Source of the DNA: an uncultured Clostridia bacterium
GTDB lineage: Bacteria > Bacillota > Clostridia > Christensenellales > UBA1242
Reading direction: 5' to 3'
Assembly: GCA_934754445.1 (NCBI GenBank)
Contig: CAKVHZ010000001.1
Coordinates: 8,469 to 72,468, forward strand
Length of the DNA stretch: 64,000 nucleotides
Shown here: piece by piece, positions 1 to 64,000 of the stretch
How the letters are laid out: each line of letters opens with the position of its first letter
Numbering within the stretch: the first letter of the stretch is position 1
Made by a program: the position numbers and the translations under genes
The notes under the pieces: model-generated
What the model saw: the letters and a program-made list of their open reading frames with translations, nothing else
Databases searched by the model: none
What the model was told of the DNA's origin: nothing

Positions 1-1
1 C

Positions 2-976
2 GTTTCAGTTGCTCTAAATATGTGTGCTGCTGCATTAGGAACGGATACTGGTGGTTCGGTTCGTCAACCAAGTTCTTTAAACGGAACTGTAGGAGTTAAA
101 CCTACTTATGGTCGTATTTCTAGATATGGTATTGTTGCATTTGCTTCTAGTTTAGAGCAAGTTGGCCCTATAACTAAAAATGTAGAAGATAATGCATATT
201 TACTTGAAATTTTATCGGGTGAAGATATAAACGATCAAACTTCTTTAAGAGTGCCTGTAGATAACTTTAAAGATAATATAAAAGGCGATATAAAAGGCTT
301 AAAAATTGGTGTTTGTCGTCAGTTAATAGATAAATTTAAAGTAAGTAAGTATTATGGTAATTTTGAAAAAGCAGTAGAATTTTTTAAATTAAATGGTGCT
401 GAAATTATTGACATTGATATTCCTAAAATAGAATTAGCATTACCTGTTTATTATATTCTTGCAACAGCGGAAGCGACTTCAAATTTAGGTAGATTTGATG
501 GTGTAAAATATACAACTAGAGCAGAAAATGTTTCTAATATAAATAAACTTTATGTTGAAAGTCGAACTCAAGGTTTTGGAGATGAAGTAAAGAGACGTAT
601 CATGCTTGGGAACTATGTATTAAGTAGTGGCTACTTTGATGCATATTATAATAAAGCAAAAAAAGTTCAACAATATTTAGTAAAGGCATTTAATGAAACT
701 TTTAGTAAATGTGATGCATTAATTATGCCTGTTACTTATGGCGAGGCTTTTAAAATTGGAGAAAAAACTAAAGACCCAGTAAGTATGTATTTAGAAGATA
801 TGTTTACAGTTATTGCAAATATAGCAAGTATTCCTGCAATAAGTGTTCCATATAGTAAAGGAGAAAACGGATTACCTTTAGGACTACAAATTTTAACTAA
901 ACAATTAGACGAAAACACTATGTATACGGTTGCAAACTATGTAGAAAAAAACTATAAGGAGAACAGCAATGAGTAA
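2..976 (+). CDS. gatA: Glutamyl-tRNA(Gln) amidotransferase subunit A, 5' end truncated by window edge
   Basis: Amidase-signature stretch GTDTGGSVRQPSS. The frame is open from base 2. The stop overlaps the gatB start by 8 nt (ATGAGTAA). Confidence 0.9.
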   Translation, partial: VSVALNMCAAALGTDTGGSVRQPSSLNGTVGVKPTYGRISRYGIVAFASSLEQVGPITKNVEDNAYLLEILSGEDINDQTSLRVPVDNFKDNIKGDIKGLKIGVCRQLIDKFKVSKYYGNFEKAVEFFKLNGAEIIDIDIPKIELALPVYYILATAEATSNLGRFDGVKYTTRAENVSNINKLYVESRTQGFGDEVKRRIMLGNYVLSSGYFDAYYNKAKKVQQYLVKAFNETFSKCDALIMPVTYGEAFKIGEKTKDPVSMYLEDMFTVIANIASIPAISVPYSKGENGLPLGLQILTKQLDENTMYTVANYVEKNYKENSNE

Positions 977-2378
977 AAATGATTATGAAGTTGTAATCGG
1001 TCTTGAAATTCACGCCGAACTTAACACAAAAACTAAAATTTTCTGTGCGTGCCAAAATAAATTTGGACAAGCACCTAACACAAATTGTTGTTCGGTTTGC
1101 ACTGGTATGCCAGGTGCTTTACCAATTTTAAATAAAGAAGCAGTTAATTTAACAATAAAAGCAGGTCTTTCTTGTGATTGCGAAATTAATGATTATGCTG
1201 TTTTTGAAAGAAAAAATTATTTTTATCCCGATTTAAGCAAGGCTTATCAAATAAGTCAGTTAGTTAAACCTATTTGCGTTGGTGGACATATTACATTATC
1301 TAGTGGTAAAGTTATTAGGTTAAATCGTATCCATTTAGAAGAAGATGCTGGAAAATTAATTCATGGCTTAAACGAAACTTATATAGATTATAACCGTGGT
1401 GGTGTTCCTTTAATAGAAAGTGTTACAGAGCCAGATATATCATCAAGCGATGAAGCGATAGAGTTTTTGACTAAGTTAAGAAATCGTTTTATTTTTAGTA
1501 ATGTTGCTAATTGTAAAATGGAACAAGGCGGAATGCGTTGTGATGTGAACTTGTCGGTTCGAAAAAAGGGTAATACTGAGTATGGAACAAGAACTGAGAT
1601 GAAAAACCTAAACTCTTTTAAATCGGTTGCAAGAGCAATTGAATATGAAGCAAATAGACAAATAGAGCTAATTGAAAAGGGCGAGAAAATTGTTCAAGAA
1701 ACACGAAAATGGGACGATGAAAAGGGTAAAAGTTTTTCTATGCGTTCTAAAGAAGATTCTCAAGATTATCGTTATTTTCCAGACCCTGATTTGTTAACCG
1801 TTAAAATAAAAAGAGAAAATGTTGAAAAATTAAGAAGTGAACTTCCACTTTCTCAAGAAAAACGAATAGAAAAATATACACAACAATTTGGTTTGCCTAC
1901 TAAAGACACCGAAGTTTTGGTTAGTTCTAAAGTAATATCTGACTATTTTGATGATTGTGTAAAAATTTTAAATGAACCTAAAGAAATTTCAAATTGGATT
2001 TTAACGGAAATTTTAAAACTAGAGTTTACCGATAATATTCCTGTAACAAGTGAAAACTTAACTAATATTATTAAACTCGTTTTAGATAAGAAAATATCTC
2101 GAAGTAATGCTAAAATTTTACTTGAAAAAGTTGTAGAAACAAAAAAGGATGCTTTAGTTTTAGCAAAAGAAATGGATATGCTAAGTACAATAAGCCAAGG
2201 AAGTATTGAAAGTATTATTGATAAATTAATTTTGGATAATCCAAAAGCCGTTCAAGATTATGAAAAAACACCAGATAAAGTTATACAATTTTTTATAGGA
2301 AACACTATGAAAGAAACAAAAGGTAAAGCCGATGTTAAATTTGCTAGAGAATATATAATTTCTAAATTAAATAAATAA
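969..2378 (+). CDS. gatB: Aspartyl/glutamyl-tRNA amidotransferase subunit B
   Basis: N-terminus YEVVIGLEIHAELNTKTKIFC and FYPDLSKAYQISQ / HLEEDAGK motifs are typical of GatB. It is coupled to gatA. Confidence 0.95.
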   Translation: MSKNDYEVVIGLEIHAELNTKTKIFCACQNKFGQAPNTNCCSVCTGMPGALPILNKEAVNLTIKAGLSCDCEINDYAVFERKNYFYPDLSKAYQISQLVKPICVGGHITLSSGKVIRLNRIHLEEDAGKLIHGLNETYIDYNRGGVPLIESVTEPDISSSDEAIEFLTKLRNRFIFSNVANCKMEQGGMRCDVNLSVRKKGNTEYGTRTEMKNLNSFKSVARAIEYEANRQIELIEKGEKIVQETRKWDDEKGKSFSMRSKEDSQDYRYFPDPDLLTVKIKRENVEKLRSELPLSQEKRIEKYTQQFGLPTKDTEVLVSSKVISDYFDDCVKILNEPKEISNWILTEILKLEFTDNIPVTSENLTNIIKLVLDKKISRSNAKILLEKVVETKKDALVLAKEMDMLSTISQGSIESIIDKLILDNPKAVQDYEKTPDKVIQFFIGNTMKETKGKADVKFAREYIISKLNK

Positions 2379-2383
2379 AAATT

Positions 2384-2410
2384 TCGACCGATTAATTGGT
2401 CGATTTTTTT
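2384..2410 (+). terminator. Rho-independent terminator after gatB
   Basis: TCGACC-gattaatt-GGTCGA stem followed by T7. Confidence 0.8.
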
Positions 2411-2493
2411 GTTTGCTTTTTATTAAAGTCTTTTAATAATTTTACATTTTTTATTTAGTGTGGTAACATTGTTATAGTTTATAGGGAGAGATT

Positions 2494-3297
2494 ATGAAAA
2501 ATAAAAGTTTAATATTAACGAGAATTTTGTTAGTCGTTTTAATTGTTCCTGCAATTTTTATGCTATATGCTTGCGGAGAACATAAACATAGTTTTGATGA
2601 GACTTGGCAAACTAGTGAAACTGAACACTGGCACGAATGTGTTTTTAAAAATTGTAAAGAAACAAAAGATAGAGAATTACATACTTGGAATGACGGAGAA
2701 ATAACAGTTACTCCAACAGAAACAGCCGATGGAGTTAAAAAATATACTTGCACTGTATGTAATAGAACAAAAATCCAAACTGTTGAATATGTTGCACCTA
2801 TGCTTTCACAAGAAGAATGGGATAGTGCGATGGATTTAACTGATGTTAGTTTTACTAGAACAGTAGTTAGAAATTATAGTGGTAGTGAAAGTAATGAAAC
2901 AACCGAAGTTAGTGGTAAGTTAATACACTTTACTGATTCTTATGGTAGTAATTGTTATTATGAAAAAGACGGCGATTTTTATTATATTTATAAAAAAGAT
3001 AGTTCTAATAATTGGGTAAAAGAAGATACTGAAAAAAAGAATTATGATTACATCAGATTTTGCCTTTCTGTTTTTGCTGGTAAAAGAGATAATTTTCAAT
3101 ATGATACTACAGAAAAAGTTTATTATTGCCAAGAAATTAAAGTAAAAACTGCTGCTGGTCCTACTGAAATTTACTCAAACCCTAAGTTTAAATTTGAAAA
3201 TGGTAAACTTGTAAGTATTACAACAAGTTCAAGTAGTGGAACTATGAATATGACATTTGATTATAAAGATGTAACTGTAACACTTCCAAACACTTAA
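2494..3297 (+). CDS. Hypothetical lipoprotein with Cys/His/Trp-rich N-terminal motif
   Basis: GGGAGAG Shine-Dalgarno (SD) sequence. Signal peptide ends in lipobox-like LYAC. No family recognised. Confidence 0.7.
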   Translation: MKNKSLILTRILLVVLIVPAIFMLYACGEHKHSFDETWQTSETEHWHECVFKNCKETKDRELHTWNDGEITVTPTETADGVKKYTCTVCNRTKIQTVEYVAPMLSQEEWDSAMDLTDVSFTRTVVRNYSGSESNETTEVSGKLIHFTDSYGSNCYYEKDGDFYYIYKKDSSNNWVKEDTEKKNYDYIRFCLSVFAGKRDNFQYDTTEKVYYCQEIKVKTAAGPTEIYSNPKFKFENGKLVSITTSSSSGTMNMTFDYKDVTVTLPNT

Positions 3298-3440
3298 AAA
3301 AATATTTTATAAATCACAAAAATGTTAATTTTAAAACAGTTAATATGTTAAAGGGGTTATACTTAACAGTAAAAACTCCTTTTTATATATTAATTAAATT
3401 TTTTTACAAATGTAAATGAAATACTTAAAATTTAATATTC

Positions 3441-3469
3441 TTGACAAAAATTTTGTTAATGTATATAAT
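3441..3469 (+). promoter_or_regulatory. Sigma-A-type promoter TTGACA-17-TATAAT
   Basis: Exact TTGACA (3441-3446) and TATAAT (3464-3469) with a 17-nt spacer. This argues that the ATG at 3472 is too close and that 3487 (GGAG + 7 nt) is the real start. Confidence 0.6.
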
Positions 3470-3486
3470 ATATGTTGGAGAAACTT

Positions 3487-4017
3487 ATGAAGTTTATTAA
3501 AAAAAAGCAAGAAGATTATTTTTTTAACCTTATTGCTAAGAAGGGACTAAAAAAGAAAAAATCGAAAGAATTTGATAATGATTTTTATAATAAATTAAAT
3601 AACTATTATGATGATAGAACTTTTGGCGAGATTTTAAAAAATGAAGATACTAATGGTTGTTGTTATTTTTATTCTTTAATGCTTGCAAAAAATATGGTAG
3701 GTTCTACTTTGTGTGTAGGGAATTTAAACAGACTAAATAGTGTTTATAATTATAGTTATATAGATACTTTTGGTCATGGCTGGGTAGAAAAAGACAACCT
3801 TGTTTATGATACAACTTCTAAGCAAATTTTTGATAAAGATTATTATTATCATAACTATAATGCCGAAGTTAAAGAAAAAATTAGTAGTGAAGAACTTAAA
3901 AATTTCGATATTTTTAAATCATTGCTTAAAAAATCGGTTGAAAATCGTAGTAAATTAGATAAACTTTCAAAAATTGTTTTAGATATAGAAAGTTTAATAG
4001 AAGAACAAGAAAAGTAA
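3487..4017 (+). CDS. Hypothetical protein, possible transglutaminase-like Cys peptidase fold
   Basis: Ordered Cys...His...Asp pattern (NGCCYFYS ... GHGWVEKDNLVYDTT) resembles transglutaminase-like cores. Start chosen at the second in-frame ATG, which has an SD. Confidence 0.4.
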   Translation: MKFIKKKQEDYFFNLIAKKGLKKKKSKEFDNDFYNKLNNYYDDRTFGEILKNEDTNGCCYFYSLMLAKNMVGSTLCVGNLNRLNSVYNYSYIDTFGHGWVEKDNLVYDTTSKQIFDKDYYYHNYNAEVKEKISSEELKNFDIFKSLLKKSVENRSKLDKLSKIVLDIESLIEEQEK

Positions 4018-4096
4018 TTTTAACATTTTTATTTATTTTTTAATAAGATAAAATGTTAAGCATTTAACTAAAATTTATTTTACAAGGAATACATAA

Positions 4097-5206
4097 ATGA
4101 ATATTTTTGAAATATGCTCTAAATTTAAAATTAAAGCAGTTGCAACAAAAGTTATAAAAAAAGGTATAATTAATAATTCTTGGGAAGTTACCGATTATAA
4201 CGGAGAAGAATATATTGTTCAAGAAATAAATTCAAATATTTTTAAAGATATAGATAGTTTAATGAATAATATAGTTAGAGTTACTAATCACATTAAACAA
4301 AAGTTAGTTGAGTGTGATGGCGATACAAGTAGAGAAGTGTTAAACATTATACCTTATGAAAATAAAAATTATTTTTCTTGTGAAGACGAAAACAAAAAAG
4401 TGCATTATTATAGAGCTTATAAATTTATAAAAAATGCAAGTACTTATGATGAAGCCGATGAGATATTACTTTATCAAGCGGGAATAGGCTTTGGGAAATT
4501 TCAAAGTTATCTTGCCGATTTTGAAGCGGATTCTTTATATGAAAGCATACCAAATTTCCATAATACACTAAAGCGTTTTCAAGATTTTGAACAAGTGTTA
4601 GATAATATAAATTTTGAAACCTATGAAAAAACTCACAAAGAAATAAGAGAGATATTAAAGTGTTATAAATATGCTGATATAATTATGAAACCACTACATA
4701 GTGGAGCAATACCTAAAAGAGTTGTTCATAATGATACAAAACTAAACAATGTAATGCTAGATGACAACACTCATGAGGCAGTTTGTGTTATAGACTTAGA
4801 CACGATTATGCCGGGTAGTTTATTATTCGACTACGGTGATGCTATTAGATATTGTGCGAACAAAGGTAGTGAAGATGATGTAAATTTAGATAATGTTAAA
4901 TTTGATTTTAACAAATTTGTTGCTTTTACCTATGGATTTATGGAAGAAACTTATCAAAGTTTAACTCCTAATGAATTAAAATTAATGTGCAAAGCGCCAT
5001 TAGTTTTAACCTATGAATTAGCCTTAAGATTTTTAACCGATTATTTAAATGGGAATACATATTTTAAATGTGACCCAACAAGAAAAGACCATAATTTAGA
5101 ACGTACTAGAGCACAGTTAAAACTCTTAAAAGAATTTGAACAAAATGAAGAAAAAATGAGAAATGCAATTTATAATATTTATTATAAATGTTTAAATAAC
5201 AAATAA
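4097..5206 (+). CDS. nahK: N-acetylhexosamine 1-kinase-like (APH-fold) kinase
   Basis: VVHNDTKLNNVMLD catalytic loop, IDLDTIMPGSLLFDYGD, and C-terminal HNLERTRAQLKLL match my recollection of Bifidobacterium NahK/LnpB along the whole length. Confidence 0.75.
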   Translation: MNIFEICSKFKIKAVATKVIKKGIINNSWEVTDYNGEEYIVQEINSNIFKDIDSLMNNIVRVTNHIKQKLVECDGDTSREVLNIIPYENKNYFSCEDENKKVHYYRAYKFIKNASTYDEADEILLYQAGIGFGKFQSYLADFEADSLYESIPNFHNTLKRFQDFEQVLDNINFETYEKTHKEIREILKCYKYADIIMKPLHSGAIPKRVVHNDTKLNNVMLDDNTHEAVCVIDLDTIMPGSLLFDYGDAIRYCANKGSEDDVNLDNVKFDFNKFVAFTYGFMEETYQSLTPNELKLMCKAPLVLTYELALRFLTDYLNGNTYFKCDPTRKDHNLERTRAQLKLLKEFEQNEEKMRNAIYNIYYKCLNNK

Positions 5207-5217
5207 AGGATAAAAAA

Positions 5218-5244
5218 AAGGAAGTATTAAATACTTCCTTTTTT
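5218..5244. terminator. Bidirectional terminator between nahK-like gene and tRNA-His
   Basis: AAGGAAGTAT/ATACTTCCTT stem flanked by an A-run and a T-run. Confidence 0.75.
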
Positions 5245-5245
5245 A

Positions 5246-5323
5246 TGGGGTGAAAGATGGGACTCGAACCCACGATCTCCAGAGCCACAATCTGGCGCGT
5301 TAACCAACTACGCTACATCCACC
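5246..5323 (-). tRNA. tRNA-His (anticodon GTG)
   Basis: Hand-folded cloverleaf. Anticodon arm is CCAGA-TTGTGGC-TCTGG. The extra 5' G(-1) opposite C73 is diagnostic of tRNA-His. T-loop is TTCGAGT and CCA is encoded. There is one U6-U67 mismatch in the acceptor stem. Confidence 0.9.
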
Positions 5324-5362
5324 ACAACATACGCTATATATTAGCATATGTGTTAAAAATTG

Positions 5363-6673
5363 TCAACTATTTTTTAAAATATTTATAAGCTCGTCTCCAC
5401 TTAAACTCTTTTGTTCAAAAGCATTTAAGTCTTTTAAAGTATAATAATTATTGTTAATTTCGTCTTCTCCAATTATTATTACATAATCGGCATTAAGTTT
5501 TGTAGCATATAAAATTTTATTCTTGAATTTTGTATCTTCAAAATAAATTGTATTATTAATATTATTATCTCTTAATCTATTACTTAAGTTGATACAAGCA
5601 TCTATTGTGTTTCCCATAGGAAGAATTACAACTTTAGCAATACAACCTTTTTCTTGTTTTAATAAATTATTTTCTTTTAGTTGATAGAATAATCTTGTAA
5701 GTCCAATACTCATACCAACACCAGGTAATTTTTCTTTAGAATAAAATCCTGCTAAATTATCATATCTTCCACCACTACAAATACTTCCTAAGTTCTCATA
5801 ACCAGTTATAAATGTTTCATAAACCGTTCCAGTATAATAATCTAGCCCCCTTGCTATTGAAAGATTAATATTAAAATAATCTTCATCAATATTAAAATTG
5901 CGCATATATTTAACAACTGTTTCTAACTCGTTTATTCCATCTATAAAGTTTTGATTATTAATGTTCATTTCTTTAAGCATTCTTATTTGTTCTTCTGTAT
6001 TGCCTTGAATTTTGATGAATTCTAATAATTTATTTATTTTTAAATCGTCTACATTGTAATCAACCTTTAAAGTTTTAACAAAATTGTCTTCACCAATTTT
6101 TGCAAATTTATCTATTAATCTTAAAATATCAATAGAAATTTCTGTTAAATTAAGTTCTTCAATTAAACCTAGCAAAATTTTACGGTTACTTACAAAAATT
6201 TTGAATTTGCCTATGTCTAATTCTTTAAATATTCTATACATTATGCTAGGGATTTCAGCATCGTAACATAAACTTAAAGAGTTTTTGCCGATAACATCAA
6301 TATCGCATTGATAAAACTCTCTAAATCTTCCTTTTTGTGGTTTTTCTCCACGATATACTTTGCCGATTTGATATCTAGCGAAAGGGAAGTTTAAATTTGC
6401 GAAATTTTCTGCAACATATTTTGCTAGGGGAACAGTTAGGTCAAAACGCATACATAAATTGTTATCACCTTTTTTAAAACTGTAAATTTGTTTTTCTGTT
6501 TCTCCACCGGCTTTAGCAAGTAAAACTTCACTACTTTCTAAAACGGGAGTATCTATAGGTAAAAAGCCGAAACTTTCATAATTTTTCTTTATTAAATCTT
6601 TTATTTTGTTAAATAATATTTGGTCTTCAGGAAGCAACTCCATAAAACCGGGCAATGTTTTTGGTTCTATCAT
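5363..6673 (-). CDS. hisS: Histidine--tRNA ligase
   Basis: Class II motifs (FRYEKPQKGRFREFYQ-like GKVYRGEKPQKGRFREFYQCD; GGRYD) plus a C-terminal anticodon-binding domain. AGGAG SD. Confidence 0.95.
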   Translation of the reverse strand: MIEPKTLPGFMELLPEDQILFNKIKDLIKKNYESFGFLPIDTPVLESSEVLLAKAGGETEKQIYSFKKGDNNLCMRFDLTVPLAKYVAENFANLNFPFARYQIGKVYRGEKPQKGRFREFYQCDIDVIGKNSLSLCYDAEIPSIMYRIFKELDIGKFKIFVSNRKILLGLIEELNLTEISIDILRLIDKFAKIGEDNFVKTLKVDYNVDDLKINKLLEFIKIQGNTEEQIRMLKEMNINNQNFIDGINELETVVKYMRNFNIDEDYFNINLSIARGLDYYTGTVYETFITGYENLGSICSGGRYDNLAGFYSKEKLPGVGMSIGLTRLFYQLKENNLLKQEKGCIAKVVILPMGNTIDACINLSNRLRDNNINNTIYFEDTKFKNKILYATKLNADYVIIIGEDEINNNYYTLKDLNAFEQKSLSGDELINILKNS

Positions 6674-6692
6674 AATATTTCTCCTAATTAAT

Positions 6693-6720
6693 TTTATAAA
6701 ATTTATTTTTATTTTGTCAA
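6693..6720 (-). promoter_or_regulatory. Proximal hisS promoter candidate TTGACA-16-TATAAA
   Basis: TTGACA at 6720-6715 and TATAAA at 6698-6693 on the minus strand, about 20 nt upstream of the hisS SD/ATG. Confidence 0.45.
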
Positions 6721-6740
6721 TTATATTTTTTAATTATGTT

Positions 6741-6775
6741 AATAAAAAATCACACTTTGTGTTACAAGTGTGATT
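6741..6775 (-). terminator. Intrinsic terminator inside the hisS upstream region
   Basis: Minus strand: AATCACACTT-gtaacaca-AAGTGTGATT followed by TTTTTATT. No upstream minus-strand gene exists for it to terminate. Confidence 0.7.
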
Positions 6776-6832
6776 TACTAAAAACAATTCAACTCGCAAC
6801 ACAGCAAACAAGTGTTGCTTTCACAACACAAA

Positions 6833-6868
6833 TTAGCTATGATGATGAATTGAAATAAATTTAATCAT
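6833..6868 (-). CDS. 11-codon mini-ORF MIKFISIHHHS (candidate His leader peptide)
   Basis: ATG ATT AAA TTT ATT TCA ATT CAT CAT CAT AGC TAA. It begins 6 nt after a -10 box and has no SD (leaderless geometry). Confidence 0.3.
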   Translation of the reverse strand: MIKFISIHHHS

Positions 6869-6874
6869 ATTATT

Positions 6875-6903
6875 AATATATCTTTTTATTTTTTATTTGT
6901 CAA
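6875..6903 (-). promoter_or_regulatory. Promoter TTGACA-17-TATATT driving the mini-ORF/leader
   Basis: TTGACA 6903-6898 and TATATT 6880-6875 on the minus strand. Confidence 0.5.
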
Positions 6904-6951
6904 GAAAATTCTGAAAAGTTTTTAATTTTAATTTTTAATTTGCTTTAAAAA

Positions 6952-6960
6952 TGATATAAT
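6952..6960 (+). promoter_or_regulatory. Extended -10 (TGaTATAAT) for the lipoprotein gene at 6982
   Basis: TG at 6952-6953 and TATAAT at 6955-6960. The -35 is weak. Confidence 0.4.
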
Positions 6961-6981
6961 AAAAATAAAAAAGGAGAAAAT

Positions 6982-7635
6982 ATGAAAAATATATTAAAAA
7001 AATCTTTGCTAACAATAATTGGTTGTTTTGTTGTAGTTTTCACAATTTTTCTATCTGCTTGTGGAGATAAACCTTTAGTTAAACCTTGGGGCAAAACTTT
7101 AGGTTATTCGGGTATGACAACTATAGATAATATGATTTATACTATTGATGGTAAGAATTTAAAATTATCAAAAATATTAACAGACTATTTTGATAAAATA
7201 GATTGGAAAAGTTCAATTAATATGACTAAAACCGAAGTTGGCGATGGAGCTAACGCATTAAAACTTGTAAAACAAAAATTAATGGATAACTTTGATGAAA
7301 CAGAGTTGCAAAACACTAAATTTATATTCAGCGAAGAAAAAGATAAAAAAGTTACAATTAACTCAAAAGAATATGATGTAGAAGTAAAAGGCGAAGGTCG
7401 AAATTTGCAGTATAATATTATTTTTGCAAATGAAGAAAATAATATAGATACTGCTACAATGAATTTATACGATTCTAATGGTGATTATTTTGTATATGTT
7501 TATGGTGGTTCAGTTATTCAAAATGGTAGTAGTTTTTTAAATATTACTTTTAATGATGATGTTTTGGTGGGAGCAACTGGATTTGCTACTAAAGGTGGAA
7601 GTATATCTCTTTGCATGATGGCATTATTTAAGTAA
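6982..7635 (+). CDS. Hypothetical lipoprotein
   Basis: AAGGAGA SD. Signal peptide with canonical lipobox LSAC. Confidence 0.7.
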   Translation: MKNILKKSLLTIIGCFVVVFTIFLSACGDKPLVKPWGKTLGYSGMTTIDNMIYTIDGKNLKLSKILTDYFDKIDWKSSINMTKTEVGDGANALKLVKQKLMDNFDETELQNTKFIFSEEKDKKVTINSKEYDVEVKGEGRNLQYNIIFANEENNIDTATMNLYDSNGDYFVYVYGGSVIQNGSSFLNITFNDDVLVGATGFATKGGSISLCMMALFK

Positions 7636-7643
7636 TTTAATTA

Positions 7644-7676
7644 AAAGAGTGTTCTTTGGTTGGCACTCTTTTTTAT
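7644..7676 (+). terminator. Rho-independent terminator
   Basis: AAAGAGTG...CACTCTTT stem followed by a T-run. Confidence 0.7.
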
Positions 7677-7826
7677 TATAAAATAACAAAATTATTGTTT
7701 ATTTTATGAGTTTTTTAAGACTTTTTATATTTTATTGACATATTTTCTTATTTTGTGTATTATTAAATAAATAAGAAGATTTTATTGATTTATATTTAAT
7801 AAGATGCTTAATTAAAAGGAGAATTT

Positions 7827-8474
7827 ATGAGAAGAAAATTAGCTTTTTCAGGATTTATAACTGCAACATGTATAACTGCTCTTTTATCTTTCGTTATGTT
7901 TATTGCTTTAATTTATTTAATTAATATTTTAAGTATAATCGTTAATGAAGCAGAAAGAACTGCTGGTATGCTAGCAACGATAATAATGGCGATTACTGTT
8001 TTGTTTTCTATAGCATGTTTAATATTAAACTCATGTAGTATCTCATCAACTACTACAGCTCAAAAAATGAACAAAAGAAAAGGTTTAGTAATAACAAGTA
8101 TAGTATTTAATTTTATTATAATATTCTTTCTACTAGCAGTTTCTGTAGAAAATGGTGCGACAGCAGTATTTTATATTATTTGTATGCTTGGATTAATTGC
8201 TAGTAATGTTTTAATATTAATAGATGTAGCTCGTTTATCAAAAGCTGTAAATGCAGAATTATTTGCAGAAAATAATATTGTAACTGAAGAAAAAATTGAA
8301 AACCCTATAGAAGAAATTAAAACAGAAGAAAATTCACAACCTAAAAATGAAGAAATGGACGACTTAGAATCAGAATTAAATAAATTAATGCTAATGAAAG
8401 AAAAAAATTTGATTACTGAAGAAGAATTTGATCTATTAAAAAAACGAGCTATTGATAAAAAATTATCTAAATAA
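7827..8474 (+). CDS. Multi-pass membrane protein with C-terminal SHOCT-like motif
   Basis: Four hydrophobic segments, an acidic linker, then LNKLMLMKEKNLITEEEFDLLKKRAI, which resembles the SHOCT short C-terminal domain. Confidence 0.6.
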   Translation: MRRKLAFSGFITATCITALLSFVMFIALIYLINILSIIVNEAERTAGMLATIIMAITVLFSIACLILNSCSISSTTTAQKMNKRKGLVITSIVFNFIIIFFLLAVSVENGATAVFYIICMLGLIASNVLILIDVARLSKAVNAELFAENNIVTEEKIENPIEEIKTEENSQPKNEEMDDLESELNKLMLMKEKNLITEEEFDLLKKRAIDKKLSK

Positions 8475-8487
8475 TATAAAAAAACAA

Positions 8488-8521
8488 AAAAGAGATTAAA
8501 TTAAACTTAATCTCTTTTTTT
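8488..8521. terminator. Terminator between convergent genes
   Basis: AAAAGAGATTAA/TTAATCTCTTTT 12-bp stem followed by a T-run. Confidence 0.75.
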
Positions 8522-8565
8522 ATTCCGCAACCTTTACTAGTATTTTTATTTAACACTTTTAATTT

Positions 8566-8985
8566 TTATTTAATCAATTCGGTTGGTTCGCTATTCAAAA
8601 GTTTTCTTTCATTTTGTGCTTCTTTTTTTATTTGATATGCTTTAGTATAAAATTTTATTAAAATATCTTTGTTGGGTGCTTTTATATCGCACATGTTACT
8701 AGCGAAAATTTTAAGTAATTTTTCAAAAGAAATATCTTTTTGCATGTCAATATAAGCAAACTCCATTGTTATTTTATAGTCGCAATCATTATCAAGTTTT
8801 GTTTTAGATAACATTTTTAAAAACTCTTTATAAGATGTTGGGATAAATTCCCATTTATTTTCGTCAGTTGTTCCGTTGGTAAATGCTAAAAAAGATTCCA
8901 TAGTTGATGGTTTTCTAAAAGGTATAAAGTGAATGGCTCTTGATTCATGAATTTCTATACTTTTAAACAAATATTTTTTCTTCAT
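8566..8985 (-). CDS. Hypothetical protein (139 aa)
   Basis: AAGGAG SD at the correct spacing. No family recognised. Confidence 0.6.
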   Translation of the reverse strand: MKKKYLFKSIEIHESRAIHFIPFRKPSTMESFLAFTNGTTDENKWEFIPTSYKEFLKMLSKTKLDNDCDYKITMEFAYIDMQKDISFEKLLKIFASNMCDIKAPNKDILIKFYTKAYQIKKEAQNERKLLNSEPTELIK

Positions 8986-9155
8986 AATAACTCCTTATTT
9001 GTGTAGATTATAACATACGAAAAAAGGTTTTTCAATAGTAAATTTAAAATTTTAGTAAAATTATTAATTATTTCAAATTGTTGATATTCGACTTTAATTA
9101 AGCGAGAATAATTTGTTTCGATTATATTATTAAAGGGGTGAGAATACCTAACGGA

Positions 9156-9186
9156 GCAATAAAAAAACACCTAAAAAGGTGTTTTT
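9156..9186 (-). terminator. asnA terminator
   Basis: Minus strand: AAAAACACC-ttttta-GGTGTTTTT followed by a T-run. Confidence 0.75.
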
Positions 9187-9196
9187 AATTGAAAAA

Positions 9197-10204
9197 TTAT
9201 AAATCAATGCCTATATTTTTAAATTTTGAAATAGTGTCATTATCCCATATAGAGGGTCTTATTTCTCCTATATGACATTTATTAAGCATTATCATGCATA
9301 TTCTATCACCGCCAAATGCACCGCCCATTGTCTTTTTGTATAAATCGTTTAAAATAGATTGATGATAATTTGTTTTTAAATTAACTTTGTAATTTACATT
9401 ATTGCATTGTTTAATTAATTCATCTTTTGTAACTCTTATGCCGCCACCACCTATTTCTATTGCTTTATCTAAAATTGAATAATAAACCAATATGTCAAAA
9501 TTTAATTCCCAATCATCATAATCTGGTGAACGCTTATCGTGGGGCTTACCAGAATTTAAAGGGTAACCTATTTTCATAACACACAAATTATTTTTATTTG
9601 TTTTAGTCCATTCGGTTTCTCTTTCAGATGGGCTCAAATTAGGATACAAATTTTCTAATTCTTGTGAAGTTAAGAAAGTTATTGATTCTGTAAAAAACTT
9701 TTTTAATTTTGGATATTCTTTATTTAATTTTTCCTGAACTAAATATAATTGTTTCATTATTTTTTTTACAGTATTTTGCAAAAATTTAATTGTTCTATCT
9801 TTTTCATCTATAACTATTTCCCAAGTGGCATTATTAATGATTATAGAATGTGTATTGTCTAGGATAGATTCATCACGTCTTAATCCACAATCTAACGTAG
9901 CATATATGCCAGTATGAGAAGGGAAATTGTTTTTACTTAAAAATGCTCTACGCCATTTACAATTATCTTGTAAGATTTCACCTTGTTTATTGAAAAAAGG
10001 GATATCAAACTTTACAGGTCTTTCTATCCCATTTAAATCATCTTGAAAACCATTGCCACTTTCAATAATAGATGGCGAAACGATTTCAGTCAAATGCAAT
10101 TTTTTGCATAAATATTGTTTAAATAAATTTCTTATAAATATTGTTGCTTTATTAGTTTCTAATACATTTAGAAGTGGTGTATAATCTTTTGAAATATTAG
10201 ACAT
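9197..10204 (-). CDS. asnA: Aspartate--ammonia ligase (asparagine synthetase A)
   Basis: KRSPDYDDW, GGGIRV and GGAFGGDRICM segments parallel E. coli AsnA (RAPDYDDW, SSMGIRV, GGGIGQSRL). Confidence 0.88.
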   Translation of the reverse strand: MSNISKDYTPLLNVLETNKATIFIRNLFKQYLCKKLHLTEIVSPSIIESGNGFQDDLNGIERPVKFDIPFFNKQGEILQDNCKWRRAFLSKNNFPSHTGIYATLDCGLRRDESILDNTHSIIINNATWEIVIDEKDRTIKFLQNTVKKIMKQLYLVQEKLNKEYPKLKKFFTESITFLTSQELENLYPNLSPSERETEWTKTNKNNLCVMKIGYPLNSGKPHDKRSPDYDDWELNFDILVYYSILDKAIEIGGGGIRVTKDELIKQCNNVNYKVNLKTNYHQSILNDLYKKTMGGAFGGDRICMIMLNKCHIGEIRPSIWDNDTISKFKNIGIDL

Positions 10205-10382
10205 TTTTAAATTTCCTTTTTTATCATTTTAAATGCAGTCTACCACTATAAGATAATATTATTTTTATGGTTTTTACTATTTAGCAATTTTATAATAGTT
10301 AGTAGTAATTATTTTATAAAATATTTATTAGTTTATTAATATAACAAATTAATTTATATTGAAAATATTTCTACAATATAGT

Positions 10383-10470
10383 TGGCGCGGAGTTAGGGAT
10401 TCGAACCCCAGATAGCTCTCACTATAACGGTTTTCAAGACCGCCGCATTCGACCACTCTGCCAACTCCGC
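10383..10470 (-). tRNA. tRNA-Ser (anticodon TGA)
   Basis: 88 nt. Acceptor GCGGAGT/ACTCCGC, anticodon loop CTTGAAA, long variable arm, TTCGAAT T-loop, CCA encoded. Confidence 0.9.
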
Positions 10471-10688
10471 TTATTTTTCTAGTAAAACTAGCAAAAACAA
10501 CTATATTATACACAAAAAATATCTTTAATGCAAGTATTTTTTTAATTTTTATTTCAAAACTATTATTTTAATAAAAGTTTGATTAAATATGTTGTTTAAA
10601 ATGCAGAGATTATTAAAGTTATCAAATGTTACTTTTTTACTATTTTTATACTATCTTGTCGACTTGGTTATTTAGTTTATTAAAAATC

Positions 10689-10716
10689 TTTACATAAAAT
10701 TTATATTTTTTATAAT
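10689..10716 (+). promoter_or_regulatory. minD promoter candidate TTTACA-16-TATAAT
   Basis: Hexamers at 10689-10694 and 10711-10716. Confidence 0.45.
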
Positions 10717-10734
10717 TAAAAGTAGGAGGAATTT

Positions 10735-11529
10735 ATGGCAAGAAAAATTGTTTTTACTAGTGGTAAAGGTGGAGTTGGTAAAACAACTGTATGTGCAAAT
10801 ATTGGTATTAAACTTGCTAGCATGGGGTTAAGAGTTGTAATGTTAGATTTAGATATAGGATTAAATAATTTGGATGTGGTTATGGGCATTGAAAATAAAA
10901 TAGTTTTTGATATCGTAGATTGTTTAGAAAACAAGTGTAGAGTGAAACAAGCCTTAGTGCAAGATTATAAATATCCTAATTTATATGTGCTTCCTAGTAG
11001 TCATTTGTTTAGTTCTAGCAGTGTAAATGCTCATGCAATTAAACTTATCGTCGATGCTTTAGCGGTTAGTTTTGATTATGTTTTAATAGATTGCCCAGCA
11101 GGTATTGATATAGGTTTTCACAGAGCGGTTTTTTGTGCAGATGAAGCCTTTGTTGTAACAACTCCGCATATTTCTTCTATTAGAGATGCGGATAAAGTTA
11201 TTTCGGTTTTAAAAAGTTACAATCTTGCTTCCATAAAACTAATTGTTAATAGAATTAGGGGAGATTTAGTTTTAAATGGTGAAATGGTTGATGCTGATAG
11301 AATTGCTAAACTATTGAAAGTTGATTTGATTGGGGTTGTTCAAGATGAAGATACTTTAGGTTCGCAAATTGCTGGTAAAATTTTAAGACAAAATAATTTT
11401 AAAAATCCTACTTCTATTGATATTTTAGGAATGAATATTCATAACGGAACGAGTTATATATTTGATTATATGAGTAAATATCGTGGTTTATTTGGCAATA
11501 TTAAAAGAAGTTTAAGGAGAAAATTATAG
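10735..11529 (+). CDS. minD: Septum site-determining ATPase MinD
   Basis: Deviant Walker A SGKGGVGKTT and a C-terminal amphipathic tail. Strong AGGAGG SD. Confidence 0.95.
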   Translation: MARKIVFTSGKGGVGKTTVCANIGIKLASMGLRVVMLDLDIGLNNLDVVMGIENKIVFDIVDCLENKCRVKQALVQDYKYPNLYVLPSSHLFSSSSVNAHAIKLIVDALAVSFDYVLIDCPAGIDIGFHRAVFCADEAFVVTTPHISSIRDADKVISVLKSYNLASIKLIVNRIRGDLVLNGEMVDADRIAKLLKVDLIGVVQDEDTLGSQIAGKILRQNNFKNPTSIDILGMNIHNGTSYIFDYMSKYRGLFGNIKRSLRRKL

Positions 11530-11756
11530 TGAATGAATTGGAAGATAGATTAACAAAAGCACTTATTTTAGATAAACATTTTAATCCTGAAAAAATTAGA
11601 AATGTAATTAAAAGCGATATAATTAATCTATTAAAAAACTATGGGGAAATTGATTATTCTAAACTAGATTTTGACATTATTATTTTAGATGATGGGTCTT
11701 ATGAAGTAGACTTTAAAGTTAAACTTAATTCTTTAAAAGTATTCAAAAGTTTTTAA
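11529..11756 (+). CDS. minE: MinE-like topological specificity factor (lacks the usual N-terminal membrane-targeting segment)
   Basis: GTG start overlaps the minD stop (TAGTG). LEDRLTKALILDK...IINLLKNYGEID aligns by eye with the MinE anti-MinD/dimerisation region. Confidence 0.6.
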   Translation: MNELEDRLTKALILDKHFNPEKIRNVIKSDIINLLKNYGEIDYSKLDFDIIILDDGSYEVDFKVKLNSLKVFKSF

Positions 11757-11797
11757 CATATTACATAAATTTCTAAAATTTAAAATATATTAGTTTA

Positions 11798-12373
11798 ATG
11801 AAAAATATATTTGTTTGTATAAAAAAGGGAAGATTAATAGCATTAATTATTTGTTTAACATTAATTTTTTCTCATGTAGTTTTATATTTAAGTGTAAATA
11901 GTTATAAAGATGTTATTGATAGTGTAAATAGAAAAATATTCAATAGTTTTAATAAAGATGAAATAGATAGTGATGATAACAATATATTTTTTGTAGTAAA
12001 TAGTAAAGATAAAAACCTGGGAAGTAAAAAACCACAATTATATTTGCCTTCAAGCGAAGATTTTGTGCTAAATAAGGGCGTTTTTTCGTATTCTTTAAAA
12101 CAAAATTTTGTTATTAAATGCTCTGGTTATGGAGTGGTAAAAAATGTTGGGTTTTTAGATAATGGATTAAAATATGTTGAAATAAAACATTCTGGGAACA
12201 TTGTAACAAGATATGAAAATTTAAAAATTGTAGGTGTTGGCGCTAACTTTTTAGTTAAAAATATTCATGTAATAGGAACGAGCGAAGAGAATTTTGTTTT
12301 TAAAATTTTAAAGAATAATAAGATAGTAGAGAATTTTATTGTAGAAAATGGTGAAATAAAGTGGCAAAATTAA
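11798..12373 (+). CDS. spoIVFA: SpoIVFA-like membrane protein with degenerate LytM/M23 domain
   Basis: N-terminal TM segment and a C-terminal G.V..VG....G..VEIKH.G.IVTRYENL pattern. Its position between min genes and spoIVFB matches B. subtilis. No clear SD. Confidence 0.5.
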   Translation: MKNIFVCIKKGRLIALIICLTLIFSHVVLYLSVNSYKDVIDSVNRKIFNSFNKDEIDSDDNNIFFVVNSKDKNLGSKKPQLYLPSSEDFVLNKGVFSYSLKQNFVIKCSGYGVVKNVGFLDNGLKYVEIKHSGNIVTRYENLKIVGVGANFLVKNIHVIGTSEENFVFKILKNNKIVENFIVENGEIKWQN

Positions 12374-13209
12374 AAGTAAAGTTTCACCCAACCTTTTGGA
12401 TATTTTTAGTTATTTTAATATTATCTAATAATTTTTTAAGTGTTTTTAGTTATATTTCATGCGTTATTCTTCACGAATTAGGTCATAGCATTATGGCTAG
12501 TTTTTTAGGCTATAAATTAAATCAAATAACTATTCTTCCTTTTGGGGCGAGTTTGAGTGGTAAAGAAAATGTTTTTTATAAACCTAGTCACGAAATTTTA
12601 GTTAGTATTAGTGGACCACTTGTTAATTTAATTTTGCTTTGCATTTGTTTGGCGCTGTTTTGGTGTTTTCCAGTAACTTATTCAGTTTTAGATAACTTTT
12701 ATTACGCAAATCTAATAACTTTTATATTTAACTTTTTGCCTGTTTATCCATTAGACGGCGGAAGGGTTTTATATGCTTTGTTAAAACGAAAACTACCTAT
12801 GAAAAAAGCCTATAAAATTATTAAAATTATAGGCATTATAATTTCTAGTATGTTATTTATTTTATTTATTATATCTAGTTTTTTTAAAATCAATTTTACT
12901 ATAGGTTTAACTTCTATATTTTTATTAAGTGGGATTTTTTTTGAAGATAAATCTAGTTATTATGTTACAAATTTTAGTTTTATAAATAAAAATAAAAAAC
13001 TGAACAATGGATTAGAAACAAACATTTTAACAGTTAATGAAAATGCAATTTTATATTCGGTATTAAAAAAAATGAATAAGTTTAAATATAATATAGTTAA
13101 TGTTTTAGATAATAGCGGGGTAATTAAAAATATAATGACAGAAGAAGAAATAAATAATATAATTATAAATAACGAACTAGGAATTAAATTAAAAGATATT
13201 TCTTTATAA
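12361..13209 (+). CDS. spoIVFB: Pro-sigma-K processing site-2 metalloprotease SpoIVFB (M50)
   Basis: HELGH zinc motif and NFLPVYPLDGGRV second motif in TM segments. C-terminal CBS-like region. Collinear with B. subtilis SpoIVFB. Confidence 0.85.
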   Translation: MAKLKVKFHPTFWIFLVILILSNNFLSVFSYISCVILHELGHSIMASFLGYKLNQITILPFGASLSGKENVFYKPSHEILVSISGPLVNLILLCICLALFWCFPVTYSVLDNFYYANLITFIFNFLPVYPLDGGRVLYALLKRKLPMKKAYKIIKIIGIIISSMLFILFIISSFFKINFTIGLTSIFLLSGIFFEDKSSYYVTNFSFINKNKKLNNGLETNILTVNENAILYSVLKKMNKFKYNIVNVLDNSGVIKNIMTEEEINNIIINNELGIKLKDISL

Positions 13210-13223
13210 AAAAATAACTCCGT

Positions 13224-13700
13224 TTAGTCAATGCTGTTATTCACTTTTGTATAGTCTGGTTTTTCTTCTTCAAAACAATCTTTAGCTGGAATAAACTCAA
13301 GCAGTTCTTCGTTTTCTGAGTTTCCATTTTTCATTTCTTTTCTAAGATATGAAAACAATGTTTTAAAGCAAGCCATTCTAATTGAAATTGTTTGTGGAGC
13401 TTTTGCAGTAGGTTTAATAAAAGTGCAAGTATTTCCAAGTCTTTGACCTACAAATTTTAATAGGAAAAAACTCGCTTCTTGAACTAAATCGTAAGCATCT
13501 GAATATGGGTCTAATTCACTGTGATGACAAATATCTTTTTGTAATTGCTTGTGTAATGTATCTATTCTTTTTGAGTTAGAGTAAGCATACTTTTCAAAGT
13601 TGCTTAGACTTGCTAAAGCAATAACTTTTGAGATCTTTTCAATGTTGTCTAAACTAATTACAACATTATCTTCTAAAATTTCATTTTTTCTTTTGTTCAT
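13224..13700 (-). CDS. Hypothetical protein with sigma-70 region-2-like segment
   Basis: Strong AAAGGAGA SD. DAYDLVQEASFFLLKF resembles sigma-70 region 2.1/2.2. There is no region 4. Confidence 0.35.
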   Translation of the reverse strand: MNKRKNEILEDNVVISLDNIEKISKVIALASLSNFEKYAYSNSKRIDTLHKQLQKDICHHSELDPYSDAYDLVQEASFFLLKFVGQRLGNTCTFIKPTAKAPQTISIRMACFKTLFSYLRKEMKNGNSENEELLEFIPAKDCFEEEKPDYTKVNNSID

Positions 13701-14094
13701 ATATTTTCTCCTTTATCCGCCTTTTGGCAAGTGGCGTTGGAGCAGAGTTTGGATTAAAAACTCAACCCTAAAATTTCTAATACAAGAAGTCAAGGAAGAA
13801 GAAAGAAATATTGTATTGAAATATTTTTACAATAAAAAATACTAGACTGAATATTCAATCTAGTAGATTACATAAACAATATTTGTTTCCCTTGACTTAG
13901 GGGAAAACTATGCTACAAAAGACACCAAAAGCGAGTAAAGGAGATTAAATAAAGAAAATACACTTTAATGCTTTGGAATAACTAGAACATTAACAATGTT
14001 CATAGTTATGTATTTGAAAAATGCCTTTTGCAAAAATCTATAAATTTTATAAAACAACAATGTTGAAATTTGAAACAACAAATTACAATACAAT

Positions 14095-14161
14095 TTGCCG
14101 AGTGATAAAAAAAGAGGTTTTGCGGAAAGCCTCGCGCGCAAACCTCTTTTTCACTCGGCAA
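14095..14161. repeat. 67-nt palindromic element (about 30 bp imperfect hairpin, GC-rich apex)
   Basis: TTGCCGAGTGA...GAGGTTTTGCG / CGCAAACCTC...TCACTCGGCAA. The inner part is flanked by A/T runs, so it can act as a bidirectional terminator. Confidence 0.6.
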
Positions 14162-14249
14162 TGTTTGTTCAAGAGAAAATGTTTTTGCTTAGTTGTTTAA
14201 GTAAATTTATTATATTGTTTTGTTTGTTTCATATCTCTTTGTTGTGTTC

Positions 14250-14305
14250 GTGTGCTTGTTTTCGGTGGAGCGTAGCGACACCGACTTGTATCAAGACAAG
14301 CACAC
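14250..14305. ncRNA. Candidate structured RNA element (three-way-junction-like fold)
   Basis: A 10-bp outer stem GTGTGCTTGT/ACAAGCACAC encloses CGGTG-N11-CACCG and CTTG-tat-CAAG hairpins. Locally GC-rich. No T-run follows, so it is not a terminator. Confidence 0.3.
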
Positions 14306-14322
14306 GTTTAAATGCCATAAAT

Positions 14323-14937
14323 TCAATTATCTTGTTTTTTTTCGATTTTGTGAGCTAATTGATACAAAGTATTATCGTTGGTTACCATTATATTTAGATC
14401 TTTACATGCTTGAAGTAGAATTTGTTTTTTTGAAGGGTTTGAGTTGTTTGGGACTTCAGGCCCAGTAATGCTTTCATAAACACTTAATGTCCCTTTGTCG
14501 TTTGTATTCGTGTAATATTCTTTATTAGTCAAACTTGAATAAAATTTTGTTTCTTTGAAATGATGTCTATTTAAAGCCAATTCTTCCTTTTCTAAAACTG
14601 CATTAGTTGCTTTTTCAAATATTTTTTCTCTGCTTTCTTTTGGATACACAATTTTACCATCAAAAGCAGATAGTAGTTGTTTTGCTAAGTCAATATCTAT
14701 AGCAAACAATTCTGAATTTCCAATTTGGCTTTTGCTAAATATTCTATCTAACAAGTCTTCTTTATCACTATAATTATTAACTTCTATTGCAAATTCTCGT
14801 TTTAAACAATTTACATTAAAATAGCCATTTCTTTCCAAATTATACATTCGACTCTCAAAATTATTAGTATCTGTTTTACCAATTTTGATTACTCCATTAA
14901 TGGCTGTTGACATCAAATAAATTATTCCTTTGCACAT
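14323..14937 (-). CDS. T5orf172 (GIY-YIG-like) domain protein
   Basis: N-terminal GIIYLMST..NGVIKIGKTDTNNFESRMYNL pattern is typical of the T5orf172 domain. The start is 3 nt after the Fic stop. Confidence 0.6.
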   Translation of the reverse strand: MCKGIIYLMSTAINGVIKIGKTDTNNFESRMYNLERNGYFNVNCLKREFAIEVNNYSDKEDLLDRIFSKSQIGNSELFAIDIDLAKQLLSAFDGKIVYPKESREKIFEKATNAVLEKEELALNRHHFKETKFYSSLTNKEYYTNTNDKGTLSVYESITGPEVPNNSNPSKKQILLQACKDLNIMVTNDNTLYQLAHKIEKKQDN

Positions 14938-14939
14938 AA

Positions 14940-15995
14940 TTACCTCTCAATGTTTTTTCTAATATAGTAAGTATTTTTTCCTGAACCCTGTTTTTCAATA
15001 AAAGACCTATCTACAAGTTTTTTAAGTGAGCTTTCAATAGATTTTATGCTTAAACTTGGGCATAACTCAGAAATTTGAGTTTTTGTAAATTTGCCAATGA
15101 TAGATGATATTGCTTTTTTAACCATTTCTATTGCTGTTGATTCAGAAGATACGATATCAATTCTTTCTTCAAAATCTCTATAGGCAGATATTATTGTTCC
15201 CAATAAGTATTTTATGAAACTTTCAGGATTATCTTTACCAATATCCCAATCTTTTTGAGATTTTTCAAGTGCATCATAGTACAAACTTTTATTTTTTGCT
15301 ATTTTTGATTCTAGCGAAATATATTTCCCAACTAAATAGCCACATCTATAAAGAAGTAATGTTGTTAGTAATCTACTCATCCTTCCGTTGCCGTCTAAAA
15401 ATGGATGAATACATAAAAAATCATGTATAAAAATTGGAATTAAAATAAGAGGGTCGACGTCATTTTCTGAAATTGCCTTATTAAATTCTTCACAAATATT
15501 TTGAATGGCATTTGGTGTCTCAAAAGGAGATAACGGTATAAATATTGTATAAGTTTTTCCATTTGTATCTGTGCCGCTAATATAGTTTTGAACATTTTTA
15601 AAACTTCCGCCTATTGCTTTTGGAGAATGACTATAAAGCATTTTGTGAAGTTGTAAGATATAATTTGAAGAAATAGGAATATATTCGTAACTTTCATGAA
15701 TAACATTCAAAACATCTCTATATCCTGCAATTTCTTCTTCATCTCTGTTTTTAGGTGTTGTCTTTTCACTAACCAGTTGTTTTAATCTTGTATTTGTTGT
15801 TCTAATACCTTCAATTTCATTTGAAGATTCTGTACTTTGAACTTTAGCTATTTCAACAAGTTTTTCAAGCTCTTGTGGTTTTTGCCTTAAAAATAACTCT
15901 TGTTTTGCTTTGTGTTCGTGAATTTGTGAAACGTAAGCGACTATCTCATTGTCCCACTTTTTATTTTTTAATGCAGTGTAATTAAAAATTCTCAT
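14940..15995 (-). CDS. fic: Fic family protein (AMPylase-type) with N-terminal inhibitory helix and C-terminal wHTH
   Basis: Active-site motif HPFLDGNGRMSRLL. Upstream SNEIEG fits the [ST]xxxE[GN] auto-inhibition motif. AAGGAG SD. Confidence 0.85.
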   Translation of the reverse strand: MRIFNYTALKNKKWDNEIVAYVSQIHEHKAKQELFLRQKPQELEKLVEIAKVQSTESSNEIEGIRTTNTRLKQLVSEKTTPKNRDEEEIAGYRDVLNVIHESYEYIPISSNYILQLHKMLYSHSPKAIGGSFKNVQNYISGTDTNGKTYTIFIPLSPFETPNAIQNICEEFNKAISENDVDPLILIPIFIHDFLCIHPFLDGNGRMSRLLTTLLLYRCGYLVGKYISLESKIAKNKSLYYDALEKSQKDWDIGKDNPESFIKYLLGTIISAYRDFEERIDIVSSESTAIEMVKKAISSIIGKFTKTQISELCPSLSIKSIESSLKKLVDRSFIEKQGSGKNTYYIRKNIER

Positions 15996-16169
15996 TCTCC
16001 TACTCCTTTATATTTTCTCCTAAATTATATATAAAAATAGGAGAATAGTCAAACGTTTAGGAGAAAATTTTAATAATTGGACCAATTTATCTCTAAATGA
16101 TTGCAAATTGATTCTGTTCATGTTATACTGAAAAAGTAAAGAAAGTAAAGAATTTTAAGGAGTAATAAT

Positions 16170-16379
16170 ATGCTAAAACAAGCAAAACTTTCTAATAAAT
16201 GTCAAATAACAGTACCAAAGCAAGTAAGAGATATTCTGGGTATTGGTAAAGGCGATGACGTTATGTTTTATATTGAAAACGATGAAGTAAAATTAACCGG
16301 GGCTAAAAATTTAAATATTAGATTAAAAAATACAAAGAAAGTTGCGATATTAAAAAATGGAGATAAGAATAATGGATAA
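16170..16379 (+). CDS. AbrB/MazE/SpoVT-fold DNA-binding protein
   Basis: CQITVPKQVRDILGIGKGDDVMFYIENDEVKL is a swapped-hairpin AbrB-type motif. The stop overlaps the hsdM start. Confidence 0.7.
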   Translation: MLKQAKLSNKCQITVPKQVRDILGIGKGDDVMFYIENDEVKLTGAKNLNIRLKNTKKVAILKNGDKNNG

Positions 16380-18099
16380 ACAAAAGATCGATAATAAAGC
16401 GAGTTTGATTTGGAGTATTGCAGATAAACTTCAAGGAGATTATAAACCCCATGAATATGGTGATGTGATTCTTCCTTTTACGGTTTTAAAAAGATTTGAT
16501 AGTGTTCTTGCGAATACAAAAGACAAAGTATTAAAGGTTGCTTCAGAATATCCCGTAATCACACCGCCTATTGATAAGCTTTTAAAAAGTGTTTCCAAAC
16601 AAGAAATTTATAATGTTAGCAAATACAATTTCAAAAACTTGCTTGATGAACCGGATGATATTAAAAGAAATTTTAAAACTTATATAGCAGGTTTTTCTGA
16701 TAATGTAAAAGATATTTTAAGTAAAGAACATGGTTTTGAATTTGATAGGCAAATTGATAAGCTTGATAATGCTGACCTTTTATATTTAATCATTTCGGAA
16801 TTTAACACTGAAAAGGCGGATTTGCATCCCGATAAAATCAGCGATATCGAAATGGGCTATATATTTGAAGAAGTAATTAGAAAATTTAGTGAAACATATC
16901 AAGCCGATGCAGGGGAATTCTACACCCCTAGAGAAATAATTGATTTAATGGTTAATTTGCTATTAAACAACGAAGAATTAAGTGAAAATAATAAAGTTAT
17001 TCAAATATATGACGGAGCATGTGGGACCGGTGGAATGTTATCTATTGCCTATGAAAGAATTAAACAACTAAATAATACCAATGAAGTGTTTACATCTGGA
17101 CAAGAAATCAATCCACAAACCTATGCAATTTGTAAAAGCGATATGCTGTTGAAAGGCGGCAAGAACGCATCTATCAGATTTGGCAGTACTCTTTCTAATG
17201 ATCAATTCCCTGACGATCAATTTGATTATATTATTATGAACCCACCATTTGGTAGAGAATGGAAAAAAGATAAAGATGAAGTAGAAAAAGAATATAAACG
17301 TGGTTTCGCTGGAAGATTTGGTGCCGGATTACCTGCTATTAGCGATAGTCAAATGTTGTTTTTACAAAATGCTATTTCTAAAATGAAGCCTACTGGCAGT
17401 AAAATTGCAATTATACATAATGGTTCACCTTTGTTTACGGGCGATGCAGAAAGTGGTCCTAGTGAGATAAGAAAATATGTAATCGAAAATGATTTGCTTG
17501 AAGCTATTATTCAATTACCAAACAACATTTTCTATAACACTGGTATTACAACATATATTTGGCTGCTTTCAAATAAGAAATCAAAAGAAAGACAAGGTAA
17601 AATTCAGCTTATTAATGCAAATGAAATGTTTACAAAACGTCGTAAATCTTTGGGAGAAAAAAAGAACGATATTTCAAAATCACAAATATCACAAATTACA
17701 AAATTATATGATGATTTTAAACCAACAGAAAATAGTAAAATTTTAGAAAATGATGATTTTAAATATTTTAAAGTTACTGTAGAAACTCCTTTAAAAGATG
17801 ACAAAGGAAAACTTGTTTTAGATAAAAAAGGTAACAAACAAGCAAATAAAAATTTAAGAGATTTTGAGATTATTCCTGCAAAAGAAGATTTTGAAAATTA
17901 TATGAAAAAAAATGTATACCCATACAATCCGGATGCATACATTGACACAAGCAAGACTAAAGTTGGTTATGAGATACCTTTTGTTAAACTATTTTATAAA
18001 TATATTCCGCCAAAATCTTCAAAAGAAATTTTTAATGAAATCAAGCAACTAGAAAAAGAAGAATCACTGTTAATGAAGGAGTTATTTGGAAATGACTAA
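16372..18099 (+). CDS. hsdM: Type I restriction-modification system methyltransferase subunit
   Basis: HsdM N-terminal domain (LIWSIADKLQGDYKPHEYGDVILP), SAM motif YDGACGTGGML and catalytic NPPFG. Start set at the ATG preceded by GGAG; an alternative ATG lies at 16357. Confidence 0.9.
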   Translation: MDKQKIDNKASLIWSIADKLQGDYKPHEYGDVILPFTVLKRFDSVLANTKDKVLKVASEYPVITPPIDKLLKSVSKQEIYNVSKYNFKNLLDEPDDIKRNFKTYIAGFSDNVKDILSKEHGFEFDRQIDKLDNADLLYLIISEFNTEKADLHPDKISDIEMGYIFEEVIRKFSETYQADAGEFYTPREIIDLMVNLLLNNEELSENNKVIQIYDGACGTGGMLSIAYERIKQLNNTNEVFTSGQEINPQTYAICKSDMLLKGGKNASIRFGSTLSNDQFPDDQFDYIIMNPPFGREWKKDKDEVEKEYKRGFAGRFGAGLPAISDSQMLFLQNAISKMKPTGSKIAIIHNGSPLFTGDAESGPSEIRKYVIENDLLEAIIQLPNNIFYNTGITTYIWLLSNKKSKERQGKIQLINANEMFTKRRKSLGEKKNDISKSQISQITKLYDDFKPTENSKILENDDFKYFKVTVETPLKDDKGKLVLDKKGNKQANKNLRDFEIIPAKEDFENYMKKNVYPYNPDAYIDTSKTKVGYEIPFVKLFYKYIPPKSSKEIFNEIKQLEKEESLLMKELFGND

Positions 18100-19339
18100 C
18101 TATAAAAACAGTGGAATTGAATGGATTGGTGATATTCCTAAAAATTGGAAAGTTAATAGATTAAAAATAGTTTTGCAAGAAAGAAATGAAAATAATAATC
18201 CGATAAAAACAGATTACATTTTATCGTTGACCAATGATAGAGGTGTTATACCATATACAGATAAAGGAGAAATTGGAAATAAATCAAAAGATGATATATC
18301 TGGTTATAAGCTGGCCTATCCAAATGATATCGTTTTAAATAGTATGAACGTTATAATCGGTTCTGTTGGTATTTCAAAATATTATGGTGCAGTTAGCCCA
18401 GTATACTATATGTTAAAACCAAGATACGATTCAGACGATGTAAGATTCTATAACTATATTTTTCAGACAAATGAATTCCAAAACAGGCTAAAGGGTTATG
18501 GTAATGGCATTTTAGAAATAAGAATGAGAATACAGATGTTAAAACTAAATACTGTTGAGTTGCCAATTCCACCAAGTGAAGAACAATTTAAAATTGCCAA
18601 CTTCCTTGATAGGAAATGCTCTCAAATTGACGCACTTATTTCACTCGAAGAAAAAGAAATTGAAAAATTAAAAGAATACAAAACTGCTGTAATAACAAAA
18701 ATGGTAACAAAAGGTCTTGAAAATTCTATTTCTATGAAAGATACAGGCATTCCTTGGATTGGTGAAATTCCAGAACATTGGAACTGTGATAGACTTAAAT
18801 TCTTCTATCTCAATAGAAATGCAAAGTTTGATGGTTCAGATGTTTCTTATTTTGCTTTAGAAAATATAGAAAGTTGGTCTGGCGTTTATATTGATACTAA
18901 TTCAGAATATGATAAGACACAATCAAATATGGTATATGCAGGAGATGTTGTTTTTGGTAAGTTGAGACCTTATCTCGCAAAATCTTTATTGGTTAAAGAA
19001 AAACAATGTTGCTCTTCAGAATTTGCAATATTTTACGATAAGAAAGGCACATCTGCAGAATATTTGCATTATCTCATGTTATCACATTGGTTTGTAAATA
19101 TTGTTGATTCATCTACTTATGGAACTAAAATGCCAAGAGCTAGTATAGAGTTTATAAAAAATATGATAATTCCTTATCCGTCTTATGATGAACAAAAAAG
19201 TATCTGTGATTGGATAAAAGTCAGGTTATCTCAAATAAATAATTTAATAATTTTAAAAAATAAGAAAATTGAAGAATTAAAAATATATAAAAAATCAATG
19301 ATATATGAATATGTAACAGGTAAAAAGAGGTGTATTTAA
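18092..19339 (+). CDS. hsdS: Type I R-M specificity subunit (two target-recognition domains)
   Basis: Two target-recognition domains (TRDs), each followed by a conserved helix (LPIPPSEEQFKIANFLD...; IPYPSYDEQKSICDWI...). Overlaps the hsdM stop. Confidence 0.85.
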   Translation: MTNYKNSGIEWIGDIPKNWKVNRLKIVLQERNENNNPIKTDYILSLTNDRGVIPYTDKGEIGNKSKDDISGYKLAYPNDIVLNSMNVIIGSVGISKYYGAVSPVYYMLKPRYDSDDVRFYNYIFQTNEFQNRLKGYGNGILEIRMRIQMLKLNTVELPIPPSEEQFKIANFLDRKCSQIDALISLEEKEIEKLKEYKTAVITKMVTKGLENSISMKDTGIPWIGEIPEHWNCDRLKFFYLNRNAKFDGSDVSYFALENIESWSGVYIDTNSEYDKTQSNMVYAGDVVFGKLRPYLAKSLLVKEKQCCSSEFAIFYDKKGTSAEYLHYLMLSHWFVNIVDSSTYGTKMPRASIEFIKNMIIPYPSYDEQKSICDWIKVRLSQINNLIILKNKKIEELKIYKKSMIYEYVTGKKRCI

Positions 19340-22293
19340 TGGAAACTAAAGAAAAAAATTATGAAGCTTTTATTGAAAAATACTTAACTACTAAAGGTGG
19401 TTACATTAAAGCTGACGAAACTGGATACGATAACAAAACAGGAATTATTATTTCTGATATGTTTTCATTCATTAAAACATCCCAACCAAGAGAATGGAAA
19501 AAAGTTATAGATAGTCAAGGTAGTCAAGCTGAAACATACTTTATTGATAGACTAAAGAAAAATATTGATGAAAATGGATTCTTACACGTATTACGAAATG
19601 GAATAAAATTAAATGGAGTAACAATTAATCTTATTTTCTTTAAACCTGAAAGCAATATCAATACTGATAGTATGAAACTATACGAACAAAATATTTGTAA
19701 ACTTGTTCGTCAGCTTCATTATTCATATTTAAACAATAATAGCTTAGATTCTGTTTTATTTATTAATGGTTTCCCTGTTGTAACAATAGAATTAAAGAAT
19801 GAATTTACAGGACAAACATGTGATGATGCAATTCGTCAGTATAAAAATGACAGAGATCCAAATGAAATAATTTTCCAATTTAATAAAAGATCTTTAGTTC
19901 ATTTTGCTGTAGATTTGCAAGAAGTGTACATGACCACAAAATTAAATGGAATAGCAACAAAATTTTTACCATTTAATCAAGGATCTAATGGTGCTGGCAA
20001 CGTCGGAGGAAAAGGAAATCCATACAATGAAAATGGTTTTGCGACAGCATATTTATGGGAAAATGTATTAAATAAAGATAGTTTGTTTGATATCTTAAAT
20101 AAATATATTCAACTAGAAGTTAAAAAGAATAAAAAGACCGGAGAAATTAAAAAAACATTAATATTTCCAAGATATCATCAACTAGATGTAGTTAGAAAAT
20201 TAATAGCAGATGCTAAACAAAATGGTGCAGGGAAAAATTATTTGATTCAACATAGTGCTGGAAGTGGTAAAAGCAATAGCATTGCATGGCTTGCCTATCG
20301 CTTAGCAACATTACATGATAAAGATGATAAAACAATATTTGATAGCGTCATCGTTATCACTGACAGACGAGTGCTTGATCAACAACTACAAGATAATATT
20401 TATCAATTTGAGCACACTTTGGGGTTCATTGAAAAAATTGATAAAAATAAATCCAGCAAGGATTTATTAACTGCAGTAAATTCAGGTAAGAAAATTATTA
20501 TTACAACATTGCAAAAATTTCCTATAATATACAAAGAAATCGAATCTGAAAACAAACATTTTGCGGTTATAATAGATGAAGCTCATTCTTCACAAACTGG
20601 CAATAGTGCTAAAAAATTAAAGGCAGGATTGGGTGATCTAGAAGAAGCAATTAAAATAGAAAGCGAACTAGAAGAACTTGCTTCTGAAAATGAAGATAAA
20701 CTTTTAAATGAACTGGCAAGTCAAGGAAAACAAAAAAACCTCTCATTTTTTGCCTTTACAGCAACACCAAAAGCAAAAACTTTACAAATTTTTGGAAATA
20801 AAACCGAATCTGGTACTTACGTTCCATTTCATATTTATTCTATGCAACAAGCCATTGAGGAAGGTTTTATATTAGATGTTCTTCAAAACTATATGACATA
20901 CAGCACATTTTATAAACTTGTTAAAAAAACAAATGAAGATCCTGAATTTGAAGCTGGAAAAGGTATTAAAGAATTAATTCGATTTGAGACTTTGCATCCT
21001 ACTAATATTTCGCAAAAAACGGCAATCATAATAGAACAATTTTTAAATACGACCGCATACAAGATTAATGGAAGGGCAAAAGCTATGGTTGTAACACCTT
21101 CAAGATTGCATGCAGTAAAATATATAAATGCTTTCAAAGAATACATCAAAAAGATTTCAATGGAAGATAAAATAAAAGTATTAGTTGCGTTTTCTGGTGA
21201 GGTTTTTGATCCTGACACAAATGAAACATATACTGAGGCTAGCATTAATAAAATCAGTGAAACTCAGCTTCCTGAAGTATTTGATGAAGAATACAATGTT
21301 TTAATTGTTGCAGAGAAATATCAAACAGGTTTTGATCAGCCACTTCTTCATACTATGTTTGTTGATAAAAAACTTTCTGGAATTAAAGCAGTCCAAACTC
21401 TATCAAGATTAAATAGAATTTGTGAAGGTAAAACAGATACATTTGTTCTCGATTTTGTTAACAAAGCAGAGGAAATACAAAATGCATTTCAAGATTATTA
21501 TCAAGGAACAGTTTTAACGGAAGGTTTTGATGTAAATAATGTGTATGATATTTATGGTAGATTAGAGGCATATAAAATAGTTGACATTAACGATATTAAT
21601 GGATTTGCGGATTTATATTATTCAAACTCGGAAGATATGGGGAAATTAAGTTCATATTTGTATAAATCAAAAGAAAAATACATTAATTTAGACAAGAAAG
21701 ATAAATACGAATTCAAATCAATAATGCAAGCATTTTTAAGAAATTATAATTTTGTTACACAAGTTACTAGAATGAATGATAAAGAACTACAAGCATCATA
21801 CATTTATTATAAATATTTAAACCAGTTTCTTCCTAAAGACAATACTAAAAAAATTGATGTTAAAGACCTAGTCGAACTAGAATATTTTAAAATAGAAAAG
21901 AAATTTGAAGGAAGTATTAGTTTAACAAAAGAGCAAGGAGAAATAGCTCCCGCAACAGGTAACATTGGAAGGAAAAGTGAAGAAACAAAAAATAAATTAA
22001 GTGAAATTATTGATAAAATAAATAAGAAGTACCAAACTAAATTCACAAATATGGATAAAGTATTTGAACAAATCGAAAGTGATTACCTCAACGATGAACG
22101 AATGAAAGCTTTTGCTAGAAACAATGAGGAAAAAGCATTTAAGAAAGTTTATGATAAAGAATTTGAAAACAAAGCTATTCAAAGATATGAACAAAATAGT
22201 GAACTTTTCAAAATATTATTTACTGATGAAGAATTTATGAACGACATAAAATCCGCTTTATTTAGAGTTGTTTATAACAAATTAAAACAATAA
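19339..22293 (+). CDS. hsdR: Type I restriction endonuclease/translocase subunit
   Basis: Walker A HSAGSGKSNS, DEAH box IIDEAHSSQTG and helicase motif QTLSRLNR. The ATG overlaps the hsdS stop (TAATG). Confidence 0.9.
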   Translation: METKEKNYEAFIEKYLTTKGGYIKADETGYDNKTGIIISDMFSFIKTSQPREWKKVIDSQGSQAETYFIDRLKKNIDENGFLHVLRNGIKLNGVTINLIFFKPESNINTDSMKLYEQNICKLVRQLHYSYLNNNSLDSVLFINGFPVVTIELKNEFTGQTCDDAIRQYKNDRDPNEIIFQFNKRSLVHFAVDLQEVYMTTKLNGIATKFLPFNQGSNGAGNVGGKGNPYNENGFATAYLWENVLNKDSLFDILNKYIQLEVKKNKKTGEIKKTLIFPRYHQLDVVRKLIADAKQNGAGKNYLIQHSAGSGKSNSIAWLAYRLATLHDKDDKTIFDSVIVITDRRVLDQQLQDNIYQFEHTLGFIEKIDKNKSSKDLLTAVNSGKKIIITTLQKFPIIYKEIESENKHFAVIIDEAHSSQTGNSAKKLKAGLGDLEEAIKIESELEELASENEDKLLNELASQGKQKNLSFFAFTATPKAKTLQIFGNKTESGTYVPFHIYSMQQAIEEGFILDVLQNYMTYSTFYKLVKKTNEDPEFEAGKGIKELIRFETLHPTNISQKTAIIIEQFLNTTAYKINGRAKAMVVTPSRLHAVKYINAFKEYIKKISMEDKIKVLVAFSGEVFDPDTNETYTEASINKISETQLPEVFDEEYNVLIVAEKYQTGFDQPLLHTMFVDKKLSGIKAVQTLSRLNRICEGKTDTFVLDFVNKAEEIQNAFQDYYQGTVLTEGFDVNNVYDIYGRLEAYKIVDINDINGFADLYYSNSEDMGKLSSYLYKSKEKYINLDKKDKYEFKSIMQAFLRNYNFVTQVTRMNDKELQASYIYYKYLNQFLPKDNTKKIDVKDLVELEYFKIEKKFEGSISLTKEQGEIAPATGNIGRKSEETKNKLSEIIDKINKKYQTKFTNMDKVFEQIESDYLNDERMKAFARNNEEKAFKKVYDKEFENKAIQRYEQNSELFKILFTDEEFMNDIKSALFRVVYNKLKQ

Positions 22294-22296
22294 AAA

Positions 22297-22338
22297 AATA
22301 AGACATTCTACTCTGCTTATAGAATGTCTTATTTTTTT
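22297..22338 (+). terminator. hsdR terminator
   Basis: 14-bp stem AATAAGACATTCTA/TAGAATGTCTTATT followed by T7. Confidence 0.85.
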
Positions 22339-22379
22339 GCTAGTTTCAAAATTGCCAGCCCTTTGGAGTTACTTTTTTA

Positions 22380-22859
22380 TTATTTTTCTATTACTGCATA
22401 AACGTTGCAAACAGCACCTAAAGCGAAGAAAACTCCACTTAAAATAGCACCAACGCCTAAAGCGCCATTAGAAAAAATTGTTTTTACTGCATTATCAGCA
22501 AATACCATAAAGTTTGGAACTAAGAAGCAAAGCACACAACCAGCAACCATTAAAATAGCACCAATTAGTTTAACAATTTTATTTTTGCTAATAACACTAA
22601 ATGAACCTACTAAAGGTAATAAAACAGCAAGTAAAGCAACAAAACTAAATTTTAATATTTCTTTGCTTAAAACAACATACGAACCAGCTTTACCAGTGTA
22701 TCCAAAAATAACTTGGAAACCACTAAAAGAATAATCGTTGTATGAAACATAAGCAAAGCATGCCATAATTGCACCAACAATAGCTAAAATAATAGCACCA
22801 TATTTTATGTAAGAAAGAGCTTTGTTTGAACTTCTACTTCTACTTTTTCTTTTTGCCAT
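22380..22859 (-). CDS. Hypothetical 4-TM membrane protein
   Basis: AAGGAGA SD, basic N-terminus and four hydrophobic helices. Confidence 0.65.
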   Translation of the reverse strand: MAKRKSRSRSSNKALSYIKYGAIILAIVGAIMACFAYVSYNDYSFSGFQVIFGYTGKAGSYVVLSKEILKFSFVALLAVLLPLVGSFSVISKNKIVKLIGAILMVAGCVLCFLVPNFMVFADNAVKTIFSNGALGVGAILSGVFFALGAVCNVYAVIEK

Positions 22860-22979
22860 ATATAATCTCCTTTTTAATTTTATATTCTTATTATAATATA
22901 CATTAAAATAAATTGCAATTATTTTAAATAATTAATAATTAAAGTTTTAAACAAAAATTATAAATTTGTTTAAAATAAA

Positions 22980-23525
22980 TTGAAAAATAAAAAGTTTTTT
23001 GTAAATAATATTTACATGAAGCAAACTTTAAAATATATTTATTCTGTTTTAAACGAAAATGTTAAATTTGCTGAAGGCAAACACAGTGTTTTAATTGCAT
23101 TAAATAGTGCATTAATAGTTTTTATTAGTGGTTATTTAGCGAGTAGAGTTATTTTTATTAAATTAATTACTTGTTTAGTAATAGTAACTAGTATGTTTAG
23201 TATTTTTTTTAACTTTGTGGCACTACTTTCACGAAAAGTTAAATATGTAAAAAATTTAAAGTATAAAGAAAATGAATTAAATTTAATATATTATAAACAT
23301 ATTATAAATTTTAGTTACGATGAGTTTTTAAAAGTAGTTAAGCAAAAATATAACTTTCCAGATGATTATAAATTTGATGGATTAGATTATGATTTAAGTA
23401 AACAAATAATAGCAACGAGTAATGTAATTAACTTAAAATTTACTTTTTTTAACTATAGTTTAGTTTGTTTATTTATTGCTTTAGTTTTAACTATTTTAAA
23501 TATAACATTAGTAGGGTTATTATAA
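22980..23525 (+). CDS. 3-TM membrane protein resembling the Pycsar-effector TM (PycTM/DUF5706-type) family
   Basis: VKFAEGKHSVLIALNSA leads into TM1, followed by TM2, a ~75-aa soluble insert and a C-terminal TM. Start is uncertain (TTG at 22980 or ATG at 23016); neither has an SD. Confidence 0.4.
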   Translation: MKNKKFFVNNIYMKQTLKYIYSVLNENVKFAEGKHSVLIALNSALIVFISGYLASRVIFIKLITCLVIVTSMFSIFFNFVALLSRKVKYVKNLKYKENELNLIYYKHIINFSYDEFLKVVKQKYNFPDDYKFDGLDYDLSKQIIATSNVINLKFTFFNYSLVCLFIALVLTILNITLVGLL

Positions 23526-23878
23526 TGAATGAATATTATAACGAATTTATATTATGGCTTAAAGGTATAGTTGAAGACGACCCAATACCTTATGAGATAA
23601 AATCACTTGTTTTTTATTTAAACAAAAATAATGAAATAGGTTTTTCTGGAACTGAAGAAAAAGAAGTTAAAGTTGTTGATAAGTTTTTTTATTATCCTTT
23701 AGAAGCACAATATTTTTACTGTTCTAATTTATATAACAAACTTTTTAAATTAACAAACAATGAAAAACTAAATGTTTTAAAAAATTTACTTGTTAATTTA
23801 AGCGATGATGGTTATTTTAAAAAGTTTAATTTATATTATGGATTTTTATATAATAATGCAAAAAAAATAAAAAAATAA
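23525..23878 (+). CDS. Hypothetical 117-aa cytosolic protein, translationally coupled to the upstream TM protein
   Basis: The ATG overlaps the upstream stop (TAATG). No family recognised. Confidence 0.5.
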   Translation: MNEYYNEFILWLKGIVEDDPIPYEIKSLVFYLNKNNEIGFSGTEEKEVKVVDKFFYYPLEAQYFYCSNLYNKLFKLTNNEKLNVLKNLLVNLSDDGYFKKFNLYYGFLYNNAKKIKK

Positions 23879-23932
23879 GTTATATTTAAAAAACTCTACA
23901 CATATATTTTATCATATTAAAGTGGAGGAAAT

Positions 23933-25408
23933 ATGATAAATTCAAATATATATAGTGATATTGCAAAAAGGTCGAATGGAGATATTTATTTAGGTGTTGT
24001 TGGACCCGTTAGAACAGGTAAAAGCACTTTTATTACAAACTTTGTAAATAAACTAGTATTGCCTAATATTGTGAATGTTTATGATAGAGAACGCAACTTT
24101 GATGAACTCCCACAAAGTGCAAACGGCAAAATGGTTATGACAACTCAACCAAAGTTCATTCCATCAGAAGCGGTTAAAATTAATGTTGATGATGTTGAAA
24201 TGAAAGTAAGGTTAGTTGATTGTGTGGGTTATATGGTAGACGGAGCGGAAGGAGATAAAGATAGTGATAAGCCAAGATTTGTTAAAACTCCTTGGAGCGA
24301 TGAAGAAATGCCATTTAAAGACGCGGCCGAAATGGGAACAAAAAAGGTTATAACCGACCATTCAACAATAGCGGTTATGGTAACAACCGATGGTTCTTTT
24401 ACTGAAATTCCTAGAGAAAACTATGTAAAAGCCGAAGAATATATTGTTAGAGATTTGAAAAATGCAAATAAACCTTTTGTGATTGTTTTAAATTCAAAAA
24501 ATGTAGAAAGTGAAGATACTAAAAAATTAGCTGAAAGTTTAACAAGCAAATATGAAGTTCCAGTTTTACCAGTAGATTGCTTAAACTTAAACGAAGAAGA
24601 TGTTTCTAAAATTTTAGATGAAGTTTTAAAAGAATTCCCTATTGAAAGTATTGAAGTTAAACTTCCTAAATGGATGCAAGCATTACCTTTTGATAGCGAC
24701 TTAATAAAAGAAGTTATTAACGAAATTAAAAATTTAGTTGATGTTGATGATAAAATTGGTGATTTTAAATTAAACGGCACTCTTTTTGAAAATAGCGAAA
24801 ACTTTGAACAAATTACTGACGCAAAAGTTAAATTAGATGAAGGAACTATTAATATTAATGTAGAACCTAAGCCAGAATTATTCTATAAAGTTTTATCTAA
24901 ACAGTGTGGCGCTGAAATAACTAGCGAATATCAACTAATAAATTACATTAAAGAATTATCTCATGCAAAAACTGAATACGACAAAATTAAAGATGCTCTA
25001 GACAATGTTAATGAATGTGGTTATGGTGTTGTTTATCCTAAACAAGAAGATATAATTTTAGAAGAGCCAGAACTTACTAAACAAAGTGGTAAATATGGCG
25101 TAAAAATTAAAGCAAAAGCACCAAGTCTTCATATTATGAGAGTTGATGTTGATACTGAAGTTAGTCCAATAGTTGGTAGTCAAAATCAAAGCGAAGATTT
25201 AATTAAATTCTTAAAAGAAGAACAAGAAACAAATCCTAACGGAATTTGGGAAACAAACTTATTTGGTAAAAGTTTACAAAGTTTAATTGCTGACGGCGTA
25301 AATAGTAAAATTACAACTATGCCAGGGGACGCTCAAAAGAAAATGCGTAAAACTTTAACTAGAATAGTAAACGAAGGTAAAGGCGGAATTATTTGCATAT
25401 TGTTATAA
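23933..25408 (+). CDS. spoIVA: Stage IV sporulation protein A (spore coat basement-layer ATPase)
   Basis: Collinear with B. subtilis SpoIVA: DIYLGVVGPVRTGKSTFI Walker A, RLVDCVGY, AKTEYDKI and C-terminal NEGKGGIICILL. Confidence 0.95.
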   Translation: MINSNIYSDIAKRSNGDIYLGVVGPVRTGKSTFITNFVNKLVLPNIVNVYDRERNFDELPQSANGKMVMTTQPKFIPSEAVKINVDDVEMKVRLVDCVGYMVDGAEGDKDSDKPRFVKTPWSDEEMPFKDAAEMGTKKVITDHSTIAVMVTTDGSFTEIPRENYVKAEEYIVRDLKNANKPFVIVLNSKNVESEDTKKLAESLTSKYEVPVLPVDCLNLNEEDVSKILDEVLKEFPIESIEVKLPKWMQALPFDSDLIKEVINEIKNLVDVDDKIGDFKLNGTLFENSENFEQITDAKVKLDEGTININVEPKPELFYKVLSKQCGAEITSEYQLINYIKELSHAKTEYDKIKDALDNVNECGYGVVYPKQEDIILEEPELTKQSGKYGVKIKAKAPSLHIMRVDVDTEVSPIVGSQNQSEDLIKFLKEEQETNPNGIWETNLFGKSLQSLIADGVNSKITTMPGDAQKKMRKTLTRIVNEGKGGIICILL

Positions 25409-25742
25409 GTATTTTGTCTTTCTTAAAAATTCATCAATAAGTTTATTTACACCTATATTATACTGTTTTAAAGCAAAAAGCATCTTACGGTGCTTTTTTG
25501 TTAATACATCAATATTTAATTTGTCTGGCATTTCAACTTGCTTATTATTTTTTATTAATATTCCTGTTTCTTTTGAAGGTCGTCCTTGCTTAGTTTTTTT
25601 AAAATAAGGTTCAACATATCCTGATTCAACTTCTTCTATTTTTTTTATTAGTTCTGCTCGTCTATATAGTGGGATTTTTAACTCCAACTTTTCTTGCTTG
25701 CACTCTTAGAGCAAATATACCTAATTCGTCATAGCTATCCAT
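25403..25742 (-). pseudogene. HeH/SAP-motif (Rho_N-like) small protein gene split by a +1 frameshift at an A5 tract
   Basis: ORF-a (25742-25662, strong AGGAG SD) gives MDSYDELGIFALRVQARKVGVKNPTI*. ORF-b (25687-25403) continues ...KIPLYRRAELIKKIEE. Together they form one helix-extended-helix motif if the A-run (plus-strand T5 at 25675-25679) is one base shorter. Confidence 0.45.
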
Positions 25743-25795
25743 AAATACTCCTATATCACATATAATAAAAAATAAAATATAAAAAGTCAAACATT

Positions 25796-25813
25796 TTGTG
25801 CATATTTACACAA
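25796..25813. promoter_or_regulatory. Operator-like palindrome TTGTG-N8-CACAA in the divergent control region
   Basis: A perfect 5-bp-arm inverted repeat lies between the divergent HeH gene and the XRE gene, about 25 nt upstream of the XRE -10. Confidence 0.4.
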
Positions 25814-25852
25814 ACATGAGTAAAGATATTGTTTTTTGTTAAAATTTAATTA

Positions 25853-26056
25853 ATGGAAGAACTAGCAAAAAGACTAAAAGAAATTAGAACTAAAAATAAT
25901 ATAACAATGGAAAAACTAGCAGAGGCTATTGGAGTTGACCATTCCAATATCTCTAGATGGGAAAATGGAAAGGTTGTTCCATCATGTTATTACTTAAAAT
26001 TAATATGTGATTATTTTGATGTTTCTGCCGATTATTTACTTGGAAGAATAGATTAA
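25853..26056 (+). CDS. XRE-family HTH transcriptional regulator (67 aa)
   Basis: ITMEKLAEAIGVDHSNISRWENGK is a classic Cro/CI HTH. The ATG lies 7 nt after an extended -10 (TGtTAAAAT) with no SD. Confidence 0.8.
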   Translation: MEELAKRLKEIRTKNNITMEKLAEAIGVDHSNISRWENGKVVPSCYYLKLICDYFDVSADYLLGRID

Positions 26057-26082
26057 AAAAAGTGCCACGTGGCACTTTTTTG
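26056..26082. terminator. Bidirectional terminator
   Basis: AAAAAGTGCC-acgt-GGCACTTTTT. Confidence 0.8.
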
Positions 26083-26131
26083 TTTGTTAAAGTATTTTAC
26101 TTTTTGTAGTTTTTTCTTTAAATTTAATTAG

Positions 26132-26458
26132 TTAGTTAATTTGAGTTACGCAACAAGGGGTTTTTGTTTTGTTTTTGCCTTCTAAAACAGTAATTCCGTT
26201 TGATGCGCAAAGTCCATTTTTATTAAACAGACAATTTGCATCACAATAAATTTTTGCATCTTTATTTGCTTCGTGCGGACTTAATGGGCTTGATACTTCA
26301 AACATATTTTTAGCGGTTTGTTGTTTTAAATCTTTTGCTTTTTCTTCGCTATACTCATAAGTTTCGCAGTCTATGCCACTACCTACTTTAATTTCTTTTG
26401 CAGTGCAACAACAACCTTTGTTATATTTGCATTCACATTTTTTACATTTTATATCCAT
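26132..26458 (-). CDS. Cys-rich DUF1540-like protein
   Basis: Two repeats of a C..C.YN....C.A..I.V-type pattern (CKKCECKYNKGCCCTAKEIKV; CDANCLFNKNGLCASNGITV). AAGGAGA SD. Confidence 0.55.
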   Translation of the reverse strand: MDIKCKKCECKYNKGCCCTAKEIKVGSGIDCETYEYSEEKAKDLKQQTAKNMFEVSSPLSPHEANKDAKIYCDANCLFNKNGLCASNGITVLEGKNKTKTPCCVTQIN

Positions 26459-26655
26459 ATAATTCTCCTTGATTTAATTGTAGACTTTTTTCATCTTTTT
26501 AATCATTTAATTTAAGAAATATAGTTTATGTTTATTAATTATAAATAAATATTTAAGAAAAGATAATAAATTAATAAACCTATTTATATATAATTTGTGA
26601 ATAAAATTTGACAAATTTATTTTTATTATATAAACTAATTATAAAGGAAGGTATT

Positions 26656-27102
26656 ATGAAAGTTATATTACTTGAAGATGTTAGGGGAACTGGTAAAAAG
26701 GGCGATGTTAAAGAAGTTAGCGACGGATACGCAAAAAACTTTTTACTAAAAAACAAAAAGGCGGTTATTGCCGATAGTGTAAACTTAAATAAAAACAACC
26801 AACAAAAATCAGCCGATGCTTTTCACGAACAAGAGAGAGTTAATAAAGCAAAGTTAGATGCTGAAAATTTAAAAAATAAAGAATTTACATTGAATGTAAA
26901 AGTTGGAGAAAACGGAAAACTTTTCGGTGCAATAACTACTAAAGAAATTGCGGATGTTGTAACTAAAGATAGCGGAATTAATATAGACAAAAGGCAAGTA
27001 GTTTTAAAAGAGAATATTAAGGTGCTAGGAAAATTTGTTATTGAACTAAAACTTTATAAAAACATATCTACTAAAATATATATTATTGTAGATAGACTTT
27101 AA
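26656..27102 (+). CDS. rplI: 50S ribosomal protein L9
   Basis: MKVILLEDVRGTGKKGDVKEVSDGYAKNFL is the canonical L9 N-terminus. Start moved to the ATG behind the AAGGAAGG SD. Confidence 0.9.
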   Translation: MKVILLEDVRGTGKKGDVKEVSDGYAKNFLLKNKKAVIADSVNLNKNNQQKSADAFHEQERVNKAKLDAENLKNKEFTLNVKVGENGKLFGAITTKEIADVVTKDSGINIDKRQVVLKENIKVLGKFVIELKLYKNISTKIYIIVDRL

Positions 27103-27119
27103 AAACTTGTAAAAAATAT

Positions 27120-27147
27120 TTGATTTTTGGCATAATCATGCTATAAT
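27120..27147 (+). promoter_or_regulatory. Promoter TTGATT-16-TGcTATAAT (extended -10)
   Basis: Hexamers at 27120-27125 and 27142-27147, with TG at 27139-27140. Confidence 0.55.
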
Positions 27148-27177
27148 ATTAATATATTTATATAGGAGGAAATGTTT

Positions 27178-27402
27178 ATGGCAAAATCTTCACACGATTA
27201 TTTTGGATTAAGCAGATTAGTTAGTATTATTCTTGCTATAATTCCAGTTACTGCATGGATTTTAGGTGCTTTAACAAGATTTAAAGAAGGTAAAATTGTT
27301 GCAGGAATCATTAGATTAATATTTGGATTCAATATCGTTTGGATTTTAGATATTATCTTCATGATTATGAATGGTAGAATTTTAAGATTATTAGATTGTT
27401 AA
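27178..27402 (+). CDS. Small 2-TM membrane protein
   Basis: AGGAGG SD lies 8 nt upstream of the ATG at 27178. Two hydrophobic helices. Confidence 0.6.
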   Translation: MAKSSHDYFGLSRLVSIILAIIPVTAWILGALTRFKEGKIVAGIIRLIFGFNIVWILDIIFMIMNGRILRLLDC

Positions 27403-27412
27403 TAATAAAAGG

Positions 27413-27440
27413 CAAAGGGTTTAGTCCCTTTGTTTTTTTT
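27413..27440 (+). terminator. Rho-independent terminator
   Basis: CAAAGGG-tttagt-CCCTTTG followed by T8. Confidence 0.85.
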
Positions 27441-27469
27441 AATTTACATAATTTGTTATAGGTTTTTTA

Positions 27470-27498
27470 TTGACAAAATTCTCTAAAATTTTTATACT
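27470..27498 (+). promoter_or_regulatory. Promoter TTGACA-17-TATACT, ATG 6 nt downstream (leaderless geometry)
   Basis: Hexamers at 27470-27475 and 27493-27498. The CDS ATG is at 27505 and has no SD. Confidence 0.5.
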
Positions 27499-27504
27499 AT
27501 TTTT

Positions 27505-30500
27505 ATGAAAAATATTAAAAAACTAGGTTTTAGCATTTTTGCATTTATATTAATTTTGTTTGGTGGGGGTTATTTTGCACCAAACTTTTTCGTTTTAGCC
27601 GATACTAGTTTATATACTGGCGATGTTATTAACAATGTTTTTTATGTTACTTTTAGTGATGGAGATACAAATTGGATAAACGAAGTTCCTGAAACTCAAG
27701 CAAATTACACTCAAACTGTTCAACAACTGATGAACAACTCTTATAACACAAGTGTTTCTTCAGTTAAAGAATATTACAAAGCACAATCTTTTAATAGTTT
27801 AAATTTAACTTCTAATTTTTATACAAATTCAAACAGTGCTTACACTTTACCTTACACTAAAAATCAATTATTACCTTATTCTAAAACAAATACTTCAGGA
27901 TATTTAGAATATGATATTTGCTCTTATACTAATAGTAAGCCAGCACAAATGTCTTTAGATTTTTTTACAAAAACAACACATCTATTTTCGGCTTATAATT
28001 GTAACAATAGTAAACACGACGGTTCTTCATCGAAATGCGATTTGAGTTATGGTAGTGGAGATGATGTTGCATGTATTTGTGCTTATTATAAATATATAAA
28101 AGATAATCCTACCAAAAAGGTGACAGATTACGAACATTTAGAAAGATATTTTAGAGAACAAGTTGCAATTAAAACTTTGCTTTCAAAAATTTCTAGTTTA
28201 AGTGGTAATGTAGATAGAAATAACGATGGAAAAGTTGATGCAATAACCTTTATTTTTCCTAATATTACTGATACAGTAAACTGGAATGATTTACTTTGGG
28301 CTCATCAAATGTCGCTTGCTGATTTATCAAGCTTTAAAGGATATTCTAGCATTTTAAAAACGATGGCAAGCAAGCATGGACTAAGGAATTTAACAGATGA
28401 TGATTTGGATATAATTTTAAAGAATGTGGGAATTGGTGGAAAAATGTGTTACGATTATAACTTATATACTTTCCACGATTTGTTACCAAAAAGTGGTGGT
28501 AAAACCTTTTGTTTAAAAGATAAAAACGGTTTGCAATTAATAAATAACTACACCTTAGCACACGAACTTGGTCATGTTTTAGGACTTCCTGATTATTATA
28601 TTTATGATGATAATGATAAACATGACGACCCAGTTACATTTTGGGATTTAATGGCTTATGCTTATACTGGAACTCCGCTTTATATGACTACATATAATAG
28701 AGAAAAGTTGGGGTTTACTAATAGCACTAACATAAAAAAGATAACAAATAGTGGAAGTTATGAATTATATCCAACAAACTACGACGAAATAAATAATAGT
28801 AACAATAATTCAAATAAAGTTTTAGCATATGTTTATCAAGACCCAGCATATCCAAATCAAAAAATCTACATAGAATATAGAACAATGGAAGGGAAATTTG
28901 AGAGTGGACTAAAGAACTGGGTAACCGATAGAAAAGATGGGCTTATTATTTATAGGGTTGATGAAGGAGTAAAGCAGGTAAATGAATACTCTGGTATGCT
29001 TAGTAGTGGTAACTTTATGGGTTATCCTTATAACCTTTATGTTTTTAGAGATGGTAAAAACTATGCTTTAAATAGTGATTTTGTGTCTATGAATAATATA
29101 ACCTTTCAAACTTATGACAGCACAAAAAACCAAAAAGAATTATTAAAAAATGATGTTACTTTTACTAATAGCGGGCTAACGATTACATTTGAAAAAATTG
29201 AAAATGGGAAACTAAAATTTAATATATCTGGTGGTAATTTAAAAGGACAAGATAACAGAGATTTAGATTCTGTAACCTTAATTGGAAACAAAACTGTAAG
29301 TCATGAAGTTAAAACAAGTTATACCGATTTAGGTATAAATTATGGTGAATTTACTAGCGATGAATTTAATATTTCTATTGATAACAAAATCAATTTAAAT
29401 AAGTTGGGAACTTATAATTATACATACACCTTAACCTTAAAAACTGATAACTCAAAAACAAAAACGCTAACTAGAACAGTTCGTGTAGTGGATACTACAA
29501 AACCTACTGTTACTTTAATAGGAGAAGATAATCTCACAATTTCGAGCATCAATGACTATGAGGAGCAAGGCATAAATTATAGCGATAATTACGATGAAAA
29601 ATCAAATTTAACTAAAAATATAAGTGATTTAATTTATGTTAGTGAAAACTATTATAAAGTTGAATATTCAGTTACCGATAGTTCAGGTAACGAAACAATA
29701 ATTTGTAGATATATAACAATTTTAGCAAATCCTACTGATTTTTCTGGCGTAAAATTAAATGGGAAAACAAATATCGAACATGATGTTAAAACTAATTATG
29801 TTGATAGTGGCATAGATTTTGGGACATTTATTGAAAGCGAGTTTACAATAGAGAGAACTAACACTGTAAACATTAATGTTTTAGGTAGTTATACTTATAG
29901 TTATAAATTAACTTATAATTCAACTCATGAAACTTTTAATTTGGTTAGAACGATTAATGTTGTAGACAAAATTGCGCCAACGATTACATTACTTGGCGAA
30001 AATAATATATCAAAGTTTTTAAGTGAACTATCTTCCTATAATGACAAAAATGTTGCGGTTAGTGATAATTATAATACCGCAGACGATATTGTAATTATAA
30101 CAAGATTAGAAAAAATCAACGATAGTTTATATTACTATTTTTATAAAGCAAAAGATAGTAGTGGGAATGAGAGTGAAGAAATATATAGATTAATTAGAAT
30201 AGAATATAAACCTTTACAGCAAAGCCAAATAAGAATAGAAATAAAAAATAATAGCAGTGATACTACATTCTATACAGATACTATTATAAGATTTGCGACA
30301 AGAATTGATTATAATCAAGACAATTTACAAGGACAAACTATTAGATTTTTTATAAACGATGTGGAAATAAATACTAGCGGAGATTACTTTACTTATAAAT
30401 TCACTCGAGATGGAATTTATGGAATTAAAGTTCAAGTTGGTGATACAATTAAAGAAACGGAAATAATTGTAAAAGATATTAGCACAAAACCAGTAGACAC

Positions 30501-30621
30501 TCAAAAAATGAGTATGGCTGTAATGCTTGGAATAATTGCTGGGATTATATTATTCTTATTTGTAGTTATAATTGTATGTAGCAAAGCAAAAGAAATTAAA
30601 AATAATTTAGATAAATATTAG
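27505..30621 (+). CDS. Membrane-anchored M6 (immune inhibitor A-like) zinc metalloprotease with tandem Ig-like (DUF5011/HYR-type) modules
   Basis: Signal peptide, HELGHVLGLPDYY zinc site, a duplicated ~160-aa module pair and a C-terminal TM anchor. Confidence 0.6.
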   Translation: MKNIKKLGFSIFAFILILFGGGYFAPNFFVLADTSLYTGDVINNVFYVTFSDGDTNWINEVPETQANYTQTVQQLMNNSYNTSVSSVKEYYKAQSFNSLNLTSNFYTNSNSAYTLPYTKNQLLPYSKTNTSGYLEYDICSYTNSKPAQMSLDFFTKTTHLFSAYNCNNSKHDGSSSKCDLSYGSGDDVACICAYYKYIKDNPTKKVTDYEHLERYFREQVAIKTLLSKISSLSGNVDRNNDGKVDAITFIFPNITDTVNWNDLLWAHQMSLADLSSFKGYSSILKTMASKHGLRNLTDDDLDIILKNVGIGGKMCYDYNLYTFHDLLPKSGGKTFCLKDKNGLQLINNYTLAHELGHVLGLPDYYIYDDNDKHDDPVTFWDLMAYAYTGTPLYMTTYNREKLGFTNSTNIKKITNSGSYELYPTNYDEINNSNNNSNKVLAYVYQDPAYPNQKIYIEYRTMEGKFESGLKNWVTDRKDGLIIYRVDEGVKQVNEYSGMLSSGNFMGYPYNLYVFRDGKNYALNSDFVSMNNITFQTYDSTKNQKELLKNDVTFTNSGLTITFEKIENGKLKFNISGGNLKGQDNRDLDSVTLIGNKTVSHEVKTSYTDLGINYGEFTSDEFNISIDNKINLNKLGTYNYTYTLTLKTDNSKTKTLTRTVRVVDTTKPTVTLIGEDNLTISSINDYEEQGINYSDNYDEKSNLTKNISDLIYVSENYYKVEYSVTDSSGNETIICRYITILANPTDFSGVKLNGKTNIEHDVKTNYVDSGIDFGTFIESEFTIERTNTVNINVLGSYTYSYKLTYNSTHETFNLVRTINVVDKIAPTITLLGENNISKFLSELSSYNDKNVAVSDNYNTADDIVIITRLEKINDSLYYYFYKAKDSSGNESEEIYRLIRIEYKPLQQSQIRIEIKNNSSDTTFYTDTIIRFATRIDYNQDNLQGQTIRFFINDVEINTSGDYFTYKFTRDGIYGIKVQVGDTIKETEIIVKDISTKPVDTQKMSMAVMLGIIAGIILFLFVVIIVCSKAKEIKNNLDKY

Positions 30622-30629
30622 GAGATATT

Positions 30630-31496
30630 ATGATAAAACTTATCACAGATGCAACTTGCGATTACAGTAAAGATTATTATGAAAAAAATAACATAGAGTT
30701 AATTCCTATGTCTATTACACTAGAAGGCGAAACCTTAGTAGATGATAAAAATGTAAATTTAAATGAATTTTACGAAAAATTAAGAAAAGGCAAGAAACCA
30801 ACGACATCAATGATTTCTCCAAGTGTATATGAAGAAATTTTTGAAAAACACTTAAAAAATGGCGATGATGTTTTATATATTGGTTTTTCTTCGGGGTTAA
30901 GTGGTTGTTATAACGCAAGTGTTATGGCTAAAAAAAGTTTAGAAGAAAAATATGATAACAAAATATATTGCTTAGATAGTTTATCTGCTTCTCAAGGAAT
31001 GGGCATATTACTAGATGAAGCTCTAAAAATGATTGCTGAAAACAAAAGTTTAGAAGAAATTTGTAATTATTTAGAAAATTTAAAACATAGGCTTTGCATT
31101 TTGCTTGGTGTTGAAAATTTATTCCACCTAGAACGTGGCGGGAGAATAAATAAAGCACAAGCAATAATTGGCACGACTTTAAACTTAAAACCAATAATCA
31201 AAGTTAATGAAGAAGGAAAGTTGCTTTCTTTTAAAAAATTAATTGGAAGAAAGAAAATGGAACTAACATTACAAAATTATGTAATAAATTATGTTGACCC
31301 AAATTATCTAGACAAAATATTTATCATAAGCGGTAATAGTGATAATGATGCTGAAGAATTGAAAGCTAAAATAGACGAAAGGTTAAATACAAATACTCAC
31401 ATAGTAGAACTAGGCACAATAATCGGTAACCACACAGGTAATGGTAGTTTGGCAGTAATTTTTGTTTCTAAAACAAATGTAGAAGAAATAAAATAA
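30630..31496 (+). CDS. degV: DegV-family fatty-acid-binding protein
   Basis: IKLITDATCDYS N-terminus and overall length are typical of DegV. GGAG SD. Confidence 0.85.
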   Translation: MIKLITDATCDYSKDYYEKNNIELIPMSITLEGETLVDDKNVNLNEFYEKLRKGKKPTTSMISPSVYEEIFEKHLKNGDDVLYIGFSSGLSGCYNASVMAKKSLEEKYDNKIYCLDSLSASQGMGILLDEALKMIAENKSLEEICNYLENLKHRLCILLGVENLFHLERGGRINKAQAIIGTTLNLKPIIKVNEEGKLLSFKKLIGRKKMELTLQNYVINYVDPNYLDKIFIISGNSDNDAEELKAKIDERLNTNTHIVELGTIIGNHTGNGSLAVIFVSKTNVEEIK

Positions 31497-31562
31497 CTTG
31501 AAATTTAAGATTAAAAACTACAATAAATAAAAGGCAATTATAAAATGGTTGATAATAAAAAC

Positions 31563-31593
31563 AAAAAGAACATGCAAATGCCATGTTCTTTTA
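31563..31593. terminator. Terminator between convergent genes
   Basis: 10-bp stem AAAGAACATG/CATGTTCTTT. Confidence 0.6.
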
Positions 31594-31600
31594 TTATAAC

Positions 31601-32146
31601 TTATTTGTTTTTATAAATATAATTAAAATTTTTGTCTCCCAACTTACAAATGTATGCACCTTCGTTTAAAGTCCCTTTAAAGAAAAATTTATCTTTATGA
31701 ACTTCGCCATTTTCAGTTTTATAAGTTATATCATAAAAGTTGTATCCTAAAATATTTAAAAGTGGATTAATATAAAATAAATTGTTTTTAATATAAACTA
31801 TTCCTATCAAACACAAAATTAATAAAAATATTACAAACATACTTATTTTTTCTAATTCAAAAGTTAAAGCAAAAAGCACAAAAAGTGAAAAATAACCTAA
31901 AAAATGTTCTTGTGTTATACTTTTTTTCTCAATTATGGTAATTTTCTCTAACTTATAAATTCCGCTTTTACTTTCTTTTACTATTCCAAAACTTCCTAAA
32001 ATAATTAAAATAGTTAATAGAATTAAAGTTAAAGTGTTTAAGACATTAAAAGTTAGATTTTTATTAATTATATCAATTAATTCTTTTATAATAATCAAAC
32101 TATATAGCGGAATAAACGCACTTAAATATAAAAAAACTTTTTGCAT
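31601..32146 (-). CDS. Hypothetical multi-pass membrane protein
   Basis: Four hydrophobic segments followed by a ~50-aa soluble tail. No SD. Confidence 0.5.
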   Translation of the reverse strand: MQKVFLYLSAFIPLYSLIIIKELIDIINKNLTFNVLNTLTLILLTILIILGSFGIVKESKSGIYKLEKITIIEKKSITQEHFLGYFSLFVLFALTFELEKISMFVIFLLILCLIGIVYIKNNLFYINPLLNILGYNFYDITYKTENGEVHKDKFFFKGTLNEGAYICKLGDKNFNYIYKNK

Positions 32147-32243
32147 ATTATTAGTTTTTTTATTTTTTTAAAAATTATTCTAGAATGGTTTGATTAAAAA
32201 TTATAAATGTTTTAAAAATTGAAGCGTTTGAATTTTTTGAAGA

Positions 32244-32271
32244 ATAAAAAAATGTGCTTTAAAGCACATTT
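32244..32271 (-). terminator. Terminator of the TasA-like gene
   Basis: AAATGTGCT-ttaa-AGCACATTT flanked by A/T runs. Confidence 0.7.
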
Positions 32272-32276
32272 ATTTT

Positions 32277-32939
32277 TTACGCACCTGTTCCGTAAGCAGT
32301 AGTCCACTTTTCTGGGGCAGTAGTCCAAACTTCACTTGCTGCACCGTTAGCATATTGGATTGCTTCAACTTGGAAAGTTACAGTATAAACTTTGTTTGCA
32401 TCTAAATTGGTTAGTTCTTTAGGAACTGTTATTGCAGTACAAAAATCTACACTATCACCAGCATTCACCGAACCATTGTAGTAATAATAATCATCAGTTC
32501 CTTGAACCCATTTATCGCTTGTTGTAGCAGTAATAGGTTTACTTGTTGCTTCGCCAGTGTTTGTTAATGTAAGTTTACATCTTAAAACAGACTTACTTGT
32601 ATTTTGCGGAACACTAACACCTATTGCTTGTGTATAACTAGTTCCGGGCATTGCTGTTCCATCAAATGTTAAAGATTCAACACTTGTTCCACCTTGAGTA
32701 ATATTAATGTTTACTGGGTTACCCAATGTAATATTACCAGTGGCTGTTTGGTTAGCACTAAAGAATGCTGCTGTTAATCCTAAAATTAAAGATAGACCTA
32801 ATAAAATAGAAAGAGTGATAATAGCAACTGTAGAAGCATTACGATTTTTTCTTGTGTTAACGGCAACTACTCGTTTATTTTCACTATTCTTTTTTGTAGG
32901 ACTAGGTTTATTTTGTTGATTCATTTGGTTGTTGTCCAT
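32277..32939 (-). CDS. TasA/camelysin-like secreted protein (paralogue 1)
   Basis: AAGGAGG SD. The signal-anchor ends in LTAAFFSANQTATGNITLG (SipW-substrate-like A-[YF]-F-[ST] box). C-terminal motif is Q..NGAASEVWTTAPEKW. Confidence 0.45.
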   Translation of the reverse strand: MDNNQMNQQNKPSPTKKNSENKRVVAVNTRKNRNASTVAIITLSILLGLSLILGLTAAFFSANQTATGNITLGNPVNINITQGGTSVESLTFDGTAMPGTSYTQAIGVSVPQNTSKSVLRCKLTLTNTGEATSKPITATTSDKWVQGTDDYYYYNGSVNAGDSVDFCTAITVPKELTNLDANKVYTVTFQVEAIQYANGAASEVWTTAPEKWTTAYGTGA

Positions 32940-33040
32940 ACTTTTCCTCCTTTTTTGTTTGATTTTAGTTTGGTGGTTTTATTAAAAAATATACATAACT
33001 ATTTTGAATTTATTTTTTTATTCTACAAATAATATAGGTA

Positions 33041-33598
33041 ATGAATAGTTTTTTTAATAAGAATAAAGATTTAATATATTTATTTTCCATATTATTCCTG
33101 TTTTCTATTTTTCTGGTTGTGGTTAGTTTTTCTATTGCTTATTTCACTTCGACTAAAAATATCACAGGAAATATACAACTTGGAGAGTTGGATTTTGAAA
33201 TTTTAGTAGATACTAAAGACGCAAATAACATCATGCCGGGAGATGAATTAGATATTAACATTAATGTTGTTAATAAAGTGGCGAACAAAAAAAATTTAAT
33301 ACCTTTTTATTTTAGATTTTGTTTTTTAGATAATGGCATAAAGAATATTATTGACTTTAAAAAAAACGATAATTTTATTAAAGATGATAATTACTATTAT
33401 TACAAATATAAAGTTAAGGTAAATGATACCGTAAATTTAATTAATTCCATTAAAATTAATGAGTCTTTATCGCAAAACGAAGTGAAATCGTTAAGTTTAG
33501 AAATTATGGTTGATGCAGTTCAAAGTGAATATGGGGCATATAAAGAAGTTTTTAAAGATGCACCAAAAGAATGGATAGAGTTTATAGAAAATTTTTAA
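33041..33598 (+). CDS. TasA/camelysin-like secreted protein (paralogue 2)
   Basis: FSIAYFTSTKNITGNIQLGELDF after the TM segment. C-terminal motif is VQSEYGAYKEVFKDAPKEW. Confidence 0.45.
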   Translation: MNSFFNKNKDLIYLFSILFLFSIFLVVVSFSIAYFTSTKNITGNIQLGELDFEILVDTKDANNIMPGDELDININVVNKVANKKNLIPFYFRFCFLDNGIKNIIDFKKNDNFIKDDNYYYYKYKVKVNDTVNLINSIKINESLSQNEVKSLSLEIMVDAVQSEYGAYKEVFKDAPKEWIEFIENF

Positions 33599-33670
33599 AA
33601 TTACTTTACAAAAGTTAAGTTATTAAATATAATATAATTAATAACAAATGATAAAAGGGGGAGTGTTTTA

Positions 33671-34720
33671 ATGAGTGATAATAAATTACCAGATAAAAAT
33701 GCACCAAAAACACCAAAGGCTACTCCAAAAACAGTAACACCTAAACCAAGTGGGAATGCTCCTAAAGTAGCACCAAAGACCGCACCTAAAACAGCGGTTA
33801 CACCAAAACCTACAGCAAATTCTGCTATAAAAAGTAATTCAGCAAAAGTAAAAACACCAACAGTGGCTAAAGAACCAGCATCTACAAAAATAAATGCGGG
33901 AACAACTGCTATGCCTAAAACAAATCCTTTCACTCCAAAAGTAAATCCTGTTACTAAAAAAGTGGATAGTGAACCAAAACCTGTAATGCCTAATAAAAGT
34001 GCTATAAAACCTAATCCTATAAAACCACAAACCAAGGCTGTTGATGCTTCGGGTGTTATGGTTAAAGCGGATGATAATGGAGAAAAAAAGAAAAAACGAA
34101 GAAGATTGTTACTATTATTATTGTTGTTACTATTATTTGTAACTTCAATTGGACTAGCAGTTTATTTTGTGAGCAAAAATGCTCCCGTTCCGGAAATTAA
34201 ATTTTCAATAGAAATTCTATCCAGTGAAGTAAAAACCGAATATGTTGATGAAAATGACCATACCGTAAATAAAATTCAATTTATGCCTGGCGACCCAGTT
34301 GAAGGGAATCTTAAAATTAAAATAATTAACGATAAGGGGACAATTTCTACTAGTGAAAATGTTTTCTTAAGATTTAAAATAGATATTGTTGTAGATGACA
34401 ACAACTATTATAATTTCTTTGACCCTATTTTGAATGAAAGATATGAAGGCGAAAAATGGACTTGTGGCGATAAAACTTTAACCGATTTTACTAGGGGGCA
34501 AAGTTTTGATGGATATTATTACTATAACACCAAATGTTATGGTGGCGAAGAAATAGAAGTATTTAATAGTATTGATTTTGTTGGTGAAAGACAAAATAAC
34601 GCATTAAACGGAAAAGAAGGTAAAATGATATTTACTATTGAAATTTTACAAGGCGACCATTCTGCTATAAACGATAATTGGCAAACAGCACCAACTACAT
34701 GGCGTAGAAAAGTTAGATAA
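33671..34720 (+). CDS. TasA/camelysin-like protein (paralogue 3) with 150-aa Pro/Lys/Thr-rich N-terminal extension
   Basis: GGGGGAG SD. PKxxPK-type low-complexity N-terminus, then KKKKRRR-L10 TM, LAVYFVS box and C-terminal LQGDHSAINDNWQTAPTTW. Confidence 0.45.
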   Translation: MSDNKLPDKNAPKTPKATPKTVTPKPSGNAPKVAPKTAPKTAVTPKPTANSAIKSNSAKVKTPTVAKEPASTKINAGTTAMPKTNPFTPKVNPVTKKVDSEPKPVMPNKSAIKPNPIKPQTKAVDASGVMVKADDNGEKKKKRRRLLLLLLLLLLFVTSIGLAVYFVSKNAPVPEIKFSIEILSSEVKTEYVDENDHTVNKIQFMPGDPVEGNLKIKIINDKGTISTSENVFLRFKIDIVVDDNNYYNFFDPILNERYEGEKWTCGDKTLTDFTRGQSFDGYYYYNTKCYGGEEIEVFNSIDFVGERQNNALNGKEGKMIFTIEILQGDHSAINDNWQTAPTTWRRKVR

Positions 34721-34729
34721 GGGGCAAAA

Positions 34730-36007
34730 ATGAAAAAATTTTGTAAGATACTCTGCTCAATTTGTTTATTAATTAGTTCTTCACTAATCTTTTTTGCTTG
34801 CAAAGATGATATAACGCCTAAAATATTGCAAGCACCAGCGAATTTTGGAATGGTAAATAATGGAGAGTTGGATGACGAAACTTTTGATTTTATAAATAAT
34901 CAATATTTGTTGGTTGTAGAAAAAAATGCAAATGCTAGTTCCTATAAATTTTATTTGACCGACAACTCAAATTATCAGAGTTTAGATAATTATGTGGGAT
35001 ATGAAACCACAAATAACTATTTTGATGTAACAAATATTTTTGATAGTAAAAAAGTTTATCATTATTTTGTTCAATATATAGGTGATGGGAAAAAATATCT
35101 TAATAGCGAATATTCTACTATAAAATCGTATACTCCAGACCCTGAAATGGTGGATGCTCCTTATGTGCAATTAACTGGCGAAAAATTATGTTGGACACAA
35201 ATTTTAAATGCTAATAGTTATGAAATTTATGAAACAATTTTAAATAAAGATAATAGTGTTGTTCAAGAAAAAACAAAGATTGCAACTGTAAACTACAATG
35301 TATTTGAATATGATATAAGTGCAAGATTTAGTGATGTTAATTATCCATATTATAAATATAATTATGAAGTTTTATCATTAGCAAGTGGTTTTTATGAAAA
35401 TTCAAATTTTAGCAACAAAGTTGAATATATTAAAAATGTAAATTTAGAGACGCCAAAAAATTTAAGTGTTTCAAAAGAAGATAATGATTACTATTTAAGT
35501 TGGGATAACACAAAGTATGCAACAAGTTATTTAGTAAAAATTAATGGAAATACTCCTATTGAAATAAATAGCACAAAACTAAACATAACTGCATATTTAA
35601 CAAATTACGCAAGTTTTACTTTCAGTGTAAAAGCAAATAAAAGTGATGCTATAAGTTATATTGAAAGCGATTATAGTAACGATTTAGTTTATGACTATAA
35701 AACAAAATTACAAATGCCAACTAATTTAACTGTTGCAACTGAAGGTGAATTTATTAAAGTAGAATTTGATAATGTAAATTTAGCAACAAACGGTTATACT
35801 TTAAAAGTTTATTACTTAGGTAGTCTTGTTAAAACAATCAGTGATTTTGAAAGTGGAAATTTACTACGTTCAACCGAACTGGTAGGTGAATTAGATGCTG
35901 ATAAAGATATAACTATAGAAGTTTATGCAAATAATGTTGGAGAATATATTGAAAGAAGCGAAAGTGCTAGAGTTAACTACACAATATTAAAACCAACACT
36001 AGGCTAA
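34730..36007 (+). CDS. Lipoprotein with FN3-like repeats
   Basis: Lipobox IFFAC. Repeated P.NL.V....Y.LSWD.V..ATSY.V-type segments. It starts 9 nt after the previous stop. Confidence 0.55.
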   Translation: MKKFCKILCSICLLISSSLIFFACKDDITPKILQAPANFGMVNNGELDDETFDFINNQYLLVVEKNANASSYKFYLTDNSNYQSLDNYVGYETTNNYFDVTNIFDSKKVYHYFVQYIGDGKKYLNSEYSTIKSYTPDPEMVDAPYVQLTGEKLCWTQILNANSYEIYETILNKDNSVVQEKTKIATVNYNVFEYDISARFSDVNYPYYKYNYEVLSLASGFYENSNFSNKVEYIKNVNLETPKNLSVSKEDNDYYLSWDNTKYATSYLVKINGNTPIEINSTKLNITAYLTNYASFTFSVKANKSDAISYIESDYSNDLVYDYKTKLQMPTNLTVATEGEFIKVEFDNVNLATNGYTLKVYYLGSLVKTISDFESGNLLRSTELVGELDADKDITIEVYANNVGEYIERSESARVNYTILKPTLG

Positions 36008-36089
36008 TAATTAAAAATAAAAAATAAAATACAATAGATTAATATTGAAAAGTTAAAAATCATATAACAACAAAAAACATAAGTCAAAC

Positions 36090-36120
36090 AAAAAAAAGAG
36101 CAATTAAATTGCTCTTTTTT
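36090..36120. terminator. Bidirectional terminator
   Basis: AAGAGCAA-ttaaa-TTGCTCTT flanked by A8 and T6. Confidence 0.8.
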
Positions 36121-36129
36121 AAACTAAAA

Positions 36130-37221
36130 TTAAACATTGAAACGGAACAAAACAACATCGTTGTCTTGAATAACATAGTCTTTTCCTTCCATTCTAACTT
36201 TACCTTTTTCTTTTGCCTTAGTAAAATTGCCTGCTTCCATTAAATCATCATAACTTACAATTTCGGCCTTAATAAAGCCTTTTTCAAAGTCGGTATGTAT
36301 TTTTCCTGCTGCTTGTGGGGCTTTCGTCCCTTTTTTAATTGTCCATGCTCTAACTTCTTTTTCGCCTGCAGTTAAATAACTAAACAATCCTAAAGTGTCG
36401 TAACTTGTTTTAACAAGTTTATCAAGCCCACTTTCTGTAATACCTAATTCTTGAGAAAACATAATTTTATCTTCATCGCTTAAACTTGCAAGTTCTTCTT
36501 CAATTTTAGCACATAAAACAATCATTTTAGCGTTTTGTTCGTTTGCTATTTGTTCAACAACCTTAACGTAGTCGTTATAAGGCTTAGAGATGTCATTTTC
36601 GCCGATATTTGCAACATATATTACTGGTTTGCTTGTTAGTAAGAAGAAACTTTTGACAATTTCTTTTTCATCATCATTAAAGTTTAAAAGTCTTGCTGGT
36701 TTACCTAAGTCTAGTTGAGTTTTTATTTGTCTTAATATATTTAATTCGGTCTCTGCATCTTTTAAACCTGCTTTAAAGTTTTTTTCGGCTTTTTCTAGTC
36801 TTTTATCAACTGTTTCTAAATCTGCCATAATTAATTCGTATTCAATTATATCTATATCTCGTTTAGGATTTACACTATTTTCAACATGTAAAATATTTGC
36901 ATTATCAAAGCATCTAACAACATGGCAAATAGCATCAACTTCTCGAATATGGCTTAAAAATTTGTTGCCTAATCCGTCGCCTTTACTTGCTCCTTTAACT
37001 AGACCTGCAATGTCTACGAATTCAATAACAGCAGGTGTAATTTTTTGGCAGTTATATAATTTTGCTAAATTGTTTAATCTATAGTCTGGAACGCATACCA
37101 TCCCAACATTTGGTTCAATAGTGCAAAAAGGGTAGTTTGCACATTCTGCCCCTGCTTTTGTTATTGCATTAAATAAAGTGCTTTTACCAACATTTGGTAG
37201 TCCTACAACACCTAGTTTCAT
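36130..37221 (-). CDS. ychF: Ribosome-binding ATPase YchF
   Basis: MKLGVVGLPNVGKSTLFNA, NYPFCTIEPN and a C-terminal TGS-like domain ending VVLFRFNV. Confidence 0.95.
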   Translation of the reverse strand: MKLGVVGLPNVGKSTLFNAITKAGAECANYPFCTIEPNVGMVCVPDYRLNNLAKLYNCQKITPAVIEFVDIAGLVKGASKGDGLGNKFLSHIREVDAICHVVRCFDNANILHVENSVNPKRDIDIIEYELIMADLETVDKRLEKAEKNFKAGLKDAETELNILRQIKTQLDLGKPARLLNFNDDEKEIVKSFFLLTSKPVIYVANIGENDISKPYNDYVKVVEQIANEQNAKMIVLCAKIEEELASLSDEDKIMFSQELGITESGLDKLVKTSYDTLGLFSYLTAGEKEVRAWTIKKGTKAPQAAGKIHTDFEKGFIKAEIVSYDDLMEAGNFTKAKEKGKVRMEGKDYVIQDNDVVLFRFNV

Positions 37222-37277
37222 ATTTCATCTCCTTAGTAATCATAAAGTAGTTACTTTTGCATTTTTTCGATGGCAAA

Positions 37278-37345
37278 AATATCATTGCGTAGCAATATTA
37301 TTCGCATTAGCGAATATCATTGAATCATTAGGTTCAATTTCATTG
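37278..37345. repeat. Three AATWTCATTG direct repeats, each entering a short hairpin, in the ychF leader
   Basis: AATATCATTG at 37278 and 37313, and AATTTCATTG at 37336. Hairpins are ATTGC-gta-GCAAT, ATTCGC-atta-GCGAAT and ATTGAA-N8-TTCAAT. Confidence 0.5.
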
Positions 37346-37386
37346 TAAGTAAAAAGAAAAACTTAAAGATTATTCTTTTACTTGCT

Positions 37387-37462
37387 TGGTTGGAGTGGTA
37401 GGATTTGAACCCACGAAATGTCGGAATCAGAATCCGATGCCTTACCGCTTGGCGACACTCCA
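37387..37462 (-). tRNA. tRNA-Gln (anticodon CTG)
   Basis: Near-identical D/anticodon arms to E. coli tRNA-Gln (TCGCCAAGCGGTAAGGCA; loop TTCTGAT). U1-A72 pair, CCA encoded. Confidence 0.85.
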
Positions 37463-37526
37463 AAAGTAGAATAATTTTAACTCAGTTAAATTTTTTTGTC
37501 AACCTTATAAAAATATTAAATATAAT

Positions 37527-37555
37527 TTGCTTTAAAATGTAAATTATATTATAAT
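37527..37555 (+). promoter_or_regulatory. Promoter TTGCTT-17-TATAAT, ATG 6 nt downstream (leaderless geometry)
   Basis: Hexamers at 37527-37532 and 37550-37555. The marR-like ATG is at 37562 and has no SD. Confidence 0.45.
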
Positions 37556-37561
37556 TTAAGT

Positions 37562-37975
37562 ATGGAATTAGATGTATTAAATATTTTAAAACTTAATTCT
37601 ACTTTAAATAACCTAATTGAAGGTTTTGATGATTTTTTATACACAAAAAAAATTAATTTAACTATAAAAGATAAAATATTAATACTTTTAACTGAAAAAT
37701 CGCTTTCTCCGTTTGAATTAATTAAAATATTGTCGGTTGCTAAAACGAACTTGGCATTAATTTGTCAAGATTTAATTAAAGATGGACTTATTAAAAAAGA
37801 AAAAGATTTGATAGATAAAAGAAATATAATTTATTCTTTAACGGATGTAGGGAGAGAAAGAGCAATTAATATTGCGCTTAATATAAATAAGCAAATAAAT
37901 ATGAAAATAGAATTTAAAAATAATAATGAGCAAATTAATAATAAAGTTAAAGAGTTATTACAGTTATTAAGTTAA
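37562..37975 (+). CDS. MarR-family transcriptional regulator
   Basis: wHTH segment LSPFELIKILSVAKTNLALICQDLIKDGLIKKEKDLIDKRNIIYSLTDVG. Confidence 0.7.
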   Translation: MELDVLNILKLNSTLNNLIEGFDDFLYTKKINLTIKDKILILLTEKSLSPFELIKILSVAKTNLALICQDLIKDGLIKKEKDLIDKRNIIYSLTDVGRERAINIALNINKQINMKIEFKNNNEQINNKVKELLQLLS

Positions 37976-39306
37976 TAGATTATAGGGCGATTGTTGTGGT
38001 CATAAATCTTATCGAAGTTTAAACCTAAATATTCGCCTTTTTTACGCAAAAAATTACCATTTATTTGAGTGCAAGACAAAAATGCAAAATTATATTTTAT
38101 TAAAAGTTTGTTATTACTTGTATCTATAAAAACTTTAAACCCCAATTTGTTTAATTCTTTATAATAATTATTTATAACATTGTTCGACGGAGAAACATAA
38201 ATGTTAATGTTAGGAGATATGTTAAAAATCGTATCTTTAATATAAGTAATTTCTTCTTCTAAATTTGAAATATCAACATTTGGATTGCTAAAAGCAAATT
38301 TGTAACCTTTTGTTTTAAGATTTGCCATAAGTTTTTTTAAGGTTAATAAATCATTGTTTAAATTAGGGTTGGTTTTAGAAATATTATATCCTAAAATATT
38401 GTCGTTTTTGTCAAAAGAAATTATAGAGCGAGCATTGTTTTGTGAAAAATCTTTATTTTCCTCAATAAAATTTTCTAAAATAGGAATAAAATCGGCAGTA
38501 TAACTTATTTGATTTTGTTCAGTTTGTTTTGAAGAAAAAGTTGCTATCTTATCTTTAGAGTCTATGATAAATTTGTCTATAAAGCAATTTTCATTATCGT
38601 GATAATTTATATGATTAAACATTAAGATTAACGGTTTTTTGTTTAATGGTAAATATATATCTCGTTTAAAAATATTTTCTTCTTGAATGTCTAAATAATC
38701 AAAAATATCAATTAAAACGTAATTATTTATATATAATTCGTTTAATAAATTTGAAAATTCCTTTGTCGTTAGATATAAATTATTTAATTTTTCGCTATTG
38801 GCATTTTCGGTAAAAGCAACTATTGGGTAGGCAATTAATTTATTAATAGAAATGATTTCAGGTTCGTATTCGCAATAAAACAATCCATCTTTTACAAAGA
38901 ACTTCGAGTAATGAGTAATTAAAGAATAAATAGTTTTTTTGTCTTTAAATAATTGGCTTTTACTTTCTAAAAATTCAACTGCTTCTTTATATTCCTTTTT
39001 GGTTGCTAGTTCTCTTGCTTTTAGAACAATATTTTCACGATAATTTTCCATAAGACCTTCTATCTCTTTAATTTTATAACTAAAAAATTGTGTGTTCTCT
39101 TGACATAAAATATCAAGATATTTATACATAGTTTCAACATTACTATCTATTTCATTGTTACCTTGAAGTTTGATTAGGAGTGTTTCAACTAATTTTTCTC
39201 TATTAATTGCACTTTCTGGTGTAGCAAAAAGGGTGTTAACATTAATTATATTAACACTACTAAATATTAGAAAAAATATTATTAAATAATAAATAATTTT
39301 TTTCAT
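37972..39306 (-). CDS. Hypothetical secreted protein (444 aa)
   Basis: N-terminal signal peptide. No family recognised. Confidence 0.55.
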   Translation of the reverse strand: MKKIIYYLIIFFLIFSSVNIINVNTLFATPESAINREKLVETLLIKLQGNNEIDSNVETMYKYLDILCQENTQFFSYKIKEIEGLMENYRENIVLKARELATKKEYKEAVEFLESKSQLFKDKKTIYSLITHYSKFFVKDGLFYCEYEPEIISINKLIAYPIVAFTENANSEKLNNLYLTTKEFSNLLNELYINNYVLIDIFDYLDIQEENIFKRDIYLPLNKKPLILMFNHINYHDNENCFIDKFIIDSKDKIATFSSKQTEQNQISYTADFIPILENFIEENKDFSQNNARSIISFDKNDNILGYNISKTNPNLNNDLLTLKKLMANLKTKGYKFAFSNPNVDISNLEEEITYIKDTIFNISPNINIYVSPSNNVINNYYKELNKLGFKVFIDTSNNKLLIKYNFAFLSCTQINGNFLRKKGEYLGLNFDKIYDHNNRPIIY

Positions 39307-39414
39307 ACTTTTAGTATCTCTACTTATTTATTAAAAATTTAAAAAGTATAAAAAAAGATATTTTTTGATAAAATTTTTTATTAATTTTATGTCTAAAAGT
39401 GTTATCTTTTATCT

Positions 39415-40455
39415 ATGGAAAAAAGATTAAATAAATACATAAAAAAAGTATTAATTAAAGATGATTGTTTTAGTGAAATTAATAATTTAATTGAAGAGAA
39501 TTTTGTAAATAGTAGAGTAGTATTCGTTGTAGATTTTTATACTTATCAAACTTATTATTACAAATTATTAGAACTACAAAAATGCTCTTTAAATAGTGTG
39601 GAAATTAAGGTTATTTATAACGAAAAAAAGTCAGAAAAAAAACTTGAAAATTTATTGAATGAAACTTATAGTATGATAGTTGGAATAGGCGGTTTTAATG
39701 TGTTAAAATTCACTAAAAATTTTGCCATAAAAAATAATATAAATTATGCTATTATTAACTTATATTCATTAAAATGCGAAATTTTTACTGATTTTTTATC
39801 AAATTTTGATTATTTTAACCCAAATTCGCCAATATTCGTGTTAATAAATAAGCAAAAAGTAACACATAAATTATTGTTTGATTTAAGTGTAAATTTGTAT
39901 AAATATAGTTATGTTTTGTTTGAAAATTATACTTTGGAATTTAAGAAAAATTATATTGATATTATAACAAATATAAATGCTGAAAATATATATGAAAAGG
40001 TTGTTGCTTGTGGGCTACTTTTTAATCAAAACAATATAAAATTTATAGTTAAAAATAATTATAATGATTTTAATAATTTTATATATAGTCAGGTTTATTT
40101 ATTAATAAATAGAAATATATTAAAAAAGATAAATAAAAACAATTTGTGTTTGATAGATATGTTAAATTTTAATAGTAAAAAAAGTTTAAATAATTATATT
40201 AACTTTGATGTTAAATTTAACAAATTTTACTTGCTTGCAAATAAATATTATCTTTTAAACAAAATAAATAAAGTTTTAGAGATGAATGCAACAATCTTAT
40301 TTAAACTAAAATGTTTAGATATATATGCTTTTTATACTTATTGTAAAACTTGTGATAAAATTAAATTTAAAAATATTTTTAATTTTAATAACACAATTTT
40401 AGATAAAATGAAATATTTTGAAATATTTGAAAGTGTAAATAAATTTTATGCTTAA
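39415..40455 (+). CDS. Hypothetical protein, remote DHQS/Fe-ADH-like glycine motif
   Basis: SMIVGIGGFNVLKFTKNFA loosely resembles the GGGS..D nucleotide-binding loop. Extremely Asn/Lys/Tyr-rich. No SD. Confidence 0.3.
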   Translation: MEKRLNKYIKKVLIKDDCFSEINNLIEENFVNSRVVFVVDFYTYQTYYYKLLELQKCSLNSVEIKVIYNEKKSEKKLENLLNETYSMIVGIGGFNVLKFTKNFAIKNNINYAIINLYSLKCEIFTDFLSNFDYFNPNSPIFVLINKQKVTHKLLFDLSVNLYKYSYVLFENYTLEFKKNYIDIITNINAENIYEKVVACGLLFNQNNIKFIVKNNYNDFNNFIYSQVYLLINRNILKKINKNNLCLIDMLNFNSKKSLNNYINFDVKFNKFYLLANKYYLLNKINKVLEMNATILFKLKCLDIYAFYTYCKTCDKIKFKNIFNFNNTILDKMKYFEIFESVNKFYA

Positions 40456-40483
40456 AAAAAATAAAGCGGTTAATAATTAATGC

Positions 40484-40975
40484 ATGAAAAAATTAATTTT
40501 ATTAATCGCCTTTTTGTTTCTTCTTACTTTAACTTATAGTTTCTCGCCAATATTTAATAATTTATTTTCTTTACATAATGTTGTTTTTAGTGATGCGGTA
40601 TATTCGGTTTATTGTTTAGATATTAGTAGTAGTTTAAATTCTAATGATATAATTGTTTTAAATAATGGAAATAGTTTTATAGTAAAAAGCAATATAAATT
40701 ATGCTGAATTTGTTAAAAAAAATTCTTTTAATGTTTTGGGTGAAAGTGTTAGTTTTAAAAGCGACTTGTTTTCTATTGATAGAATAATTAAATTTTATAA
40801 TATTGATGTAAAAATAAAAGAGAATGTTGCTGATATTATAACTATTTATGGATATAGTAAAAACAATCAATTTACCAATTCGGTTATAATTGACAATGAA
40901 CCTGTAAATATACAAATTGCTTTTAAAGATAAAAAACTGACGATAGGCACTCCAATAATTTTAGGAGATTATTAA
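40484..40975 (+). CDS. Hypothetical secreted protein (163 aa)
   Basis: Signal peptide. No family recognised. No SD. Confidence 0.45.
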   Translation: MKKLILLIAFLFLLTLTYSFSPIFNNLFSLHNVVFSDAVYSVYCLDISSSLNSNDIIVLNNGNSFIVKSNINYAEFVKKNSFNVLGESVSFKSDLFSIDRIIKFYNIDVKIKENVADIITIYGYSKNNQFTNSVIIDNEPVNIQIAFKDKKLTIGTPIILGDY

Positions 40976-41028
40976 AAATTTATGTTTAAAAAAAAATATT
41001 AAGTCAACAATTAGAGTAGGAGGATAGT

Positions 41029-41598
41029 ATGGAAAAATTTTTAAAAAGAATGAGCAAATATAAAACGTACTTATATTCAATTTTGGCGGTTGTAATTTTA
41101 GCGGTAATTTTAACTACTGTGGTGGCTGTTAATACGAATAAAACACAAAATTCTATACCAACGAACACAGATTCAATTAAGTTTAGTTTACCTGTTTTAA
41201 ATGCAAGTATTACTAAAGGTTATAATGCTGAAGAGTTGCAATATAATAAAGGTTTAAACTGCTGGGAAATTCATAAAGGCTTAGATTTACTTGCTGAAAT
41301 AGGAGACAATGTTCTTGCTTGTTACGACGGAGAAGTTACTAACATCACTTCTAACTATTTAGATGGAACAACTATTGAAATAACTCACTCCGATGGTTTA
41401 AAAAGTGTGTATAGTGGTTTAAATAGTGACACTAAAGTAAAGGTTGGCGATAGCGTTAAAATCAACGATGTGATTGGTGTTGTCGGCTCAGAACTAGCGC
41501 TAGAAGGCGAAGAAGGTTCTCATGTTCATTTTGAATTAATTAAAGATGGCGAGAAAGTTGACCCATTAAATTACATTGAAATTGGGCTAAAAGATTAA
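41029..41598 (+). CDS. Membrane-anchored M23/LytM peptidase, SpoIIQ-like
   Basis: N-terminal TM, then HKGLDL...GDNVLACYDGEV...GSHVHFELIKDGEKVDP. Located near spoIIID. AGGAGG SD. Confidence 0.75.
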   Translation: MEKFLKRMSKYKTYLYSILAVVILAVILTTVVAVNTNKTQNSIPTNTDSIKFSLPVLNASITKGYNAEELQYNKGLNCWEIHKGLDLLAEIGDNVLACYDGEVTNITSNYLDGTTIEITHSDGLKSVYSGLNSDTKVKVGDSVKINDVIGVVGSELALEGEEGSHVHFELIKDGEKVDPLNYIEIGLKD

Positions 41599-41671
41599 TT
41601 GTGTAAAATGCTTTACTTTTTATAAATTTAGTGATATAATTAACCTGTTTATTCTATATAGGAGGACATTT

Positions 41672-41908
41672 ATGACTACTTTTGAAAAAGTAAGGGAAGT
41701 AATTTGTAATCAACTTGGTAAACCTGAAGATAAAGTGACTTTAGATAGTAACATCGTTGAAGGCTTAGGTGCAGATTCTCTTGATGTTGTTGAAATGCTT
41801 ATGGCTTTAGAAGAAGAATTCAACATGACCTTACCAGATGAAGCATGTGCAAATTTAAAAACTGTTAACGATATTGTTACATTTATTGATGCTCATAAAA
41901 ATAAATAA
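41672..41908 (+). CDS. acpP: Acyl carrier protein
   Basis: LGADSLDVVEMLMALEEEF phosphopantetheine-attachment motif. 78 aa. Confidence 0.9.
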   Translation: MTTFEKVREVICNQLGKPEDKVTLDSNIVEGLGADSLDVVEMLMALEEEFNMTLPDEACANLKTVNDIVTFIDAHKNK

Positions 41909-41910
41909 AG

Positions 41911-41933
41911 AAATGGCTTTTAGCCATTTTTTT
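41911..41933 (+). terminator. acpP terminator
   Basis: AAATGGCT-ttt-AGCCATTT followed by a T-run. Confidence 0.8.
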
Positions 41934-42009
41934 ATTTTGTCTAGATTAAAATAATTGTCATATTTTGTAAAAACAAATCATATTTTATACCACAAGGATG
42001 GTGCAAAAT

Positions 42010-42252
42010 ATGAGCGAAAAAGAAATTATAAATATTGCAAATTTTATATTAGATAAAAACCTAACTATTAGGGGAGCAGGGAAAATTTTTAATACTCCTA
42101 AAAGCACACTTCACTATAATGTAACCACAAGACTTAGAGAAATTGATTATAAATTATATTTAAAATTACACTTATATTTACAAAAAAATTTTAAAGAAAA
42201 ACATATTAGGGGCGGACTTGCGACCAAAAAGAAATATAGTAAAATGTGTTAA
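42010..42252 (+). CDS. spoIIID: Stage III sporulation transcription regulator SpoIIID
   Basis: TIRGAGKIFNTPKSTLHYNVTTRL HTH and C-terminal HIRGGLATKKKY parallel B. subtilis SpoIIID. An upstream in-frame ATG at 41998 is also possible. Confidence 0.85.
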   Translation: MSEKEIINIANFILDKNLTIRGAGKIFNTPKSTLHYNVTTRLREIDYKLYLKLHLYLQKNFKEKHIRGGLATKKKYSKMC

Positions 42253-42320
42253 AGAATTTAATAAATTTTATAAAATTGATTACCATAAAAAATAATATTT
42301 ATTTTTAAAAAACTTAACAA

Positions 42321-42355
42321 AAAGAGATAAAACATAACATTTTATCTCTTTTTTT
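42321..42355 (+). terminator. spoIIID terminator
   Basis: 12-bp stem AAAGAGATAAAA/TTTTATCTCTTT followed by a T-run. Confidence 0.8.
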
Positions 42356-42384
42356 GTGACATTTTGATATAAAAATGTGACATT

Positions 42385-42927
42385 TTATTGATTTTTGTAA
42401 ATTTTCTCTAAATTTTCTAAGGATTTTTTTAAGGCATAAATATAATCTCTTTTTAAGTTTTTAAGGCTACTTAAATAGCCATTAATTTTTGTGATATTGT
42501 AATAATTGAGATTAGAAATATTGTTTAATGCTTCTAAAGTGTTATTTTGGGTTGGGTAAAATTTATAATTTTTTATATTCGTCATTATAAGTTTGTTTTC
42601 ACCATTTCTATAACGATAAAACAAACTAATATCTCCTAAAAATGCAACACGAATATAAACATCTCCATTATCAACTTTTTCTATTTTATATTCTGTTCCA
42701 TCTTTTTTACATTTTCTAAAAAAGTCAGAAACTGTTATAAAGGTTTTTTTGCTATAATCTTCATCTAAAGTAATTTTTTCAATTTTAACTTTTTTGTTTT
42801 GAGTTCTATAAACTTCAACATATTCTTTAGTGCTGTTAATTATATAAACAGGTTCGTTGAAACTTTTATTTTTAAGTAATTCAGTATTAATTACAAAATT
42901 TTTTTTAATTTTTTCTAATTTTCTCAT
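42385..42927 (-). CDS. Hypothetical protein (180 aa)
   Basis: Overlaps the upstream ttcA-like stop by 4 nt. No family recognised. Confidence 0.55.
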   Translation of the reverse strand: MRKLEKIKKNFVINTELLKNKSFNEPVYIINSTKEYVEVYRTQNKKVKIEKITLDEDYSKKTFITVSDFFRKCKKDGTEYKIEKVDNGDVYIRVAFLGDISLFYRYRNGENKLIMTNIKNYKFYPTQNNTLEALNNISNLNYYNITKINGYLSSLKNLKRDYIYALKKSLENLEKIYKNQ

Positions 42928-43658
42928 ATGTTATCGTCCTTTTTTGTGTATTTGTCATATAAATTGTAACTTTCTGGGCTTATGATTGCTCTAAAAGTTC
43001 GGTCTATAGAAATAGGAATTTCTTTTTTGATATTTTTTAGTAAATTTTTGATATATTCTCGTTGAGTTTTATGGTTCGCTGGGCAACAATTAAAAAATAC
43101 TGGCATAGTTTTGCTTTCGTTTATTGTTTCATGTTCTTCAATAAAAATCATTGGCCTAATTACATAAATGCCTGTGTTGGGAAGATAAGTAATAGGAGCA
43201 AAAGTAGAAAGCCTACCCTCATAGAACAAACTTAAAAAGAAAGTTTCTATTAAATCATCACGAGTATGCCCTAAAGCCACCTTGTTACAACCTAATTCTT
43301 TTGCTTTGTTGTTTAATATTCCACGCCTTAGTTTTGCACATAGTGAGCAAGGGTTCTTCTCTTTTCTTTCAGTAAAAACGATATCGTAGATTTGACTTTT
43401 AACTACAACATATTCAACGTTTAATTCATCGCAATATGCTTTTACTTTACTGTAATCACTTTCGCCGTTAAAAAGGTCAACAGAAATTGCAATTAGACTA
43501 TATTTTTTGGGTGAAAAACGTTGAAATTTTGCAAGTAAAGTAAGCAAAACTAAACTATCTTTTCCGCCTGATAATCCAACGGCAATTTTATCATTTTCTT
43601 CAATTAAATTGTAGGTTTCTATGCACTTACGAAATTTTGACAATAATTTTTGAATCAT
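42924..43658 (-). CDS. ttcA: PP-loop ATPase, tRNA 2-thiocytidine synthase TtcA-like
   Basis: SGGKDS PP-loop, CSLCAKLRRG and ALGHTRDDLIETFFLSLFYEGR. Confidence 0.75.
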   Translation of the reverse strand: MIQKLLSKFRKCIETYNLIEENDKIAVGLSGGKDSLVLLTLLAKFQRFSPKKYSLIAISVDLFNGESDYSKVKAYCDELNVEYVVVKSQIYDIVFTERKEKNPCSLCAKLRRGILNNKAKELGCNKVALGHTRDDLIETFFLSLFYEGRLSTFAPITYLPNTGIYVIRPMIFIEEHETINESKTMPVFFNCCPANHKTQREYIKNLLKNIKKEIPISIDRTFRAIISPESYNLYDKYTKKDDNI

Positions 43659-43737
43659 AGTTTTAATTGTAAATATTTTTTAGTGTTTTGTAAAGGAATT
43701 TTGCACCTATTTTATGAAAAAAAGTAAGACAATTTAA

Positions 43738-43767
43738 TTGACAAAATAAGTCATTTATATTTATAAT
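43738..43767 (+). promoter_or_regulatory. Promoter TTGACA-18-TATAAT upstream of the giant gene
   Basis: Hexamers at 43738-43743 and 43762-43767. Confidence 0.45.
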
Positions 43768-43840
43768 AATATAAATAATTTAATTATATTATTTTGTGAT
43801 AAAAAATGCACTTTGTTACAAAATAAATTTAGGAGTAATT

Positions 43841-46800
43841 ATGAAGATAAAAAAACTTGCGACTATTTTATTTGTTACACTACTTTCTTTTATGGGGGTA
43901 TTCTTTGGCTGTAAACCAAATTACAATAATTTTAGTATTGAGGTTAATGGCGAGAACACCATTAATTTAAGCACGAAAGAAATAGGGGATTTAAAAACTG
44001 AAGCATATGTGCAAATAAATATTAAAAATGCACCAAATGATGCTTGCAGAAATATTTCTACTCAAGTAAGCAAAGGGAATATTATAACTATTTCTAAGGT
44101 GGAAAATAATAATAAAGATATCGCAGTTTTCAAGATTAAAGCACTAGAAAATATATCTTCATATGACCCTAGTTGTGAAGTTACTTTTAAAAGTGCAGAA
44201 GGTAACAAAACTTGCAGGTTAAAAGTAAATGTTATCATTCCTGTTACAAATATTACAAAAAATGATGCATATAGCCCTTATGTTGTTGCTGGCGATTTAG
44301 ACGAAAACGGACAAGCAAATAAATATTACATAGATACGGCTAGTTTAATTACTTTCTCTCCAAGCAATACTACACAAAGAGATATTGTTTATAGTTTAGT
44401 TGATGAAACTTTAAAGGATAGATATGACATTGTTGTGTTAGAAAATGGTGCGATAAGTGTCGGCAAAGTTTTTGATGAAAGTAATGTTGCTGTTCCTACT
44501 AGCATTAAAATTAATGCAAAAAGCAAAAGTGATGAAACAAAAAGTTTTGATTTTGATGTTAGAGTTTTAAGAGCAATTTCTTATGATGATTTTGAAATTA
44601 GTTATAGATACGATACTATAGATGCCGAAGAACAAAAGTTTAGTGGAGAAGATGATTTAATTGAGGGCGCTGACAATTCTACAACAATTAATACTTTAAT
44701 AAAAAACGGTATTTCTCTTGCATCAAATAAAGACTCTCAAAGAAATGTTGAATTTAATATTTCTATGCTTGCTCAATCTGGATTAAGTTTTGATGAAATT
44801 GAAGTTGAGTTTAAAAATAATACTTTAAACAATGCTTTAATTGAATATTTAAGCACTAATGATATTAAAACAATTAAAAATTATAAAATTTATTCAACGA
44901 ATTCTGGAAACGATGTTTTGGTTGTAAAACTAAAATACAAAGGCATTTATGATTATGCTAAAACTGTTGAAATTCCAATTTCAGTTAAAGAATATCCAAT
45001 TTCTTTAATGGTTAATGCTAGTGATAAAGATGTTTATAATATTTTTGATTTTTATGAAAATTCTGTTAAAGGCGAAGAATTTAATGTTGTTGTAAGTAAA
45101 TTAGGTGCTTATGATAGAACATTTAAAATCGTTATACCTGAAGACCAATTTAATCTTGTTGACATAAGATACAATAACAAATTATTAGATTATGAAACAT
45201 TAACAAATTTAACTTTTGATAGTGGTAGTAGTATATTCATAAAAGCAAAAGAAGTTTTGTCAGTTATAGATTTTGACTTGATGCCAAAAATTAGTTTTGT
45301 TTCATCTTCTTTATTTGTAGATGGAAATTTACCAAATGACATACTAACTACCGAAGAAGGGAAAAAACTATCAAAAACTATAACTTTAAATTTACTACCT
45401 GGAGTTAAAACACTAGAATATGATGGTGTTTTCTTAGAAGAAAAAGATTGTTATTATCTTCAAAGTAAAAATAACCAAATAGTTATTGACTATGTTATTA
45501 ACAAAGAATTTGTGCCAGAATTAAGTAGTGTTATTAATATCGAATTTTTACAAGGTGAAAATTTAATTAAATCTATTGAAAATAGAATTGACAATGTTAA
45601 CAACAAATTGCAATTTGTTTTAACAAGTGGCGAAGATTTAGGTCAAGTTGTATTTTATTTAACTAGTCAAAATGGTTTAAAAACAAAACAAAAGAAAATT
45701 CAAATTTATAATTATTACGATGAAAGCCTTGAACAATTTAGTTTAAAACTGGAAAGTAATAACTTAAAACAATCTAAAATAGGTGAAGATACTAAATATT
45801 ATCTAGGACTAGCCGAAGGTAAAAACTTTGCTAATATTAAAGTAGAAAACCCACAAAATGCTACTATTTATGATGTGGTAATTGAAAGTAGTAATGAAAG
45901 TGCTATAAAACCTACAATTTTAAATAAAGAAAATTTAACCTTTAACCTTTTTGCATTAAATGAAAGTGTAGACCCAGTTAAAATTACAGTTAAAATTTTA
46001 GTATATAGTGCTAATGATGTTGTAAATAATACAATGCTTCAATCCGAAATTGTGCTTGAATTTGAAGTAAATACCTACTATCCTATAACTGCGGTAGAAG
46101 TAAAACAAGAATCAGTTACTGTAGTTGATGGCATGAGTTTAGATATTGATAGCAAAAACAAAAAATTAAATGTTTTAGATGTTGAAAACTTAATTGATAT
46201 CCAAAGAAATGGGGATATTTATGCGGGGCTAAAAGTTGAATATATTTTCCCTACAAACTTTATCGAATTTAAAAACTTTACTTACAACTATAATGCAATA
46301 GATAATCAAAGTTATGCATTAGAAGAAAAAGAGGGCAGTCCATTTAAGAAAATTATTTTCTTTGCAGGGAAATCTCATAAATTTGTAAACAATGAATATA
46401 GTTTTAGATTAACAATTAAAATTTATGACCTAGAAGGTGGCGAAGGCTTAGCGCCTATAACACTAAACATAGTTTTAAAAAATCAAGTTCAAGTAGATAA
46501 TATCGAAATTTTAAATGATGATGGATTTGTTTATTTACAAGATACTGATGTTTATGGTCAAATATTAACAAAAGTTTCTTCAAAAACTGGCGAAAAAGTT
46601 ACAAACTCTAGTTTAACTTACGAAATTGTTGAAAACAATAATAGTGTTAATTTAGATAATGAAGCAGGTGTTTTAACAATTAAAGCACCAGGTGTAACAA
46701 AAGTTAAAATTAGTGCAAATTCAAGTAAATATAACGAAGATGATGAATTTGCGGTATATAGATATGTTTATGTGATTGTTGCAGATGGTAGTAAAAATTA

Positions 46801-49800
46801 TCCATATATTTTAAATGCCAATGATGTAACAATTACTAACGGAAAATATTACACTTTAAAAGAAGATGTTGTTTTAAATAATCAAATAGATGCAAGCATT
46901 AATCAAGGTGGAATTTATGGTCAATTTGCTTATTATGAATATTCAAATAAAAAAGCAAATTCAACATATAATTTAATCTATAAAGGTTTAAATAGTAGTA
47001 TTTTTGCAAGTAATGAAACTTCATTTGATTTTAAAAATATAAACATTGTAATTGAGAGTAGCATTTTAAATGTTAACGATGACTTTGGGCTAATTTCTAA
47101 AGTGAATAAAGGCATTATAGAAAAAGTCAATTTAACAATTTCTAGTTTAGATATAAGTGGTAACTCTTCAAAACTAGGCTTAATGTTTGCCGAAAACGAA
47201 GGCGATATAATAAATTCTAGTGTTAGTGGTAGTGTTATAATTAATATTCCTAATGTTAGTTTTGGTGGTTTAGTAAGTGAAAATAACGGAACAATTAAAG
47301 GCTCATATAACTTTTTAAATAAAACCAATAACGAATATAATGCAAATTTAACTATTGTTGATAAAAATAATAGTAATATAGTTGCTGGTTTAGTTGCTAC
47401 AAATAACGGAGAAATAACTAACATAAAAGTAAATGCAGTTATTAAAAGTAATGCTAATGTTTTAGCAGGTTTAATAGGTAGCATAGAAACTACTGATAAA
47501 AATTATGAGAACTTATACTTTACTGGTAGTTTAAATAATTCTTTAGCAAGTTCTATACTTGGTGGAATTATTGGTCAAGTTTTATACAACAACTCTTTTG
47601 AACTACTTTCTGTAAACTTTATAGAAAATGTAAATAACTCTAACTATATGATTAGTGGTTCAGTTGTTGGTGGGCTTGTTGGCGAGATTAAAGATAGTAG
47701 TATTAAATTTAGTTATGTAACAAGTTTTGTAAACAATCAAAACTTAAATGGTCAAGTAGTTGGTGGCTTGGTTGGTAAATCTTTAGGAAACTTAAATTTA
47801 CAAGCAGTTTATAGTAATGTAAGTTTAACGGGAGAAAAATTAGGAGCATTGGTAGGAACTAGTGAAAATATAGTGATTAGTGATGCTTATAGTAAATCTA
47901 CTGGTGCTAATAGTTTAGTAAATGAAACAACTAATGCTAGTGTTAATGAAACTTATTCGGTAAGCCAACAAAAAGTTGTTGAAAATGGAACATTTACAGG
48001 TAGTAATAATTACACAGTTTCAAACTATTTAGAAACATTAAATAATAGTTTATTTAGTGATGGAAACTTCTTTGTTATTTCTACAGATTACAATAATGGT
48101 TTACCATATCTTGTTTATAATAAAAATGGAAACTATAAAAAATTATTAACTATAGAGGCTCTTAAGTTAAATGCTAATTTCGTAATAGGCTCAGGTAACT
48201 TTGGTAATCACTTATACGGAACTGACAAAAACTTAATAGTTATTGAAGAAAATAATAACATTTATAATAAAGCAGTTATTTTCTATCAAAATAATTTAGA
48301 ATATAATTTAGATGACTTTATAAATATTACTAGTGAACCAAGTGATGCAAATATTAGTGATTTAGTTAGAATTTTAAGTTCTAATGAAAATATTATAAAA
48401 ATTGCTGATGGAAAAGTTAAGATTGTTGGCACGGGTAATGTAATTATTACAATTCAATCTAAAACGAATAGAGATGTTAAAACCGAAGTTTATATTAATG
48501 TTATTAACAAAATTACTAACTTTAATTTAGACTATAACAACATGATTGTTGACGGTGATAACTATAACTTTAATATCTCAAAATCTAATACAAAACTATT
48601 TGGTTACAATATATCTAATAAAACTAATAATATGGGTATATATTTTGGTTTTAGTAATAACCCAGTTAATAGTTTATTAATCAACAATGAAAAGGTAGTA
48701 AATAATAGTGCATTTATAACTAACGATTTAGTAGTATATGCTGGTAGAGATGTATTTAATAGTAATGTTAAAGTAGCACCATTCTATAGTTTAGATTTTA
48801 ATGGAACAAAAATTAACTTAATAGAAAATGATTTAATTTTAAATAACTTAATTATTAATGTTTTAGAAGGTGCAACTTCTATTAGTGTAAGTAATACTTC
48901 TATAACAGTAACAGAAAAAGAAGAAGCAGAATTTGATGTTTTTGTTACTCCTACATCGCTTTTAGGCGATTTAGAATTTGAATATACCGATGATTTAGGT
49001 AGTATTTTAGATACTCCTAGTGTAACTTTAATTTCAAATGATAGTGGATATCTAGTTTATAACGTTAAAGTTAATGCAAAAGCAGTAAATATTGTTGAAG
49101 AAAAAATTGGTCAATTAAAAGTATGGCACAATACTAATAAAGATTTATATTCTTATGTTAATATAATTGTTAGAAGTAGTAAATTAAAAAGTGTAGAACT
49201 AAATCATTATGGTAGTAAAGTAACAAAATATGATGATTACAATAGCATAATAACAAAAGCAACAACTCCTAATACTGAAATAGTAACAGGTAATACTGGG
49301 GTATTAAACATTAATTTATATCCAAGTTATGCTAATATTACAAAAGTTGAAATTTATAGTTCAGTTAATAACGGAAATTATATTTTATTTAATCAACTTG
49401 CTTATAATAATGATGATAAACTAGTAGTAGTTGATAATCGTGGTAATATTAAATATGGATTAAGTTTAGATGTTGCGAAATCTCGTTTAAATGCGGGTAA
49501 ATTTAGTTTTGATGGTAATTTATATGTTTCTACATTATTATCTTCAAATGTTATAGAAAATACAGTATTTACAGTAACTGTAGTTTGTTATACTTTAAGT
49601 GGTGAAACATTAACAAGTTCTATAGAATTAACTGCTAAACCTTTAACAAGTGTAATATTAACAAATGCTAACGGAAGCAAAGATTTCTATTTAGCAAAAG
49701 GTGGAGAATTAAGATTAAAAGTTAATAAAGTAAATTTAACCGAAGATGCGATTTCTACTATCTCTTACGAGTATGACAATAGAATTATCAGTATCACTCC

Positions 49801-52800
49801 AGAAGATGATGAATTAGTAGTAAGCACAGGAATTTTAACTCCAAGAAACACTCAAGTAACTATTACTCCTAAATTTATAACTTATATAAATGGTCAAAGA
49901 ATAGAAGCAAAAAGTAATTCAATAACTATCACCATTGTAGATTTTGTTGTAAATGAAATTTATGTAGAAGATAGTGAAGACGGGGTTTTAAATAATAACC
50001 TAGGTAATTCTACTTTGCTTAAAGCAAAAATAAATGCCGAAATTGCAGATGTTACTAAACTTACTAGCGACCAAGAAAAATTAGAGTATTCTAATATATT
50101 ATTAAAAATTGCAACTTTAGAAGAATTAATAAGCAAAGATAATTTAACTTGGAACTTAATAACTCAAAATAATAGTGGAACTTTAATTTATAATAACTTA
50201 AAAGAAAATGGTATTTATACTAACTTTAAAGTTGGCATTAATGAAGATGGTTATTATTATGTTGTTGGTAAAGTTATATCTAATAACAATATGGCTTTAA
50301 GAGCAAATATTAGTTATGAAAAAGGTTTAGTTACTTTAAAAAGTAGTTCTAATAACGAATTCGTAACCGGCTTTGCATTAGTCGTTAAAACTTATTCTAG
50401 TTTAGATAATCCACTTCCTATAACTAGTAAAGAAGAATTCTTGAACATGCAAGAAGGTCAAGACTACATTTTATTAAACGATATTACTTTAGATGCAGAA
50501 TTTAGTGGTATTAGTGTTAATGTTTCTAGTTTTGATGGTAACAATAAAATAATTAACTTACAAGGTTTTACTATATTAGATGCTAGTGTTCAAAATTTAG
50601 GTTTATTTAACACTGTTGGAGAAGACTCAGTAATTAAAAATGTTACAGTAAATATTTTACCTTCAGTGTTCTATATAGGAACGGATAGTAAATATGGGCT
50701 AAGAGTAAATGCACAAGAATTAACCAGTTTAAATTTTGGTTTAATTAGCGGAACAAATAATGGTGTAATTACAAATTGTAAAGTAGTAAATAATAACAGT
50801 AGAATTGTAAACAAAAACAATATTTATAAAAATATTACAATCTATGTAAACACAAGTGAAAGTGTTGATGTAAAAATCGGTGGTGTAGTAGGTGTAAACA
50901 ATGGCTACATTACAAATAGTAGTTTTGGTAGTAGAAACAAAAACTCTATTACTATTAACTCTATTGCTGAAATTGGTGGATTTGTTTGTATAAACAACAA
51001 AAAGATTGCATCAAGTTCAGTAAAAAATATAACAATTTATAATAATGCAAAATCAAAACTTACAGGTGGTTTTGTATGTGAAAACAATAATGGTTCTTCT
51101 ATTATAACAAGTTTTGTAGAAGGTTATTTAGAAGGCTCTAGAGATGAAGTTACAGAATATATAAAAGACGGCGGAATATTTGCTAATGGTTATGTTGGTG
51201 GATTCGCTACAATTAATAGCGGAAACATTAAAGATAGTTATTCAAACATCGTTATTTCAACAAATAAAAGAAGTGCGGGTTTTGTATACAATAACACTAA
51301 TGGTTATGTAGAAACTTGTTATTCTGCTAGCAAAAGTGCAAAATCTACTCAAAGTTATCGTGGATTTGTTGGAAACAACGAAGAAAATATTACACTTGAT
51401 AATGCTGGTATAAAATATTGCTATTTCTTAGGTGATAGAAATGAAAATGCTGGCGAAGATGAATATTCGGAACACGCAAATCAAATAGTAGATTTAGTAA
51501 AAGCAGAATATTTAGAAGGATTTATTTATGATAATTCAACTTCAACAATTTGGAGTTTTGACGGATTAAGTCTTCCAAAACTATATGATGCAGAAAAACA
51601 AATAATTTGTGAAAGAAAATTATTAGATGATAATAAATCCAGTGGAAATACTGAATTATATGAATATATATATATAAATAATAATATAGGAACTATTAAT
51701 AATCCTATTATGGTATCTTCAACTGAAGAATTGCTTTCTGCCTTAACAATGGAAGAAAACTTGTATTCATATTACTACAATAATAAACTTCAAAAAACTA
51801 ACATTAATTACAATCATATTATTTTGGTTAAAGATATTGATTTGTCTAAATTAATAGATGCTAACAACAATGTTGTTAACTCAGATAAAGAAGTTCAAAA
51901 ACTTCAAGATATAGTATTTGCTGGTAATTTTAATGGTAATGGTATGACTATTGAAAATATCACAATTACAGCAAAAAATAATACGAACTATACTTCATTT
52001 GGTTTATTTAAACAAATAGGCATAGAAAATATTTATAACACTAATGGAAAATTATATAATAATAAATTAGATGAAGATAATTGTAGTGTAATTAAAAATT
52101 TAAATTTAAGTATAGTTAATATTTCTGCTACTTTAACAAAGAGTGTAGGAACATTAAGTGGTGAAGTTATTAATTCTAAACTTTATAACATATCAGTTAC
52201 TGGTGGAACAAATGTTGTTGTAACTGGTGCTAATATGGTTGGTGGTATTGCTGGTAGAATAAGCGGAAACAGTTATGCAAAAGGTATATCAAGCAGTTTA
52301 TCAGTAAAAGCTACTTACGATAATAAAACTAGTAATTACGATTATAATGTAAACAAAACTAAAAATATTTACAGAAATGCTAACAGCAATATTGTTTTAA
52401 ACGATAATGATAATAACTATCGAGTTAATATTGCGGGAGGATTATTTGGTGTTGTAGATATTTATAAAACTGAAGTAGTATCTTTAGTTCAATCTGCAGG
52501 CACTTATTCTTACTATATTAATGGTAAAATTAATAGAGATAACGATGAAAATTTAACTAATGCAAACATTCAATTTGCAAGAGTAACTGATGAAATTTCT
52601 ATAAGTGGAGATATTGTTGGTGGACTATTTGGTTATGTTGAAAGTGGTAGTAAAATTTACGATGCAAGATTAGTTTTAAGTGCTAATTCAAATCAAAATA
52701 TTTTAGCAAGGTCTATTGCCGGTGGTATAATTGGTAAAAACAAAGGCTTTGTTTCATATTTAACGGTTGAACATGAATTATCAGTTCAAAGACAATTAGA

Positions 52801-55800
52801 TGCTTTAAAACAAGAAGAATACAAAGACGGTCATTTATTCTCTAGCATAGATAATAAAGCGATATATGTAGGTGGTTTAATTGGTGTAATAGAAAATGGT
52901 AGAATTGAAAACAGTTATTCTAAGGCAAACATTATTGCTAAAAATTCTATGTATGTAGGTTCTATTGTTGGTAACTTTATAGATAGTAAAATGAATTTTG
53001 TTTATGCTGTAAGTTACTTAGAAGCACAAGATAAAGAAGAAACTACAAGTGGAGTCATTACTAAAAATGCTGGCTATGCTGGTTTAATTGGTAGAATTAG
53101 TAGTTTTAGTGGTGGTTCACTAGGAAATATTAGTTCGGTTATAAGAAACACAAACACAGATAGCATAAAATATAATCTAGCAGGCTTAATTGGTTATAAT
53201 TTACAAGAAAGCGTTAGATTTATTGATAGTGAATTTGTAAACAATATAAATGGAGAAGAAAACAAAACACCTGCTTATTATGGCAAAGCTATAAGTTTTA
53301 CACAAGATGTTAATAAAGAATATAATGATTTTGTTGTTGGAACTAATACATTTAGAAATTATGTAAATAGTGATAACTGGATTATTAATAAAGCACAAGG
53401 CGATGTATTCTATCGTTTAACCTATAATAAAAAAGGTGCTGTAAGAGCAATTAAAACTGAAGAAGATTTAAAGAACTTGTTAGCAAGTGGCGGAGAATTG
53501 CAAAACGATATTTACTTAACTACTCCTTGGAATCCAATTTCATCTTTTAGTGGGATACTAACAAGTGCAGAAAGACCAGTAGAAGATAGAGAAAAAATAG
53601 GTCCAGACGGCGAAAAATTAGGACAATATTATAAAATATTTAACTTAAATATTAACGAAAAATCTAATAATATTGCTTCAAATATTGGGTTATTTGCAAC
53701 TACTCAATCAGCGAATATTAGCAATATAACAATAGTAGTTGGTTCAAATTACAGCCATGCTGATGAATTTGGCAATATTATCACTTATAACAATTTAGGT
53801 AGCGATAGATATGGTATTGTTATAAACAATAAAACATTAGAACCTAAAGATAACATTAACAATTTAGGCACATTGAGTGGCTATGATAAAGGTTCAAGAT
53901 TTACTAATGTTACTGTTAACTTTGTTAGTCATAACATTAGTGGCGAAAATAAAATTGTTAACCCTATAGAAACAAACTTAACTCATGTTGGTGGACTAGT
54001 AGGAACAAGTAGTGAATCTACTTTTGAAAATATAACTATTCGTAATTTAAAAATAACCAAATTAGATTTTAATGAGAATGCCTTTGTTGGTGGGCTTGCA
54101 GGCTTATTAACAGACATTAAAGAAATTAGAGGTTTAGTTATTGAAAATATTGCTTTAGGCGATGAAAATGTTGGTAAAATAATCAACAATCAAAAAGCAG
54201 GTTATAACTATATTGGCGGTGTTGCAGGTAGAATTATTAATAATTATGACTTGGCAATAATCGGTCAAAATATAGATGATAGCGAAGAACCTAGTTTAAT
54301 TAAATTAACAAAAGTTAAACTAGAAAGCGATGGCGGAGAAATGGTCTTTGCTGGTATGATGTCGGGAGAAGTTGCAAAAGCAAATATTAAAAATGTAATT
54401 ATTGAAGATTCATCAATAAGTGCAACAACAACAAATAAAGATTTAAGTTTATTTAGTATTGGTGGACTAATAGGTTCTAGCACAAATTGTGAAATTAATA
54501 ATGTTAACATTAAATCTAATAATAAAATTGAAGCCGAAACAGGAGATAATACTAACTTTATATTAAATGCTGGTGGATTAATTGGACAAAGTTTTAGCGG
54601 AGAAATAACCAATATAAATATTTCTGCTCAATTAAATGTTTCTACTAAAAACACTAATGTTACTTCAGTTGGTGGTTTAATTGGTAGGAATGGAACAAGC
54701 GGAGATCTGTTGGAAGCAAGTGATAGAACTGGCTCTATAGTTAAAAATGCTACTGTTAAAACCTATATTAAAGTAAGTGGTGCTATTGGTAGCAAAGATA
54801 AAAACTTTGTATACATTGGTGGTATTATAGGATATAACTATAAAACTGAAATTGGAAATTCTATCTTTTTAGGTTACATTAAACCATTAGTAAGTATGTC
54901 TAATTATGTTGGCGCTATTATTGGTGCTAATATTGATAATAGTGGTTTAATTAATAATGCTAGTCAATTTGAAGACACCGTAGATAATCAAATTAAAGTT
55001 TATGCCATAGAAGACTTAAACTCTATTAATAAACGAAATATTGATTTTGGAACATTCATTTCTTACGATAATTTTATAAAAGATATAAATAAATATTTAC
55101 CTATTAAAGTAAATAATGTAGATGACATTTTAGCAGATGAAGAAATTGACAGTATAAGTGGAGAAACGATTATTTATAAACAAGGTAGTGTTTATAACCC
55201 TTACATTTTAGATAATACTTCATTGATTGAAGATGCAGACACTGGTTTATATGTTATAAACAATGATGATAACTATGTTCACTTTGTTTTAAATGAAGAT
55301 TTAAGTTTAGATAAAACAATAAAAGAATTAAATGGTATTATTATTGGTAATGGATATAAATTAATAGAGCAAAGCACATTGTTTGGGAAAATTAATAATA
55401 ATGCAATGATTTCAAGTGTATCTGTTGTTTTAGAAAATAAAGAAATTAACATTAATAATACAGATTATACTAAAAATGTAACAAGTATAATTTCTAACGA
55501 AAATAATGGTTTAATTTACAACCTTGTAACTAGCGGTAATATTTATTACGAATACGACAACGAAACAACGCTTTTAAGTGATTTGGCTTCGGCTGTTGTT
55601 ACAAATAATGGATTTATTAATTTAGTTACATCTTCTTCACAAATTTTAATTAATAAAAACTGTGATGATGATTCTAGCGAATCTAATTTAGTTAGTGGCT
55701 TTGTTGCTAAAAATACTGGTGCAATATTTAACTCTATTGCAGTTGGCAATATCCAAAATTATCAAAAAGTATTAAATGCTAACAAAATTAATACATTCCT

Positions 55801-58800
55801 TGCAAATTTATGCGGATTTACAAGTAATAACGAGTCTTTCATAGTAAATTCTATTTCTGCTGTTGCAATTCCAGATAAAGGCGAAACAAGAGTTGAAAAT
55901 AGTAATTATGCTTTTGGAAAACCTGAAACTAGTTATGTTTATAATTGTTATGTAGATATTTATACAAATGGCGATTATAATTTTGACGAAATAAAAGCAA
56001 ATTACATAAAAATGAATGAAATAGAAAACAATATTAGAAATATTAAAGTTGAAGGCGAACCTGAACCAACAACTAATGAAAGTTCTAATATTTGGGTAGA
56101 AGGTGATGTTGCTGTATTATTTGGTTACACTTATCCAAGAATAAGCATTTATGAAATTAATGACATAAAAAATATCTTATCAACTAAAGATGGTGAATAT
56201 TATTTAATTAATAATTTTGGAGTATTACAAAATACAATTAACAAATTGCAAGAAAATGAACATATTACTAGAGTTAAAATAAAACAAGTTGCTTCATTTA
56301 GAGCAAAAGGTTACAGATTCTATAAAAATGATGCAGGCAACTACACTTATGAACTTTCAAGTAAATTTGAAGCAATTAGCATTATTAAACCATTAGACTT
56401 TAATGGCAACAATCAAATAATTAGTGATTTAGTTGTAACTTCAGCAGTTGAGATAGAAGAAATTGATGAAAAAATAACTGGTATATATGGTTTATTCTAT
56501 GAGAATACCTTACTTGCAAAAAAACCAAGTATTAATATTGAAAATTTAGCTGTTGTAAACTTAAATATTTTGACAACTGATAAATACGATTCAATCTATG
56601 CCGGATTAGTAGCAAAAACGAATGGCGAACTTACTATTACAAATTGTTATGTTTCTGGAACTATTGATAATGAAACTTTTGTAGATGCTAAAACGGGCGA
56701 AGAATCTAAAGTGAAAAATGGTGAAGTTTATGTTGGTGGCTATGCTGGATATATGAATTCATCAACATTAAGCAAAATAACAAATTCTGTTAGTGAAGTA
56801 AACACTGCGTTAAGTTATTTTAAAGCAAAATATACAATAAACGAAGACGGAAAAACCACTGAAAAAACAGGCTATGATGGTTATGTTGGTGGAATTGTTG
56901 GTTTTGCTAACAATGCAAACATTAATAACAATATTAGTCTAGGTAATGTTAGTTGCTCAACTGTTATTTCATTAGAAATGGGGGGAATAGTTGGTGCAAT
57001 TAATAAAGGTGAAATATTTGGCAATATAAGTTTATCTAAAGTTGCTTATAAAGGTGCATACTTTGGATATTACAATAGTGTTGGTAGCGATTTAATTTAT
57101 AATGTAAATGCCATTGTAGGCTTTAAAGGTAGTGCAACTTTATCTAATAATATTTATAATAGTTTAACAAGTTTAGTTGGGGATAAATATATTAATTCTG
57201 AAAAAGAATTAATGAGTTTAGTCGGACTTAATTTTGAAATTGCTAGCAATGAATTTACTACTAAAGATGAAAGAAAATTAATAGAGAACTTAAATTTTGA
57301 AGTGGTAACTGCTACAAATTTTGTTGTAGAAAGTAATAAATTCTACATAGTTAATTTAGGTGAAAATACAGAAGTAACAATTAACTATGCCGAAGATAAA
57401 GGTAACCCTATTAAAAATATTAAAAATACAACTATTATATTTAGAAAGAATTGTAATGTAAAAGTAACTGAAAATATTTTTGATAAATTAGAAAATTGCA
57501 CAATTTCTAACTTGACAATTAAAGCAACGGATATTGTTAATACCGCTACACTAGCAAAAGAAATTATAAATTCTAACTTAGTAAATATTAATATAGATAA
57601 TATTTATGCAACTAGAACATCAAGTGAAAATAATGGTTTACTTGTAGACAAAGCAGAAAATAGTATTATTAGCAATGTTAAAGTGAACTATGGTAGAATG
57701 GAAGTTGTTAATAATACTTCTGCAAGAGTAAATAGCGGAGCAATAGTTGGTTATATTAAAAACTCATTAATTAGCGAAAGTGAAAATAGTGCAACAGTAA
57801 CAGCAAGTTTTAATTGCGAAGCAGATGCAGGTAAAACTTATTATACTGCGGGAATTGTAGGGCAAATGACATCAAGTTATTTATTTAAATGCACTAATAA
57901 TGGCTTAGTTTATGCTAAAAACATGGCTGAAAATTCTGCAAATATGGGAACTAGTGGTTTAACAAATAGTATTGGAGATTCTAACTATGTTTCATTCTGT
58001 CAAAATAATTCTAGTGTTAAAGGTGTTAATGATAGCGCTAAACAAGAAAATTGTTCTAATGCTGTAACAGGTATTACATTAAATGCTACTACTTTATATT
58101 CTATTAATAATGGTAATATAATAAATGTTTCTAAAATTACAGATAGCCGAAATAATGTCGCTACATCTATTAGCACAGGCACAATATATTATTGTTACAA
58201 TAATGCTTCAGTTGCTTCTAGTGCAAAAACTTATTTGTTAACTCAATCAACAGCATACTATAGTTATAGTGTCGGTGGTGGTTATGCCACTAACGGGATA
58301 GATTTAACTGGGAATAGTAATAATTTTGCTAGTTACAACTTAGATGGAATTTGTAAAGATATAGAAGATATAAGCGAAGGGAAAACATATTGGTATGCCA
58401 AAATAATTAACAGTAGTTTTGATTTAATTGCAAGTAGTGATGATATTGCTAATACTAAAATTATTTTACCAATTATAAGATTAATTGATGGAACAAAACG
58501 AAATAGTCCATTAAAAACAAATGCTTCTGGTGATACTTATCAAATTTCAACCGCTTATGAGTTATGGTATTGGAATAGATTTGTTTGTGGCACGGAAGAT
58601 GATAAAGATGTTGAATTAACTTGTGATATTGACATGACTGGTTATTCATGTAAAAATACTGGACTTGCATTTACAAAAACTTTTGATGGACAATATCATA
58701 CAATAACTTCATTAACTATAAAAAACCAAACGGACATTAATCATGAAGATATTAATGGCGCTGAAATTTCATATCTATCATTTATTGCAATTAACTCTGG

Positions 58801-61800
58801 AACAATTCAAAATATATACTTTGAAGATCCTTATGTTACAAATGTTGATACTACTAAGGGTGTAACAAGTAATTTATATGTTGGTGTAGTTTCTGGGGCA
58901 AATGCCGGAACAATTCAAAACATATTAATTAATGCTTATAGCGCAACATCATTTATAAATTTAGATTATAAAGATATGGAAGGCACTGATGAAGGGAATA
59001 CACGATATGTTAATATAGGTGTAATTACGGGTGCAAACATCTTGGGCAAAATTACAAAATGTGAAGTTATAAATTTAAGTTCATCAAATGCAATACAATA
59101 TGATTTTAAATTGACTGGTGGAACTACTGATAGACCACATAATGTTAAGGTTTATACTGGTGGCATTGTAGGTAAAAATTATATTGGCGCAACTGTTGAA
59201 AATAATATATTTATGGGTTGTATTAAGGGTAATCTTGTAAATTCTTCACTTTACTTTGCATCTTTAACTGGAGCATTAAGTGGAACAAGTGGTTTACTTG
59301 GTTGGCTTGGTTCTAAGTTGCCCGATGTAGTAAAGACTGCGTTATTTACTGCACTATACTCTGAAACATCGCATTATCTTGGTTTAATAGTGGGTGCAAA
59401 TGAAGGAACACTAGGGCAAAACTATGGATTTAATTGTGATACTGACACTAAAAAAGACTTAGTAAAAAAGAAACTATTAAATTTCTCAACTTCAAATCCG
59501 GGTAAAACTATTAGTATTGGTAAAGAATTTTCTGCTATGGAAGTGAATGTTAATCGAAGTATGATTGTAATGGGATTGTCACCATTAATGGGTGTTGCGA
59601 CGAAAAAGGCAATCACTTCAATTGTAGGTGTTTTCAGTAAAGCCGCTGCTAATAGTATTGGTAAAGGTGGACCAATTACGACTATTGTGGTAATGGCACT
59701 AACTCTTGTTCAGGAAGGTGCGGGAATGATTAGAAATAATAATTCACTTCATATAAATAGAAATGCACACGGAGTATGCAAATATCCAACAGGTATGAGT
59801 TTATCTGATGTAACAAACTCTCCATATTGTAGTTCTTTATTCTCTAGTGATATTTTAGATGGAACAAACTACATTTTTATGACAAGTAAGAGCACGAATA
59901 CGTTAAATCAAAAGGAAATTCCTATCTTAACAGATTTCTTAAATATAAGCAAAAAAACTGAAAACAAAATTTTGACCCCTATTAATGGAAATTATTATGT
60001 AAAAACTATAGAAGAATTTGCTAAAGCAATAACAACATTAAATGGCAAAAACATTATATTAATGGATAACATTGATATGACAAAAGTTGTTTGGGATTAT
60101 GCTAATGGCTCTATAAAAACAAATAATATAACAACTAATGGATTTAAAGTTGTATATAATTTGAATACTACCTTTAAAGATGAATATGAAACTAAGTATG
60201 GAACTTGTGATTACTTAATCGCAAAATCAGATAATGCAAATGAATATGGTAAATTTAATAAATTCAAAATTTCTTCTAATGAAGCAAGTTATAATGAATT
60301 CAATGAAAGATTTAGATCAGCATTTAAAACAGATTATGAAAAGGAACATGGAAATACTCTCGGTTTCGAAAAAGCATATAACGATTATGTTGATAATGGC
60401 GAGTATCCTATTAGATGTGTTGAACAACTATATGTAATTGGAGAAAGTTTATATTCTTACATTAAAGATGATAGATTTCATAAGGGTATAAATTTTAAAG
60501 GTAAAAAATTTGTATTAGTTAAAAACCTAAATTTAGATGGCGCTTTACAAGACAGCATAACCAAAAAGGAGAGTGGCGACTACGCAAATTATCTTCTAGG
60601 TAAAGTTACCGATTATAACAAATTTGCAGGCATAGATAACATTTATCCACAAAGTATGGTAAATAATGTGGAAGGGGAAATTTATGTTTACAATGTAGAA
60701 ACTAAAGACTATGACTGGGTAAAACCTGAAGATATAGATAATTTTGATAACTACAAAATTGTTTATGGAGATGCTTCAAATCGAATTGTATTTACTGGTA
60801 AAACACAATTTGATGCTGAATTTGATGGAAAAGGAAAAACATTAACAGTATCTAACCATTTATTCGCTGAACTTGGTAGTAGTGCGAACTTACACAATTT
60901 AACATTAAATGTAAAAGGTAATAATATCGTAACAGGGATGACAAGTTTTGGATATGTTGCCGATGATAACTATGGAATAATTAAAAATGTAACATTAAAT
61001 GTAATGACAAATGCAGTTAGTTTAGTAGGAGCAACTCCAATTGAAGCAATCTATTACACGACAAATTACCATAAAGCATATACAGATGGTGAAAAATCTT
61101 ATAGGAATACTGCTTATAGTGATATTTCTTTACAAATGGGTTTGGTTGCTGGTTATAATAGTGGAAATATTGATACTTGCGATATTAAATTTAGTTCTAA
61201 TGTATTCAATTTTAATTACAATGCAAAATATGTTAGAAATGCTGAAACCGACTTTGAATTTGTTAACGGTGAAGAAATAGAAAAAATTAATAGTGCAGAA
61301 TTTGATTATATTGTTAGTGTAGATATTAACCAAGGTATAGTTTCTGGTGACAACTATGGCAACATAAATAGTATTAATTTAAGCAATGTAATATTAAACA
61401 TGGAAACAGAAGTAACGAGTGACGGTTTTAAAGAAAACGATAAAATTGCAACAAATTATAACTACGGAATTATTTCGGGTTCATCTACTTATGGTGGAGA
61501 AAAGCAAAAACAATTAACAAATATTTTCATTAAAGATACTATATTAAATATTAATACAAAAAATGATGCTAACGGACAAATAAATAGTGGTTTGATTTGT
61601 GGCTATAGTTCTAGTTCGTGTGAAGATATAATTTTAATTAACAATTTAATCCAGTTAACAAATATAGTTAAATATTCTGCTACGGGACAATTGTTTGGTA
61701 TATTATCACCAATGGTAAAAATAGATTCTAAAACTCCTGAATTTGATGATGAAACTGGCGAACTAAAAGATTCACGAACTATTGTTAAATATTATAACGA

Positions 61801-62596
61801 CCCTGAAATTTCAAAAGTATTAATTTCTTCATCATCTAGTGAGAGAAATAAATTTGTTGGAAAAACTTATAGTATTAGTTATGAAGAACAAACATACAAA
61901 GGCGAGACTTATTATGAGATTAAACGTAAGACAGATAAAGATGAAAGAAGTTTAGGTGGTGTAGAAGAAAAACCTACATTTACAATTCTTGGTAAAACAA
62001 GTGATTACTTTAATAAAAACTTGTTTACAAAAGAAGAATATAAAATAAATGTTAATAGTGTTGCTAAAATTGGCGAAAACAATATTACGGGTGTTTCTTA
62101 CTCTAGTGGAATAAGTGGTATTAATGGTAAAATTAAATTAACTTTATCTGACAATAGGGGAAATACTATTGAATTCTCAAAAACTAATGGTTCAACAATT
62201 TATTATACTTCAGGAACTGGTAGCATTTATTCTAGACTTGGAAAATCTAGAATAATAACTATAACTGGAATGGACATTCCTTATGAAAATGAGTTAAGTT
62301 ATAGCGGAGACAATTACTATATTAATGTTGGTAATTTAAAATTATTTGTTAATGTTACTATTTCGGCAAATTCAATTACTACTGGTAATGAATTCACTAT
62401 AACTAAAACTTGCAGTGTTTTAAGTGGAGAAATGAAAATTAATGCTAATGAAACATGGGAAAGTTTAATTGGTAGATTACCAGAAGACTTCTCATTAGAT
62501 TTGGCAGAAGATATTGACAAAACTAGTGAAGCGGAAAGCGGAGATTACACTCTTGTTTATAACGGAATTGAAATTCCTATAAAATTAACAAAATAA
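43841..62596 (+). CDS. Giant (6,251 aa) surface lipoprotein with Ig-like N-terminal domains and many GLUG-motif beta-helix modules
   Basis: AGGAG SD and an ATG at 43841. Signal peptide with lipobox FFGC. The frame is uninterrupted for 18,756 nt. There are dozens of GG[LIF][VIA]G...N[SC][YF] repeats. Confidence 0.9.
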   Translation: MKIKKLATILFVTLLSFMGVFFGCKPNYNNFSIEVNGENTINLSTKEIGDLKTEAYVQINIKNAPNDACRNISTQVSKGNIITISKVENNNKDIAVFKIKALENISSYDPSCEVTFKSAEGNKTCRLKVNVIIPVTNITKNDAYSPYVVAGDLDENGQANKYYIDTASLITFSPSNTTQRDIVYSLVDETLKDRYDIVVLENGAISVGKVFDESNVAVPTSIKINAKSKSDETKSFDFDVRVLRAISYDDFEISYRYDTIDAEEQKFSGEDDLIEGADNSTTINTLIKNGISLASNKDSQRNVEFNISMLAQSGLSFDEIEVEFKNNTLNNALIEYLSTNDIKTIKNYKIYSTNSGNDVLVVKLKYKGIYDYAKTVEIPISVKEYPISLMVNASDKDVYNIFDFYENSVKGEEFNVVVSKLGAYDRTFKIVIPEDQFNLVDIRYNNKLLDYETLTNLTFDSGSSIFIKAKEVLSVIDFDLMPKISFVSSSLFVDGNLPNDILTTEEGKKLSKTITLNLLPGVKTLEYDGVFLEEKDCYYLQSKNNQIVIDYVINKEFVPELSSVINIEFLQGENLIKSIENRIDNVNNKLQFVLTSGEDLGQVVFYLTSQNGLKTKQKKIQIYNYYDESLEQFSLKLESNNLKQSKIGEDTKYYLGLAEGKNFANIKVENPQNATIYDVVIESSNESAIKPTILNKENLTFNLFALNESVDPVKITVKILVYSANDVVNNTMLQSEIVLEFEVNTYYPITAVEVKQESVTVVDGMSLDIDSKNKKLNVLDVENLIDIQRNGDIYAGLKVEYIFPTNFIEFKNFTYNYNAIDNQSYALEEKEGSPFKKIIFFAGKSHKFVNNEYSFRLTIKIYDLEGGEGLAPITLNIVLKNQVQVDNIEILNDDGFVYLQDTDVYGQILTKVSSKTGEKVTNSSLTYEIVENNNSVNLDNEAGVLTIKAPGVTKVKISANSSKYNEDDEFAVYRYVYVIVADGSKNYPYILNANDVTITNGKYYTLKEDVVLNNQIDASINQGGIYGQFAYYEYSNKKANSTYNLIYKGLNSSIFASNETSFDFKNINIVIESSILNVNDDFGLISKVNKGIIEKVNLTISSLDISGNSSKLGLMFAENEGDIINSSVSGSVIINIPNVSFGGLVSENNGTIKGSYNFLNKTNNEYNANLTIVDKNNSNIVAGLVATNNGEITNIKVNAVIKSNANVLAGLIGSIETTDKNYENLYFTGSLNNSLASSILGGIIGQVLYNNSFELLSVNFIENVNNSNYMISGSVVGGLVGEIKDSSIKFSYVTSFVNNQNLNGQVVGGLVGKSLGNLNLQAVYSNVSLTGEKLGALVGTSENIVISDAYSKSTGANSLVNETTNASVNETYSVSQQKVVENGTFTGSNNYTVSNYLETLNNSLFSDGNFFVISTDYNNGLPYLVYNKNGNYKKLLTIEALKLNANFVIGSGNFGNHLYGTDKNLIVIEENNNIYNKAVIFYQNNLEYNLDDFINITSEPSDANISDLVRILSSNENIIKIADGKVKIVGTGNVIITIQSKTNRDVKTEVYINVINKITNFNLDYNNMIVDGDNYNFNISKSNTKLFGYNISNKTNNMGIYFGFSNNPVNSLLINNEKVVNNSAFITNDLVVYAGRDVFNSNVKVAPFYSLDFNGTKINLIENDLILNNLIINVLEGATSISVSNTSITVTEKEEAEFDVFVTPTSLLGDLEFEYTDDLGSILDTPSVTLISNDSGYLVYNVKVNAKAVNIVEEKIGQLKVWHNTNKDLYSYVNIIVRSSKLKSVELNHYGSKVTKYDDYNSIITKATTPNTEIVTGNTGVLNINLYPSYANITKVEIYSSVNNGNYILFNQLAYNNDDKLVVVDNRGNIKYGLSLDVAKSRLNAGKFSFDGNLYVSTLLSSNVIENTVFTVTVVCYTLSGETLTSSIELTAKPLTSVILTNANGSKDFYLAKGGELRLKVNKVNLTEDAISTISYEYDNRIISITPEDDELVVSTGILTPRNTQVTITPKFITYINGQRIEAKSNSITITIVDFVVNEIYVEDSEDGVLNNNLGNSTLLKAKINAEIADVTKLTSDQEKLEYSNILLKIATLEELISKDNLTWNLITQNNSGTLIYNNLKENGIYTNFKVGINEDGYYYVVGKVISNNNMALRANISYEKGLVTLKSSSNNEFVTGFALVVKTYSSLDNPLPITSKEEFLNMQEGQDYILLNDITLDAEFSGISVNVSSFDGNNKIINLQGFTILDASVQNLGLFNTVGEDSVIKNVTVNILPSVFYIGTDSKYGLRVNAQELTSLNFGLISGTNNGVITNCKVVNNNSRIVNKNNIYKNITIYVNTSESVDVKIGGVVGVNNGYITNSSFGSRNKNSITINSIAEIGGFVCINNKKIASSSVKNITIYNNAKSKLTGGFVCENNNGSSIITSFVEGYLEGSRDEVTEYIKDGGIFANGYVGGFATINSGNIKDSYSNIVISTNKRSAGFVYNNTNGYVETCYSASKSAKSTQSYRGFVGNNEENITLDNAGIKYCYFLGDRNENAGEDEYSEHANQIVDLVKAEYLEGFIYDNSTSTIWSFDGLSLPKLYDAEKQIICERKLLDDNKSSGNTELYEYIYINNNIGTINNPIMVSSTEELLSALTMEENLYSYYYNNKLQKTNINYNHIILVKDIDLSKLIDANNNVVNSDKEVQKLQDIVFAGNFNGNGMTIENITITAKNNTNYTSFGLFKQIGIENIYNTNGKLYNNKLDEDNCSVIKNLNLSIVNISATLTKSVGTLSGEVINSKLYNISVTGGTNVVVTGANMVGGIAGRISGNSYAKGISSSLSVKATYDNKTSNYDYNVNKTKNIYRNANSNIVLNDNDNNYRVNIAGGLFGVVDIYKTEVVSLVQSAGTYSYYINGKINRDNDENLTNANIQFARVTDEISISGDIVGGLFGYVESGSKIYDARLVLSANSNQNILARSIAGGIIGKNKGFVSYLTVEHELSVQRQLDALKQEEYKDGHLFSSIDNKAIYVGGLIGVIENGRIENSYSKANIIAKNSMYVGSIVGNFIDSKMNFVYAVSYLEAQDKEETTSGVITKNAGYAGLIGRISSFSGGSLGNISSVIRNTNTDSIKYNLAGLIGYNLQESVRFIDSEFVNNINGEENKTPAYYGKAISFTQDVNKEYNDFVVGTNTFRNYVNSDNWIINKAQGDVFYRLTYNKKGAVRAIKTEEDLKNLLASGGELQNDIYLTTPWNPISSFSGILTSAERPVEDREKIGPDGEKLGQYYKIFNLNINEKSNNIASNIGLFATTQSANISNITIVVGSNYSHADEFGNIITYNNLGSDRYGIVINNKTLEPKDNINNLGTLSGYDKGSRFTNVTVNFVSHNISGENKIVNPIETNLTHVGGLVGTSSESTFENITIRNLKITKLDFNENAFVGGLAGLLTDIKEIRGLVIENIALGDENVGKIINNQKAGYNYIGGVAGRIINNYDLAIIGQNIDDSEEPSLIKLTKVKLESDGGEMVFAGMMSGEVAKANIKNVIIEDSSISATTTNKDLSLFSIGGLIGSSTNCEINNVNIKSNNKIEAETGDNTNFILNAGGLIGQSFSGEITNINISAQLNVSTKNTNVTSVGGLIGRNGTSGDLLEASDRTGSIVKNATVKTYIKVSGAIGSKDKNFVYIGGIIGYNYKTEIGNSIFLGYIKPLVSMSNYVGAIIGANIDNSGLINNASQFEDTVDNQIKVYAIEDLNSINKRNIDFGTFISYDNFIKDINKYLPIKVNNVDDILADEEIDSISGETIIYKQGSVYNPYILDNTSLIEDADTGLYVINNDDNYVHFVLNEDLSLDKTIKELNGIIIGNGYKLIEQSTLFGKINNNAMISSVSVVLENKEININNTDYTKNVTSIISNENNGLIYNLVTSGNIYYEYDNETTLLSDLASAVVTNNGFINLVTSSSQILINKNCDDDSSESNLVSGFVAKNTGAIFNSIAVGNIQNYQKVLNANKINTFLANLCGFTSNNESFIVNSISAVAIPDKGETRVENSNYAFGKPETSYVYNCYVDIYTNGDYNFDEIKANYIKMNEIENNIRNIKVEGEPEPTTNESSNIWVEGDVAVLFGYTYPRISIYEINDIKNILSTKDGEYYLINNFGVLQNTINKLQENEHITRVKIKQVASFRAKGYRFYKNDAGNYTYELSSKFEAISIIKPLDFNGNNQIISDLVVTSAVEIEEIDEKITGIYGLFYENTLLAKKPSINIENLAVVNLNILTTDKYDSIYAGLVAKTNGELTITNCYVSGTIDNETFVDAKTGEESKVKNGEVYVGGYAGYMNSSTLSKITNSVSEVNTALSYFKAKYTINEDGKTTEKTGYDGYVGGIVGFANNANINNNISLGNVSCSTVISLEMGGIVGAINKGEIFGNISLSKVAYKGAYFGYYNSVGSDLIYNVNAIVGFKGSATLSNNIYNSLTSLVGDKYINSEKELMSLVGLNFEIASNEFTTKDERKLIENLNFEVVTATNFVVESNKFYIVNLGENTEVTINYAEDKGNPIKNIKNTTIIFRKNCNVKVTENIFDKLENCTISNLTIKATDIVNTATLAKEIINSNLVNINIDNIYATRTSSENNGLLVDKAENSIISNVKVNYGRMEVVNNTSARVNSGAIVGYIKNSLISESENSATVTASFNCEADAGKTYYTAGIVGQMTSSYLFKCTNNGLVYAKNMAENSANMGTSGLTNSIGDSNYVSFCQNNSSVKGVNDSAKQENCSNAVTGITLNATTLYSINNGNIINVSKITDSRNNVATSISTGTIYYCYNNASVASSAKTYLLTQSTAYYSYSVGGGYATNGIDLTGNSNNFASYNLDGICKDIEDISEGKTYWYAKIINSSFDLIASSDDIANTKIILPIIRLIDGTKRNSPLKTNASGDTYQISTAYELWYWNRFVCGTEDDKDVELTCDIDMTGYSCKNTGLAFTKTFDGQYHTITSLTIKNQTDINHEDINGAEISYLSFIAINSGTIQNIYFEDPYVTNVDTTKGVTSNLYVGVVSGANAGTIQNILINAYSATSFINLDYKDMEGTDEGNTRYVNIGVITGANILGKITKCEVINLSSSNAIQYDFKLTGGTTDRPHNVKVYTGGIVGKNYIGATVENNIFMGCIKGNLVNSSLYFASLTGALSGTSGLLGWLGSKLPDVVKTALFTALYSETSHYLGLIVGANEGTLGQNYGFNCDTDTKKDLVKKKLLNFSTSNPGKTISIGKEFSAMEVNVNRSMIVMGLSPLMGVATKKAITSIVGVFSKAAANSIGKGGPITTIVVMALTLVQEGAGMIRNNNSLHINRNAHGVCKYPTGMSLSDVTNSPYCSSLFSSDILDGTNYIFMTSKSTNTLNQKEIPILTDFLNISKKTENKILTPINGNYYVKTIEEFAKAITTLNGKNIILMDNIDMTKVVWDYANGSIKTNNITTNGFKVVYNLNTTFKDEYETKYGTCDYLIAKSDNANEYGKFNKFKISSNEASYNEFNERFRSAFKTDYEKEHGNTLGFEKAYNDYVDNGEYPIRCVEQLYVIGESLYSYIKDDRFHKGINFKGKKFVLVKNLNLDGALQDSITKKESGDYANYLLGKVTDYNKFAGIDNIYPQSMVNNVEGEIYVYNVETKDYDWVKPEDIDNFDNYKIVYGDASNRIVFTGKTQFDAEFDGKGKTLTVSNHLFAELGSSANLHNLTLNVKGNNIVTGMTSFGYVADDNYGIIKNVTLNVMTNAVSLVGATPIEAIYYTTNYHKAYTDGEKSYRNTAYSDISLQMGLVAGYNSGNIDTCDIKFSSNVFNFNYNAKYVRNAETDFEFVNGEEIEKINSAEFDYIVSVDINQGIVSGDNYGNINSINLSNVILNMETEVTSDGFKENDKIATNYNYGIISGSSTYGGEKQKQLTNIFIKDTILNINTKNDANGQINSGLICGYSSSSCEDIILINNLIQLTNIVKYSATGQLFGILSPMVKIDSKTPEFDDETGELKDSRTIVKYYNDPEISKVLISSSSSERNKFVGKTYSISYEEQTYKGETYYEIKRKTDKDERSLGGVEEKPTFTILGKTSDYFNKNLFTKEEYKINVNSVAKIGENNITGVSYSSGISGINGKIKLTLSDNRGNTIEFSKTNGSTIYYTSGTGSIYSRLGKSRIITITGMDIPYENELSYSGDNYYINVGNLKLFVNVTISANSITTGNEFTITKTCSVLSGEMKINANETWESLIGRLPEDFSLDLAEDIDKTSEAESGDYTLVYNGIEIPIKLTK

Positions 62597-62758
62597 CTTA
62601 ATAAAATCCACTAGCGATTATGCTAGTGGAAAAGATTAAGTTAAAAAATATAAAAAGATGAAAATTAAGGACCAATGTTTAACAAAATATGTTAAACTAT
62701 AATTAACAATAAATTTAAAGCGAATTTTTAAGTAATTTTTGAAGATTAGGGGATTAAT

Positions 62759-64000
62759 ATGAAACTAAAAAAATGTTTATTATTCTTAATAACAATTTTA
62801 ATAGGCTGTAGCGGTCTGCTTTTTGGGTGTAATGACAAACCTTTAAAATTGAGTATTTATTATAAAGAAGAAGTGGTAGAAGATATTACTCTTAATCTTC
62901 CAACTAAATTAACTGATTTAGACAAAGAAGAAACTTTGGACAATTTGGGCAAAAGCGTAAATATTTATGTTCATGCCGAAAATGTTAACGATATGTTTAA
63001 AAGTGGTTTATTTGTTAACTACAATAAAAATATTGTTAAAGTAGATTATGTAAAAAATTATGAAAATGCTTATGAATATAAAGTAACAGCATTAAAACCA
63101 GAAAATACAGTAGTTACTTTTGAAACAAAAGATAAAAAGATTTCAACAAAATTAAATATTAATATTTTAGAAGATTGTGAAAAAATAGAAAGTAATGTTC
63201 AAACTGCAAATTACATAGTTTTAGGAGAAGACAAAGTTTTATCTAACACCATGCTAACTTTTACTCCTACAACTACAACCAATAAAGAAATTACATATAG
63301 TTTTAGTAATAATGTAAATTATGAAGGTATTACTTTAGAAGATGGAATTATTAAATTTATTGATAAAACAAATCCTCAAATAACTTTAAATGGCGAAAAA
63401 GTAGATAAAATTGCAATAACTTGCACTCATAAAAATTATGAAGAAGCAATAGAAGAAGATAAAAACAATTACATAGTAGAAAATATTTTATTCGATATAA
63501 TTACACCAATTAACGAATTAGTAGCATTAAAAAACAATACGCCTATAAGTGAGTTGGAATTTGCATCTAATGTTCCTAATTTTGATGTTTTAAACTTTGC
63601 TTCTTTAGACATTAAACAAAAAGTTTTTAGTGGGAGTGAAGATATTGATGATTCTTACGAATTACAATATTATTTAGAAAACGATGATGATTTGGTTATA
63701 GTAGATAATAATAAAAGTGATAATTTTGCTTTAACCGTTTCTCAAAACTTTAGAAGCGGGACGAACACATTAATCATTAAAGCAGTTAGTAAAATTCAAC
63801 CGAGTTATCAATCTAAAGAAATAAGAATTTCAATAATAGTAAAAACTTATCCTACTTATATTTCTGTAAACGGAGAAAAAAATCCAGAAGAAATAGTTTT
63901 ATATGATAATGGACAAAACAAAGAATTAAATGTTGTAGTAGGTATAGAAGGTAGTTATAACACAGATTTTAAAGTAGATATGGGTTTTGATAGTGCCAAC
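62759..64000 (+). CDS. Second large lipoprotein, paralogous to the N-terminus of the giant protein (3' end beyond window)
   Basis: Not in the ORF track because no stop lies in the window. I translated 414 codons by hand with no stop. GGGG SD, MKLKKCLLFLITILIGCSGLLFGC lipobox, and domain order parallel to the giant protein N-terminus. Confidence 0.8.
   Translation, partial: MKLKKCLLFLITILIGCSGLLFGCNDKPLKLSIYYKEEVVEDITLNLPTKLTDLDKEETLDNLGKSVNIYVHAENVNDMFKSGLFVNYNKNIVKVDYVKNYENAYEYKVTALKPENTVVTFETKDKKISTKLNINILEDCEKIESNVQTANYIVLGEDKVLSNTMLTFTPTTTTNKEITYSFSNNVNYEGITLEDGIIKFIDKTNPQITLNGEKVDKIAITCTHKNYEEAIEEDKNNYIVENILFDIITPINELVALKNNTPISELEFASNVPNFDVLNFASLDIKQKVFSGSEDIDDSYELQYYLENDDDLVIVDNNKSDNFALTVSQNFRSGTNTLIIKAVSKIQPSYQSKEIRISIIVKTYPTYISVNGEKNPEEIVLYDNGQNKELNVVVGIEGSYNTDFKVDMGFDSAN

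Follow-up and report, generated by a model that had tools for sequence, protein, structure and literature searches.

In Firmicutes, aminoacyl-tRNA synthetase (aaRS) genes are the textbook case of T-box control, and classical attenuation of these genes was long thought to be absent there (PMC1262725). The question raised by the locus studied here is what controls hisS in an uncultured low-GC gut Clostridia bacterium, in which a histidine-codon mini-ORF, competing hairpins and a terminator precede the gene. We analysed a window of 64,000 nucleotides containing this gene on its minus strand (Table 1). The element upstream of hisS is very probably a classical ribosome-mediated (leader-peptide) transcription attenuator that couples the gene to the supply of charged tRNA-His. 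An earlier note on this DNA had reached the same core reading, of a His-codon leader peptide, alternative hairpins and a terminator controlling hisS with no T-box, and it is now supported by folding, conservation and recurrence.

The hisS locus and its leader

The ORF taken as the regulated target scored 391 bits against the hisS model TIGR00442 (cutoff 287) and starts at the ATG at 6673, preceded by a Shine-Dalgarno sequence (SD, AGGAG, 6685-6681, minus strand). A gap of 40 nt, with no intervening terminator, separates hisS from the gene for tRNA-His(GUG), and this arrangement suggests that the tRNA is probably co-transcribed with hisS; it also has a promoter-like site of its own (5366-5338). 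The hisS-tRNA-His linkage is found in L001-L004 and L016 as well. On the other side, past the leader, the 5' neighbour is a gene encoded on the plus strand (6982-7635), and the leader terminator therefore serves no upstream gene, as had been claimed before. Other codon-run sORFs in intergenic leaders were looked for within the window, and none were found.

All of the elements that the earlier note had described between these genes are present, comprising a near-consensus promoter (P1, TTGACA-17-TATATT), the mini-ORF MIKFISIHHHS with three His codons just before its stop, the segments GTGTTG (6829-6824), GCAACAC (6818-6812) and GTGTTGC (6802-6796), of which the middle one can pair with either neighbour, an intrinsic terminator with a T-run, and another promoter-like site (P2). 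Tandem cognate codons (CAT x3) in a short ORF thus stand upstream of hisS, with an intrinsic terminator between the ORF and the gene. Three terminator-like sites were detected in the region, against 0.2 expected.

Table 1. Features of the hisS locus on the minus strand, by position in the window.
Feature	Position	Strand	Details
Promoter P1	6875..6903	-	-35 TTGACA 6903-6898, 17-nt spacer, -10 TATATT 6880-6875; 11/12 consensus matches
Leader ORF	6833..6868	-	MIKFISIHHHS + stop, 11 codons; ATG 6868, TAA 6835-6833; no SD
Segment 0	6832..6854	-	3' half of leader ORF including His codons; MFE structure
His codons	6839..6847	-	CAT CAT CAT, consecutive; proposed sensing site for scarce His-tRNA(His)
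Hairpin 1:2	6812..6829	-	GUGUUGU-GAAA-GCAACAC, 7 pairs, -8.5 kcal/mol
Alternative hairpin 2:3	6796..6818	-	GCAACAC 6818-6812 with GUGUUGC 6802-6796, -10.0 kcal/mol
Antiterminator 3:4	6759..6802	-	10-bp helix G6802-C6759 to G6793-C6768, then UGA 6791-6789/UCA 6773-6771
Intrinsic terminator	6744..6776	-	AAAUCACACUU / AAGUGUGAUUU; 11-bp stem 6776-6747, 8-nt loop, U-run to 6744
P2, promoter-like	6691..6720	-	TTGACA 6720, 18 nt, TAAAAT 6691; 11/12; between terminator and hisS
hisS, histidine--tRNA ligase	5363..6673	-	436 aa; TIGR00442 match and homologs; gene taken as regulated target
tRNA-His(GUG) and terminator	5214..5322	-	tRNA 5322-5246, then strong terminator 5244-5214

The leader ORF has no SD in the window, and its ATG lies 6 nt after the -10 box. 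The arrangement TTGACA, 17/18 nt, TAnnnT, 6-7 nt, ATG is repeated in L161, L001, L005 and L002, and with the ATG placed so close behind the -10 box a leaderless mRNA is predicted, transcription from P1 presumably starting with the first base of that ATG (6868). The missing SD had been entered as a caveat, in that the peptide would need leaderless translation; the absence stands, and the objection drawn from it is probably answered by the promoter geometry. In L162/L163 the homologous leader carries an AAGGAG SD, and the mode of initiation accordingly varies among homologs, by leaderless geometry or SD, while the ORF stays. No gene is called at the position of the leader ORF in any relative fetched.

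Rfam searches agree with the earlier failure to find a T-box upstream of hisS. Over positions 6400-7200, no T-box, His_leader or other family was matched at E<=10, neither T-box (RF00230) at the leader nor His_leader (RF00514), the latter also giving no match at gathering score in the window, and across the window and 30 loci no T-box or His_leader was matched at gathering score apart from the T-boxes of L070 and L152 given below. The regex TGGNACCRCG had no hit upstream of hisS in the first 80 relatives (L001-L080), and an Rfam scan of 20 of those 80 loci returned a sole T-box, located downstream of hisS in L070. As a positive control, the T-box model detected the hisS T-box of the distant relative L152. 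Rfam miRNA-like matches on the terminator hairpin were judged spurious.

Competing structures and ribosome position

The leader (6868-6741, 128 nt) folds at -43.3 kcal/mol, compared with -23.0 +/- 3.4 kcal/mol in 200 shuffles (z = -6.07), none of which folded as well (0/200). According to MFE folding, segment 0 pairs in ribosome-free RNA with 6809-6788, the partner of the His codons themselves being 6805-6788, which sequesters the 5' strand of the antiterminator, and the His run is likewise paired downstream in most other hisS leaders folded, with the exception of L070. Hairpin 1:2 begins 3 nt past the stop codon, so close that its 5' arm would lie under a ribosome positioned on that codon; hairpin 2:3 is proposed to act as an anti-antiterminator when segment 1 is masked in this way. 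The antiterminator pairs GUGUUGCGAG(U)UGA (6802-6789) with UCA(CA)CUUGUAACAC (6773-6759). It overlaps the 5' arm, the loop and the start of the 3' arm of the terminator, and the two structures are mutually exclusive, with the antiterminator region (6805-6757) folding at -16.3 kcal/mol versus -12.9 kcal/mol for the terminator. A shorter antiterminator consisting of CGAG/CUUG and UGA/UCA only was superseded by the 10-bp helix reaching G6802-C6759. Of the pairing scheme first put forward for this leader, the competing hairpins held, whereas the antiterminator and the pairing of the His codons had been overlooked. One pairing in that scheme, of ACACTT in segment 2 with AAGTGT in the terminator 3' arm, was dropped, as it is lost in L161 and L001, where the 3' arm differs (GGGCATGATTT and CGATGGCTTC, respectively) and segment 2 is unchanged.

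Folding of the leader, a check that the earlier note had proposed, was carried out with the ribosome footprint masked, comparing the best terminator-containing and antiterminator-containing folds in four lineages, and the alternative folds shifted when the His codons were masked. Between RNA without a ribosome and RNA with a footprint on the second His codon, the advantage of the terminator fell from 13.6 to 1.1 kcal/mol in the window, from 9.9 to 1.3 in L161, from 9.8 to 2.5 in L162 and from 6.9 to -0.9 in L001, and a footprint on the stop codon re-widened the gap (to 1.9, 8.1, 3.7 and 6.2 kcal/mol, respectively). The position of the ribosome on the regulatory codons thus shifts the balance between the two folds in silico in all four lineages. 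In window transcripts ending before the terminator 3' arm, the terminator 5' arm is unpaired without a ribosome, and masking of the His codons draws it into the antiterminator. For the full window transcript at equilibrium, the terminator fold is still slightly favoured with a His-stalled ribosome (P(terminator) ~0.8), and the model therefore relies on co-transcriptional kinetics. Masking of the stop codon in the truncated transcript leaves the antiterminator as the MFE structure, so that termination under histidine sufficiency would require that hairpin 2:3 trap the RNA kinetically or that the ribosome leave and the RNA refold.

From the sequence elements, folding energetics, conservation and recurrence observed here, we infer a course of events running from transcription start and sORF translation through stalling and termination to His-dependent readthrough. 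P1 would initiate a leaderless mRNA whose first transcribed bases are the AUG of the 11-codon leader ORF. With no ribosome present, or after its departure, the 3' half of the ORF with its CAU codons would pair with 6809-6788, hairpin 1:2 standing at the apex; with the antiterminator strand thereby locked up, the terminator (6776-6747) would form and transcription would stop at about 6744. A ribosome on the stop codon would cover segment 1 (6829-6823), leaving segment 2 (6818-6812) to capture segment 3 (6802-6796), and termination would again follow. When His-tRNA is scarce, a ribosome stalled on the CAU codons (6847-6839) would free segment 3 from the ORF with hairpin 1:2 intact, and the freed 6802-6789 could then pair with 6773-6759 while the terminator 3' arm is still to be transcribed, blocking the terminator. 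RNA polymerase would read through into hisS and probably continue into tRNA-His. According to this model, hisS is most likely turned up when charged histidine tRNA runs short, and P2, downstream of the terminator, may be a constitutive promoter supplying basal expression of this essential gene.

Conservation and recurrence of His-run leaders

Leaders homologous to that of the window precede hisS in four related lineages (L161, L162, L163 and L001; HisRS 76-93% identical). Their peptides are MIKIISMHHHS in L161, MSKFISIHHHS in L162, MIKYISIHHHS in L163 and MKIKSLLHHHSI in L001, in which the stop has moved by 3 nt, in frame. The start codon, HHH, stop, frame and segments 1-4 are invariant across L161, L162/L163 and L001, and the variable parts are the loops, the N-terminal codons and the terminator stem; the CAT run and the hairpins, whose conservation had been named as a check on the attenuator reading, are therefore kept in the homologous leaders of four lineages. 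At the DNA level the window and L162 are 90.5% identical in the leader, 78.8% in hisS and 42-51% in flanking non-coding DNA. All seven pairs of hairpin 1:2 are kept in 5/5 homologs, 97% of cells are paired in hairpin 2:3 across 5 homologs, and 92% of cells are paired in the antiterminator helix, in which one-sided G.U to A-U changes occur. The terminator stem of L161 shows two compensatory changes (C-G to U-A and A-U to G-C). Hairpin 2:3 shows no variation and hence yields no covariation evidence; the covariation set comprises five sequences with invariant switch segments, so that the statistics are weak, and shuffle controls for covariation of the antiterminator and hairpin 2:3 in these five sequences were not significant.

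Among close relatives with 72-81% HisRS identity the homologous leader is absent in front of hisS, as it is in L164-L174 (74-81% HisRS identity). Twelve further contigs examined gave L161 and L162/L163 as the only new homologs, and a scan of metagenome contigs detected no relative closer than 60%.

His-run leaders of other sequence are found before hisS. Nine short ORFs encoding HHH were counted among 160 hisS loci, each on the strand of hisS and no more than 350 nt upstream of it, compared with 0.30 expected from the background rate in the same loci (Poisson P ~4e-11), an enrichment of about 30-fold. HHH leaders of unrelated sequence, followed by terminators, stand before hisS in at least six further Clostridia lineages, and unrelated leaders with runs of at least HHH and terminators are those of L005, L021/L024, L040, L043/L085 and L129. 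The hisS leader of L070 is rich in scattered His codons. An HHH sORF in L036 was not counted as a leader, as neither a promoter nor an SD could be recognised for it and no terminator was seen downstream of it. In L004, an HHH leader heads an M20-hisS operon, and in L002 the homologous leader precedes an M20 peptidase gene, not hisS; no M20 peptidase homolog is present in the window.

Read jointly, these results allow a wider interpretation, which we offer tentatively and rate slightly short of an even chance. Leader-peptide attenuators would have taken the place of T-box control of hisS throughout a clade of uncultured gut Clostridia with small, low-GC genomes, in which at least five sequence-unrelated forms arose or diverged. 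In the lineage of the window, the peptide would be made from a leaderless mRNA beginning with the A of the AUG, giving a sensor of about 160 bp from promoter to terminator in which the first transcribed codon is coupled to attenuation. The same module would drive tRNA-His and, in relatives, an M20 peptidase, together constituting a small His-tRNA-charging regulon. Such leaders represent a regulatory sORF class that is currently missed by annotation pipelines (no Rfam match, no gene called), and a compact, apparently leaderless attenuator offers a test case for transcription-translation coupling in Clostridia.

Alternative explanations and known systems

The position of P2 bears directly on whether the leader regulates hisS. 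The P1 unit is self-contained from promoter through terminator within about 128 nt, P2 sits between this terminator and hisS, P2-like sites also occur in L161 and L162/L163, and with P2 in place this genome might not need the P1 unit for hisS. The unit might then be an independent small gene or small RNA, with hisS transcribed from P2 only and not regulated by the unit. We regard this as improbable, given that no P2-like promoter follows the terminator in L001 and that L129, L040 and L085 have no room for one, so that hisS must there be read through the terminator. Moreover, the His run is the only peptide feature common to the unrelated versions and its association is specific to hisS, and a stand-alone gene would have no use for an antiterminator that shares sequence with the terminator and is released when a ribosome occupies the His codons. 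The recurrence of runs of at least three His codons in independent, sequence-unrelated leaders of hisS also speaks against an attenuator that senses general translation rate or ribosome availability, with the His codons incidental, as does the placement of these codons at the very point from which a stalled ribosome would release the antiterminator strand and spare hairpin 1:2. Such general sensing is quite unlikely, although the leader has three His codons only, a leaderless start could confer sensitivity to the supply of initiation-competent 70S ribosomes, and the terminator is strongly favoured without translation.

Typical T-box control of Firmicute aaRS genes (PMC1262725, PMC2494555) and the absence of an SD before the sORF in the window could instead suggest that the leader binds a tRNA or a protein in a non-canonical way, as a degenerate T-box or a HisRS autoregulatory site might, and that the sORF is untranslated. 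This is very unlikely, however, as the frame, start and stop of the ORF are conserved, including through the in-frame 3-nt indel, an SD was acquired in L162/L163, and the searches described above gave neither a T-box signal at the leader nor, in the first 80 relatives, the T-box core motif. Promoter-like matches are frequent in the region (11 found versus 6.2 expected), as a chance juxtaposition of promoter-, ORF- and hairpin-like sequence in AT-rich intergenic DNA would have it, but this explanation has a negligible probability and is effectively already refuted by the folding z-score, the enrichment before hisS and the conservation of the leader above neighbouring non-coding DNA.

Read as a His-codon attenuator, the element resembles enterobacterial hisL (His_leader, RF00514) in its short ORF with tandem His codons, its chain of alternative hairpins and its intrinsic terminator, as well as in the shift of pairing to the antiterminator by a His-stalled ribosome and in termination when translation is absent. 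It differs from hisL in having no RF00514 match at E<=10, in its proposed target, a synthetase gene rather than a biosynthetic operon, in a leader predicted to be leaderless rather than SD-led, and in its Clostridia host. The E. coli his leader contains seven His codons, as opposed to three in the window. A cognate-codon-rich leader peptide and a terminator likewise control aaRS genes in the E. coli pheST leader (pheM) and the Streptomyces trpS and leuS attenuators (PMC1262725), which serve other amino acids in other phyla and are unrelated in sequence. Mycobacterial poly-Cys sORF attenuators (bioRxiv 10.1101/834739) consist of a leaderless, one-codon-run, amino-acid-responsive sORF acting on downstream genes, as is predicted for the leader of the window; these belong to an actinobacterium and to cysteine, whereas the window shows a canonical intrinsic terminator/antiterminator pair. 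The T-box (RF00230) on hisS in Bacillus and many Firmicutes responds to the same tRNA-His charging signal by antitermination into hisS, and the distant relative L152 uses one at the position of the window's leader. The T-box, however, senses uncharged tRNA directly and without translation, and the window has none of its sequence or structure.

Within Firmicutes, Naville & Gautheret 2010 (PMC2965389) predicted His leader peptides before hisZ and before a hisS paralog (hisS*) of Bacillus, and Ashniev et al. 2022 (PMC9413887) did so for his operons of the B. cereus group, Peptostreptococcaceae and Erysipelotrichales, with no cross-lineage sequence similarity among such leaders reported in either study. 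The attenuator proposed for the window therefore belongs to an already known kind, and the earlier description of it as unusual for a Firmicute aaRS gene was fair (PMC1262725), although it is not without precedent (PMC2965389, PMC9413887). Its recurrence in unrelated forms supports the view that the sensing modules of attenuators are easily exchanged or re-invented (PMC2965389). The predicted Firmicute leaders are like that of the window in design, sharing phylum, mechanism class and three to five His codons in a row ahead of antiterminator and terminator hairpins, and one of them is a precedent on a hisS-family gene. Their targets are a duplicated hisS paralog or genes of biosynthesis, in genomes that retain a T-box on the main hisS, whereas the locus described here places a full-length, tRNA-His-linked hisS of uncultured gut Clostridia, with no T-box, under an apparent His-codon attenuator in what is usually the domain of the T-box.

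The leader upstream of hisS

The leader of hisS (6868-6741, minus strand, 128 nt) lies in the 308-nt gap between hisS (5363-6673, minus strand) and a divergent plus-strand ORF (6982-7635), in a window with a G+C content of 25-29%. The promoter, small ORF (sORF), hairpins, terminator and second promoter-like site reported in an earlier note were all recovered here at the positions given there (table). The reading proposed there, a His-codon leader-peptide attenuator, is supported once the pairing scheme is corrected; as modelled, its mechanism is that of a classical leader-peptide attenuator, the functional steps of which are all inferred. The hisS product is a bona fide histidyl-tRNA synthetase (HisRS; TIGR00442, 391 bits versus a cutoff of 287), and its nearest relatives in a species-level genome collection (best match 76% identical) belong to uncultured Clostridia, Christensenellales-like MAGs and 'Clostridium sp. 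CAG:1193'-type gut bacteria, so that the assumption of a Firmicute host holds.

Features of the hisS leader in the window, and leader geometries and peptides at hisS loci of relatives (L numbers)
Feature	Position or sequence	Strand	Remark
Promoter of leader (P1)	TTGACA 6903-6898, 17 nt, TATATT 6880-6875	minus	sequence
Leader ORF MIKFISIHHHS	ATG 6868 through TAA 6835-6833	minus	sequence
His codons CAT CAT CAT	6847-6839	minus	within leader ORF
Hairpin segments	GTGTTG 6829-6824, GCAACAC 6818-6812, GTGTTGC 6802-6796	minus	
Terminator	11-bp stem 6776-6747, T-run to 6744	minus	
Second promoter-like site (P2)	TTGACA 6720, 18 nt, TAAAAT 6691	minus	11/12 matches
hisS start	AGGAG 6685-6681, ATG 6673	minus	
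L161 leaderless geometry	TTGACA-17-TATATT-6-ATG		
L001 leaderless geometry	TTGACA-17-TAAATT-7-ATG		
L005 leaderless geometry	TTGACA-18-TAATAT-6-ATG		
L002 leaderless geometry	TTGACA-17-TAATAT-6-ATG		
L005 leader peptide	MIKMSLRHHHR		
L021/L024 leader peptides	...THHHNYSMSAL and ...THHHIYSMSAS		
L040 leader peptide	...AHHHCMGILAC		
L043/L085 leader peptide	...KLHHHCRSTCIA		
L129 leader peptide	...LTHHHHH		
L070 leader peptide	...YHQLNHVHHYGHFFVC		

The absence of a T-box, remarked on earlier, was borne out, as no Rfam family matched the hisS upstream region at E<=10 apart from three chance miRNA-like matches on the terminator hairpin, and the leader belonged to neither the His_leader nor the T-box family. 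At Rfam gathering scores, the whole window (1-64000) contained only three tRNA genes (His, Ser, Gln), and no riboswitch, T-box or ribosomal-protein leader. Upstream of hisS in relatives, T-boxes were found by regex in none of the first 80 and, among 30 loci scanned with Rfam, only in L152, a positive control whose T-box reaches the gathering score; the exceptions among all 160 loci were two, L121 and L152. Directly downstream of hisS in L070 lies a T-box (4320-4513, plus strand; 107.5 bits) that presumably controls the next gene, while the leader peptide of hisS itself contains many scattered His codons (MTNNMNNYHQLNHVHHYGHFFVC), so that the two mechanisms coexist in one locus.

Several neighbouring features were also recorded. 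A tRNA-His(GUG) gene (5322-5246, minus strand) starts 40 nt past the hisS stop codon with no terminator between, has its own promoter-like site (TTGACA at 5366, 17 nt, TG, TAATAT at 5338) overlapping that stop, and is followed by a strong terminator (5244-5214, minus strand). Given this linkage, which recurs in L001, L002, L003, L004 and L016, the attenuator may raise tRNA-His levels too. In L016 (Clostridium sp. CAG:1193), an sORF with five His codons (MIEIRCFKHHHRFHFAHHCFCALFLK; 4453-4533, plus strand) lies just past hisS and tRNA-His. Within the region of the leader ORF, a plus-strand promoter-like site (TTGAAA-18-TAATAT, 9/12; 6850-6879) stands back-to-back with P1 and may drive the divergent ORF, whose 217-aa product had no family match. 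Four of five neighbouring ORFs tested lacked an NCBIfam match, three of these also a Pfam match; a single 6266-aa ORF occupies 43796-62596 (plus strand), with no Pfam match at E<=0.001 in its first 3000 residues.

Competing folds of the leader

The leader is strongly structured, folding at -43.3 kcal/mol versus -23.0 +/- 3.4 for shuffled sequences (z = -6.07; 0 of 200 shuffles equally stable or better). In this ribosome-free fold, the 3' half of the leader ORF, including the His codons (6854-6832), pairs with 6809-6788, hairpin 1:2 (6829-6812, GAAA loop, -8.5 kcal/mol) forms the apex of the resulting long hairpin, and the terminator follows. Hairpin 2:3 (6818-6812 with 6802-6796, -10.0 kcal/mol) competes with hairpin 1:2 and with an antiterminator, 3:4, which consists of a 10-bp helix (G6802-C6759 to G6793-C6768) plus UGA 6791-6789 paired with UCA 6773-6771. 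The antiterminator takes up the 5' arm, loop and first bases of the 3' arm of the terminator, and its region (6805-6757) is the stronger of the two (-16.3 versus -12.9 kcal/mol). Of the scheme first proposed, the competing hairpins and terminator stand; it had missed the antiterminator and the pairing of the ORF, and the pairing it drew between segment 2 and the terminator 3' arm was rejected as not conserved.

If a ribosome (footprint A-site +13 nt) masks the second His codon, pairing of the ORF with segment 3 is lost and hairpin 1:2 is left free. The minimum free energy (MFE) fold of a transcript stopping before the terminator 3' arm is then hairpin 1:2 plus antiterminator; with no ribosome, this transcript leaves the terminator 5' arm unpaired. 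In the full transcript, the best terminator fold leads the best antiterminator fold by 13.6 kcal/mol without a ribosome, by 1.1 kcal/mol with this footprint and by 1.9 kcal/mol with one on the stop codon; the ribosome-dependent pattern recurs in all four lineages folded (the window, L161, L162 and L001). Since the terminator remains slightly favoured at equilibrium under His stall (P about 0.8), and the antiterminator is still the MFE of the truncated transcript under a stop-codon mask, the decision must be kinetic. The antiterminator would be complete with about 12 nt still to be transcribed to the end of the terminator 3' arm. Under His sufficiency, a terminating ribosome would cover segment 1, as the stop codon is 3 nt from it, and hairpin 2:3, or refolding after ribosome release, would have to hold segment 3.

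Conservation and recurrence among relatives

The same leader precedes hisS in L161, L162/L163 and L001 (HisRS identity 93%, 82% and 76%). In the five-sequence leader alignment, the ATG, three CAY codons and stop codon are conserved (in L001 the stop is displaced by exactly 3 nt), and none of the four switch segments varies (GTGTTG, GCAACACTT, TGTTGC-AG and TCA--CTTGTAACA). Variation occurs in the N-terminal codons, the 3:4 loop, which differs in length, and the terminator stem, where L161 keeps pairing through two double changes (C-G to U-A, A-U to G-C). Pairing is 92% in the antiterminator, where G.U to A-U changes occur, and 100% and 97% in hairpins 1:2 and 2:3, which do not vary; invariance is expected of bases serving two or three partners, and five sequences give weak covariation statistics. 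Between the window and L162, leader DNA is 90.5% identical, hisS 78.8% and flanking non-coding DNA 42-51%.

Distribution is patchy, with no leader in front of hisS in L002 and L164-L174 (HisRS identity 72-81%). L002 nevertheless holds a clear homolog by the covariance model built from the alignment (E = 1.5e-5; leader 1165-1335, match 1203-1320), with leaderless geometry, peptide MSKNINKVHHCK, the same GTGTTGC/GCAACAC hairpin and a terminator, before an M20 (ArgE/DapE-like) peptidase gene (1336-2445) 1.7 kb upstream of hisS. In L004, an SD-led HHH leader (MTNLFVTLHHHS) with terminator (1637-1895) precedes an orthologous M20 peptidase gene (42% identical) with hisS directly after it (1896-4323 for the stretch that follows the leader). 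The module thus moves from gene to gene, a behaviour described for attenuators generally (PMC2965389), and a His-responsive peptidase is possible; the window has no M20 homolog.

Sequence-unrelated leaders precede hisS in L005, L021/L024, L040, L043/L085, L129 and L070, each with a promoter, a terminator and usually an SD; the covariance model detects only L005 (36 bits) and, marginally, L021/L024. In most, L070 excepted, the His run pairs with a downstream segment in the ribosome-free MFE. Same-strand sORFs with HHH within 350 nt upstream of hisS numbered 9 among 160 loci versus 0.30 expected from the background rate at those loci (P about 4e-11); one of these, in L036, was not counted as a leader, having no recognisable leader signals.

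Initiation, promoters and known attenuators

The leader sORF lacks an SD, as had been cautioned, and the -10 hexamer ends 6 nt before its ATG, so that +1 is predicted to be the A of the AUG and the start leaderless. The initiation signal differs inside this one family: the ATG abuts the -10 in the window (6869-6913, minus strand), L161 and L001, and AAGGAG stands 8-9 nt upstream instead in L162 and L163 (376-420 in both). That two different initiation solutions preserve one ORF argues, at the sequence level, for its translation. In mycobacteria, leaderless sORFs with codon runs are known to act as attenuators (bioRxiv 10.1101/834739).

P2, the second promoter flagged earlier, is present and could alone transcribe hisS in this genome, and similar sites occur in L161 and L162/L163, which would suit the alternative in which the P1 unit is a separate small gene or sRNA. 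L001 has none. There, and in L129, L040 and L085, the terminator T-run lies only about 26-40 nt from the hisS ATG, which leaves no room for a promoter, and transcription must pass through the terminator to reach hisS. An independent small gene would also leave unexplained both the hisS-specific recurrence of His runs and the antiterminator. The most economical reading is tandem promoters for an essential hisS, P2 being basal and P1, with its attenuator, His-inducible.

Classical attenuation of aminoacyl-tRNA synthetase genes has been described in gamma-proteobacteria (pheST operon) and in Streptomyces (trpS and leuS), and was stated in 2005 to be absent from Firmicutes (PMC1262725). His leader peptides have since been predicted upstream of a Bacillus hisS paralog and hisZ by Naville & Gautheret (PMC2965389); in the B. 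cereus group, Peptostreptococcaceae and Erysipelotrichales, the his operons were predicted by Ashniev et al. (PMC9413887) to carry His-leader attenuators containing 3-5 His codons. A limited literature search found no description of a clostridial or Christensenellales hisS with a leader of this kind. Three points stand out: the target, which is a full-length hisS that is linked to tRNA-His and has this leader instead of a T-box; the several unrelated forms in which the design recurs among uncultured gut Clostridia; and a leader peptide predicted to be leaderless. In mechanism class, the leader resembles the enterobacterial his, trp and pheST leaders, and it shares the register-shift logic of the his leader, in which B:C/D:E is set against C:D/E:F.

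Follow-up and report, generated by a model that had tools for sequence, protein, structure and literature searches.

The question raised by the locus studied here is whether a cluster of TasA-like genes in a gut bacterium encodes a biofilm scaffold, as TasA-type donor-strand fibres are known so far, or an assembly that belongs to the spore. The cluster lies in a stretch of 64,000 nucleotides (the window). The host is an uncultured, spore-forming gut Clostridia bacterium. The cluster comprises four genes, whose open reading frames coincide exactly with the positions given in a preliminary description of this DNA:

32277..32939, minus strand: pA, 220 aa, the best-conserved of the putative TasA/BsaA-superfamily paralogues
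33041..33598, plus strand: pB, 185 aa, the second TasA-like paralogue
33671..34720, plus strand: pC, 349 aa, a TasA-like paralogue predicted to be membrane-anchored
34730..36007, plus strand: pD, 425 aa, predicted to be membrane-tethered, starting 9 nt past the pC stop

The preliminary description regarded the first three products as paralogues of one architecture with a conserved C-terminal signature. Pairwise BLASTP connects all three at E-values from 1e-8 to 9e-7 (pA/pB 1e-8, pA/pC 1e-7, pB/pC 9e-7), and the motifs MPG(D), YYYY and (E/D)A(I/V)Q...A...W..AP..W, the last being the signature in question, are common to them, so that their likeness reflects homology and not chance. Judged from their sequences they are true, very divergent paralogues, and each of them indeed starts with a basic N-terminus and contains a single hydrophobic segment. 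Among related loci, conservation amounts to 52-86% for pA vs 24-54% for the other proteins of the cluster; pA is the conserved core gene, and pB-pC-pD is a divergent, fast-evolving unit. None of the 354 homologues of pA is named, cluster look-ups returned no named member, and searching the literature for TasA in Christensenellales brought up nothing relevant.

The TasA superfamily is covered by the models PF12389 (Peptidase_M73) of Pfam and TIGR04090 (BsaA) and NF046066 of NCBIfam. When the four proteins were scanned directly against Pfam and NCBIfam, no curated family model rose above its cut-off for pA, pB or pC. On PF12389, pA reaches 12.8 bits where 22.5 are required; on TIGR04090 (cut-off 60), pA reaches 23.9 bits (E 3e-5, residues 108-210) and pB 23.7 bits (E 3.5e-5, residues 19-79); pC has no match. 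The TIGR04090 matches of pA and pB are colinear with the model and sub-threshold, as is the Peptidase_M73 match. The HMM check that had been proposed, with the Peptidase_M73/TasA models and the TIGRFAM models of SipW-type signals, thus failed to give direct matches above threshold.

Indirect evidence reaches further. A profile of pA, pB and pC retrieves 3437 cluster representatives at E<=1e-3; among the best 139 of these, 46 match PF12389 (best 5.9e-14), 52 match TIGR04090 (best 1e-22), 36 match TIGR04088 (best 4e-11) and 13 match the TasA model. The second-round profile, built from these, matches B. subtilis TasA with 37.8 bits; the match falls into two stretches in the same order, one over signal/AxF/PGD and one over EAxQ, and the TasA sequence used agrees fully with PDB 8AUR across mature residues 28-261. 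In hhalign the probability is 77% (E 2e-5). A shallow alignment of pA gave no significant hhalign match to TasA, and a profile of pA orthologues found nothing relevant among PDB sequences. It is by transitive profile evidence only that pA, pB and pC are placed as remote members of the TasA/CalY/BsaA superfamily, transitive or iterated profile search being also the membership criterion of a survey by iterative HMM, in which the TasA family proved widespread and very divergent in sequence (PMC11580942). The proposed likeness to TasA and camelysin hence holds only at the level of the superfamily; the curated models all stay below cut-off.

Predicted structures agree with a beta-sandwich but do not single out TasA. 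The first AF2 model of pA, from a shallow alignment, had a pLDDT of 64 and its Foldseek matches were meaningless; the model from a deeper alignment is a beta-sandwich with a pLDDT of 88.6. The top Foldseek matches of this model (PliG, AfaE/DraE, Ena; TM < 0.45 for all) are generic beta-sandwiches, and of the TasA reference structures used for comparison (PDB 5OF1, 5OF2, 8AUR), 5OF2 ranks 49th as a weak match (E 0.063, TM 0.29/0.32). Confidence of the model drops directly after the TM helix, at the stretch where the sequence is conserved most. In TasA (PMC9674648) and in BsaA (PMC11580942) the donor strand consists of residues 28-38, and BsaA oligomers are membrane-anchored.

The N-termini differ in kind among the paralogues. 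A signal of the TIGR04088 (SipW-dependent) type has an h-region, small residues, A-[YF]-F-[ST] and then G-x-[IL]-x-[LV]-G. In pA, a basic n-region (residues 1-36) and a hydrophobic segment (37-57) are followed by AAFFSANQTATGNITLG and by a body of ~150 aa that is modelled as the beta-sandwich; pairwise identity is 77% in the TM segment, 75% after it and 67% in the core. In pB, whose n-region is short, a TM segment and the canonical box S-I-A-Y-F-T-S...TGNIQLGELDF are present. On TIGR04088 itself pA scores 13 bits (cut-off 19), and in alignments of orthologues the SipW-type motif is visible and conserved in both the pA and the pB family. By contrast, pC has a Pro/Lys-rich cytoplasmic tail of ~145 aa and the stretch KKKKRRR, a TM segment of poly-Leu type and a presumed beta-sandwich outside the cell, and its literal box A-V-Y-F-V-S is not kept in orthologues, which have TM-P..P.DI.F instead; for this reason it is probably not a cognate cleavage box. 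The SipW-type box that had been ascribed to all three proteins is thus conserved in the families of pA and pB and missing from the orthologues of pC. The long-tail architecture recurs in 28/143 superfamily representatives, 27 of which likewise lack a cleavage box. We propose pA as the major exported subunit, and pC is predicted to be a subtype that is anchored in the membrane and has its long tail in the cytoplasm. As for an isopeptide triad N-E-K of the BsaA type, inspection of the alignments alone indicates that the Asn positions of the donor region vary among pA and pB orthologues.

The fourth protein, pD, carries a lipobox-like LIFFAC and four units of ~95 aa. A Pfam search with the single sequence returned nothing, while a profile of 11 orthologues matches the fibronectin FN3 structure 6MFA (E 8e-7) and FN3 monobodies (4e-4) among PDB sequences, which upholds the earlier notion of an FN3-like lipoprotein 9 nt after pC; pD is best described as a putative membrane-tethered lipoprotein or TM-anchored protein with FN3-like units. 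Longer orthologues (L008, L013, L017, L021, L022, L025, L028) have an added C-terminal Transglut_core domain; this transglutaminase-like domain is absent from pD here and from the rest of the window.

In characterised TasA and BsaA operons, sipW adjoins tasA or bsaA. A six-frame motif scan, tblastn and precomputed Pfam annotation for most genes revealed no signal peptidase I of any type in the window (tblastn queries: a validated SipW, 293 bits on NF046067, and an unvalidated SipS-type sequence). Nor was SipW found by tblastn and motif scan in ~504 kb made up of the window and the 29 related GTDB loci, and a search of the extended contig flanks yielded none either. The only SPase genes found in the searched loci are of the bacterial SPase I type, situated 2.6-3.6 kb from pA in L013, L022 and L028. 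The window is, as first described, devoid of a SipW or TapA-like gene.

When the genes would be expressed is suggested by the sequences that flank them:

32966..32994, minus strand: putative forespore-type (sigmaF/sigmaG-like) promoter of pA, GTATA-N17-CAAACTA, with the Shine-Dalgarno sequence GGAGGA downstream
32250..32271, minus strand: terminator-like hairpin, 6 nt past the pA stop codon
33006..33034, plus strand: putative forespore-type promoter of pB-pC-pD, GAATT-N17-AATAATA, whose end lies 6 nt upstream of the pB ATG
36092..36120, no strand assigned: palindromic terminator hairpin between the convergent pD and ychF
31601..32180, minus strand: gene of a KwaA-like 4-TM protein with its own forespore-type box GAATA-N17-AAAACTA (32152-32180)

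The pattern sought consists of a -35 element G[ACT]AT[AG], a spacer of ~17 nt and a -10 element CA-A--TA. In its strict form (GHATA-N17-CAHWHTA) it occurs three times in 128 kb, i.e. on both strands of the window, and one of these matches lies upstream of pA. An equivalent element is present in 26 of the 29 orthologous loci, and a related element in the same arrangement precedes pB in 12/15. The elements resemble mapped sigF/sigG promoters of C. difficile, and motif similarity together with conservation suggests for both units, pA and pB-pC-pD, control by a conserved forespore promoter of sigmaF/sigmaG type. A sigmaE-like reading of the block upstream of pA was dropped, as the register G[ACT]ATA-N17-CAAACTA fits. 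The pA gene is equipped with a strong ribosome-binding site and a terminator of its own, and the position of this terminator hairpin makes pA monocistronic; pB starts without a Shine-Dalgarno sequence so close to the promoter that the pB-pC-pD mRNA looks leaderless. The KwaA-like gene, whose box also ends 6 nt before the ATG, may be part of the same forespore regulon, and its membership of the TasA-like system is uncertain. Its interpretation as Kiwa anti-phage system was discarded: the KwaA model scores 64.9 bits (cut-off 100), and no KwaB lies beside it, the next genes being DegV and pA.

The neighbourhood points in a similar direction. SpoIIID, SpoIVA, a SpoIIT-like gene and an M23 peptidase are found near the cluster, and a gerA germinant-receptor operon follows pD in all 8 informative loci outside the clade of the window; in this clade itself, the transglutaminase-like domain and the adjacency to gerA have both been lost. 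Because a terminator separates pD from gerA, which has a promoter of its own (CATACTA), the link is positional only, and co-transcription of pD and gerA was rejected for most loci. Seven loci (L009, L016, L019, L020, L024, L026, L030) contain pA alone, with gerA not detected in the available flanks.

Taken together, we consider it somewhat better than an even chance (roughly 55%) that the locus encodes a sporulation-expressed TasA-type beta-sandwich assembly at the spore inner membrane. In such an assembly, pA-pD would be made in the forespore and cross its inner membrane by way of Sec. Cleavage of pA at LTA|AFF and of pB at SIA|YF, where small residues stand in front of A-[AYF]-F, would fall to a type I signal peptidase whose gene lies elsewhere. 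The highly conserved N-terminal segment freed in this way, AFFSANQTATGNITLG, could then act as donor strand and complete the beta-sandwich of the next subunit, as in TasA and BsaA, giving rise to a polymer. The pC protein would keep its uncleaved TM segment in the membrane as base or anchor, and pD, a presumed lipoprotein with an FN3 stalk, may tether or space the assembly, which the transglutaminase-like domain of pD in related species could cross-link or process. The product would be expected at the spore inner membrane, on its outer face, in the compartment where the GerA receptors reside as well. Of the earlier proposal of a fibre or matrix with major, minor and anchor subunits, the division into subunits agrees with the higher conservation of pA and the predicted anchoring of pC; a vegetative biofilm matrix, and an external spore appendage, which the mother cell would have to make, appear less likely.

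A vegetative biofilm-matrix or cell-surface fibre, with SipW elsewhere in the genome, pA as major subunit, pB as TapA-like nucleator, pC as anchor and pD as adhesin, would be in keeping with the superfamily membership deduced from profiles, with the SipW-type motifs of pA and pB, and with the multi-paralogue operons with FN3 neighbours described for the TasA family (PMC11580942). The conserved promoters, however, are of forespore class and unlike sigmaA promoters, SipW is unlinked in all 29 related loci and in the window, and the neighbours are sporulation and germination genes. Forespore-type promoters and the gerA neighbourhood argue for expression inside the developing spore, and we regard the vegetative fibre as improbable.

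Equally doubtful to us is that the proteins do not polymerise but are beta-sandwich proteins tethered to the spore inner membrane, e.g. a scaffold or accessory of GerA with a GerD-like role, whose hydrophobic N-termini are kept as anchors. The stronger conservation of the TM segment of pA (77% vs 67% in the core), the missing cleavage box of pC, the lipoprotein or TM anchor of pD, the gerA adjacency in 8/8 loci and the lack of a dedicated peptidase nearby would all suit such proteins, but pA and pB retain small -1/-3 residues and A-[YF]-F...G.I.LG, the donor-strand motif of TasA and BsaA, gerA is a separate transcription unit, and pA occurs alone in the seven loci mentioned above. Camelysin-type (M73) metalloproteases, suggested by nothing but the Pfam family name Peptidase_M73, a peptidase label that is likely a misidentification (PMC11580942), are dismissed, since pA and pB have no His at all and pC has no HExxH.

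The preferred reading of a sporulation-expressed assembly can be carried further, to a forespore-made, SipW-unlinked TasA-like polymer that would coat the inner membrane on its outer face, within the spore envelope, be anchored by pC and the FN3 lipoprotein, and work with GerA as a new structural layer or germination scaffold in spores of Christensenellales-like gut Clostridia; we put this forward very tentatively. If true, it would extend the role of the TasA fold from the extracellular matrix to an internal spore structure, and would tie in with the old and little-explained spore association of B. subtilis TasA (CotN), which was first described as a spore-associated protein. What is added here is that a lineage of uncultured gut spore-formers keeps pA under a putative forespore-type promoter without linked SipW, usually adjoining the gerA operon, and accompanied by a membrane-anchored paralogue and an FN3 lipoprotein with or without a transglutaminase-like domain. 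The promoter elements, predicted cleavage sites and anchor subunit provide handles on the spores of abundant uncultured human-gut Clostridia.

Among known systems, the closest curated model, sub-threshold here, is that of C. perfringens BsaA/BsaB (sipW-bsaA-bsaB-bsaC; TIGR04090). Both loci hold several TasA-like paralogues, with an N-terminal hydrophobic segment and, after it, a conserved strand for which monomer models show disorder. The present locus differs in having neither an adjacent sipW nor the vWA protein BsaC, in the Asn of the N-E-K triad, which is not kept in the donor region of pA/pB (a weak alignment test), in its forespore-type promoters, in the bitopic pC with its long cytoplasmic tail, and in its partner, an FN3 lipoprotein to which relatives add a transglutaminase-like domain. 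B. subtilis TasA belongs to the same superfamily by the two-step profile (37.8 bits) and has the motifs PGD and F.(E)A.Q as well as the signal/A-x-F box in common with the present proteins; with TapA, a minor subunit with an anchoring or nucleating role is already known. Differences from TasA are the mature domain (~160 aa here vs 234 aa), the weak structural match (Foldseek E 0.063), the missing tapA and sipW, the motifs YYYY and W..AP..W, which are not noted in TasA, and the predicted forespore expression vs a SinR-controlled biofilm programme. Ena (DUF3992) of Bacillus cereus, also built from spore-associated beta-sandwich (jellyroll) subunits, is among the weak Foldseek matches (E ~0.01-0.07, TM < 0.3, not significant), with no sequence relation found; as an external appendage it needs mother-cell synthesis, and forespore-type promoters argue against such a product here. 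The archaeal bundling pili AbpA/AbpX, which belong to another domain of life and another genomic context and have no direct sequence or structural match here, are filaments of the TasA-like donor-strand kind according to the cited papers, which shows that very divergent sequences can share the mechanism.

With a G+C content of ~26%, the window belongs to a spore-forming Clostridia bacterium of the human gut that has not been cultured. Metagenome contigs in ENA, 90-510 kb long, carry identical genes, and among GTDB genomes the closest are MAGs under the label Clostridia or Christensenellales. A check of its open reading frames found the four genes of the cluster where the preliminary description had placed them, i.e. 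three divergent TasA-like paralogues (pA, pB and pC) and an FN3-like lipoprotein gene (pD), to whose products no source attaches a name. The cluster comprises the following features:

32250-32271, terminator hairpin of pA, 6 nt past its stop codon
32277-32939, minus strand, pA, 220 aa
32966-32994, promoter element GTATA-N17-CAAACTA upstream of pA
33041-33598, plus strand, pB, 185 aa
33671-34720, plus strand, pC, 349 aa
34730-36007, plus strand, pD, 425 aa, starting 9 nt past pC
36092-36120, hairpin at which the co-directional pB-pC-pD unit terminates

Because of the hairpin so close to its stop codon, pA (ribosome-binding site GGAGGA) is regarded as monocistronic. Pairwise BLASTP comparisons of pA, pB and pC gave E-values of 1e-8, 1e-7 and 9e-7, and all three possess the motifs MPG(D), YYYY and (E/D)A(I/V)Q...W..AP..W; judged by these similarities, they are true paralogues. 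An antisense ORF of 144 aa (33601-34035, minus strand) overlaps the start of pC and is almost certainly an artefact of the Pro/Lys-rich low-complexity coding region on the opposite strand.

The proposed likeness to TasA holds as a remote kinship recovered by profile iteration, although direct scans of pA, pB and pC missed all curated family cut-offs: pA reached E 0.1 on Peptidase_M73, pA and pB each reached ~3e-5 on different but colinear parts of the BsaA model TIGR04090, and pC gave no match. An iterated search with a profile of pA orthologues, pB and pC against 1.84 billion cluster representatives retrieved 3437 proteins at E<=1e-3 (675 at E<=1e-10). Among the best 139 of these 3437 (E<=7.5e-17), which were scanned with family models, 46 matched PF12389 (best E 5.9e-14), 52 TIGR04090 (best E 1e-22), 36 the SipW-type signal-peptide model TIGR04088 (best E 4e-11) and 13 the TasA model. 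The B. subtilis TasA sequence, identical to PDB 8AUR over mature residues 28-261, scored 37.8 bits on the second-round profile built from the best 139, in two colinear stretches, the first with signal peptide, A-x-F and PGD and the second with the C-terminal ...F.(E)A.Q; hhalign against TasA gave a probability of 77% (E 2e-5). BsaA itself is tied to TasA by the same kind of evidence, namely iterated profiles, and in an iterative-HMM set of 2172 proteins only 632 belong to the M73 InterPro family (PMC11580942). With a deep alignment, AlphaFold2 predicted a confident beta-sandwich (pLDDT 88.6), for which Foldseek returned generic sandwiches from the PDB (PliG, AfaE/DraE adhesins, Ena) and, as a weak match at rank 49, TasA 5OF2 (E 0.063, TM ~0.3), so that the predicted structure appears to add little to the link with TasA. 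At the level of sequence profiles, pA, pB and pC belong to the TasA superfamily as remote members.

In the pA family the basic n-region is variable (27% identity between orthologues), while identity amounts to 77% in the hydrophobic segment, 75% in the AAFFSA..TATG.ITLG stretch and 67% in the core. This stretch has a pLDDT <50 in the shallow-alignment monomer model, a dip that persists in the deep-alignment model; the equivalent stretch in TasA and BsaA (residues 28-38) is the donor strand that completes the next subunit. Orthologues of pB have a short n-region followed by a canonical [ST]-x-A-[YF]-F...G.I.LGELDF. In those of pC, a cytoplasmic tail of low complexity (~45-215 aa) is followed by a polybasic stretch, a TM segment and P..P.DI.F. 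The A-x-F box, which had been described as shared by all three paralogues, is thus conserved in the pA and pB families but absent from the aligned pC orthologues, and for this reason the A-V-Y-F-V-S of the window's pC is probably coincidental. The long-tail architecture occurs in 28 of 143 superfamily representatives, 27 of which are missing the box, and from its sequence this pC type looks like a distinct membrane-anchored subtype.

The product of pD starts with a lipobox-like LIFFAC, replaced by an uncleaved TM anchor in three orthologues, and consists of four ~95-aa units built on P.NL...W...A.(S/G)Y.(I/V)...Y.F.V.A. In the PDB, a profile made from 11 orthologues matched FN3 domains (fibronectin 6MFA, E 8e-7; monobodies, 4e-4), and the FN3-like assignment is therefore right. 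Five orthologues from related GTDB loci (674-1112 aa) combine FN3-like repeats with an additional C-terminal transglutaminase-like region:

L013:1185-4433
L021:4269-7388
L022:599-3937
L025:14656-16680
L028:5214-8432

Of the long copies, the four that were scanned (L013, L021, L022 and L028) all matched PF01841 above cut-off (E 7e-7 to 8e-12), and a transglutaminase-related lipoprotein model was matched below cut-off by L022 and L025; tblastn alone revealed the region in the contig-truncated copies L008 and L017 as well. Neither the window's pD nor any other part of the window contains such a domain, which has been lost from this pD as well as from its close relatives.

The gene architecture is conserved. 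Relative to the window copies, identity across 29 GTDB loci amounts to 52-86% for pA and to only 24-54% for pB, pC and pD. The arrangement of pA with pB-pC-pD was found, whole or in part, in 21 loci. Of these, 13 have it entire, in three no pB was detected, and the remainder either have pD cut by a contig end or have diverged. Seven loci have pA alone, several of them with pth-mfd and a PrsA-like gene on one flank and an M23 peptidase, a SpoIIT-like gene, ACP and SpoIIID on the other, genes which are also present at 39-43 kb of the window. There, three co-directional genes (39415-41598, plus strand) encode a SpoIIT/DUF1779-like protein, an M23 peptidase (possibly SpoIIQ-like) and, as the first of the three, a protein of 346 aa that has no annotation; their counterparts lie directly beside the singleton pA in L020, L024, L026 and L030, and this set may represent the ancestral neighbourhood of pA.

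A germinant-receptor operon of gerA type (gerAA-gerAB-gerAC) is likewise a conserved neighbour: it lies directly 3' of pD, on the same strand, in all eight loci outside the window's clade that have sequence past pD (L010, L011, L013, L021, L022, L023, L025 and L028). No gerA gene was found in the window. When the gap between pD and gerAA was folded in seven of the eight, each showed a hairpin followed by a T-run just past pD, and six (all except L022) a CATACTA or CAAACTA box before gerAA; with a hairpin/T-run and a separate -10 box between them, pD and gerA are neighbours rather than parts of one transcript. The exception is L025, where the stop codon of the lipoprotein gene overlaps the start of gerAA. 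In this genome, which is more distant, four TasA-like paralogues lie in a row (L025:9896-12751), one with a canonical GGTMAWF signal (Peptidase_M73 E 1.4e-3), and the transglutaminase-like lipoprotein and gerA come ~2 kb beyond; the ancestral system may have looked more like this.

Upstream of pA, TG[ACT]ATA-N17-[CA]A[AC]A[ACT]TA is present in 26 of the 29 loci, singletons included, with an AGGAG Shine-Dalgarno sequence 8-39 nt 3' of the element. The pA transcript is predicted to begin about 7 nt past CAAACTA. In 12 of 15 pB loci, G[ACT]ATT-N17/18-[AC]A[AT]AATA ends 4-8 nt before the ATG with no Shine-Dalgarno sequence, which suggests a leaderless mRNA. Counted on both strands, the strict form GHATA-N17-CAHWHTA has only three copies in the window, where 1.7 would be expected; related loci totalling ~0.5 Mb (1.0 Mb with both strands) have 27, of which, by our count, about 16 are upstream of pA. 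We take these elements to be of the sigmaF/sigmaG class, for which the B. subtilis consensus is about GHATR, 17-18 nt, CAHWHTA; they bear no resemblance to a sigmaA promoter. They do resemble the mapped C. difficile promoters of spoVT (TGTATA...GGTAAAAATAA), sspA (TGAATT...CACAATAAT) and tepA (TTAATA...GGTAAAACTAAAT) (Table S6, PMC3789822). By their motifs, the pA and pB promoters are of forespore type.

Directly 3' of pA lies a KwaA-like gene with four TM segments (31601-32180, minus strand; NCBIfam KwaA 7.8e-18, below cut-off; Pfam PF28043), beside which no KwaB was identified. It is 68-83% conserved next to pA in L002, L003, L005, L006, L007 and L012, its forespore-type box GAATA-N17-AAAACTA ends 6 nt before the ATG, and its product appears closer to a membrane protein of sporulation than to a component of Kiwa defence. 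In L002, DegV, the KwaA-like gene and pA are syntenic with the gene at 27505-30621 (plus strand), whose 1038-aa product combines an M6 (InhA-like) metalloprotease domain with bacterial Ig-like domains and is anchored by a TM segment at its C-terminus. Elsewhere in the window, a giant ORF of 6266 aa (43796-62596, plus strand) with a lipoprotein-type signal (…FMGVFFGC), GG[LI][IV]G-type repeats throughout and no Pfam domain except one weak GLUG motif is presumably a huge surface protein. A defence-type island (~14300-23900) includes a Fic protein, a MazE-like antitoxin, a type I restriction-modification system (hsdM, hsdS, hsdR; 16357-22293) and a PycTM (Pycsar effector-like) protein (22980-23525).

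We favour, with a probability of roughly 0.55, a forespore-made assembly of the TasA/BsaA type. The genes would be expressed in the forespore and their products would pass the inner forespore membrane via Sec; cleavage at the predicted sites, LTA|AFF in pA and SIA|YF in pB, would expose new N-termini (in pA, the mature form of which would start at A58, the AFFSANQTATGNITLG segment) acting as donor strands in a polymer, with pC retained in the membrane as a base and pD as tether or spacer. The transglutaminase-like domain of the relatives could cross-link or process the assembly. Synthesis in the forespore speaks against an external appendage or exosporium, which the mother cell would have to make, and would put the product in the same place as the GerA receptors.

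In view of the forespore-type promoters and the lack of SipW near the cluster, we consider improbable a fibre of the vegetative matrix whose SipW, the signal peptidase encoded next to TasA and BsaA in their characterised operons, would be encoded elsewhere. That lack, already reported for the window, was borne out: tblastn with a SipW sequence (a valid query, since it scores 293 bits on the NCBIfam SipW equivalog) and a motif scan turned up no signal peptidase of ER type across ~504 kb, made up of the window and the related loci. The only signal peptidase genes seen were of the ordinary bacterial SPase I type; they lie in three loci, at 2.6-3.6 kb from pA, with unrelated genes between. Non-polymerising scaffold proteins of the inner membrane, a reading with which the anchored pC type would be compatible and which would leave the donor-strand-like stretch of pA without its role, are comparably unlikely. 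A protease is hardly conceivable, and the metalloprotease (M73) label was rejected, as histidine is entirely absent from pA and pB, and HExxH from pC.

For the favoured forespore-made assembly, B. subtilis TasA/CotN provides a precedent of a spore-associated member of the family. The TasA family is known, and earlier work has described operons with several paralogues as well as FN3 neighbours in it; new is the combination of a lineage-wide forespore-type promoter, the absence of a linked SipW, a dedicated class of membrane-anchored paralogues, an FN3 lipoprotein that in some loci carries a transglutaminase-like domain, and linkage to gerA.
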